Assembly (NCBI GenBank): GCA_951406725.2
Contig: CATOCA020000001.1
Location: forward strand, 9,858,001 to 9,922,000
Reading direction: 5' to 3'
Source of the DNA: Octopus vulgaris
Lineage: Eukaryota
DNA length: 64,000 nucleotides
Shown: positions 1-64,000 of the stretch, piece after piece
Position numbering within the stretch: position 1 is the stretch's first letter
Layout: every line of letters begins with the position of its first letter
Position numbers and translations under genes: made by a program
Notes under the pieces: generated by a model
What the model was told of the DNA's origin: nothing
Database searches by the model: none
What the model saw: the letters and a program-made list of their open reading frames with translations, nothing else

Positions 1-3000
1 TAGGCATGCGACTGTCCTGCATGCGGCAGACGTGTCCGAGCCAGCGCAGTCGTCTCCGCACGAGGAGGGCATGCATGCTTGGCATATTAGTCTGTTCCAG
101 GATGACTCCGTTTGGTACTGGGTCCTTCCAGGAGATGCCAAGGATCCGTCGAAGACACCGCATGTGGAAGCCGCTGAGGCGGCATTCCTGCCGGGTGTAT
201 GTTGTCCAGCTCTCGCTGCCGTAGAGTAGGGTGCTCAGCACGCAGGCTCGGTACACTGCGATCTTGGTGGTTATTGTGAGCATGTTGTTTTCCCACACTC
301 TCCTGGAGAGCTTAGCCATGGCAGCAGCAGCCCTCCCAATCCGTCTGTTCAGCTCCGGCTCGAGGGACAGGCTGCTGGAGACCGTCGATCCCAGGTAAGT
401 GAACTCGTTCACCACCTGCAAGCTGTGGTCGCCGACACTGATGCTGGGGACCCCTCCGACGTCCTGGCCCATGATCTCTGTCTTTTTCAGGCCGATGGTA
501 AGGCCGAACTCTTGGCAGGCATCCGCCAGGGAGCTGAACAGCCTCTGGAGACCCGGCTGGTTGTGTGATGTTAGGGCGGCATCGTCAGCAAAGAGGACCT
601 CTCTGATCAGCACCTGACGGACTTTGGTCTTAGCTCTGAGGCGCGCAAGATTGAACAACCCACCATCAGCTCTGGTGTGGAGGAACACTCCGTCGTCGGA
701 CGTTCTGAAGGCATAGGACAGGACAAGGGAGAAGAAAATTCCGAAGAGCGTCGGCGCCAGAACGCAACCCTGTTTCACTCCACTCTGGATGGCGAACGAC
801 TCCGAGGGCAATCCGTCAAACTGCACTGTTCCCTGCATACCGTCGTGAAAGGAGGTGATGAGTTTCAGCAGTCTGGGAGGGCAACATATCCTACCCAGGA
901 GCGCAAACAGCCCCTCCCTGCTGACTGAGTCGAACGCCTTAGCCAGGTCGATGAAGGCCACGTATAGGGGCTGTCTCTGTTCTCGACTCTTTTCTTGAAG
1001 CTGCCTGAGTGAGAAGATCATGTCGATTGTAGACCTCTCTGCCCTAAAGCCAGACTGAGACTCGGGGTACACACGCTCTGCAAGCATTTGCAACCTCTTC
1101 AGGACCACCCTGGCAAATGCCTTACCGACAGTGCTGAGCAGGGATATGCCCTTGTAATTATTACAGTCGCTTCTGTCCCCTTTGTTTTTATACAGTGTGA
1201 TGATGTTTGCGTCACGCATATCCTTAGGGACAGAGCCCTCCGCCCAGCACTGACAGAGCAGCTCGTGGAGATGGCCCAGAAGGGCTGGCTTCCCGCACTG
1301 GATGACTTCTGCGGGGATGCCGTCTTGCCCTGGTGCCTTGCCCCGAGCGAGTGAGTCAATTGCTTTGCTCAGTTCTTCCTTTGTTGGAGGCAGGTCAAGC
1401 TCCTCCATGACAGGCAGAGCAGGAATGCCGGCGAGGGCAGACCTGGTGACCACATTCTCAGTGGAGTAGAGGTTCTGGTAATGCTCGACCCACCTCTCTA
1501 TCTGCTTCGCTTGGTCCTTGATGACCTCGCCATCCCTGGACTTCAGTAAAGCAACCTTGCTGACAGTGGGCCTGAATGCTTTCTTCATCCCCTCGTACAT
1601 CCCTTTCACGTTACCACTGTCAGCACAGCACTGGATGTTCTGGCATAGGTTCTGCCAGTAGATGTTGGCGCAACGTCTGGCCGTCCTCTGGGCGTCACTT
1701 CTGGCTGTTCTTAGAGTAGCCAGGTTCTTTTCTGATGGGTCGCGCTTATAGTTGACCAGTGCTTCCCTCTTGGCAGCAATGACAGGCTCCATCTCAGGCA
1801 GGTGAGCCTCAAACCAGTCTTGATTTCTCCGCTCCCTCTTTCCTAGGGATGACATGACTATTCTGCAAGTGGTGTCGCGAATAAGCTGCCATCTCTCCTC
1901 GATGGACGTGGCTGCGTGATCTTTAAGGGCCTCCTCCATGCGGTTGGTGAATTCCGAGCGGAGGTCGGGGTTGGTTGTCCTGGCGGTGTTGATGCGTGGG
2001 CGGCTTTTCCCTACGGGACGGCGGATTTTCTTTGGGGCCAATCGGACCCTACTGCACACCAGAGAGTGGTCTGTATCACAGTCAGCACCATGGTAGCTGC
2101 GTGTGAGAAGCACACTGCCGAGGTGGGCTCGCCGGGTGATGACCATGTCCAGTTGGTGCCAGTGTCCTTGGGTGCCTCCATGAGACCCGGTGTTGTGGCT
2201 TAGTCGTGAAGAATGTGTTGGTAACGCAGAGTTTCCGGTAAGAGCAAAGCTCCAACAGTCTCTGGCCATTCTCATTCATCTTCCCCACGCCAAAGCGTCC
2301 AAGGCAGTCTGGCCATGCCCCATGATCGAATCATCCCACCCTTGCGTTGAAGTCGTCCAGAAGGAAGATGGGCTCCGACCCTGGTATCTGGCTGATGGTG
2401 GCGCCGAGCTCCTCATAGACCCGGTCTTTTATTTTCTGAGGAGAGTGGAGTGTTGGGGCATAAGCACTAATTATGTTTACCTTCCCCGTTGATGTTGCAA
2501 GGCCAAGAGTGAGGATGCGCTCTGAGCCATTTGAAGGAGGGATCGCCATGGGGAGCAAGCTGTTCCTCACGGCAAACCCCACGCCATGCTGGCGGGCCTC
2601 CTCGACGGGTCTCCCCTGCCAGTAGAAGGTGTAGTCCTTCTCCCGTAGCATGCCGTCTGCGGTGAGCCTGGTCTCTTGCAGCGCGGCTATGTCGATGTTC
2701 AGCCTTTTCAATTCGGTGTTGATGACTGCTGTCTTCCTACTGTCGTTCATCTGTCGTAGATCGTCAATGATGCCAGGGCACATGGTCCTGACATTCCAGG
2801 TGGCCAGTCGCAAGACTGGAGACTGGGTATTTGTTTTTCCTTTGTTTGCTGGTGCAGGGTTTTCAGTCTGCTTTTCAGATTTTGTCCTAGCTCCAAGCAC
2901 CCATTGAAGCGGGCAGTCTGTGGCGGCTTAGCACCATTATTGGCCGGGGGCTGCCCAGCTTAAGGCGGGCGGTAGCTGACCAGTGGGACTTCAATGATCC

Positions 3001-3638
3001 CTCCCACCGTTAGAGACCCGTAGCGCCCGGGATTACGCCAATTCACCCTGGCTTAAAACTCGTAACTGCCATCTCAGCTTGTTCCATCGATGGAGTAGTT
3101 TCTCCATGGCGCAAGCCTGGGCGGTAGGAACGAAGACACTGGGCTGCCCAGACACCAGAATCTCCCTCTCGGGCCCCCAGACATAATCCAAAGGAATGCA
3201 GTGCAGTACGTTTGGAGTCTGGTTGGCTGCAGGAGTTGCCGGAAAAGGGTCGAGATTCGACACCCTACCGCCTTCAGGGCTCCACTCCGGATTTTCTGTC
3301 TGGGTTTACTCCCATAGCCTTTCCCTCTCCCAAGAGCATCCGCAAGGCAGCGGAGCGAGGGTTTGGAGTCAGAGTTTTCCTTCTCCTAGACTGGCTGTCA
3401 ACCAAGGCTAACGAGCCCAGTCTGCCCACCCGGTTATACCGCCAAGCACCCGGTCGCGCCACACAGCAGGCTCAGTGAGAACAGGGGGTACCGCGTGAAG
3501 GTGCTGCTGTGGACACAGTAGTGCAGGAGAGGCCATAAGCAAGAACTTTCCACAAGGCGCAGCCAGGTAGAAGTTCTGCAGCGATCATTACACCTGGAGA
3601 GGAGAGGCTATGAGAGACGCAATCATTTTCCTTTGCCC

Positions 3639-3640
<2 letters not shown>
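1..3640 (-). mobile_element. RTE-clade (BovB/Expander-like) non-LTR retrotransposon, 5' UTR plus APE endonuclease and RT; continues off the left edge
   Basis: ORF 2331-2900 has APE motifs (LRLATWNVRTM, IAALQETR, GVGFAV, DFNARVG). Downstream pieces read NENGQRLLELC and SYHGADCDTDH, and RT motifs GVKQGCVLAPTLF and LFADDAAL lie at ~575-790. Frameshifts near 2335 and 2170-2190. Long GC-rich 5' UTR ending at a (TA)n tract. Confidence 0.93.
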
Positions 3641-3641
<1 letters not shown>

Positions 3642-3713
<72 letters not shown>

Positions 3714-3735
3714 TATATATATGTATATATATATA
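3642..3735. repeat. (TA)n microsatellite
   Basis: Direct reading. Confidence 0.95.
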
Positions 3736-4015
3736 CAAATTGATATAGGGTTTAATAAAGTATTATCTGATAATTGATATTTGATTTAGATGTATTTCTC
3801 CATAAGTATGTATATATATAATATATTTGTGTGTGTGTGTGTGTATATATATATATGTAGTTGTATATATTTAACAAGATATTTAACTAGATAAAGGTTT
3901 TTATTTTTCATGGACTTGAAAATTTGCTAGAAAATGAAGGATCGTGGCAAAGTTTGGCTGCTATTTCTAGCATGTAAAAATTACCTGTTAATGGGCAATT
4001 TTCTATTTTGAAATG

Positions 4016-4023
<8 letters not shown>

Positions 4024-4058
<35 letters not shown>

Positions 4059-4555
4059 GTGTGTTTTTGTGTGTGTGTGTGTGTGTTTGTGTGTGTGTGT
4101 GCGCGAGCGTGCGTGTGTGTGTGTGTGTGTGTGCGTGTCTGTGCGTGTGTGACTGTATTTTCAATTGCGTGTGTGTATGTGTGCGTTTGTGCCTTTCGAC
4201 ACCAGTGCGTGCGTGCGTAACGACACACACACAAACACTCACACACATTCATGCACAAAATTGAAAATGCACAGTTACACACTGAAACACTCACACACAG
4301 AAACGAAAATACACACGCACACATAATTAAAACCAGTCATAAACACACACAGAAATGAAAATACTCAGACACACTCACACTCACACACGCACACACACAT
4401 ACGGACAAACACACACACACACAAATGAAAATACACAGTTACACACTCACACACACACGCCCACACGCATACACTAGCGCGCGCACACACATACACACGC
4501 ACAAACAATGAACTGGAAACTCGCGCGCACGCAGACACAGAAATGAAAACACACA
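4024..4555. repeat. (GT)n-rich tract followed by (CA)n-rich tract with recurring ACAGAAATGAAAA(T)ACAC spacers
   Basis: Strand polarity of the dinucleotide repeat switches at ~4220. Confidence 0.8.
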
Positions 4556-4587
4556 TATGTGTGTGTGTTTGTGTGTGTGTATGTATG

Positions 4588-5085
4588 AATAGATTTGGTA
4601 GATGGAAACTGAAAGAAGCCCATCGTATATAAATGTATACATATATGTGTGTGTGAGTGTGTGTGTCTGTTTCCCCTCACCCTCCAACATCGCTTGACAA
4701 GAACCGCTAGGCTTAAAGATAATGTCTTGGGATTGATTTGCTCGACTAAATGCGGTGCTCCAGCATGCCACAGTCAAATGACTGAAACAAGGAAAATCAA
4801 AACATATATATATATATATGTTCTTTTATTTTACTTGTTTCAGTCATTTAATTGTGGCCATGCTGGAGCACCGCATTTAGTCAAGCAAATCGATCAGGCC
4901 TTCAAGAAGGATATCCATATGCTAGAAATAGCAGGCAAAGTCGACCTCGGCGGAATTTGAACTCAGAGCGTAGCGGCAGCCGAAATACCTATTTCTTTAC
5001 TACCCATAAGAGGCTAAACACAGAGGGGACAAACAAAGACAGACATACGGATTAAGGCGATTATATCGACGCCATTGCGTAACTG

Positions 5086-5090
<5 letters not shown>
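4588..5090. mobile_element. Cluster of partial octopus SINE fragments on both strands
   Basis: Matches in-window SINE motifs GATTTGGTAGA(C/T)GGAAACTGAAAGAAG, GGTGCTCCAGCATG, and GGCAAAGTCGACCTCGGCGGAATTTGAACTCAG. Confidence 0.8.
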
Positions 5091-5160
<70 letters not shown>

Positions 5161-5246
5161 CAAATTGAGACAGGGTTTAATAAAGTATTATCTGATAATT
5201 GATTAATGATTTAGATGTATTTCTCCATTTTCTCATGTTGTATATG

Positions 5247-5296
<50 letters not shown>

Positions 5297-5300
<4 letters not shown>

Positions 5301-7095
5301 TAGATAAACTTAGATATGTTTCGACCAAAGATTGGTCCAGGCCATGTCTAACTTAATAGCACCACCTGATAGGATTATTTGAATCCTGTTTAAGTCAAGT
5401 TTTGTTTAAGTCAAGTTTTGTTTAAGTCAAGTTTTGTTCAAGTAGTGAGTTCTTGTTGGGTGAGTTGTATCCAGTTTTGTTCAAGTAGTGAGTTCTTGTT
5501 GGGTGAGTTATATCCAATTATGGGTGGCTTATCTGGTATTCTTTGAAGGAATCTATCCAGACTCTGTTTAAAGTTGATGGGATCCTTTTCCTCTTTGATC
5601 TCTCTCGGGACAATGTTAAATAGGGCAGGGCCTGTTGAGGAAAAGAAATTGTGCTGCAGTGTACATGTATGTTGTGATCTTGAATTGGGCAGGGGACGTA
5701 TAGCCCGTGGTCCAAGTCTTGGATGAACTTGAAGCTAATGTTTAGGTCGTTTGGGCAAAGTTGACGGTATATTTTCCACATCGTACAAATGATGTACCGC
5801 TCACGGCGACGCTGGAGGGAGTAAAGTTTCAAGGCTTTAAGGCGATCCCAATAATCGAGAGCAGCCATGCCTTCAATGCGTTTAGTGAGTGCCCTCTGGG
5901 GTGACTCAATTCTGGAGATGTTTTGTCTTGTGTGAGGAGACCACAGTGGGCAGCAGTATTCAAGGTGTGGCCGTACAAAGGAGGAAAAAAGTGATATGAT
6001 GACACCTTGTTCTCTGGACCGGAAAGTTCTTAAGATCCAGGAACTCATCCTACGAGCTATATCGACCTTCTTGTTGATGTGTGCACTCCAACTGAGATCG
6101 TCATCAACAATTACACCCAGGTCTCTGATATTGTTAGAGGCTGTGAGCGGTTCCCCTGAAGGAAGAGAGTATGGCTGTTTTAGTGAGGAGTTTCTTCCAA
6201 AATGCATCAGCTCAAATTTTCCCTCGTTCAGTTGCATTTTGTTTCTGTCTGCCCATTGACTCACAGCATATAGATCAGACTGGAGTTGAGTTCGGTCTGC
6301 TTCTTCATTGACGATTTGCTGGAGTTGGTGTCATCAGCAAATATTTTCACTTTGCAGTAATGTACGACACTGGAAAGATCGTTTATGTTGATTATGAAGA
6401 GTAGCGGACCCAAGACAGTCCCCTGGGGGACACCGCTGGTGACTTTTGCTGGGCTTGAGTGGACTCCATCAACTACAACATGTGTTCTATTCGCCAGGAA
6501 ATACTCAATCCAGTGTAGAACTTTTCCACGGATTCCAACATTTGCCAATTTTGAGAGTAGGATATTATGGTCTACCCTGTCGAACGCTTTACTGAAGTCA
6601 AGATATATGACATCAGAGTTCGAACCTGTTCCCAAGGCTTTGAGTACATCTTCAATGTGGTGTAAGAGCTGTGTTAGACAGTCCCTGCCACAGCGAAAGC
6701 CATGCTGATTTGCATTTAGTAGTTTCTGGGTCTCCAGGAAGTCAGCCATCCTTGATCTTAACACTCTTTCAAACACTTTGATGATGTGGGAGGTGAGTGA
6801 GATTGGGCGATAGTTGAGTGCGAGGGATCCGTTTCCCTGTTTGAAAACCGGGATGATTGACTGGGATAGAAACTGTTTTGGTATATAACCTGCATCTAAT
6901 GAATTCCTCCATAGGTTGGTCAGTGGGACAGCAAGTTGGTGTTTACATTCCTTCAGGAGACTAACGGGGAATCTATCAGGGCCTACGGCAGAGTAGTATT
7001 TGACCTCATTTATTGCTGCTACGATGCCAGTGGGAGTGAAGGTTATGTCTGCAATTTTGTGTTGGGAGTCACTAAAGACAGCAGTATTGTTTCTG
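5297..7095 (-). mobile_element. 5'-truncated CR1/L2-group LINE (RT domain, 3' UTR and short tandem tail), frameshifted
   Basis: ORFs 6261-7247 and 5518-6264 carry NYRPISLTS, QHGFR, YLDFSKAFDRV, SGVPQGTVLGPLLF, FADD, RDLGV and YSLQRRRER. (ATCTAAGTTT)-type tail at ~5297-5318. Small tandem duplications at 5386-5517. Confidence 0.92.
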
Positions 7096-7441
7096 CAATA
7101 TATATAGAGAGAGAAACATGTATATACATATAGATATTTATATATATGTATATGTGTGTATGTTTCGGTGTCCCCAAAACCGCTGGACAACCAATGCCGG
7201 TGTTTTTTACACTCCATTAACTTATCCGTTCGGGAAAAGAAGACCAACAGAATTAATGCTAGACTGACGCAGATAAAAGTCTTAGTGTCGATTTGCTCTA
7301 GAAAAGGCTGTGCTCCAGCATTGGCACAGTGAAATGACTAAACAAGGAAAAGAGTAAAAGTGTATGCGTTACGTCTGAACATTGTATTGTAGAGTTAATT
7401 AGCTTCCATAATACATTTTGATGATAGTTGTCATGTAACTA

Positions 7442-7809
7442 AATGTAAGGGAGGTAACTTTTGAAGATTTTTAGTTATCTCCTTTCTAGAGTTACTCCCC
7501 TTGAATATTATAATTTAACAATAGATAATAGTAATTTAATTAGATGTAAGGGAAGTAACTCTGGAAGATTTTAAAGTTATCTTCCTTCGTAGAGTTACTT
7601 ACCTTGCATATTTAATAATATGCAAGGGGGAGTAACTCTAGAAAGGGCAATAATTAAAAAATCTTCCAGAGTTACCGCCCTTACATCTAATAAAATTACT
7701 TTTACGTATTATTAAATTATAATATTCAAGGGAAGTAACTCTAGGAAGGGAAATAAGTACAAATTTTTCCAGAGTTACTTCCCTTACATTGTAACGTAAT
7801 AACGTTACA
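7442..7809. repeat. Fold-back (palindromic) element built from four AAGGGA(A/G)GTAACTCT...AGAGTTAC(T)CCCTT hairpin modules
   Basis: Axis at ~7614 (CCTTGCATATT-TAAT-AATATGCAAGG). Outer arms 7442-7472 and 7761-7790 are reverse complements. Extra hairpin TGTAACGT-AATA-ACGTTACA at 7790-7809. Confidence 0.8.
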
Positions 7810-7810
7810 A

Positions 7811-7900
7811 TTAGGGTTTAGGGTTAGGTTGGGCTTAGGGTTTAAGGTTAAGGGTTTAGGGTTAGGGTTAGTGTTTAAGGTTAGGGGTTGGGGTTAAGGG
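7811..7900 (+). repeat. Degenerate (TTAGGG)n tract
   Basis: TTAGGG, TTTAGGG, TTAAGG and TTGGGG variants on the + strand. Confidence 0.85.
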
Positions 7901-8040
7901 TTCTTCAAGAGCTGCACTTAATGTTGCGTGTGTCCGTGTTTCTGGGTCGCAATTTTTGAAACATTCGTAAAGCATCAGGTAGACTTGTTTTACAGCGTCA
8001 ATAGACTCATCATCAATTTTCAGTTCAGTTGTATCAACTC
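7901..8040 (-). pseudogene. Truncated exon encoding a death-domain-like peptide
   Basis: Acceptor TTTTTTTAG on the - strand, then (G)VDTTELKIDDESIDAVKQVYLMLYECFKNCDPETRTHATLSAALEE. This fits the death-fold pattern LG..I..(E)Q.Y.ML..W....AT...L..AL. The frame runs into the telomeric tract. Confidence 0.55.
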
Positions 8041-8922
8041 CTAAAAAAATAGCTGCGAAATACGCAACAATAAGAAATAAATGCAACAACCTTAACAATA
8101 TTAACAATAATATAAAAGATGTGTGTTGTTATAAACATAACAAAGAAACTATTTCAAGAGAGAAATATAAAAAATATAGCTAAGAAACAAGAAAACTATA
8201 AGACATTGTTATTTATATCTTTATAAATCCGAGTAAAATTACATAATGGATTTTAAAAAAACAAAGAAAAAATGAAAAAAAATTTATGTTCCTGAAACAA
8301 AAAAGTGAAACAGAATGTATACTCATACGTGTGTGTATTGTGTCGATGTATATATAATAAAAAAACAGTCTATATATTTATACTGGTGACAAGTGCGAGT
8401 GTCAATAGTTTATTATACATTGATTCGTATATGGCTTCCTTTATTGAATTCTAATTCAGAAAGATTGAAATCAATTCACTATTCACGAGTGAGTTCATAT
8501 TCTTATGTATATGTACATATAAACACATTAAACAAGAAAGAATGTCTTTATGTATTGTCATGCGTGTGTTTATATGTGTGTGCGTGTGTTATATTAGTTC
8601 TCAACAAGACATATTGGTACAATGTTATCAAGGTAACAATGTCTTTATTATTATTATTATTATTATTATTACGTTCTGAGTTCAAATTCCGCCGAGGGGT
8701 CCTACCGGGGTCGATTAAATAAGTACCAGTTACGCGCTGGGGTCGATGTAATCGAATTCTGGTTTGCACGCACAACGGTAGGAACCTAGGAAATTCTGAC
8801 ATATGGCACCATAACGACAAGGTTTCCTTAAAAACTCGTTGATGTCTGAAAAATGAAGCAGAAATTTTATTATTTTCAAAATTATTTGAAGCAAAGAAAG
8901 AGTATTTCAATGGAAATTGAGC

Positions 8923-9590
8923 CCTAACTCTACCCCTAACCCCTAACCCGAACCCCTTCTGTAACACTGAACCCCCGAGACCACTTCTGTGACCACCCGA
9001 GACCCCATCTGTGACCCCACTTCTAGAGACTAACCCAAACCCCTGACCATGTGAGCCCCTCATCCCTGTGACAAGCGAGACCCCTTCCTGTGCCCAACCA
9101 ATTCCGGAGACCCCACCAATTCCGGAGACCCCACCAATTCCCGAGACCCCAACAATTCCCGAGACTAACACTAACCCTAACTCTAACCCGAACCCATTCT
9201 GTAACCCTGAACCCCCGAGACCACTTTTGTGACCACCAGAGACCCCATCTGTGACCCAAATTCCAGAGACTAACCCAAACCCCTGACCATGTGAGCCCCT
9301 CATCCCTGTGACAAGCGAGACCCCACTAATTCCCGAGACCCCACAAATTCCGGAGACCCCACAAATTCCGGAGACCCCACAAATTCCCGAGACCCCACAA
9401 ATTCCAGAGACCCCACTAATTCCCGAGACCCCACAAATTCCCGAGACCCCACAAATTCCCGAGATCCCACAAATTCCCGAGACCCCACAAATTTCCGAGA
9501 CCCCACAAATTCCCGAGACCCCACAAATTCCCGAGACCCCACAAATTCCCGAGACCCCACAAATTCCCGAGACCCCACAAATTCCCGAGA
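8923..9590. repeat. Telomere-associated satellite: two ~240-bp units with an expanded 18-mer (GAGACCCCACAAATTCCC)
   Basis: Units start at ~8947 and ~9187, each bounded by CCCTAA-like repeats. About 15 copies of the 18-mer at 9317-9590. Confidence 0.9.
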
Positions 9591-9899
9591 CTAACCCTAA
9601 CCCTAACCCTAACCCTAACCCCAACCCAACCCAACCCAACCCTAACCCTAACCCTAACCCTAACCCTAACCCTAACCCCAACACCAACCCCAACCCCAAC
9701 CCAAACCCAAACCCTAACCCTAACCCTAACCTAAACCCAACCCAACCCAACCCAACCCAACCCAACCCAACCCTAACAACCCAACCCAACCCAACCCAAC
9801 CCAACCCAACCCAACCCTAACACTAACCCTAACCCTAACCCAACCCCAACCCTAACCCTAACCCTAACCCTAACCCTAACCCTAACCCTAACCCTAACC

Positions 9900-9971
<72 letters not shown>

Positions 9972-9997
9972 CCATAAACCTAACCCTAACCCTAACC

Positions 9998-10038
<41 letters not shown>

Positions 10039-10154
10039 CCCTAACCCTAACCCTAACCCTAACCCTAACCCTAACCCTAACCCTAACCCTAACCCTAACC
10101 CTAACCCTAACCCTAACACTAACCCTAACCCTAACCCTAACCCTAACCCTAACA

Positions 10155-10189
<35 letters not shown>

Positions 10190-10197
10190 CCCCTAAC
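9591..10197 (-). repeat. Interstitial telomeric array, (CCCTAA)n on + / (TTAGGG)n on -
   Basis: About 600 bp. CCCAA/CCCCAA variants at 9620-9850, near-perfect CCCTAA at 9850-10197. Confidence 0.96.
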
Positions 10198-10199
10198 AA

Positions 10200-11402
10200 T
10201 CTTTACTGATTAAGAGAATATTATCAGCAATGATCTACTTGAAAATGCAAAGATCATTTCAACTAAACAATGGTAAAAGTAGGTACCAGGTATTAGTGAT
10301 TAAAAAGTATGACAAGGGTTTTGTTTGGACGATCGAAATAAAGATATTGTTGTAAACAGGTTGATTACATTAAGATAATTTAGCGAGTTTAGTCCTGTGA
10401 TTCATTAAGTGTATAATATAAAGCTAAACTTCGAACCCAAATTTAATATTAATTGTTTTATATTTGAAATTATTTTTAAGTATGCTATGGTGCTCAAAAC
10501 TAAAATAATAAACGGTGGTAATATGGCAAAGATGACTTTCAAAGTATAACATAGGTTTAATCGTAAACTTGAATATATCACATAACTTCTTTTATGTCTC
10601 ATGTCTTTTTCTCTCAGCTCATTTGTTCTTTACCATTCATAGAAACTAACATTACACTTCCATCGTCACCACATTTCTTTCCAAACTTTTGCAGATCCTC
10701 TCCATTCAAGGCCCATCACTAGCTACCACGAGGCACATCGCTTTGGCCATGTCACTGACAAACAAGCCATTTGTGGCCAGCAGACACAGTAACTGTCTGA
10801 ACTTTATCAAACCCCGTTCTTACTGTGGCAACTATGTCCGCGAAAGACCCGTCCTCACAACTTATTCGGAGCCCTATCGTTAAAATCTGGGGATTGCGAG
10901 GAATTTATTAATCAAGCATTGTCACCACCACCACCACCACAACCATAATCAGCACTACTACTGCTACTACAACTACTACTACACACACCTATATAAGTGT
11001 ATATATATATATACCTATTTCTTTATTACCCAAAAGGGGCTAAACATAGAGGGGACAAACGGATTAAGTCGATTACATCGACCCAAGCGTGTAACTGGTA
11101 CTTAATTTATGGACCCCGAAAGGATGAAAGGCATAGTCAACCTCGGCGGAATTTGAACTCAGAACGTAGCGGCAGACGAAATACGGCAACGCATTTCGCC
11201 CAGCGTGCTAAAGTTTCTGCCAGCTCACCGTTATATGTGCATATATATATACATGTGTGTGCAAGTTCATACACAGACGTACATATATACATTCATATAT
11301 GGAGACATATCTGTGTGTGCGTGTGTGTGTGTATGTGCGTGCATTCAAGGAACATATACACATAATGGCATATACAGTATAGGCAGTTGAAGAACCATAC
11401 AC
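10200..11402 (-). repeat. Inverted, slightly diverged paralog of 19014-20231 (and of ~27835-29052)
   Basis: Same ORFs on opposite strands (MRHKRSYVIYSSLRLNL at 10405-10602 - versus 19805-20017 +). Both junctions were traced by eye. Confidence 0.92.
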
Positions 11403-11589
11403 CAAATGTTGAAACGGAGATAAAAAAAAACTGTTCTTGAAATATCGGTTTCAAATCGTGGTACAAGACCAGTAATGTTTTTGGAAGGCTTAACCGATTA
11501 TATTGACCCCAGAACTGGTATTTGTTTAGCTACCCTGGAAGGAAGAAAGACAAAGTCGACCTCGGCAGAATTTGATTTCCTTCCTTTCC

Positions 11590-11698
<109 letters not shown>

Positions 11699-13338
11699 TT
11701 CCTTCCTTTCTCTCCCTTCTTTCCATTCTTTATCCCTCTCTCCCTTTTACTGTCTTCATTCATACCTCTCTCTCATACTCTCTCACGGTCTGTCTCTGTC
11801 TGTCTCTCTCTCCCTCTCTCTCTCTTTCTCTCTCCCCGGCTATTACATTCTCAACATTCTGCTAGACAGAAGACAGAATTCTGAGGGGATGTCAATGCCT
11901 GCTCCTGACTACACAGGCATCTGAAACAATTAGCAAAAGTATGCTACATACTACCAGGTCCTCTTTGTTTCTCAGTCACAGCTATGCTCCCTGCTGTTAA
12001 TAAACTCCTTCTTCTTACTTATCACTGATGTGGTCCAATGAAACCCCTTGTTTCTCCTTTTCTCCGAATCAAGCATGGAATTTCTTTGTCAGACACAACT
12101 AAGGTAACTAGACAATCCCCATATAGGAAATTCTTGTTAAGTTCTTAATCCTTCTCTTGTGGCTTAGAGACGTGTAGTGAACAGGAGAGGGATGTGAATT
12201 GATCCCTGGACTTCACAGATGGTTCCTACTATCAACTCAGTGACACACCAATCCTTTGCTTTTTACATCTACTTTAAATTTAGATGAAAATCTAAGAATC
12301 CACCCCGGTGTGTAGAGACTTTGAATATGTAGAAGATGACATTTTTCTAAAAATGTTATGTTCCCAGTTTAGTAGAAAAATTGGTATCTTGGTATTTCTG
12401 GTGTGTGTGTGTATGATCGCCAAAAGTTACCGTATTTGTTGGTTCACAGCAGAACCTAATCGCCAGTGCATTCCTCCTTTCTATGAATATGGATTATTTA
12501 ACAGGTCTTAAAATATAAATCCTGCTGTCGATTTGTTTTCACTAATATCTTTCAAGGCGGTGCCCCAGCATGGACACACAAATGCTTGAAACAAGTAAAA
12601 GATCAAAGCTACAGAGAAAATAACAGCAAAGTTTCAAAAGAGGAAATAAACTTTGAACTTGGCCAAACGTTTGGCAAATACGACATGGTCATTTAGAAAC
12701 ATCTAGAAGCTGTAGATGTACCTCACCTCAAAACTAACAACAGGGGACAATGGTCTGAGAACGTTTGGAATGATTTAAGTGTTTCACTATTTAGATTAGA
12801 AAATATCGGTTTCTAATTCTGTCTCAAGGCCGCCAAACCGAGGAAGGTGGTAAATCGATTACATCAATCACAGGGCTCAAATGGTGCTTATTATCTTGAC
12901 CCCGAATCGATGTAAAGCAAAGTGGAACCCATTTGAAACCCGAACGTAAAGACGGACGAAATGCCGCAGGGCATTGTGTCCCTCAGATCAATGCTTCTAC
13001 CAGTTCACCTCCATAAGATGCGAAAATCTTAAATGAAGGGAGGAACGATTAATCATGTTTTAGGGATGAAACTAAACAGGTTTCTATGTACATACGATTT
13101 ATTTTTTTCTGATAATGAAATCAGGGAGTCTGTTACAGTGAAAGGTTGCAGTCAGTGAAGAGACACCCGGCACCGCTTGACAACCAATATTGGCATGTTT
13201 AGGTCCCAGTAACTTAGCGGTTCGGCAAAAGAAACACAGCACAATTACCAGGCTTTGAAAAAATATACAAGTACTGGGATCGATACATACAACTAAAAAT
13301 TCTTCAAGGTGGTGCACCAGCATGGCCGCAGTCTAACT

Positions 13339-13720
13339 TTCCCATCTCCGTTACAGGAAGTAATGTTTCGACCTGTAGAGTCGTTCCCAGTCACTAATCT
13401 GCTGCACTGAGGCAACCTTCATTGTGAAGCTTCGTTTAATCGCCTCGAGTTTAGCTCTTAATTTTACACGATGTGGTGGTCATCGATGGAAGCAGTAATC
13501 ACACTGGCCAAGAACAAATATCCTCCAGAGGACCATTATAGTTTCCTGCTTCTTTGAACTGAAACTTCTAAGAATTCATCCACCCAACCACCTGAATTTT
13601 ATTGCCAGCTTCGTAATATGCACATGGAAGTGTGCAACATTGGACATGTCAATGCCTAAGTCACGCCCTGATTATGAATCTGGGACCGAAATCCCTCCAG
13701 GTCCACCATATGTTGTCCGT
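13339..13720 (-). mobile_element. Decayed CR1/L2-like RT C-terminal fragment (also ~22175-22556 and ~31008-31389)
   Basis: Minus-strand translation with indels gives RDLGIDMSNVAHFHVHI...ILRSFSSK...LEAIKRSFTMKV...DWERL, homologous to the 5518-6264 ORF. Confidence 0.75.
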
Positions 13721-13983
13721 TGATAGTATGCGGTTTCGAAATGTGCAACACTAACCTGCATGGGTTCTGTATATTTCATGTCAACTGGGACCTCATATTT
13801 CTGGTTCGATTTCTCTTGATGAATAATATTCAAACCTCGGTCAACGCAAATTTTATTAGGAATTTTTCTACATTCTTAGTATTGAGTTCCTCTTTCAGTT
13901 ACATTTCATTGTCTCTCAAACTTGCGTTCAAACAATAATACTTTTAAGTACACACACGTCAGTGCATTATGTGTGTGTGTGTA

Positions 13984-14014
<31 letters not shown>

Positions 14015-14243
14015 ATGTATGTATGTATGTATGTATGTATGTATGTATGTATGTATGTGTGTGTATGTATGTATGCATGTATGTATGTATGCGTGTATGT
14101 ATGTATGCATGTATGTATGTACGTATGTATGTATGCGTATACATATATATATATATATATATTATGCATATATATATATGCATACATATACATACATACA
14201 TACGTACACACATACATACATATATATATATATATACATACAT

Positions 14244-14289
<46 letters not shown>

Positions 14290-14924
14290 AAGGATATGTA
14301 TATGTATGGTATACATGAAATATATGAAATTAACATGTGTGTGTGTGTGTGTGTATATACACATATGCAAGTAGTTTCTCCTTTTTACCTGCTGTGAGAA
14401 CCTGCTACGCCTACAAACACACACACATACATAAATATATACGGGCACACATATAGATGTAACATACACACATACACAACTGCTATAACTAATGTCAAGA
14501 TTTATCATTTGTCCTCGTGATTAAATGCACAACGCCATGTGTGTAAAGTTCACACCTTATCTCAATATACAACGTGGACAATTCTGGTAATCTCATTATA
14601 AATAAGAGTAAACTGAACGGGATTTCTGTATATTTCATCGCACTTCTCGAAGCACGCTGAGCATCCAATATATTCTTGCGAGACAATCTCTTCAGATTCC
14701 AACAGAAAACCGAATTATTTATACAGGTACGTATTATTCTTGTATTTGTTTCAATTAACAAATTATTTTCTTTTTTTTTTAAATATCGTTTAACTTTTAG
14801 TTAAAACCCTGACAACACAAACCACAATTTTTATATATTTTAAACAAATATAATTGGCACATTTCAAATATATTTTCTTCTTATAAAAACAATTTTAATG
14901 TTTTCATCTTTATTAGGAGGCAAA

Positions 14925-15575
14925 ATAAGTACCAGTTACACACTGGAGTCGATATAATCGACTTAATCCGTATGTCTGTCCTTGTTTGTCCCCTCAGTGT
15001 TTAGCCCCTTGTGGGTAGTAAAGAAATAGGTATTTCGTTTGCCGTTAGGTTCCGAGTTTAAATTCCGCCGAGGTCGACTTTGCCTTTCATCCTTTCGCGG
15101 TCGATACATTAAGTACCAGTTATGCACTGAGGTCGATATATTCGACTTAATCCGTATGTCTGCCCTTGTTTGTCCTCTCTGTGTTTAGCCCTTAGTGGGT
15201 AGTAAAGAAATAGGTTTTTCCTCTGTTTTTACATTCTGAGTTCAAATTCTGCCGATGTCGATTTTGCCTTTCCTCCTTTCGGGTCGATAAATTAAGTACC
15301 AGTTACTTACTGGGGTCGATCCAAATGACTACCCCTTCTCCCAAAACTTCTGGCCCTGTGCCTAGAGTAGAAAAGAATATTTCACTTTTATAAGGAGGCC
15401 AGCTGACAGAAAGCTTAGCAGGCCGGAGGAAATGTTTATGTTCTGAGTTCAAATATTGCCAAGTTCGGCTAGACGTTTGGAAACTGATAAAATTAGTACC
15501 AGTTGAACACTGGGCTCGATGTAATCAACTTAGCTCCGCATTGAAACTACTGGCCTTGTGCCAAAATTTGAATGA
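14925..15575 (+). mobile_element. Tandem partial copies of an octopus SINE (TTCTGAGTTCAAATTCCGCCGAGGTCGAC family), repeated in copies 2 and 3
   Basis: Repeated B-box-like GAGTTCAAATTC and AAGTACCAGTT...GTCGAT cores. A fuller copy lies at 19180-19410. Confidence 0.8.
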
Positions 15576-15669
15576 ATATTTCATCTTTACAAATAATATG
15601 TTGACATCGTAAGACTTAAACAACCTCTTAAGTATAAAAGAATTCTGTTTTTGATATATTCGTATTGAT

Positions 15670-16088
15670 AGGCACTGGAGTGGCTGTGTGGTAAGTAGCT
15701 TGTTTACCAACCACATGGTTCCGGGTTCAGTTCCACTGCATGGCACCTTGGATAAGTGTCTTCTACTATAGCCTCGGCCCGACCAAAGCCTTGTGAGTGG
15801 ATTTGGTAGACGGAAACTGAAAGAACCCCGTCGTATATATGTATATATATATATATATATATAAAATATTATTAGAGACAAAACCACTATTTTGCAAAAC
15901 AAACAAGGAAAGACTTAATCAATACATATTTATTAAAATTTTATGTATTGATTAAGTCTTTCCTTGTTTGTTTTGCAAAATAGTGGTTTTGTCTCTAATA
16001 ATATTTTATAATATTTTATTATAGAATTGGATTTAATCCTAAATCTGATTTTTTCCCTGTAAATTTGGATTTATTCCCTAATATTTAT

Positions 16089-16131
<43 letters not shown>

Positions 16132-16328
16132 ATGTGTTTGTGTCTGTGTTTGTCCCCCTAGCATTGCTTGACAACCGATGCTGGTGTGTTTATGTCCCCG
16201 TTACTTAGCGGTTCGGCAAAAGAGACCGATAGAATAAGTACTGGGCTTACAAAAGAATAAGTCCCGGGATCGAGTTGCCCGATTAAAGGTGGTGCTCCAG
16301 CATGGCCGCAGTCAAATGACTGAAACAA

Positions 16329-16333
<5 letters not shown>
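15670..16333 (+). mobile_element. Octopus tRNA-derived SINE with central microsatellite (also 24505-25170, 33378-33857, 49922-50317 on +; 35722-36117 on -)
   Basis: A-box TGGCTGTGTGG, B-box GGTTCAGT(T/C)CC, internal (TA)n(TG)n, and 3' ...GGTGCTCCAGCATGGCCGCAGTCAAATGACTGAAACAAGTAA. Confidence 0.9.
15861..16090 (+). mobile_element. Short 3'-end insertion of the Naiad-type element with an inverted 5' arm (also 24696-24925)
   Basis: 15927-16090 is the reverse complement of ~57285-57443. 15861-15928 is an inverted copy of part of it, forming a ~68-bp-arm hairpin. Absent from copy 3 at ~33545-33625. Confidence 0.88.
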
Positions 16334-16383
<50 letters not shown>

Positions 16384-16799
16384 TAAGAGTATATTCATAT
16401 ACTGTTTTTGAAAGAACAATCTAGTTTAGAATTGAACAGATTTAGAAAAATTATTTGTGAGTTCTGTGGAATTGTCCGCTGGATTCAGAAAGCCAAAGTG
16501 ATGGTTATTTAAAAGTTTACATTTGTAGATGAGTGAAGTTACGTGGCTTAGTGGTTAATGTATTCGGCTAACGATCGCAATGGAGACAAAGAGAGAGAGA
16601 GAGGGGGAGGAGAAGATTGGAAATGGCAAAGTATGGAGTTATCCTGTATGTGACATGTAACCCAGAGTAAGTCTTGTTGCTGGGTTTTAAATTCCATTTC
16701 ACTGTGAGCACTTTTGAATCCATGATTCTTCTTTATTTCCCTAATGTTAACAAGTGTCGATTAATAATCCTGAAAGCAGTAAATAGGTTTCCATGCATT

Positions 16800-17450
16800 A
16801 GCTAAGGTCAGTGGTTCAAGCTTGGCATCTTTCTTCTAATGAAGTGCGCCTCTGTTATTCGGAGGTTGACGGCATCCACGACTCTTTCTAGTATCCTGGT
16901 GGAACATTCACTTTGGCGATGTTGACCGTTCGGGAATAAAACACTGTGTTGTTTGGACTGAAAGGAATGCTCTTTCACTCTGCGGTGGATCTGTCTCCTC
17001 GTTGATCCGACGTATATGGCTTCACAGTGAGGGCGCGTGGCTTAGTGGTTAGGGCATTCGGCTCATGATCGTAAGGTTGTGAGTTCGATTCCCGGCGACG
17101 CGTTGTGTCCTTGAGCAAGACACTTTATTTCACGTTGCTCCAGTCCACTCAGCTGGCAAAAATGAGTTGTACTTGTATTTCAAAGGGTCAGCCTTGTCAC
17201 TCTCTGTGTCACGCTGATTATCCCCGAGAACTACGTTAAGGGTACACGTGTCTGTGGAATGCTCAGCCATTTGCACGTTAATTTCAAGAGCAAGCTGTTC
17301 CGTTGATCGTATCAGCTGGGACCCTCGTCGTCGTAACCGGCGGAGTCTTTTTATGGCTTCACAACAACATGTCATCTAGTTGACCACTTTCGATTTTACA
17401 CACAGAAGTGAGATCTTCTGATGATGTTTTTCAACTTATTTTCCCTCAAT
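16800..17450 (-). mobile_element. Decayed Penelope-like GIY-YIG fragment (uninterrupted at ~34349-34650)
   Basis: Copy 3 reads VVN*MTCCCEAIYVGSTRKQIHRRAKEH...LRITEAHFIRRKMTSLN, with the YIG, R, E and N motif residues of GIY-YIG nucleases. Confidence 0.7.
17027..17351 (+). mobile_element. Full-length tRNA-derived SINE with a 12-bp TSD (also 25860-26184)
   Basis: A-box TGGCTTAGTGG and B-box GTTCGATTCC. TSD TATGGCTTCACA at 17015-17026 and 17352-17363. Empty site at 34556-34567. Confidence 0.92.
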
Positions 17451-18076
17451 GTGAACCCAGTGTTTATTTCAATGCCTTCGCTTCTTCCATTTCCTCCCTC
17501 TCTTCTTCTTCCCTTTCTCTATAGTCTGCTACAACTGCTGTAGTTTCCCCAGCCACTTCAGGGTTCCGGTCCCATTGACTCCTGTCTGCTCACTGCCGTT
17601 CATGTCGTTGTGCTTCTGTCGTCTTTGTTGTTGCTGTTATTATGAACACCAGATCATTGGCCATTCTTAGCATCGGTCCTCATTCTATAGAATGAGGTCC
17701 GTATGTTTACATACATAAATAATAATCATCATCGTTTAACGTCTGTTTTCCAACTGGCATGCGTTGGGCGCTTTGATGGGAACTGGTAAGCCAGAGAGCT
17801 GCACCAGGTTCCCATTATCTCTCTTAGCATGGTTTCTGTGACTGGATGCCGATCTTTATGCCAACCACTTTTAGGAAAGTACAAGTTGGGTCATCAAGTA
17901 ATTTCCAAAACAAATATTACAGGACTGACCCCTCACAAACAGTTGTCGGATTATAATACTATACGTTCTCCCTTTCATTTTCTGTGTCTCTGTATTCTAT
18001 GTTATATATGTATATTTAGATACATGCATACACACACACACACACACACACGCACACACACACAGATATATATATA

Positions 18077-18397
18077 GAAGCACTCCGTCGGTTACGACGA
18101 TGAGGGTTCCGGTTGATCCGAATCAACGGAACAGCCTGCTCGTGAAATTAACGTGTAAGTGGCTGAGCACTCCACAGACACGTGCACCCTTAACGTAGTT
18201 CTCTGGGATATTCAGGGTGACACAGAGAGTGACAAGGCCGCCCCCTTGAAATACAGGTACAACAGAAACAGGAAGTAAGTGTGAGAGAAAGTTGTGGTGA
18301 AAGAGTACAGCAGGGGTCACCACCGTTTTAGGTGTTTTCGCTCAATAAACACTCACGACGCCCGGTCTGGGAATCGAAACCGCGAACCTATGACCGT
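18077..18397 (-). mobile_element. Related SINE in the opposite orientation (also ~26918-27238 and ~35291-35640)
   Basis: Reverse complement of the 3' half of the 17027 SINE (ACAGACACGTG(T/C)ACCCTTAACGTAGTTCTC). B-box seen as GGAATCGAAAC on +. Confidence 0.8.
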
Positions 18398-18731
18398 ATA
18401 TATATATACATGCGTATACATCAACATTTGTTTATCAGTATGCAAGTATTTGTATGTATGTGAATACATATCTGTATGTATGAATATGTACATTTGTAAG
18501 TGTGTGCATGTGTGTAAAAGATGTGTATGTGTGTGTGTGTACGCGTGCGTATGTTATTATGTACTTGTTTTTCCTGCATCACGATTTACAACCGGTGCTG
18601 GTGCGTTTACATCCCCAAAACCCATCGGTTTGGCACAACCTGCTGGAATAAGTAAGATTTTTTTTTAAATGTCCTGTGCTCCATTTGTCCAACCCAAACC
18701 CTATAATATGTTGCCCCGGCATGGCCGCAGT

Positions 18732-18799
<68 letters not shown>

Positions 18800-20267
18800 T
18801 TTATATAAATACATGTATTCATGTATGTATATACACACATATATATATATATATATATGTACATCTATCTATTTATCTATCTTATTATCTTTATATACAT
18901 ATACACACACACACACGCATACACACACACATATATATATATATATATGTATGTATATGCACCCATATGTGTGTATGTGTGCGTGTTTGTGTTACTTTGA
19001 TATAAACTTCTGTGTGTATGGTTGTTCAACTGCCTATACTGTATATGCGATTATGTGTATATGTTCTTTGAATGAACACACATACACCCGCACACACAGA
19101 TATGTCTCCATATATGAATGTATATATGTACGTATGTGTATGAACTTGCACACACATGTATATATAAATGCACATATAACGGTGAGCTGGCAGAAACTTT
19201 GGCACGCTGGGCGAAATGCGTAGCCGTATTTCGTCTGCCGCTACCTTCTGAGTTCAAATTCCGCCGAGGTTCAGTTTGCCTTTCATCCTTTCGGGGTCCA
19301 TAAATTAAGTACCAGTTACACGCTTGGGTCGATGTAATCGACTTAATCCGTTTGTCTGTCCTTGTTTGTCCCCTCTATGTTTAGCCCCTTTTGGGTTATA
19401 AAGAAATATGTATATATATATATACACTTATATAGGTGTGTGTAGTAGTAGTTGTAGTAGCAGTAGTAGTGCTGGTTATGGTGGTGGTGGTGGTGGTGAC
19501 ATTGCTTGATTAATAAATTCCTCGCAATCCCCAGATTTTAACGATAGGGTACCGAATAAGTTGTGAGGACGGGGTCTTTCGTGGACATAGTTGCCACAGT
19601 AAGAACGGGGTTTGATAAAGTTTAGAGAGTTACTGTGTCTGCTGGCCACAAATGGCTTGTTTGTCAGTGACATGGCCAAAGCGATGTGCCTCGTGGTAGC
19701 AAGTGATGGGCCTTGAATGGAGGGGATCTGCAAAAGTTTGGAAAGAAATGTGGTGACGATGGAAGTGTAATGTTAGTTTCTATGAATGGTAAAGAACAAA
19801 TGAGTTGAGAGAAAAAGACATGAGACATAAAAGAAGTTATGTGATATATTCAAGTTTAAGATTAAACCTATGTTATACTTTGAAAGTCATCTTTGCCATA
19901 TTACCACCGTTTATTATTTTAGTTTTGAGCACCATAGCATACTTAAAAATAATTTCAAATATAAAACAATTAATATTAAATTTGGGTTCGAAGTTTAGCT
20001 TTATATTATACACTTAATGAATCACAGGACTAAACTCGCTAAATTATCTTAATGTAATCAACCTGTTTACAACAATATCTTTATTTCGATCGTCCAAACA
20101 AAACCCTTGACATACTTTTTAATCACTAATACCTGGTAACTATTTTTAAATTTCTTCTCATTGTTTAGTTGAAATGATCTTTGCATTTTCAAGAAGATCA
20201 TTGCTGATATTATTCTCTTAATCAGTAAAGAAGCTAATTGTTGAAATCGAAAAATAAATATGAAAGT

Positions 20268-20455
20268 CACCAAATGTTGAAACGGAGAAAAAAAAACTGT
20301 TCTTGAAATATCGGTTTCAAATCGTGGTACAAGACCAGTAATGGTTTTGGAAGGCTTAACCGATTATATTGACCCCAGAACTGGTACTTGTTTAGCTACC
20401 CTGGAAGGAAGAAAGACAAAGTCGACCTCGGCAGAATTTGATTTCCTTCCTTTCC

Positions 20456-20516
<61 letters not shown>

Positions 20517-23043
20517 TTCCTTTCTCTCCCTTCTTTCCATTCTTTATCCCTCTCTCCCTTTTACTGTCTTCATTCATACCTCTCTCTCATACTCTCTCAC
20601 GGTCTGTCTCTGTCTGTCTCTCTCCCTCTCTCTCTCTCTCTCTCTCCCCGGCTATTACATTCTCAACATTCTGCTAGACAGAAGACAGAATTCTGAGGGG
20701 TTGTCACTGTCTGCTCCTGACTACACAGGCATCTGAAACAATTAGCAAAAGTATGCTTCATACTACCAGGTCCTCTTTGTTTCTCAGTCACAGCTATGCT
20801 CCCTGCTGTTAATAAACTCCTTCTTCTTACTTATCACTGATGTGGTCCAATGAAACCCCTTGTTACTCCTTTTCTCCGAATCAAGCATGGAATTTCTTTG
20901 TCAGACACAACTAAGGTAACTAGACAATCCCCATATAGGAAATTCTTGTTAAGTTTTTAAATCCTTCTCTTGTGGCTTAGAGACGTGTAGTGAACAGGAG
21001 AGGGATGTGAATTGATCCCTGGACTGCACAGATGGTTCCTACTATCAACTCAGTGACACACCAATCCCTTGCTTTTTACATCTACCTTAAATTTAGATGA
21101 AAATCTAAGAATCCACCCCTAAAAGGATGCTTGGGGATGCGGTGTGTAGAGACTTTGAATATGTAGAAGATGACATTTTTCTAAAAATGTTATGTTCCCA
21201 GTTTAGTAGAAAAATTGGTATCTTGGTATTTCTGGTGTGTGTGTGTATGATCGCCAAAAGTTACCGTATTTGTTGGTTCTCAGCAGAACCTAATCGCCAG
21301 TGCATTCCTCCTTTCTATGAATATGGATTATTTAACAGGTCTTAAAATATAAGTCCTGCTGTCGATTTGTTTTCACTAATATCTTTCAAGGCGGTGCCCC
21401 AGCATGGACACACAAATGCTTGAAACAAGTAAAAGATCAAAGCTACAGAGAAAATAACAGCAAAGTTTCAAAAGAGGAAATAAACTTTGAACTTGGCCAA
21501 ACGTTTGGCAAATACGACATGGTCATTTAGAAACATCTAGAAGCTGTAGATGTACCTCACCTCAAAACTAACAACAGGGGACAATGGTCTGAGAACGTTT
21601 GGAATGATTTAAGTGTTTCACTATTTTGATTAGAAAAATATCCGTTTCAAATTTTGTCACAAGGCCGGCAATATCGAGGAAGGTGGTAAATCGATTACAT
21701 CAATCACAGGGCTCAAATGGTGCTTATTATCTTGACCCCGAATCGATGTAAAGCAAAGTGGAACCCATTTGAAACCCGAACGTAAAGACGGACGAAATGC
21801 CGCAGGGCATTGTGTCCCTCAGATCAATGCTTCTACCAGTTCACCTCCATAAGATGCGAAAATCTTAAATGAAGGGAGGAACGATTAATCATGTTTTAGG
21901 GATGAAACTAAACAGGTTTCTATGTACATACGATTTATTTTTTTCTGATAATGAAATCAGGGAGTCTGTTACAGTGAAAGGTTGCAGTCAGTGAAGAGAC
22001 ACCCGGCACCGCTTGACAACCAATATTGGCATGTTTAGGTCCCAGTAACTTAGCGGTTCGGCAAAAGAAACACAGCACAATTACCAGGCTTTGAAAAAAT
22101 ATACAAGTACTGGGATCGATACATACAACTAAAAATTCTTCAAGGTGGTGCACCAGCATGGCCGCAGTCTAACTTTCCCATCTCCGTTACAGGAAGTAAT
22201 GTTTCGACCTGTAGAGTCGTTCCCAGTCACTAATCTGCTGCACTGAGGCAACCTTCATTGTGAAGCTTCGTTTAATCGCCTCGAGTTTAGCTCTTAATTT
22301 TACACGATGTGGTGGTCATCGATGGAAGCAGTAATCACACTGGCCAAGAACAAATATCCTCCAGAGGACCATTATAATTTCCTGCTTCTTTGAACTGAAA
22401 CTTCTAAGAATTCATCCACCCAACCACCTGAATTTTATTGCCAGCTTCGTAATATGCACATGGAAGTGTGCAACATTGGACATGTCAATGCCTAAGTCAC
22501 GCCCTGATTATGAATCTGGGACCGAAATCCCTCCAGGTCCACCATATGTTGTCCGTTGATAGTATGCGGTTTCGAAATGTGCAACACTAACCTGCATGGG
22601 TTCTGTATATTTCATGTCAACTGGGACCTCATATTTCTGGTTCGATTTCTCTTGATGAATAATATTCAAACCTCGGTCAACGCAAATTTTATTAGGAATT
22701 TTTCTACATTCTTAGTATTGAGTTCCTCTTTCAGTTACATTTCATTGTCTCTCAAACTTGCGTTCAAACAATAATACTTTTAAGTACACACACGTCAGTG
22801 CATTATGTGTGTGTGTGTATGTCTGTCTGTATGTATGTATGTATGTATGTATGTATGTATGTATGTATGTATGTATGTATGTATGTATGTATGTGTGTAT
22901 GTATGTATGCATGTATGTATGTATGCGTGTATGTATGTATGCATGTATGTATGTACGTATGTATGTATGCGTATACATATATATATATATATATATTATG
23001 CATATATATATATGCATACATATACATACATACATACGTACAC

Positions 23044-23074
<31 letters not shown>

Positions 23075-23081
23075 CATACAT

Positions 23082-23117
<36 letters not shown>

Positions 23118-24923
23118 GTATAAGGATATGTATATGTATGGTATACATGAAATATATGAAATTAACATGTGTGTGTGTGTGTGTGTGTATATACACATAT
23201 GCAAGTAGTTTCTCCTTTTTACCTGCTGTGAGAACCTGCTACGCCTACAAACACACACACATACATAAATATATACGGGCACACATATAGATGTAACATA
23301 CACACATACACAACTGCTATAACTAATGTCAAGATTTATCATTTGTCCTCGTGATTAAATGCACAACGCCCTGTGTGTAAAGTTCACACCTTATCTCAAT
23401 ATACAACGTGGACAATTCTGGTAATCTCATTATAAATAAGAGTAAACTGAACGGGATTTCTGTATATTTCATCGCACTTCTCGAAGCACGCTGAGCATCC
23501 AATATATTCTTGCGAGACAATCTCTTCAGATTCCAACAGAAAACCGAATTATTTATACAGGTACGTATTATTCTTGTATTTGTTTCAATTAACAAATTAT
23601 TTTCTTTTTTTTTTAAATATCGTTTAACTTTTAGTTAAAACCCTGACAACACAAATCACAATTTTTATATATTTTAAACAAATATAATTGGCACATTTCA
23701 AATATATTTTCTTCTTATAAAAACAATTTTAATGTTTTCATCTTTATTAGGAGGCAAAATAAGTACCAGTTACACACTGGAGTCGATATAATCGACTTAA
23801 TCCGTATGTCTGTCCTTGTTTGTCCCCTCAGTGTTTAGCCCCTTGTGGGTAGTAAAGAAATAGGTATTTCGTTTGCCGTTAGGTTCCGAGTTTAAATTCC
23901 GCCGAGGTCGACTTTGCCTTTCATCCTTTCGCGGTCGATACATTAAGTACCAGTTATGCACTGAGGTCGATATATTCGACTTAATCCGTATGTCTGCCCT
24001 TGTTTGTCCTCTCTGTGTTTAGCCCTTAGTGGGTAGTAAAGAAATAGGTTTTTCCTCTGTTTTTACATTCTGAGTTCAAATTCTGCCGATGTCGATTTTG
24101 CCTTTCCTCCTTTCGGGGTCGATAAATTAAGTACCAGTTACTTACTGGGGTCGATCCAAATGACTACCCCTTCTCCCAAAACTTCTGGCCCTGTGCCTAG
24201 AGTAGAAAAGAATATTTCACTTTTATAAGGAGGCCAGCTGACAGAAAGCTTAGCAGGCCGGAGGAAATGTTTATGTTCTGAGTTCAAATATTGCCAAGTT
24301 CGGCTAGACGTTTGGAAACTGATAAAATTAGTACCAGTTGAACACTGGGCTCGATGTAATCAACTTAGCTCCGCATTGAAACTACTGGCCTTGTGCCAAA
24401 ATTTGAATGAATATTTCATCTTTACAAATAATATGTTGACATCGTAAGACTTAAACAACCTCTTAAGTATAAAAGAATTCTGTTTTTGATATATTCGTAT
24501 TGATAGGCACTGGAGTGGCTGTGTGGTAAGTAGCTTGTTTACCAACCACATGGTTCCGGGTTCAGTTCCACTGCATGGCACCTTGGATAAGTGTCTTCTA
24601 CTATAGCCTCGGCCCGACCAAAGCCTTGTGAGTGGATTTGGTAGACGGAAACTGAAAGAACCCCGTCGTATATATGTATATATATATATATATATATAAA
24701 ATATTATTAGAGACAAAACCACTATTTTGCAAAACAAACAAGGAAAGACTTAATCAATACATATTTATTAAAATTTTATGTATTGATTAAGTCTTTCCTT
24801 GTTTGTTTTGCAAAATAGTGGTTTTGTCTCTAATAATATTTTATAATATTTTATTATAGAATTGGATTTAATCCTAAATCTGATTTTTTCCCTGTAAATT
24901 TGGATTTATTCCCTAATATTTAT

Positions 24924-24968
<45 letters not shown>

Positions 24969-25165
24969 ATGTGTTTGTGTCTGTGTTTGTCCCCCTAGCA
25001 TTGCTTGACAACCGATGCTGGTGTGTTTATGTCCCCGTTACTTAGCGGTTCGGCAAAAGAGACCGATAGAATAAGTACTGGGCTTACAAAAGAATAAGTC
25101 CCGGGATCGAGTTGCCCGATTAAAGGTGGTGCTCCAGCATGGCCGCAGTCAAATGACTGAAACAA

Positions 25166-25216
<51 letters not shown>

Positions 25217-26859
25217 TAAGAGTATATTTATATACTGTTTTTGAAAGAACAATCTAGTTTAGAATTGAACAGATTTAGAAAAATTATTTGTGAGTTCTGT
25301 GGAATTGTCCGCTGGATTCAGAAAGCCAAAGTGATGGTTATTTAAAAGTTTACATTTGTAGATGAGTGAAGTTACGTGGCTTAGTGGTTAATGTATTCGG
25401 CTAACGATCGCAATGGAGACAAAGAGAGAGAGAGAGGGGGAGGAGAAGATTGGAAATGGCAAAGTATGGAGTTATCCTGTATGTGACATGTAACCCAGAG
25501 TAAGTCTTGTTGCTGGGTTTTAAATTCCATTTCACTGTGAGCACTTTTGAATCCATGATTCTTCTTTATTTCCCTAATGTTAACAAGTGTCGATTAATAA
25601 TCCTGAAAGCAGTAAATAGGTTTCCATGCATTAGCTAAGGTCAGTGGTTCAAGCTTGGCATCTTTCTTCTAATGAAGTGCGCCTCTGTTATTCGGAGGTT
25701 GACGGCATCCACGACTCTTTCTAGTATCCTGGTGGAACATTCACTTTGGCGATGTTGACCGTTCGGGAATAAAACACTGTGTTGTTTGGACTGAAAGGAA
25801 TGCTCTTTCACTCTGCGGTGGATCTGTCTCCTCGTTGATCCGACGTATATGGCTTCACAGTGAGGGCGCGTGGCTTAGTGGTTAGGGCATTCGGCTCATG
25901 ATCGTAAGGTTGTGAGTTCGATTCCCGGCGACGCGTTGTGTCCTTGAGCAAGACACTTTATTTCACGTTGCTCCAGTCCACTCAGCTGGCAAAAATGAGT
26001 TGTACTTGTATTTCAAAGGGTCAGCCTTGTCACTCTCTGTGTCACGCTGATTATCCCCGAGAACTACGTTAAGGGTACACGTGTCTGTGGAATGCTCAGC
26101 CATTTGCACGTTAATTTCAAGAGCAAGCTGTTCCGTTGATCGTATCAGCTGGGACCCTCGTCGTCGTAACCGGCGGAGTCTTTTTATGGCTTCACAACAA
26201 CATGTCATCTAGTTGACCACTTTCGATTTTACACACAGAAGTGAGATCTTCTGATGATGTTTTTCAACTTATTTTCCCTCAATGTGAACCCAGTGTTTAT
26301 TTCAATGCCTTCGCTTCTTCCATTTCCTCCCTCTCTTCTTCTTCCCTTTCTCTATAGTCTGCTACAACTGCTGTAGTTTCCCCAGCCACTTCAGGGTTCC
26401 GGTCCCATTGACTCCTGTCTGCTCACTGCCGTTCCTGTCGTTGTGCTTCTGTCGTCTTTGTTGTTGCTGTTATTATGAACACCAGATCATTGGCCATTCT
26501 TAGCATCGGTCCTCATTCTATAGAATGAGGTCCGTATGTTTACATACATAAATAATAATCATCATCGTTTAACGTCTGTTTTCCAACTGGCATGCGTTGG
26601 GCGCTTTGATGGGAACTGGTAAGCCAGAGAGCTGCACCAGGTTCCCATTATCTCTCTTAGCATGGTTTCTGTGACTGGATGCCGATCTTTATGCCAACCA
26701 CTTTTAGGAAAGTACAAGTTGGGTCATCAAGTAATTTCCAAAACAAATATTACAGGACTGACCCCTCACAAACAGTTGTCGGATTATAATACTATACGTT
26801 CTCCCTTTCATTTTCTGTGTCTCTGTATTCTATGTTATATATGTATATTTAGATACATG

Positions 26860-26894
<35 letters not shown>

Positions 26895-27572
26895 ACACAC
26901 ACACAGATATATATATAGAAGCACTCCGTCGGTTACGACGATGAGGGTTCCGGTTGATCCGAATCAACGGAACAGCCTGCTCGTGAAATTAACGTGTAAG
27001 TGGCTGAGCACTCCACAGACACGTGCACCCTTAACGTAGTTCTCTGGGATATTCAGGGTGACACAGAGAGTGACAAGGCCGCCCCCTTGAAATACAGGTA
27101 CAACAGAAACAGGAAGTAAGTGTGAGAGAAAGTTGTGGTGAAAGAGTACAGCAGGGGTCACCACCGTTTTAGGTGTTTTCGCTCAATAAACACTCACGAC
27201 GCCCGGTCTGGGAATCGAAACCGCGAACCTATGACCGTATATATATATACATGCGTATACATCAACATTTGTTTATCAGTATGCAAGTATTTGTATGTAT
27301 GTGAATACATATCTGTATGTATGAATATGTACATTTGTAAGTGTGTGCATGTGTGTAAAAGATGTGTATGTGTGTGTGTGTACGCGTGCGTATGTTATTA
27401 TGTACTTGTTTTTCCTGCATCACGATTTACAACCGGTGCTGGTGCGTTTACATCCCCAAAACCCATCGGTTTGGCACAACCTGCTGGAATAAGTAAGATT
27501 TTTTTTTAAATGTCCTGTGCTCCATTTGTCCAACCCAAACCCTATAATATGTTACCCCGGCATGGCCGCAGT

Positions 27573-27612
<40 letters not shown>

Positions 27613-27645
27613 TTTATATAAATACATGTATTCATGTATGTATAT

Positions 27646-27682
<37 letters not shown>

Positions 27683-29088
27683 TCTATCTATTTATCTATC
27701 TTATTATCTTTATATACATATACACACACACACACGCATACACACACACATATATATATATATATATATGTATGTATATGCACCCATATGTGTGTATGTG
27801 TGCGTGTTTGTGTTACTTTGATATAAACTTCTGTGTGTATGGTTGTTCAACTGCCTATACTGTATATGCGATTATGTGTATATGTTCTTTGAATGAACAC
27901 ACATACACCCGCACACACAGATATGTCTCCATATATGAATGTATATATGTACATATGTGTATGAACTTGCACACACATGTATATATAAATGCACATATAA
28001 CGGTGAGCTGGCAGAAACTTTGGCACGCTGGGCGAAATGCGTAGCCGTATTTCGTCTGCCGCTACCTTCTGAGTTCAAATTCCGCCGAGGTTCAGTTTGC
28101 CTTTCATCCTTTCGGGGTCCATAAATTAAGTACCAGTTACACGCTTGGGTCGATGTAATCGGCTTAATCCGTTTGTCTGTCCTTGTTTGTCCCCTCTATG
28201 TTTAGCCCCTTTTGGGTTATAAAGAAATATGTATATATATATATACACTTATATAGGTGTGTGTAGTAGTAGTTGTAGTAGCAGTAGTAGTGCTGGTTAT
28301 GGTGGTGGTGGTGGTGGTGACATTGCTTGATTAATAAATTCCTCGCAATCCCCAGATTTTAACGATAGGGTACCGAATAAGTTGTGAGGACGGGGTCTTT
28401 CGTGGACATAGTTGCCACAGTAAGAACGGGGTTTGATAAAGTTTAGAGAGTTACTGTGTCTGCTGGCCACAAATGGCTTGTTTGTCAGTGACATGGCCAA
28501 AGCGATGTGCCTCGTGGTAGCAAGTGATGGGCCTTGAATGGAGGGGATCTGCAAAAGTTTGGAAAGAAATGTGGTGACGATGGAAGTGTAATGTTAGTTT
28601 CTATGAATGGTAAAGAACAAATGAGTTGAGAGAAAAAGACATGAGACATAAAAGAAGTTATGTGATATATTCAAGTTTAAGATTAAACCTATGTTATACT
28701 TTGAAAGTCATCTTTGCCATATTACCACCGTTTATTATTTTAGTTTTGAGCACCATAGCATACTTAAAAATAATTTCAAATATAAAACAATTAATATTAA
28801 ATTTGGGTTCGAAGTTTAGCTTTATATTATACACTTAATGAATCACAGGACTAAACTCGCTAAATTATCTTAATGTAATCAACCTGTTTACAACAATATC
28901 TTTATTTCGATCGTCCAAACAAAACCCTTGACATACTTTTTAATCACTAATACCTGGTAACTATTTTTAAATTTCTTCTCATTGTTTAGTTGAAATGATC
29001 TTTGCATTTTCAAGTAGATCATTGCTGATATTATTCTCTTAATCAGTAAAGAAGCTAATTGTTGAAATCGAAAAATAAATATGAAAGT
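20268..29088 (+). repeat. Tandem segmental duplication, copy 2 (~8.82 kb)
   Basis: Starts with CACCAAATGTTGAAACGGAGA, as do copies 1 and 3. Confidence 0.95.
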
Positions 29089-35606
<6,518 letters not shown>

Positions 35607-35682
35607 GAGTCCGCTCTCGTAACCACTGGGCCATTGCACCTCCACACACACACACACACACACAAATACACATATATATATA

Positions 35683-35721
<39 letters not shown>

Positions 35722-35911
35722 TTTTACTCTTTTAATTGTTTCTGTCATTTGAGTGTGGCCATGCTGGAGCACCGCCTTTAGTCGAGTAAATCGACCCCAT
35801 GACTTATTGTTTGTAAGTCCAGTACTTATTCTATCGGTTTTTTGCCGAACCGCTAAGTTACGGGGACGTAAACACACCAGCATCGGTTGTCAAGCAATGC
35901 TAGGGGGACAA

Positions 35912-35944
<33 letters not shown>

Positions 35945-36309
35945 CACATATATACGACGGGCTTCTTTCAGTTTCCGTCTATCAAATCGACTCACAAGGC
36001 TTTGGTCGGCCCGAGGCTATAGTAGAAAACACTTGCCCAAGGTGCCTCGCAGTGAGACTGAACCCGGAACCATGTGGTTCGTAAGCAAGCTACTTAAGAC
36101 ATACCCACTCTTGCGCCTATATATATATAAATATATATGTGTGTGTATGTAAATATATATATTGTGACCCCCTTCGGTCATGAATGACCACGGGATTGCA
36201 CCTACAATGTTACCCTCCGAGGCACAAGTCTGGGCAAGGTTGTTTATGGAAGACCAGCAGTTGCCCATGCATACCAGCCTCTCCTCTCCACGCCACCGAT
36301 GTTATCCTC

Positions 36310-36790
36310 ATTACTCGAAGTCTGCCACAAGGATGTTGATTTTGGTAGTACTTGACATCGCTGAGTCACTACGGATTTACCAGTGGATTAGCTATAGATT
36401 TATAATAATGTGAATGGAGTAAACAGGGATTAACTGTTCCGTTAATCATAATATTTTCTATCCACAGCTGAGTATATAGGACAGGTAATCTATTTCTGGC
36501 GTTTTTAGAGGGGTAGTCTATAGTAGCCTTTATTCTGCTATGGATAGAGTCAGCCATGTGTTGTACAGTTGTCATCATCTATTCTTCATTTAGGAGAGTG
36601 TTCATATTTGTATTACTTTTCACGACAAAGTCAATGTCGTCAACGTTTGGAGAGTACATATTTAAGTGGATGTTACGGGTCACTAGGGACTGCTTAAAAT
36701 GCCTGTCCCATCATACTCTGAAGAGGCTGGCAACATCACCGGCGATCCCTACACCAATAGCACTGCCTTTCATCTGTTTGTCGTCTTATT
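36310..36790 (-). mobile_element. Decayed Penelope-like RT fragment (different family from the Naiad)
   Basis: RQMKGSAIGVGIAGDVASLFRVWWDRHF...NVDDID and ADSIHSRIKATIDYPSKNARNRLPVL...LHSHYYK resemble PLE RT core and thumb motifs. Confidence 0.7.
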
Positions 36791-36899
36791 CTTTCTCGCG
36801 TAAACAGTTCTTTTTTTTCAGTTGGTTTAAATGTGTTCCCACGTTTCACCTTTTACCATTTACGTTATTTTTCCAAAACGTTTACTTATTATAATTTCT

Positions 36900-37680
36900 T
36901 CCCAACTTTTCTCTCCATTTCTGTATATTTAAAAACAAAAACACCTTGTCACCGAGTTTGAAGTATTTTATCTTATTTTCGGTGTTTCCTTCTATTTCCC
37001 CCCACCTTTTCTTCCCGGTAGTAATTTGTCGAGCACTGACCTGACTTTCCTGGCGAACAATAGTTCAGCCGGCGACATACCTGAAGTGGTGTTGGGGTTA
37101 GGTGTTATTCGGTAGACACTTAAGAAATGCGTCAATGCAGTATGAACTAGTATCTCATTCCTAGCTGGGTTTTTTTAGCGTCCTCTTAAACTTGTCTAGA
37201 AAACGTTCCGCTAGTCCATTCGATCTCGGATGGTATGGCCGAGTAGTAATATGCTCCATTGCATGCATTTTGTAAAAGCTTATTAATTCCTTCGATGTCA
37301 ACTATGTTCCGCTTTCAGACACTATATTGTCTGGGGTGCCATATCGCGCAAAATGTTCGTCCAGAAATTGCATTGCCACTTTGGAGGTTGGCTTCCTACA
37401 TTTACATATTTCCGGCCATTTCGTGTAACTGTCCACAGCTAATAGATAATGCCTTCCATTTATCGGTCCTGTACTCTATGTCAGTCTTGGGCCAAGGCTG
37501 AATTTTTATAGGTAGTGCTTTTTGTTGCCAGGGCACAACCCCTGCAGGCCTTCACCAATTTCAATTTCCTGATCCATATTCAACCAGTAAACTTAGCTTC
37601 TCATCAGTGCTTTCATTCTTGCGATTCCTGGATGTCCCTTGTGGAATACTTTTAGCATACAATATTGCAAAGCTGCAACA
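36900..37680 (-). mobile_element. Decayed Ty3/Gypsy integrase fragment
   Basis: HKGHPGIARMKALMRS*VYW, CRGC (HHCC zinc finger) and YHPRSNGLAERF (rve core), with stops and frameshifts. Confidence 0.85.
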
Positions 37681-37799
37681 AATGTGAATAAATATCTAAA
37701 TGGATAAGCATACACATACATGTATGTGTATTTGTGTATACATATACATTTAAATATATGTATATAGATATGTATACATATGCAATGAGTGTATGTATA

Positions 37800-38190
37800 C
37801 ATCTGACAGTTTTCACAAAAGGAAAATAAAACTCCTTATCACATCCAAAAATAAGCGTTTTAAAAATTCAAAACCTGTCAAAACTAGGTTTTGGCTGAGA
37901 GATAAAGGTTTACTGAAATTATCTGCCCTTCACTTCCACTACAGACTCAACACATCTTCAAAGCCTGGTATATGCGTTCCTTACTGTGTCCTTGGAGAGA
38001 TTTTCGAACCCCTCTTTGATCTTGGTCATCAGCTTGGACTTAGCGCTGCAAGAAGAGTGATTGGTATCTTTCTCAATTGCGCCCCTCACATAGTAATCCA
38101 GGGTATTACAATCAGGGGAATTAGAAGACCAGAAATTCGGGCTGGGGCAGTCGTATAAAAATCTCCAACAATCACGTCTGGTTGCTTCCA
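37800..38190 (-). mobile_element. Tc1/mariner-family transposase 3' remnant
   Basis: FWSSNSPDCNTLDYYVRGAIEK matches the WPPNSPDLNPLDY motif. Confidence 0.8.
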
Positions 38191-38699
38191 GTGGTATGAC
38201 GAAGAGATGAATCTTGCTGCCACACATATGACCTTCCAATGGCAATCCTCTCCAGCCAGAGTTTGATCCCAGTCTGCAGCAGTTTCACAAAGCTGTCTGT
38301 GTAGAGCGTAACTCACTACCTGCTCAACGATGTGGCAATGAATTGTGGTGTGGTGCAGACACAATCAGAACTCCTACTATGTCCCTTCCCAGTAGCTACA
38401 GATTCGCAGTCTCATGCGTGTGTCACATCTCACAGCCTTTACAGTATTCACAGAGCATTGAGGATCAGTCACGATGTCGGCATTTTGATATCCACCAAAA
38501 ATTACAATGATAAAGGAAACTCTTTTCAAATATTCAGAAATTTAATCTCCATGGTCTCCAACGCTGTTGACTGTTCACTGATGCATGAAGCTCTTGAGGA
38601 AAAGAAGTAGACTAAACAAATCACCAAATTTGTGTATTTATAATATATACAAGCGCTCACCCGACCTTTGACCCAGTGTGTACTCTACACAAATGTGGC

Positions 38700-38955
38700 C
38701 TCCGTGCCGGTGGCACGTAAAAAGCATCAACCGATCGTGGCCATTGCCTGCCTCCCCTGGCTCCTGTGCTGGCGGCACGTGAAAAGCACCCACTACACTC
38801 ATGGAGTGGTTGGCGTTAGGATGGGCGTCCAGCTGTAGAAACACTGCCAGATCAGACTGGGCCTGGTGCAACCGCCTGGCTTCCCAGACCCCGGTTAAAC
38901 CGTCCAACCCATGCTAGCATGGAAAGCGGGCGTTAAATGATGATGATGATGATGA
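38700..38955 (+). mobile_element. 3' part of a SINE/LINE-tail repeat ending in (GAT)n (related pieces at ~39665-39815 + and ~17725-17860 -)
   Basis: GTGGTTGGCGTT(A/T)GGA(A/T)GGGC(A/G)TCCAGC ... CGTTAA(A/G)TGATGATG shared among the copies. Confidence 0.7.
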
Positions 38956-39819
38956 TATAATCATGTAGTCACATGATCGACTATACTGTCAGATGTTACA
39001 CATCACTGGTCACAATGTGCTTTGCATCGTTTTACGTTTTGAATGATGCCACTCCACTGGTTAGGAAAGCAGGCGAACATTTGGGAAAGGAAGGGCATTG
39101 CAAGAATCAAACCCACGATCTAGCTATTGTGAGGGTAACACCCGAATCACTATGCCATACAGCTACTCACACATGCGCACGAGTATGCACATACATAGAC
39201 TTATATATGTACGTTTATGCATATAAAGCAATCATTTTACACCTTTTCTCCATACTACCATGGGTTGTATGAGTATATTATTGATTCATTCATTTTGGAT
39301 CTGGATCCCCTTCATGTTATTAACCCTTACCAGTTGTTCAAGGGATCACTTATTCCAATGGTTTGTCTATTAACAGGGAAAATGATAATCTAATCGTTCA
39401 TAGCTGAGCAATTTTCAGTAAAAGCAAATGGAAACATACACACACACACTCAAGCAGGTGTGTGCATATATATATGCATACGTACACTCACACAAACACA
39501 CAGACACTTCATTTTGGCAGTTTTTTCACTGGTCCTCAGATTTTGTCAGTGGTGTACGATGGGCTTCTCTCAGATTATCTCTATTTAATCCACTCAGAAG
39601 CCTTGATCAGCCATGGGATTTAGAAGAAGGTACTTGCCCAAGGTGTCATACAGTGGGACAAAACTGGTGGTTGGCGTTTGGAAGGGCATCCAGCAGTAAA
39701 ATACCTAATAAAATAGACAGTAGCCCAGGGTAGTTTTTTTCTACCTGGCCTGCTCCTGTCACCCATCTTACTCATGAATGGATGAAAAGTGGACGTTAAG
39801 TGATGATGGCAATGATATA

Positions 39820-39881
<62 letters not shown>

Positions 39882-40459
39882 GGAAATTTATTAAATAATT
39901 ATGAAATAGTCATAAATATATTTTCAAAAATCTATAAAGTAAGCACTTGTTGATAGTGTCTGATTTGATCTCATCTACTTTGCTAGTGTTTTGACAAAGA
40001 TCAATACAGGAGGTTTTATTGAACAAACTCTGTTTCATTGATTCTTTTACTATATTTCGTATATTTACCTTTCTTTGGAGAATCAGTTTGTCTTTGATAT
40101 AAAGTGCCCTCCACCGTAACTGGGGTATGATCCACAGATTTATAGCTCAACATGTACGCTGCCTCTACGTAGCTGATCAACAGACTGTACATTCCAATAT
40201 TGAGGGTTTAATAGTAACCAGTCAATATGTAATCTAACCTAGAGACACAACACAATGACTGTTTTTAGGTTTATTAGTGTCAAGAAGAACATTCAGCTAT
40301 GAATAATACATTAGATAAACTGAAGTTTACAATATCAATGTTATCTTTTGCAATATTTTAGAACCATCAACTTCTGTTTATTGTTGTTTAATTCATTTTA
40401 TAAGTTTTTTAAAAACTGTTTTGCTTTCTTTCTTTTTTGACTGATTTTATTCAAAAGAC

Positions 40460-40537
40460 ATGGCGAATATCAGACAGAAAATTGTGAATGGTGACATTGA
40501 AGGAGTGGAAAGACTCGTAAAAATGGATCCAACAATA
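40460..40537 (+). CDS. Ankyrin-repeat protein, first coding exon
   Basis: ATG after a pyrimidine tract and AG; MANIRQKIVNGDIEGVERLVKMDPTI; donor GTAAGT, phase 0, in frame with the next exon. Confidence 0.75.
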
Positions 40538-41189
40538 GTAAGTTGTTCTGTTTATTGCCTTCTCAAATTTGACTGTTTATTATTTTATACACAATATGAA
40601 ATGTTTTATACACAATATGAAAAGTAGCCACATATATTTGTCCATGATATTTCATTTCTTTCTTCACCTCTTTTCTCTAATCCTCATCATCGACATTTTT
40701 ATAAATATTTATCCAAACATTGAGACATGGCAGAATTGATGGAATGTGAGTGAGAAAGAAATCCATCAAACACTTCAGTGGGGTGTTCTGGCGGGAAGTA
40801 TTCAGTCCAAGAGATGAGAGACAGATGGAACCGATAAATGGATGGTGACTTTTTAAAGAAGTCCTCTTGCAGGATTATAGAGCAGGGCTTCTCAAAGTGG
40901 TCACTACCACCAATGTGTGGGGACCGTGGGAACATTTTATATTAGTTTATGTATATATGGCGCTCAAAGAATATATAACTGAGTTTGGCAGAAGCCACGT
41001 ATTAAAGGTTGAATGAGTAAAAAAAGCAAAGTGGTGATGCATCAAATATTTACTTATTGTGAGGTGGTGTTATGGTAAGTAGTCACCCACCAGGGTTGCG
41101 AGAAAGGTAAATAAATACACCCTTCCCCCCAACAATGTCTAGGAGTTCCCCAAGCTTTACTTGAATAGGACTGTACATAAGAATAGGAC

Positions 41190-41945
41190 TGTACATGAGG
41201 GCATGCTGGAGGTACGCGTCATACTTGGAGTCGCCAGGGACTTGGCTCTTCTTATTTCCAACAACGGCAGAAAGCAGACACCAGGGAGAGGTGGGTTATG
41301 ACTAAGAAAGCATTGTGGTACCAGGAGGAAGATAAAAGGAAATCAAGAGCTGTGGAGTTGGTATCTCTGAGTGCATGGACTAAATGGGATCTCCCTGAGA
41401 GGAAGCTCACATGGACTGACCTGTGGAGGCTGGAACCTTTGCACAACTCCTTCCTGCATGGAGCGGTGTATGACACACTCCCGACGCCAACAAACCAGCA
41501 CAGATAAGGTTTGAGGGAAGACCAGCTGTGTAGACTTTGTGCGAAAGGGGCACTCTGGCACACATCCTGGCAGGGTGCAGAATAACACTTTCTCAAGGCA
41601 GATACAAATAATTGCTCACACCCTGGAGCAGTAAAGGTGTAAGAAACATCATCACCAAGGGAAGATAACTGCCGCAATTAAGTTCGTGAAAGAGGGACAG
41701 GAACCAGTAAAGCCAGCAAAAGCAATACACAGCTTGCTGCAAGGGTCTCAACAATGGGATATGAAGGTAGACTTGGGAAAGAGATTGCAGTTTCCCCAGG
41801 TTATCCATACAACCCTGAGGTCTGATGTGGTCCTGTGGTCTGTAAAGGCCCAGAAAATTATCATAATTGAACGAACAGTCACGTGGGGAGCGGGTTGTAA
41901 CGAGGCCCATGAACGGAAGTGTGACAGATATAAGAGCTTTCTGCA
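41190..41945 (+). mobile_element. Decayed Hero-like non-LTR retrotransposon C-terminus (zinc knuckle and restriction-like endonuclease)
   Basis: AWTKWDLPERKLTWTDLW...AVYDTLPTPTN, CRLC, and WDMKVDLGKRLQFP...TTLRSDVVLWS...IIIERTVTW...EAHERKCDRY (RPD/ELTVPWE-type RLE motifs), with stops and frameshifts. Confidence 0.82.
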
Positions 41946-42002
41946 GGCTCCATTCACTTTGGTAAATAGATAAAACACATCCTTACAAGTGTTATTAACT
42001 CG

Positions 42003-42060
<58 letters not shown>

Positions 42061-42274
42061 TGTTTGTGTGTGTGTATGCATGTGTATCTATGCTAGTGTG
42101 TGTCTCTAACTGCTAATTGATAACCGATGTTGGTGTATTTGCATCCCTGTTACTTAGCCCTGAAGCAAAAGAGAGCTATAGGTTGGTACTAATTAGACAG
42201 AAAAGGTACCACACATAAAAGACAAAATCGAGGAGAGCCCCAGCATGGCCGCAGTCTCATGACTGAAACAAGTA

Positions 42275-45200
42275 GAAGTGAGAAAGAAAAAGAAAGAAAA
42301 AAGAAGAGAGAAAGAGAAAAATAGAAGAAAGAAAAGGAAAATTGAGAGAGAACTATAGAGAAGACAAAAAGAGAAACGAAACAGAGAAAGAGAGAGAGAA
42401 AAAAGGAGAGAAAAGATAAAGAGAATGAGATTGAAAAAAGAAAACGAGAGAGAAAAGAAAGGGAGAGAGAAAAGAAAAGGAGAGAGAGAGAGAGAAATGA
42501 GAGGAAGAAAGACAGAAATGAAAGAGTGAGAGAGAGGAAAAAGGATAAAAAGAAAACGAGAGGGAGAAAAAAGGAGAAAAAAGAGAGAGAGCGAGAAAAG
42601 AAAGAAAGAGAAAAAGAAACAAGAGGAAGAAAGAGAGAAATGAAAGAGTGAGAGAGAGGAAGAAGGATAAAAAGAAAACGAAAGGGAGAAAAAAGGAGAA
42701 AAAAGAGAGAGAGCGAGAAATGAAAGAGAGAGAGAAAAAGAAACGAGACGAAGAAAGAGAGAAATGAAAGAGTGAGAGAGAGGATGAAGGAAAGAAAGAA
42801 AACGAGAGGGAGAAAGAGAGAGAAAAAGAAACGAGAGGAAGAAAGAAAGAAATTAAAGAGTGAGAGAGAGGAAGAAGGATAAAAAGAAAACGAGACGGAG
42901 AAAGAAGGAGAAAAAAGTGAGAGAGCGAGAAATGAAAGAGAGAGAGAAAAAGAAACGAGACGAAGAAAGAGAGAAATGAAGGAGTGAGAGAGAGGAAGAA
43001 GGAAAGAAAGAAAACGAGAGGGAGAAAGAGAGAGAGAAAGAAACGAGAGGAAGAAAGAGAGAAATGAAAGAATGAGAGAGAGGGAGAAGGATAAAAAGAA
43101 AACGAGAGGGAGAAAGAAGGAGAAAAAAGCGAGAGAGCGAGAAATGAAAGAGAGAGAGAAAAAGAAACGAGACGAAGAAAGAGAGAAATGAAGGAGAGAG
43201 AGAGAGGAAGAAGGAAAGAAAGAAAACGAGAGGGAGAAAGAGAGAGAGAAAGAAAGAGAGGAAGAGAGAGAGAAATGAAAGAGAGAGAAAAAGAAAAGGA
43301 GAGGAAGGAAGAGAGAAATGAAGGAGTGAGAGAGAGGAAGAAGGAAAGAAAGAAAACGAGAGGGAGAAAGAAGAAGAAAAAGGGAGAGAGCGAGAAAAGA
43401 AAGAGAGAGAAAAAGAAAACGAGAGGAAGGAAGAGAGAAATGAAAGAGTGAGAGAGAGGAAGAAGAATATGAGAGGGAGAAAGAAGGAGAAAAAAGTGTG
43501 AGAGCGAAAAAAGAAAGAGAGAAAGAGGAAGGAAGAGAGAAATGAAAGAGTGAGAGAGAGGAAGAAGGATAAAAAGAAAATGAGAGTGAGAAAGAAGGAG
43601 AAAAGAAGAGAGAGAGCGAGAAAAGAAAGAGAGAAAAAAAGAAACGAGAGGAAGAAGAGAGAAATGAAAGAGTGAGAGAGAGGAAGAAGGATAAAAAGAA
43701 AACGAGAGTGAGAAAGAAGGAGAAAAAAGTGAGAGAGCGAGAAAAGAAAGAGAGAAAAAAAGAAACGAGAGGAAGGAAGAGAGAAATGAAAGAGTGAGAG
43801 AGAGGAAGAATGATAAAAAGAAAACGAGAGGAAGAAAGAAGGAGAAAAAAGTGAGTGAGCGAGAAAAGAAGGAGAGAGTAAGAAAGAAACGAGAGGAAGA
43901 GAAAGATAAATGAAAGAATGAGAGAGAGGAAGAAGGATAAAAAGAAAACGAGAGGGAGAAAGAAGGAGAAAAAAGTGAGAGAGCGAGAAAAGAAAGAGAG
44001 AAAAAGAAACGAGAGGAAGAAAGAGAGAAATGAAAGTGTGAGAGACAGGAATAAGGATAAAAAGAAAAGGAGATGGAGGAAAAAGGAGAAAAAAGTGAGA
44101 GAGCGAGAAAGGAAAACGAGAGAGAAAAAGAAATGAGACGAAGAAAGAGAGAAATGAAAGAGTGAGCGAGGGGAGGAAGGGTAAAAAGAAAACGAGAAGG
44201 AGGGAGAAGGAGATAAAAGTGAGAGTGCGAGAAAAGAAAGAGGGAGAGAAAAAGAGATGAGAGGAACAGAGAAAGAGAAAAAGAAAGAGAGATAAGAGAA
44301 AAGAAAAAGAGAAAGAGAGAATGATAATGAGGAAATGAGAGAGTAAGAGAGAACAGACAAAGAAAACGAGCGAAAGAGAGAAAAGAAAGAAGAGAGAGAG
44401 AGAGAGAGAAAGGAAACAGAGAGACAAAGAGAGAAAAGGAAAAGATAAAGAGAGATAGGGAGAAGGAAAACCAGAAAATAAAAAGAGTGAGAAAAGAAGC
44501 AGAGAGGGAGAGAGAGAGAATAGTAAAAGAGAAAGAAGGAGAGGAAGAGAGTAAGATGGAAGATAAGAGAAGAAAAAGGTACTGAGAGAAATAAAGAGAG
44601 AAGATGGGAGAGAGAGAGGAAGAAAGAGGAAAAACAAACACTGAAAGAGAGAGAAATGAGAAAGAGAGGGATAAAAGAGACGTAAAAGGGATAAAGAGAA
44701 TGAGAGAAATGAAAGAGGGAGAAAGAGAGAAAAGAAAGGGAGAAGGCAAGAGAGGAGGGAAATGAAAAAAGTAAGTCCCTTAAAGGGAGAAAAGGAAAAA
44801 AGGGAAAGAAGAGAAAAAGGAAAGGACAAAGAGACAGAAAGAAAGAGAGGGAGAGGGAGGAAGAGAGAAAAGGAAATTGAGAGAGCGAGAGAAAGAGAGA
44901 AGAGAAAAATTACCAGAGAAAGGAGATAACAGAGAGAAAGAGGAAGAGAGGAAAGTTAGTTAGTTAGTTAGTTAGTTAATTTGGCTCAAAAGCAAATAGC
45001 AAGGCCATGTTGGGGGACATGGAGTTAAGTACAGGGTGGTGTTCATGTAAAGAGTTCAGGCCACTTGAGGTCCAGGGAGGCTTTGAACAAAGCGGTCGTC
45101 GGCATCTTCACCATCTCGTCTGGCAGCTTGTTCCACGGATCCGCAACCCGGACGGAGAAAGCTCCTCTCCTTCGATTGAGATGAAATCGTCGCAGGTAGA

Positions 45201-47230
45201 GCTTTTCGGAATGACCCCGCAGCCGACACTCCGGAGCAGGAGTGAAGAACAGCTCTTTCGAGAGGTTACACTTCCCGCTTATGATGTTGTGGGCGAGAAT
45301 GAGATCACCACGGCGGCGGCGTTTTTCAAGAGAATAAAGGTCGAGCGTCCTCAGCCTTTCTTCGTAGGACAAATTTTTGAGACCATGAACCATGCGGGTA
45401 GCCAGCCTCTGGACTCTTTCGAGATGCTGTATGTCTTTGAGGAGATAAGGAGAAGAGGCTTGAATCCCATACTCCAATATGGGTCTCACCAGCGTGACAT
45501 AGAGTGGTAGGAATATGGCTGCTGTGAGCATTCCGAATGACCGTCGAATCAAAAACAGAATTCTGCGCGCTTTGTTGGCAGCATGGACGCACTGGGCCGA
45601 AGGCGAAAAGGAGGAATCCACCAAGATACCCAGGTCCTTTACCTGATCGGTCCTCTCCAGCAGCAGAGGACCCGGCTCGAAATCAAGTTGAGTTGCAGGA
45701 GTAGAGCCGACAGGCAGATGACAGCACTTTGACACGTTCAGACACAGGTCCCAATCGTTAGACCACTTCCAAATTTGGTGGAGGCATCGACGAAGATCCT
45801 CTATACTACCGCGAGGAGCGACCAGTTTGATATCGTCGGCAAATAGAAGGGTGTGTTGCGTGAGGTCGTCGGGCAAGTCATTTATGAAGACTAAGAACAA
45901 CAAGGGCCCAAGCACTGAACCTTGAGGCACGCCACTGCTCGCACTGGAGACGACGGACCGCGAACCATTAACTTGGACTTGGAAGGAGCGATCTGAGAGG
46001 AAGGCACCAACCCATCGTACAATATCCGGATGGAAACTATATGCTTGAAGCTTGACAAGTAGTAGGCGGTGGTTTACCGAGTCAAAAGCTTTGGCAAAGT
46101 CCAATAAAACGATGTCAACAGCATCACTATCATCGAGAATGCGCGTCACCAATTCTTCCATTACTAGTAAGTTGGTCAAGCATGATCTCTTCGGCACGAA
46201 GCCGTGTTGGGAATCAGTGATCGAGGCTGTGATTAGGAGGTGGAGCATCATACTTTTCTTAAGGATGGTTTCGAACATCTTGCTGATTATTGATGTAAGG
46301 GAAACCGGTCGGTAGTTAAGCGAGATAAAGAGATAAGAGATAAGAGAGATAAAAGGAAGCGAGTAAGGGAGAGAGAAAGAGGGAAAAGAAAAGGAGAGAG
46401 ATAAAGAAGAGAGTATAGTAAAAGAGAGAAAAGTAAAGCAGGAGAGAAAGGTAAAAGATCGGGGGAGAAGGAGAGGGGGAGAAAAAGAGAGGGGGAGAAA
46501 GAAGGAGGGAAATGAGGAAAAAGAAAGTGAAAGATAAGAATAGGAAAGGGTGAGAAAGAGAAAGGAGACAGAGAGGGAAAGAGGGGAATATAGGAGAGAA
46601 AAATGAGTGGGAAATAGAGAGAGAGGAAGAAAGATATAAAAGAGAGAGAGAGAGGAAGGAAAGAGAGAGAAAGAGAGAACAAAGAGTAAGAGACATAGAG
46701 AGAGAAAGATAGAAAAGAAAATGTGAGACAATGAATGAAGAAGAGAGAGGAAAGGGAGAGAGAGAGAAAAGGGAAAGAGAAAGGGCATCAAAGAAAGAGA
46801 GACAAGTAAAAGAGAAGCAGAGAGAGAAAGAGAGAGAAAGAGATAAAAGTAAAAGAGAAAGAGAGACGAAAGGGAAAAAGGTTGGGTGAAAGAGAGAAAA
46901 GGAATAGTGAAGGAGACAGAGAGAGAAAGAAAGAAAAAAGGTAATAGAGAGAGAGATAAAGAAAGAGAAATGGAAAAAGAGAGAAACAGAGAAAAGTAAA
47001 ATGGAAAAAGAGAGAAAAGAATGAGAGAGAGGGAAAAAGAGGGAGAAATAGAGAAAGAGAAAGAGAGAGAAAGAGAGAAAAAGAAAATGGGAAAAGAGAG
47101 AGTAAAAGAGACACGGAGAGAGAACGAAAGACAGAGAAAGTGAGAAATGAAAGAGGGAGAGAAAGAGGAAAGAAAACGAGAAAGAGAGTGAGAGACAAAG
47201 AGAGAAAAGAGAGAGAGAGAGAGAGAAAAT
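42275..47230. repeat. Polypurine (GA-rich) minisatellite array interrupted by a LINE fragment
   Basis: Almost pure A/G on +. Recurring unit of roughly 120 bp (AAAGAAACGAGAGGAAGAAAGAGAGAAATGAAAGAGTGAGAGAGAGGAAGAAGGATAAAAAGAAAACGAG...) at ~42480-44250. Confidence 0.92.
44955..46320 (-). mobile_element. Young 5'-truncated CR1/L2-group LINE with uninterrupted RT frame and (TAAC)n tail
   Basis: Open from NYRPVSLTS through QHGF, LDFAKAFDSV, SGVPQGSVLGPLLF and FADD to the stop at 45043. (GTTA)n at 44955-44978. Confidence 0.93.
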
Positions 47231-47272
47231 GGAATTTCTCTATTTCACATGTCCTCACTTTCTTCATTACAG

Positions 47273-47430
47273 ATTAATAAACCTATTGATGGAGATGGAA
47301 CAACTCCTTTAATGGTGGCCTGTGGAATGGGCGCCGATAGAAGAATCATCGAAATATTGTTAGAAGCTGGTGCGGAGTTAGGAACAAAAGACATATTTGG
47401 TCGTACAGCTTTGCATTGGGCTGTGATTTG
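47273..47430 (+). CDS. Ankyrin-repeat protein, coding exon 2
   Basis: TTACAG acceptor; INKPIDGDGTTPLMVACGMGADRRIIEILLEAGAELGTKDIFGRTALHWAVI; GTAAGT donor, phase 2. Confidence 0.92.
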
Positions 47431-47619
47431 GTAAGTTGAGAATCAAGTAAAATCTGCAGATGTGTTTTTGTTTGTAAATTTGTTGCAATTGCAGACACAG
47501 GTTAAATATCGAAACAGGCCATGGTAGTTGCAGTGGGACAACAGCACAACAGCAGACTAGCAAACAACAACAACAACAAGCTTCTCTTTAGTCATCGATG
47601 CAATTCATTAGTCATTATT

Positions 47620-48082
47620 CAATCATAACAATCCCGATGATGATGATGATAACGGCGATGATGATGATGACGATGACGGTATCGATGATGTCGATCATCA
47701 TAATGGTGTTGTTGATTATGATGATGATGATGGAGGCGATGATGGTGATGCTGCTGCTGCTGCTGATGGTGATAATGATAATGATGATGATGATGATAAC
47801 GACGATGATGATGATGACGATGATGATGATGACTGATGATTATGCCGATGATGATGATTATAATTATAGTGGCGATGAATGATGATGATGACGACGATGA
47901 TGATGATGATTATGATGATGACGATGATAACCACGATGATGAAGCTGATGATGGTGATGGTGTTGATGATGATGATGATGATGATTATGATGATGATGAT
48001 CATGATGTTGATGATAACGACGATGATGAAGATGACGATGGTGATGGTGATGATGATGATTATGATGATGATGACGATAATG

Positions 48083-48114
<32 letters not shown>

Positions 48115-48882
48115 AACGACGATGATGAAGATGATGAAGATATTGATAATAATGATGATGATGATGATGATGATAATGATGATGATGATGATGTGGATGA
48201 TGATGATGACGACGATGATTATTATGATTATCGTGATGATGACGATGATGATGATGATGATTATGTCAATGATGGAGGTGGTGGCAATGATGATGATGGT
48301 AATGATGTTGATGAACATGATATTGATGATAATAGTGCAGGTGATGAAGATGGTGATGATGATGAAGGCGATGATGATGATGGCGATGATGGCGATGATG
48401 ATGATGGCGATGATGATGATGATGATTATGTCAATGATGGAGGTGGTGGCAATGAGGATGATGGTAATGATGTTGATGAACATAATATGGATGATAATAG
48501 TGCAGGTGATAATGATGGTGATGATGATGAAGGCGATGATGATGATGGCGATGATGGCGATGATGATGATGGCGATGATGATGATGGCGATGATGATGAT
48601 GATGATTATGTCAATGATGGATGTGGTGGCAATGATGATGATGGTAATGATGTTGATGAACATGATATTGATGATAATAGTGCAGGTGATGAAGATGGTG
48701 ATGATGATGAAGGCGATGATGACGATGGCGATGATGGCGATGATGATGATGGCGATGATGACGATGATGATTATGTCAATGATGGAGGTGGTGGCAATGA
48801 GGATGATGGTAATGATGTTGATGAGCATGATATTGATGATAATAGTGCAGGTGATAATGATGGTGATGATGATGACGATAAT
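47620..48882. repeat. (GAT)n-derived array with four ~165-180-bp higher-order units, in intron 2
   Basis: GATTATGTCAATGATGGA marks units at ~48259, 48424, 48604 and 48769. Confidence 0.92.
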
Positions 48883-48953
48883 GTTTCGTCTCAAAGCCAA
48901 AATATTTTCATATTTAATGTAAATTAGTCAATGTTTCTATCTTTTACTCTCAG

Positions 48954-48999
48954 TGATCAACCTCATGCTGTGGAGATCTTACTATCTCGGGGTTGTGAC
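48954..48999 (+). CDS. Ankyrin-repeat protein, coding exon 3
   Basis: CTCTCAG acceptor; (C)DQPHAVEILLSRGCD completes the ankyrin repeat; GTAAGT donor, phase 0. Confidence 0.88.
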
Positions 49000-49348
49000 G
49001 TAAGTATCTTATTTATATCCTTTCGTATGTTCTACTGAAGACGAAAGAATCTATTATGAGATTAATTCCGAAATTGATTCAATATAGAAATAACGAACTT
49101 TTTAAAAAACATTCTATCGTCCGGCTTTCCCCGATTTCAGTTCTTCGTGTTTTTTTTCTGTAGCGAGTAAATAATATGTGGAAATTGACGATTTAAAAGT
49201 CTGTTATCAGCAAATTGGCATTGAAATACTTTTCTTTAGCCCTTATTTATAAGTTGTTTATAATTTAACTGTAAAGTTATTTTAATATGCTGCCACATTT
49301 TTTTATGGAATATTTTTCTGTAAAAAAAACTTCATCCTATATTAGTTG

Positions 49349-49415
<67 letters not shown>

Positions 49416-49424
49416 CATACTTAC

Positions 49425-49471
<47 letters not shown>

Positions 49472-49550
49472 TGTATACACACGTATATATGAGTATGTAT
49501 ATACATATATATATATAAATATGTCTACACACGTATATATGAGTACGTAT

Positions 49551-49658
<108 letters not shown>

Positions 49659-49888
49659 TTCCTGAGCCCACGTATTTTCCCCCATAACTTTCTGGTGTTT
49701 CCTACTTTTTAATGGTAATCATTGATTTTGGATGACTATTATGTTGAGAAAACGGAATCATTTGATTAGTTTCAAACCAATCGCAACTCCAGAGATAATT
49801 GTTGATTAAGACATTGCAAGGGATGGATTTTCAGAAAATTTCATTAAGAAATGTTTATATTAAAAAGCTTGATGAGGAACATACAACA

Positions 49889-49925
<37 letters not shown>

Positions 49926-50348
49926 CACAGGAATGGCTGTGTGGTAAGTAGATTGCTTACAAACAACATGGTTTCGGGTTCAGTCCCACTTAGTGGCACT
50001 TTGGGCAAGTGTCTTGTACTATAGCCTCGGCCCGACCAAAGCCTTGTGAGTGGATTTGGTGGACGGAAACTGGAAGAAGCCCGTCCTATATATGTATATA
50101 TATATATATGTGTTTGAGTGTGCGTGCTTGTTCCCCACCATCGCTTGACAACCGATGCTGGTGTGTTTACGCCCACGTAACTTAACGGTTCGGCAAAGAG
50201 ATCGATAGAATAAGTACTAGGCTTACAAATAATAAGTCCTGGTGTCAAATTCCTCGACTAAATGTGGTACTCAAGCATGGCCACAGTCAAATGATGGAAA
50301 CAAGCAAAAGAGTAAAGAGATCTATTTACATACACACACACACAAATG

Positions 50349-50468
<120 letters not shown>

Positions 50469-50772
50469 AATATATATACATATTTATATATGTATATACA
50501 TACGACGAGCTTCTTTCAGTCTCCATCTACCAAATCCACTCACAAGGTTTGCTCAGCCTGAGGCTACAGCAGAAGACACTTGCACATTGTGCCATGCAGA
50601 GAAAATGAACCAGGAACCATGTGGTTGGTTTCATTTTCACTGCATGGCACAATGTACAAGTGTTTTCTGCTATAGCCTCAGGCTGAGCAAACCTTGTGAG
50701 TGGATTTGGTAGATGGAGACTGAAAGAATCTTGTCGTATGTATATATATATATTTAAATATGTATATATATT

Positions 50773-50846
<74 letters not shown>

Positions 50847-50971
50847 TATGTATATATATATATATATATACATATATAAAATATTATTAGAGACAAAACC
50901 ACTATTTTGCAAAACAAACAAGGAAAGACTTAATCAATACATAAAATTTTAATAAATATTCAAAAAAACCG

Positions 50972-51014
50972 CCACTACAATCGTTTCTTGTCTTGATCGA
51001 CAATCTTCAGGTGG
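50972..51014 (-). ncRNA. Minimal type I hammerhead ribozyme, intact core
   Basis: Minus strand reads CCAC-CUGAAGA-UUGUC(GAUCAA)GACAA-GAAA-CGAUUG-UA-GUGG: stem I CCAC/GUGG, stem II UUGUC/GACAA, GUA cleavage triplet. Confidence 0.88.
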
Positions 51015-54000
51015 ACTTCCAATCTAAAATATCAATATTTTAAAATATAAAAATAATAATTTTAAAATAATTAAAGTATGAATGAAAAAATATAAATATA
51101 TAATCCATATATAACCTATATATAATCCATATATAATCAATATATAAACAATATATAAACTAAAATAAACCTATCAACAATTAAATATAAAATATAAAAT
51201 ATAAAATATAAAATATAAAACAAAAACAAAAAAATAATAATAATATAATAATAAACTATATATACACCCATACACATATACCTAATTATATATAACCATA
51301 TCTAACTACATACACTAAATCACACACCTATATATATATCCCTATACATACACATAAAAACGTCTAGGCAACTATAAATAAATAAAATAGCTAAATACTT
51401 CAACACAATACTTATTCATACTCACACACACACACACATACAACCCACATTCACGCTCTAGAAAACGGACATCACTCAAAATTATGAACGGAGAAATGGA
51501 ATAAATGGAATTAAAAATTATATTCACTTGGTAAAACGAACACTACTTAAAAATTATGAATGAAACAATGCAATAAAACAACAGACATCGCAAATAGACA
51601 CAAATTACTACGAATTCCTTAACAAACCTACCATGATAAACCAAAACTCATAAAAACATATAATGATAAAATCTCCCTTTACTAAACTCTATAACATACC
51701 TATATAGCAATCCCCCTAACCTAAACATTCACACACAAATACACACACGTAAACCACACACCCACGACATATACAAATACCCACACCACTTACACATACC
51801 AATACATACATATAAACCTCAACATATACTCCAAAAACCCACTCAACCCCACACAGACAAATAAACACAAAAATTAAGAATGGATTCTTTTATAAAACTA
51901 CCATGATAAGCTAAAACTCACAAAACAGAAATGATAAAACCTCCCTTTACTAAACACTATAACATACTTATATAGCAATCCCTTTAACCTATACATTCAC
52001 ACACAAATACACACACGTAAACCACACACCCATAACAAATACAAACACCCACCCCACTCACACACACCCACAAGTACATATAAGCCTCAACATATACACC
52101 AAACAAAATTACTTTTCCAAGGAACTTAACATATGTATAAAAAGTATAACCGCTCTAGAAACGAACATCTTTAAATTAATGAATGGAGAAATGGAATAAA
52201 TGGAATTAAAAATAATATTCACGTGGCAAAACGAACACCACTCAAAAATTATGAATGAAACAATGTAATAAAACAACCAACATCGAAAATAGACAAATTA
52301 CCACGAATTCCCTAAAAAAACCATGATAAACCAAAACTCTTAAAAACATATAACGATAAAATCTCCCTTTGCTAAACTCTATAACAAACCTATATAGCAA
52401 TCCCCCTAACCTAAACATTCACACACAAATACACACACGTAAACCACAGACCCACGACTTATACACATACCTATACTAACTTATAAACCTCAATATACAC
52501 CAAAACCCACTCCCTCCCCACACAGACAAATTAACACATACATCCCAAAAACCTAAATAACAAACCCATATACACATTCACACACAAACACACACACACG
52601 CAAAACACACACACACAACAGATACATATACTCCCTCACATATACGCATATACATAACAAACCCATATACACATTCACACCCACACTCATACAGATAAAT
52701 AAATTATACAACTAAAAACTCACACACAATCTCATATACATAAACACTCCTATGAAAAACATTAAATACATCGTAATTAACCAGAATATCAAAAATAACA
52801 ATATGACATAAGGATAAATAAAATACATACTTACAAGTCAGTTTCAAATTAAAATGCAAATATATGGGAAATTACCACCTGTGTCATCTCTTGTGAAGGG
52901 TAGGAGAGTCCAGTTTGCTGGACATTGTTGTGACTGAAAAAGTAATTTCTACTCTTCTCCTCTGAAGCCAACTCGCAACACCAGAGGGACAATATGACAT
53001 AAGGATAAATAAAATACATACTTACAAGTCAGTTTCAAATTATGAAGTGAAATTAAATTCTTAGCCGTTAAAAAAATCAAACCAAAATTACGTTACCATA
53101 GAAATAACTTATGTAAAAAAAGAATACGCGCCATGGAAAGTAAACGTCATTTAAAATTATGAATGGAGAAATAGAATAAATGGAACTAAAAACTATATCC
53201 ACGTAGCAAACCAACACTACTTAAAAAAATTTATTATGAATGGATTCTTTAAAAAACTACCATGAAAAATCATTATATACATTTATGAGCTTTAGCTCAC
53301 CTTAGCAGCTCTAACAAACAACTTGCAGCAACCCAAACCCATTCTCAATGCCTACCTCACTACTACACTATTCCATTCACAATTCCAAGCAACGCTATTC
53401 CACCACCCGGTTACAATTCCCAACTCCACCCATTCATTCACAATTTCAACGACGTTCGCCTCCACAGCGCTACATATAAGCCTCAACATATACACCGGAG
53501 ATACTCTTTCACATCCGTGCGGATGGGTGAGAGTATACATTGAGTGTAGTGATGGGGCTCCCATTACTATACACATTTGTACCTGTGTGGTAGTCTCCAT
53601 GTGTATATTCACGCACGGGTATAAATGCAGGGGGTACACGCGCACGTCATTTGCGTGTACCCCCTCACATGTACATATGCATGCTATTTGGGCTCGATAT
53701 ATGCAACAATGTAATCGCGCCCGCATACATGCATATGGGCGAGTTGCACAATCAAAAAACGCACACGTGTGTTTGTGCGTTCCCTGGTTGTGCAATTCAC
53801 CCATCTGGGTGTGAGTGGGTGTAAGCGTATCGCTGTGGATGTCGAGCTTGATACGTATGTATATGAGTGTGTATTAGGGGGTTGTACTTATTTATTGTGT
53901 GCATGTGCTTCACGCACGTGCGTCCATGTATGGATAAATATATTGGGATTGCTATGTGGGTGTAAATTGGGTATGGAGGGGGGAGTTTTGTCATTGTATG

Positions 54001-54707
54001 GGTGTGGGTTTCATTTGTGATGGTGGTTAGTTGGTGATTTTTGGTATGTTCTGTATATTTGGGTTAGTTATGTATTATTCTAGTGTGTATAATTGTATAC
54101 ATATGATTGGTGTGAGTGGGATTACGCCCATTTTTGGGGATGTATGTGTTTATTTATCCGTATGGGGCGGGAGTGGCCGTTAGGTGTATATGTTGAGGCT
54201 CACATGCAATTCCAGGTACAGCGAATGAAGTGGGCACTTATATTTGTTATGGGTGTGTACTTTATTATAACAGACAATACCCAAATAAAATCTGTCAATT
54301 CAACATACCAAATAAAAAACAAAAAACAAAGGGATCATAAACATTCACACATACATACAAAACTCAATAAAAACACCACTAAATAACACCCATCAACATA
54401 TATATATATCCTCCAAAATACATATAACAAATGCATAATAAAAATACATAATAAAATAAAATAAAAATAAAAAAATAAAAAAATAAAAAATATATAAATA
54501 AAGAAAATAAAAAAAATCTAATATAAATTATTAAAGTTTTAACATACCATAAACTGTTAAATTAATATACATTAAAAATGAACTAATTAAAACAAAGAAA
54601 TATCAATAAAGACTAACTATAATTAAAGCCTAGACAACATAACCAAAAATATATTATCTAAACTAATTTAAACTAAACTAAAGTAACCTAAAAGGGAACT
54701 ATTATTG

Positions 54708-55898
54708 CTATTTATCATGAAACTTATTATATAGGTAAAGTAACTTATGTCTGCATTTTATTTTGCGCTCTTCACCAGTATTAAGTAAATTATCATACTT
54801 ATAAAATAAAATTTCTTTAAACTCATTAGAGCATAAATAACAACAATTAGCTCCTATAGTATATGATTTAGTTTTACAAATTATTTCCCAAATTAAACTA
54901 TAATTAATATTTAGTGATTTAAGACTCCAAATGTACTTACTAAGTCCGGTTGAGTTGATTAAGTTTTTATTTTTAAAAGAATTCATATGTTGTGCGATTC
55001 TTAGTTTTATTTTTGAGGAAGTAGAACCTATATAAACCGCTTTTGTGTAATTATTATTCTTAAAGTTATTATCATGTAATGTAACTATACATTTATACAC
55101 TACATCGTTAATATCACAATTATTATTTAATATACAATTAGATTTATCTCTACATGTACAATTAATATAAGTCTTATCATTATTAATATTATTATCAAAT
55201 AATTTCTTTTTATAAAAATTATTCAGTTTATATTTATTAAATGAAGAAATAATGTTACCAACATTATTAGTGGTAGAGTAACCAACTCCAAAATTATTAA
55301 AAGAGAAAATGTTTCTATATTTACGATTATCTCTAATAAATAGTTCTATAACATCTAAAATCTCTTTAATAATATTCGTTTTTACTTGATCTCCATAAGG
55401 AACTATTAACCAAATTTTATTCTTATTAACCTTATTATTATTATCATTATTATAAATATATTTATAATTCTTTATTTTATTAAAATTATTATCAGAATTA
55501 TATCTATGTACAGCATTTAAGGAATTATTAATATTATTAAATTTATCAATATAATTATTATAATAATTATTAAATTTATTTTTATTTTTATTATTCTTAT
55601 TTATATTATTATTATTATATTTATTATTATTATTATTATTCTTATTTATATTTTTATCATTTTTATTATTTTTTTTATAATATCTATTATTTTTACCACT
55701 AAACCTAACAAAATTATAATTATTATTAGAAGTATCTCGAAAATTAACAATTAAATCTTTATCACTAATATTATAAAATTTAATATTCCTATTATAACCT
55801 GCCCCTCTAAGGGCCTCATTATAATAATTAGCATGTTTATTAAAAATCTCTATATCATAAGAGAGTAATGAAATACGTTTACTTATATTATTAATCAA
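54708..55898 (-). CDS. Naiad-type PLE thumb, Asn-rich linker and GIY-YIG endonuclease (second part of the ORF)
   Basis: NCTCRDKSNCILNNNC, VVYKC...YIGST...KLRIAQH, STGLSKYIW, CYLCSNE...LLN...CRH. Confidence 0.9.
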   Translation of the reverse strand: MINNISKRISLLSYDIEIFNKHANYYNEALRGAGYNRNIKFYNISDKDLIVNFRDTSNNNYNFVRFSGKNNRYYKKNNKNDKNINKNNNNNNKYNNNNINKNNKNKNKFNNYYNNYIDKFNNINNSLNAVHRYNSDNNFNKIKNYKYIYNNDNNNKVNKNKIWLIVPYGDQVKTNIIKEILDVIELFIRDNRKYRNIFSFNNFGVGYSTTNNVGNIISSFNKYKLNNFYKKKLFDNNINNDKTYINCTCRDKSNCILNNNCDINDVVYKCIVTLHDNNFKNNNYTKAVYIGSTSSKIKLRIAQHMNSFKNKNLINSTGLSKYIWSLKSLNINYSLIWEIICKTKSYTIGANCCYLCSNEFKEILFYKYDNLLNTGEERKIKCRHKLLYLYNKFHDK

Positions 55899-57223
55899 CG
55901 ATTTTTAATAGAAAATGGGTGATTACTATTAACATTTATATATCTAAGGTTCTCATTAAGTTTATGATATGGTTGTGTTTTACCTGTAATAAGATTAAAA
56001 TTAACATCTAAATAATTAACATTATAATTCTCCTTATATATAGTAATACTTAAACCATATCTTTTAAAGAAACTATATAGTTTTTTCTTATATACTTCTA
56101 GATTCCTATTAGTACAATTCTTTGTAACTAGTAGAAGATCGTCTCTATATAAACCACCCTCTATCTTAAGATTTTCTAATTGGAGTTCAGATAAAAGAAA
56201 AATACCTACTAAATCAGTAGCCTGTGCAGAATCTGGTGCTCCCATAGGTATATCAAAACAATCTCTAGTATCATTCCTAGCCCATAATTTATTTTTATAT
56301 TTAATTAGCGATTTCCTAGCCATTTTAATTACATTAACTTCTTCCCGTGACATACCCACTTTATTCATTGCGAAAATAAGCGCTTTATTAAACACAATTT
56401 CATTAATAGAAGAATAATAATTATCTATATCTATTTGAATAAATTTATAACGATTTTTATCTTTAATATTATTAAACCATTTCAATGTATTATTATTACT
56501 AAACCATAATTTTAAATAATTAAGTTTATTTAACTTATCAATATATTTATCTAAAATAAATTTACTTAATTTACCTAGGTCCGATTTACATGGGCAAATT
56601 AATCTAACTTTAGGGTCTGAATAAAAATTATCTTTATGGTCTTTAAGAGTAATTCTGGGGTGCAAAGGTACATAAGGTTCAGTTTTATTATCCAACTCAT
56701 ATTTTAACATTACTACTTTAGAGGCCTTATTAATATTATAAAGAATATCATCTGGAACAATTTTATATTTTTTAATTATTTCTTTCCCTAATAGTTTATC
56801 ATATAATTTAACATCTAATTTATATAAGTTCCTTGTTTTATCAGATTGTACTATAATACCATCCATATTTCTCATATCTTTAATTTTAATTGCTAAATTC
56901 CTTAAATATTCATTATTTCTATTTGGGTATTTATGGAATTCAATATTTTTTACCACCTTCCATATACTATCTTCAAGTAATTGTAATTCTTTATTAAATG
57001 GAGGTTCCTTTCTAGATTTAAATTTAGAGGTAAAATTATCATTCCTACTATCAATATCATTAAATAAATAAAAATTATAGTAAAAAGCTTTCCATTTAAT
57101 TCTAGAAATAAAATCTTTAACATTATTAACAAGTTTCAAGATAAATTCCTTTCTAGAAGGAATAGGAATATCTTTCAAAGATGAATCCCAAAACAGCGGT
57201 TCTATCTTACCTGTAAAATCCAT
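55895..57223 (-). CDS. Naiad-type PLE reverse transcriptase (first part of a frameshifted single ORF)
   Basis: SLKDIPIPS...RIKWKAFY, DKTRNLYK, ITLKDHKDNF...RLICPCKSDLGK, IDIDNYYSSI, FDIPMGAPDSA, GGLYRDD, YLDVNF, YINVNSNHP. Confidence 0.9.
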   Translation of the reverse strand: MDFTGKIEPLFWDSSLKDIPIPSRKEFILKLVNNVKDFISRIKWKAFYYNFYLFNDIDSRNDNFTSKFKSRKEPPFNKELQLLEDSIWKVVKNIEFHKYPNRNNEYLRNLAIKIKDMRNMDGIIVQSDKTRNLYKLDVKLYDKLLGKEIIKKYKIVPDDILYNINKASKVVMLKYELDNKTEPYVPLHPRITLKDHKDNFYSDPKVRLICPCKSDLGKLSKFILDKYIDKLNKLNYLKLWFSNNNTLKWFNNIKDKNRYKFIQIDIDNYYSSINEIVFNKALIFAMNKVGMSREEVNVIKMARKSLIKYKNKLWARNDTRDCFDIPMGAPDSAQATDLVGIFLLSELQLENLKIEGGLYRDDLLLVTKNCTNRNLEVYKKKLYSFFKRYGLSITIYKENYNVNYLDVNFNLITGKTQPYHKLNENLRYINVNSNHPFSIKNR

Positions 57224-57456
57224 AATTTACGAAATTGAGGTATTACACTCAATATACAAAATTATCAATATTATATAAATAATAAATATTAGGGAATAAA
57301 TCCAAATTTACAGGGAAAAAATCAGATTTAGGATTAAATCCAATTTTATAATAAAATATTATAAAATATTATTAGAGACAAAACCACTATTTTGCAAAAC
57401 AAACAAGGAAAGACTTAATCAATACATAAAATTTTAATAAATAGTCAAAAAAACCG

Positions 57457-57499
57457 CCACTACAATCGTTCCTTGTCTTGATCGACAATCTTCAGGTGG
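57457..57499 (-). ncRNA. Second hammerhead copy with core substitution (GAAA to GGAA)
   Basis: Same as 50972-51014 except C for T at 57471 on +. Confidence 0.8.
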
Positions 57500-58766
57500 A
57501 CTTCCAATCTAAAATATCAATATTTTAAAATATAAAAATAATAATTTTAAAATAATTAAAGTATGAATGAAAAAATATAAATATATAATCCATATATAAC
57601 CTATATATAATCCATATATAATCAATATATAAACAATATATAAACTAAAATAAACCTATCAACAATTAAATATAAAATATAAAATATAAAATATAAAATA
57701 TAAAACAAAAACAAAAAAATAATAATAATATAATAATAAACTATATATACACCCATACACATATACCTAATTATATATAACCATATCTAACTACATACAC
57801 TAAATCACACACCTATATATATATCCCTATACATACACATAAAAACGTCTAGGCAACTATAAATAAATAAAATAGCTAAATACTTCAACACAATACTTAT
57901 TCATACTCACACACACACACACATACAACCCACATTCACGCTCTAGAAAACGGACATCACTCAAAATTATGAACGGAGAAATGGAATAAATGGAATTAAA
58001 AATTATATTCACTTGGTAAAACGAACACTACTTAAAAATTATGAATGAAACAATGCAATAAAACAACAGACATCGCAAATAGACACAAATTACTACGAAT
58101 TCCTTAACAAACCTACCATGATAAACCAAAACTCATAAAAACATATAATGATAAAATCTCCCTTTACTAAACTCTATAACATACCTATATAGCAATCCCC
58201 CTAACCTAAACATTCACACACAAATACACACACGTAAACCACACACCCACGACATATACAAATACCCACACCACTTACACATACCAATACATACATATAA
58301 ACCTCAACATATACTCCAAAAACCCACTCAACCCCACACAGACAAATAAACACAAAAATTAAGAATGGATTCTTTTATAAAACTACCATGATAAGCTAAA
58401 ACTCACAAAACAGAAATGATAAAACCTCCCTTTACTAAACACTATAACATACTTATATAGCAATCCCTTTAACCTATACATTCACACACAAATACACACA
58501 CGTAAACCACACACCCATAACAAATACAAACACCCACCCCACTCACACACACCCACAAGTACATATAAGCCTCAACATATACACCAAACAAAATTACTTT
58601 ACCAAGGAACTTAACATATGTATAAAAAGTATAACCGCTCTAGAAACGAACATCTTTAAATTAATGAATGGAGAAATGGAATAAATGGAATTAAAAATAA
58701 TATTCACGTGGCAAAACGAACACCACTCAAAAATTATGAATGAAACAATGTAATAAAACAACCAAC

Positions 58767-58797
<31 letters not shown>

Positions 58798-59283
58798 GTG
58801 TCTGTGTACGTGCGTGTGTTTGTGTGTCTGTGTTTGTCCCCCAACATCGCTTGACAACCGATGCTGGTACTAGGCTTATTGGGGTTGATTTGCTTGACTA
58901 ACGACAGTGCTCCAGCATGGCCACAGTCACATGACTGAAACAAATGAAAGAATAAAAGAATAAATGTAATTATGAACACACACACATACACACACATACA
59001 CATTTTGCTGCTCTATGTGTTTATTTATTCAGTTATTCATCCTATATGCGTGTGCTTGTGTGTGTGTATAAATATATTTATATGTACATATGTATGTGTG
59101 TATACGCGTGTGTGTATATACAATAGAAATCTGCATTACCTACTCCCCACCCCAATCATTCCACCTGTTTAATTAATTTCATTCCTTCTCTTCTCTTTTT
59201 CTGTGAGTTTTTCTTTTAATTCTTCACCAGCCGACTTCCCTTTCAGACACCATTTTTAATGTTTTTATTCTTTTCTTTTTCAG

Positions 59284-59438
59284 GTTAATCCTCGAGATGT
59301 AAATGGTCAAACACCGCTGCACTTCGCCTGTTCGTCCGGACACTTGCACATTGTCGAGCTGTTGTTGGGTCACAATGGCATCGATGCCAATGTGTTAGAC
59401 AACGATGGAGACACACCACTGCATGTGGCAGTTCAGGA
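59284..59438 (+). CDS. Ankyrin-repeat protein, coding exon 4
   Basis: TTTTTCAG acceptor; [51 protein letters not shown]; GTAAGT donor, phase 2. Confidence 0.93.
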
Positions 59439-59713
59439 GTAAGTCCCCATTGGATCTGGAATATCCAAATCTGTTTCTTTTATGTTTTCAATAATGTTTA
59501 TTTCTTTTTCATTCAGTCATTCATGTCATAATCCCATCACGGGGTCATTGTCTTTTTTCTATCTTTCGCACTGTAACCTACTTTATTAATTAATCATCAC
59601 CATAATTGTTATTGTTGTTGCCTGATTGGACACTTTACTTCATCTCGTTCTCCATTTCTTCAACGTCACAGGTTCAAATCCTCTCTCTTCTTCCTTTCAT
59701 CCCATCTAGAACT

Positions 59714-59750
<37 letters not shown>

Positions 59751-60418
59751 CCTCACTCTCTCTCCTTTGTAGTTTCCCTATTTACTCTGACCCTGGGCTA
59801 AATACAGAATCATCCCCTTACAGTATTTACATTTGTCTCTTTATGTTCCATGTTCAAATCCTACCAGAATATTTACTATCACTTTGGGGTCAATATAATC
59901 TGTACCAGTAATACCCAGGGGTTCCTTTAATAAACTGTCTTCCTTCTTTTCTCCTGTTCTTGTTTCTAATTACTTTCAGAGGAAATAAATTGTGTTATTT
60001 TATTTACGACTCTTTACGTTCAGAGTTCAAATCCTGCCAAGGTCAACTTCTCCTTCCATCTTTGCAAGGTTGATAAAATACAATACCAATCATGTACTGG
60101 GGTCCATATGATTACCTGTAGCCCTTCTTTCCTTCCTAAATTTCATGTTTATATAAGCTGTCAGAGTTCTTAGCAGTATTTTTCCTGTCTTTACATTTCT
60201 GGGTTTACTCAGAGGTTTATATATTATTGTTCTACTGTGTAGAGTGTGTATTGAATAAATATATATGTGTGTGTGAGTATGTGTGTACTAACTGCTGTAA
60301 TTAAGTTATTGTTACCTAATTACATTTGTTTTCTTTAATGACCTAATAATTATTATCTCAAGCTGTGTAATGTTTGTTTTTTTATTCATGTTTTTCTTTC
60401 CTCATCCATTACTTTCAG

Positions 60419-60455
60419 GCAAAGCTATGAATTGGTGTGTCTATTGCTGAAGCAG
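60419..60455 (+). CDS. Ankyrin-repeat protein, coding exon 5 (gene continues beyond the window)
   Basis: TTTCAG acceptor; (E)QSYELVCLLLKQ; GTTAGT donor; phase compatible with exon 4. Confidence 0.8.
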
Positions 60456-61129
60456 GTTAGTTAATAAATACATATTATATACACTCTCCAGTATTATATT
60501 GATCTGTATAATATAAATATTACCAATGTACCAGTGAAATAATGGGGATAGATTTAATCACATGTACTACAAAAGCCTTGTGTTTGTGGAGGAATTGTAT
60601 ATTGATCATGTTGATGTTGATATTAGCGGTGTGGACAGTCCAACTGACCAGCACCACTGATAATAATATTTTTAATGGTCAAATGAAACAAGGTCATTAT
60701 GAGATGAACCAAAATATAACAGACATCAGGTATATATGTATATATTAATTGTTTTAGACATTTGCCTGCGGCCATGCTGGGGCATCACCTTGAATTTTTA
60801 GTCAACTGCATCGATCCCAGTCCTTTCTTTTATTTTAAGCATATCACTTATCCTCTCAGCCTCTTTACCGAACCGCTACACACACACACACACATATGCA
60901 AACACTAACTCACACACACACACCTACATAGGCACACACATAGACACACACCTGTTATGAAGCTTCTTTCAGTTTTCATTTCCCAAATCCGCTTATTAGA
61001 TTTTGTTCAGCCCTAGGTAAGGGTAGAATATACTTGCCTGAGTTTCCATGCAGAGGGATTCAACGTGGAAGAGTGTATGGCTGGGAAAAATGTTCCTTAC
61101 ACTACAACCATGTATATATGGATGTGTGT

Positions 61130-61152
61130 GTCTATCTATTTCTTTCTTTCTA

Positions 61153-61223
<71 letters not shown>

Positions 61224-61292
61224 GTCTGTCTGTCTCTCTATCTCTCACTCTGTTTGTCTATCTATCTATCTCTCTCTCTATCTATCTATCTG

Positions 61293-61323
<31 letters not shown>

Positions 61324-61364
61324 GTCTGTCTGTCTCTCTATCTCTCTCTCTGTCTATCTATCTT

Positions 61365-61427
<63 letters not shown>

Positions 61428-61480
61428 GTCTGTCTGTCTCTCTCTCTATCTCTCTATCTATCTATCTCTCTCTCTCTCTG

Positions 61481-61554
<74 letters not shown>

Positions 61555-61577
61555 CATCTATCTATCTATCTATCTCT
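61130..61577. repeat. (TCTA)n/(TC)n compound microsatellite
   Basis: Direct reading. Confidence 0.95.
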
Positions 61578-61579
61578 CA

Positions 61580-64000
61580 CTCACAATGGACGGACGATAG
61601 TCATATCGGCTCCACGTAAGTTGGCCACTTTTACATGTTTAAAACTCCTTGTTGTCAAATATTTTGTTTTAATCGTTGTGCAAGTTCATTCACTAAAAAA
61701 CCTGAGAATTATTCACGTAGAATTCCGCCCCTGTATGGGCGAAATTACAAAAAAACTTTCAAAACTTTCGTGGGTTTTTTAGCCATTTTTCATTTTGAAA
61801 ATGGCAACTAGAAACCACGTGGCTAGCCCGCCAGTCATGCAGAACGGTAGCAAAACACTATTGCTACCACTAACTACTAAACATCGCAGCGTGAACACCG
61901 CTGTCACCACCATCACCACCACCACAACAACAACAACAAATCTAACGCCGCATTCACCATCGCCGCGACCAAAGACATTAACTTAGATTTCCCCTCACTC
62001 CCCACACCACTTGTTGATGATAAAGGGACAGAGAAAGGGATTTCAAAAATGAATACAAACGAAAACATGAATGCCAGCACCACCACCATCACCACCAACA
62101 ACAACAACAACGAAATTGGCACAAAGCCGCCTACCAAAGACAACACCGCCAACACCAACACCACTACTACGACGTCAAATGCTACATCCAAGCCTTCTAC
62201 TGCTAATACCGCCAACACCAACACCACTACCATGACTTCAATTAACACTGCCACAATTAACACTTCTACTGCCAAATTCAAAACGAATTTTGCGGACGTA
62301 ACAAAACAAAAAAGAACAATTGTAACATTCACCACACAAGAGATAAACCGCACAAAGGCACTCTTCTCCAAAGAAGGAGACAAATTGCACCTTCACATTC
62401 CACAACACATCGTGGAAAACACCAAAAAAAAACAATAATTTATAAAGTAATAAACAAAAAAACAAGAAGAACAGAAAATGCACCGCAGGAAAAAATCGAA
62501 AAATGCCTTCGTCCTGCATGGGACTCCAAGGAATATATCAGTTGGGGAAACAAATTTGGTACAGTCCAAGTACGTTTCCTCAACGAAAGTTTAGCAAAAC
62601 GTTTTTCCACATTGGAGCTACATTCGGAAGACTTGGTAATGATACCAGTCTATTTAAACAAAAGGGTCACGAAAGTCCAAATAAAAAACATACCATTTGA
62701 TGTCGAAACACAATGGTTGGTCTCTGCCATCTGCTTTGAAATGTCAGAGACAATGTCAGAGACAAACATCCTGGAAATCGCGGTTCTAGGAGAGAAAGAC
62801 TATGTGGGCAAATCAATCGAATTCCTGCTTCAATTGGATGAAGCAGCAAGAGAGAAGATACCCACCGCTATAGAACTGCCAGGAGGCTACAAACTCTATA
62901 TAGTGGTTGAGGGCAGGCGACCACGCTGCTATTTGTGTGGAAGCGAAACACACTTGAAAAAGACGTGCCCAACCACTGCACACCAAGAGCAACAACAACA
63001 ACCACTACCACAACCAAAGCACTCCGGAAAAAAAGCTCTACTACCCACACCACCATCAACACAGAAGACGACAAGAGAAGCACACCAAGCTAATCCGTCA
63101 TCAACCAAAAACCACTCAACACCTGGAAAAATACCAACACCACCAACAACAGCAAAACCAAAAGGAACAGAAAAACAAAGAAAACACACACAAACTGATC
63201 CCCCATCCCTTATACCGCACTCAACACACTCAACACACACAAACACTCAACAACCAACAACAACGAAAACAACAACACAACCACTTACACAGACATACAT
63301 AGAAGCCCACAACATACCCCTACCCCTTCTGATTCCTCAGAAATTTCGTCGGAAGACGAAACCAGTGAGGAATGGCAAATAGCTACAAAAAGAAGGAAAA
63401 TAAAGAGCAGAAACACAACCAAACCAAATGCAAACACGAACAAAGCAGGGGGAAATACATCTCCCGAAGACATTTCAAAACCCAACGCAAACAACAGCCA
63501 CACCAACACCACCAAAACATATACAGCAAACATGCTCACAGCCATAGACACCAAAAACACAAATTTAATGGAATACATCCAATCAAAAACAAACATAACA
63601 GAAGATGACATAAAAACAAACAATCACCCATACACAACACCACCAGACCACATCAAAATATTACACATCTCCAAAAGTCTGCACCACACACTCAAAGGCA
63701 TTTTCCCCAGTGCGGTTGGTAAATGCCAAAAATATCTCACAAAGAAACTGTACTGGGATCTACTCGAGGACAAACCAACGGAGGAGAAAGCAAAAACGGA
63801 GGAGAAAGCAGTAAGTAACCCTCTGTATTCTAATTCATTAGAACTATGATCAAGATTGGTTGTGTAAATGCGCGTGGCTTGGGGTCCCCTTGGAAACAAG
63901 GGTACCTCTTAAATGACATAAAGTCACATAAGTTAGAAATCATAGCCATAAGCGAGACCAGACTCCACAATCCGCGGGCCCTAAAGACCATGTTTGGCGG
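61580..64000 (+). mobile_element. 5' part of a Tx1/L1-clade LINE: frameshifted ORF1 with CCHC knuckle and start of ORF2 (APE)
   Basis: ORF1 pieces 62049-62438, 62612-63382 (TKVQIKNIP...VVEGRRPRCYLCGSETHLKKTCP) and 63532-63849. ORF2 from 63846 reads MIKIGCVNARGLGSPWKQGYLLNDIKSHKLEIIAISETR. Confidence 0.88.

Follow-up and report, generated by a model that had tools for sequence, protein, structure and literature searches.

A flipped segment adjoining an internal telomeric array in Octopus vulgaris: possible healing and capture at a broken chromosome end

Introduction

The situations most comparable to the locus described here have been reported from humans, yeast and a fungus. In human terminal deletions, 19 out of 22 cloned breakpoints were healed, 14 with a microhomology of 1–5 bp (PMC3136441), and in cancer genomes only about 10% of the neotelomeres matched the telomerase seed model, telomere capture yielding junctions similar to those of neotelomeres (PMC11293586). 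Human fold-back junctions show microhomologies of 2–8 bp and loops of 766–70,466 bp (PMC3907307); large fold-back loops also occur in yeast, and their resolution by telomere addition is possible (PMC7467729). Internal telomeric tracts are break-prone in yeast (PMC11626172), and in the blast fungus an internal telomere tract is invaded and an outer element gained (10.1101/845669). TTAGGG has been suggested as the telomere repeat of octopus (PMC6160780). The literature that we searched, which leaves most subscription papers outside its coverage, yielded no cephalopod case of a subtelomeric or interstitial telomeric tract.

Here we analyse a stretch of 64,000 nucleotides from Octopus vulgaris (the window; G000:C31:9858001-9922000, in the 2.8-Gb assembly G000), in which a segment, X, lies flipped (X') between an array of TTAGGG repeats and the sequence Y that opens copy 1 of a tandem unit. 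On the other side of the array there is a subtelomeric block, block A, that is common to two other places in the assembly, C42 and C48 (Table 1).

As with the internal (TTAGGG)n tracts at duplicon boundaries of human subtelomeres (PMC2323237), the octopus tract is several hundred bases long, has its G-strand toward the telomere and lies at the edge of a shared block, less than about 100 kb (77 kb) from a terminal telomere; a head-to-head inverted tract, also described in that source, occurs nearby. Unlike the human tracts, the octopus tract has on its inner side an inversion breakpoint that can be dated, and 14 copies keep the unbroken form. As in the healing or capture of terminal deletions (PMC3136441), TTAGGG reads outward from X' in the 5' to 3' direction, starting at the breakpoint, possibly with a short microhomology and, as when a neotelomere is followed by fusion (PMC11293586), the array is short with a second block joined beyond it. 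The cases in these two sources are, however, new clinical or tumour events documented with reads, whereas the octopus site is described from an assembly and shows 1.5% private divergence; given this divergence, the octopus event is likely to be old and inherited. Neotelomeres are expected to be terminal and several kb long, and in the assembly this array is internal and of 607 bp, a situation that a later capture, or a join made during assembly, would explain.

The inverted junction, the 3-bp microhomology and the 1.25-kb loop, both within the human ranges given above, and the presence of a telomere on the free end recall the fold-back inverted duplications of humans and yeast (PMC3907307; PMC7467729). 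In contrast with these, there is no inverted duplicated arm here, and the telomere starts inside the loop, 25–36 bp short of the arm; with the duplicated arm absent, the locus may work like a fold-back but does not belong to the inverted duplications of fold-back type that accompany terminal deletions. A parallel for the gain of elements through interstitial telomeres is offered by the yeast Y' elements. In the MoTeR arrays of the blast fungus, an internal tract is invaded by a telomeric one, which thereby gains a copy of the outer block at its own end (10.1101/845669), although the octopus block is a patchwork of repeats of 38–77 kb and not a defined element.

Results

Table 1. Features around the flipped segment; positions are those of the window.
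Feature	Position	Strand	Remarks	Basis
Inner end of block A	4137..8922	.	Subtelomeric, ~38 kb, continues left of the window to G000:C31:9829134; common to C42 and C48	
TAS, inverted copy in block A	7385..7810	+	AT-rich palindromic telomere-adjacent repeat; 148 matches in G000	
Short decayed TTAGGG tract	7811..7902	+	Opposite direction to the main array	
Heavily decayed telomere-like repeats	8923..9320	-	Common to C42/C48; probably the older portion of the array, linked to the block	
18-bp satellite, 15 copies	9316..9591	-	Local expansion of a unit that has a different, 46-bp setting in C42/C48	
TTAGGG array, about 103 units, 607 bp	9591..10197	-	G-strand runs from X toward the contig-end telomere	
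Junction J1, TTGTT	10195..10199	-	Between the end of X and the telomeric repeats	
Flipped X (X')	10200..11402	-	Non-coding, repeat-rich DNA	Self-alignment; Pfam search
Junction J2, CAC microhomology	11400..11402	+	Start of X to start of Y	
Copy 1 of the 8.8-kb tandem unit (Y onward)	11400..19013	+		
Unbroken X and 36-bp spacer, copy 2	19014..20267	+	Spacer itself 20232-20267	
Unbroken X and spacer, copy 3	27835..29088	+		

Self-alignment of the window identified X' as the reverse complement of 19014-20231 (X2, 94.6%) and of 27835-29052 (X3, 94.5%), and showed 11400-24698 repeated in direct orientation at 20268-33571. These alignments bear out the arrangement described in a first-pass annotation of the window: copies 2 and 3 keep the order X, spacer, Y, whereas before copy 1 X is flipped, the 36-bp spacer is lost and X joins Y at CAC. 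The sequence that precedes X in the other copies is also absent at X', and no inverted copy of Y adjoining X' appeared in the self-alignment, that is, a duplicated inverted arm was not retained.

Pattern searches of G000 allowing one mismatch found J1 and J2 once each and the intact X-spacer join at 14 sites, and all of the 14 other aligned X-bearing loci run on into the spacer and then into Y; the flip is thus the derived state. The CAC at J2 is mild evidence only, because overlaps of at least 3 bp arise in 5.4% of permuted local breakpoint pairs. As for J1, the TT that the first-pass annotation had placed between X and the repeats is indeed present, but its condition as an insertion is doubtful, since the same five bases, TTGTT on the minus strand, are also positions 7–11 of the lost spacer; a 6-bp deletion plus a GTT primer may explain them without any insertion. 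Among the 96 possible 5-mers composed of two free and three telomeric bases, TTGTT is the one present in the first 15 bases of the spacer. Priming from GTT is a possible reading, made post hoc and with the need of that extra 6-bp deletion, which occurs in none of the 14 other aligned copies.

Of the 16 open frames tested from 10408-18665 (microsatellite frames excluded), 15 gave no Pfam match; the two tested inside X' also had none, and no gene was shown to be affected by the rearrangement. Inside the 8.8-kb unit, 16811-17041 (minus strand) yielded a weak match to GIY-YIG, below the cut-off (E 0.0067), from a fragment that we presume might be Penelope-like.

The alignment of X' with X2, put forward earlier as a means of dating the event, showed differences at 36 of 1194 sites (3%), compared with 3 of 1218 between X2 and X3. 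Polarised against other copies taken as outgroups, 18 of the differences were private to X' (of 1191 sites; 1.5%), nine to X2/X3 and eight were mixed. Between copies 1 and 2, the first 1.5 kb shows 20 differences in 1233 sites (1.6%) and the remainder 6 in 5097 (0.1%), so base accuracy is high on the Y side. From these values, X' and the start of Y belong to a lineage older than the tandem duplication. That both are older than the rest of copy 1 fits a local flip, which would afterwards have escaped homogenisation; X' is also more diverged than the adjacent Y (p=0.03), an excess that would be compatible with a donor of X' from another copy. With the lineage of X' older than the duplication, the neighbouring copies are its cousins and not its parent, and they do not make a clean unbroken control. 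A tree built from the final 700 bp of X (15 rows, L056 and L057 being too short for inclusion) likewise keeps X' apart, in an unresolved group and with the bootstrap not settled, whereas X2 and X3 form a pair; no parent copy of X' was identified from it.

Sequencing error was discarded as the source of the divergence of X', considering that copies 1 and 2 differ at just 6 of 5,097 sites nearby and that, at nine sites, X' matches other copies against X2/X3. The tandem copies also show sharp steps in divergence at around 12900 and 14900 of the window, where that between copies 1 and 2 falls from 1.6% to 0.1% and that of copy 3 rises to 2–4%; these steps are likely the crossover points of the 8.8-kb duplication.

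At its other end, X' runs into the roughly 600 bp of TTAGGG that had been annotated, with the repeats running outward, the right polarity for G-strand addition to this end. Per 100 bp, from the break outward, the coverage by TTAGGG is 0.86, 0.99, 0.86, 0.65, 0.24 and 0.58; the cleanest repeats thus adjoin the break, as first described, and decay is strongest on the block side. The purity of the first 300 bp is the highest of 15 junctions scored, but it is close to that of L111 (0.90, 0.79, 0.98), an end with the telomere-adjacent repeat that we named TAS in this analysis, and is hence not unique, in a comparison that is blurred by nanopore errors. The window array comprises 65 canonical and 18 five-base units, compared with 66 and 18 in the stretch counted in C42, and it lacks a long CCTGG stretch.

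Farther out, the decayed repeats are 65–68% like pure repeats, about 6 SD above 30 shuffles, and differ from C42 by two substitutions in 351 columns; the 18-bp satellite next to them is no more telomere-like than shuffles. The decayed repeats likely predate the X' lineage, an age argument that is soft because variant telomere repeats are not clock-like. Old repeats on the block side and clean ones on the side of X are as expected if a block with its own aged repeat tail had joined a younger tract.

The flank at 8240-8900 and the decayed repeats (8923-9330) have full-length matches at only three places, the window, C42 and C48, all of which carry the same outer flank. Similarity to C42 and C48 extends for about 38 kb outward and stops inside the array, which makes the array an exchange point, either biological or made by the assembler. 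In both C42 and C48, block A and the decayed repeats lead to an array of 1.0–1.3 kb and then to TAS, not to X. The original proposal that the telomeric block was made wholly at the break is not supported in view of this near-identity of its outer half, and of the 38 kb beyond, with sequences leading to TAS, and the outer half of the array likely predates the break. Over 14,052 filtered columns, 74 differences are private to the window, three to C42 and two to C48; C42 and C48 differ from each other at five columns, and the window from these at ca. 0.53%. C42 and C48 are therefore taken as a single haplotype, and just two haplotypes of block A were found, a pattern also expected from two alleles of one locus.

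In C42, the TAS and short decayed tract that point against the main array give rise to two subtelomeric arms in opposite orientation, with 91% similarity across 1.1 kb, an arrangement that resembles an old head-to-head subtelomere fusion.

The sole gap within 264 kb around the window (G000:C31:9781037-9781136) is followed by a contig that starts, in mid-scaffold, with 9,544 bp of telomere (G000:C31:9781137-9790680; L129, L130), whose middle includes 4,590 bp reading CCTGG. Nanopore sequencing is reported to miscall CCCTAA as CCCTGG (10.1101/2022.01.11.475254), and we infer that the CCTGG run is the same artefact. This telomere is 77–87 kb from the array, 77 kb from it at the inner edge, with no gap before the window and with the same polarity as the array, both being CCCTAA on the + strand. 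It is likely that the start of this contig is a true chromosome end that was set within the scaffold; the outer 10 kb of either end of C31 contain no telomere repeats (L156, L157). Likewise, TAS and long arrays occur deep inside C5, C7, C27, C28 and C30, and several chromosome ends seem to be buried in scaffolds. The contig before the gap (G000:C31:9733567-9780983) holds the right part of the window again, at 93–97% and with an intact X-spacer-Y, as a paralogue or a second haplotype.

The best 30 of the 148 TAS matches represent 24 distinct sites. A long telomeric or miscalled array directly adjoins TAS and points away from it at 15 of them, two at scaffold starts; three sites are the inverted copy in block A with its short decayed tract, and the remaining six have no long array within 1.5 kb. 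TAS also follows the contig-start telomere of C31. It is therefore the usual inner neighbour of long arrays, to which X' is an exception; other arrays with non-TAS neighbours are L034, L035 and L038. The TAS and decayed tract at 7385-7902, oriented against the main array, are found also at L036:6144-6460 (C33). Head-to-head junctions of TTAGGG with CCCTAA arrays occur in L038:4870-9016 (C22) and L037 (C7), and L038, with non-TAS sequence on both outer flanks, is a candidate telomere-telomere fusion.

Part of 10150-11700 is contained in 19 of the 24 public runs listed, the best with 0.44 of the sampled words. Among short contigs from four runs placed on 10165-11575, none of the 32 pieces listed (of more than 430,000) bridges J1 or J2, in a set swamped by a very high-copy repeat at about 11030-11230, with the telomeric edge outside coverage, counts in two of the runs being lower bounds and two runs read to about 76–80%. 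At 10563, 10699, 10721, 10799, 10870 and 10871 the placed short contigs all show the letter of the other copies, which indicates neither presence nor absence of the variants of X', because contigs drop rare variants.

Discussion

Plainly observed are the inversion of X, its joining to Y at CAC and the loss of the DNA that precedes X. To account for them, we tentatively propose, as a reading that stops a little short of an even chance, that a break with a local flip was capped by telomerase, possibly primed on GTT, and that the outer block was later captured by recombination between repeats. If a single break occurred where X starts and was then resected, the 3' end could fold back onto the CAC situated 1,254 bases (~1.25 kb) away; a cut near the base of the loop and fill-in would then leave X' joined to Y, the free end lying within the spacer. 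The double break inferred in the first-pass annotation would not be required, as the fold-back of one break would give the same product; two breaks and religation would nonetheless yield it too, and no duplicated arm is left to decide between them. Telomerase would next extend the new 3' end, possibly from the GTT in the spacer, and the new telomere would recombine with the telomeric tract of another end, taking the outer block of that end. The outcome would be 600 bp of TTAGGG left internal, with a normal TAS-telomere 77 kb further out.

The weak point of this two-stage scheme is that capture by itself gives the same sequence in one step. The flipped X end would have been joined straight into the internal tract of a C42-like donor, through end-joining at the GTT microhomology or break-induced replication, acquiring the repeats and everything beyond together and without telomerase. 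Such a donor structure is present in C42/C48; the window array, shorter than the 1.0–1.3 kb of the donor, resembles the donor in unit composition; capture has been recognised as a route of repair (PMC3136441, PMC11293586), and the break-proneness of internal tracts in yeast also helps this explanation. We nevertheless consider it rather unlikely: a telomere tract several hundred bases long would offer a far larger target than a 3-bp match, healing exceeded capture in the human series (PMC3136441), and no unit-for-unit match to the donor was shown, the 18-bp satellite of the window being arranged differently from that of the donor. The earlier suggestion of telomerase healing retains the derived, single-site flip with repeats of the right polarity, but de novo addition and capture are indistinguishable from this sequence.

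Another explanation, which we see as unlikely, places the join inside the array in the assembly process. X' would be a real healed end, fused by the assembler to the second allele of the C42/C48 locus, so that only its internal position is an artefact. It is kept alive by the existence of just two block-A haplotypes at an allele-like distance (0.53%) in a region that is redundantly assembled, where C42 and C48 hardly differ and a full telomere lies in mid-scaffold at the gap, and also by the nanopore miscalls in the telomeres of this assembly. The sequence is, however, gap-free from the contig-start telomere to the window, and the window array differs in how its satellite is arranged and contains no long stretch of CCTGG. 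An array of 600 bp is, besides, short relative to long reads.

It is very improbable that the whole telomeric block was made de novo here and became internal later, with the TAS-linked copy of C42/C48 derived from the window. Polarity and purity fit, and a terminal telomere that invaded the array and copied outward would produce the TAS-array-A join, as described for the fungal arrays (10.1101/845669), which leaves the sequence of events without proof; against it, the outer half of the array is about one-third diverged from pure repeats, compared with the 1.5% of private change in X', and decay is greatest farthest from the break.

That 8923-10197 could be a mobile, telomere-bearing repeat inserted at many sites is hardly credible and is contradicted by the 38-kb flank common to its three full-length sites, without any visible flanking duplication common to both ends, even though other telomeric arrays weakly match one of its variant units, of 50 bp.

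Taking jointly the two-stage proposal, the join by the assembler and the making of all repeats in place, telomerase probably acted at X'. More doubtful is a fuller version of the proposal, in which a germline end was rebuilt in octopus in three readable steps: a fold-back inversion without a duplicated arm, GTT-primed telomerase action and the hop of a 77-kb cassette. The cassette would then have brought its own aged repeat tail, and the array would be a layered record of hopping between chromosome ends.

If real, the locus is a base-level record of an animal germline rebuilding a chromosome end, for which the same genome keeps both 14 copies of the unbroken arrangement and a candidate donor of the outer block, and it would show how internal telomeric tracts can arise at the edges of subtelomeric blocks. 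Each of the steps is known from humans, yeast or fungi, so it adds an example and not a mechanism. On a practical side, the analysis defines the telomere-adjacent repeat of this genome and reveals probable true chromosome ends inside scaffolds.

Other features of the window

A non-LTR retrotransposon occupies the left end of the window (1-2927, minus strand). Pfam recognises an endonuclease (E 1.6e-06) and a reverse transcriptase (E 2.2e-29) in its frames, and it also has a 758-aa open frame; it is likely young, because a 2-kb tile over it has no match in C42 or C48. Toward the right, an inverted repeat of 0.5 kb (50365-50878; 91%) ends exactly at the start of a 1.4-kb direct duplication (50875-52281 and 57360-58766; 99.8%), and the boundary near 50875 may be a second junction of the fold-back type.
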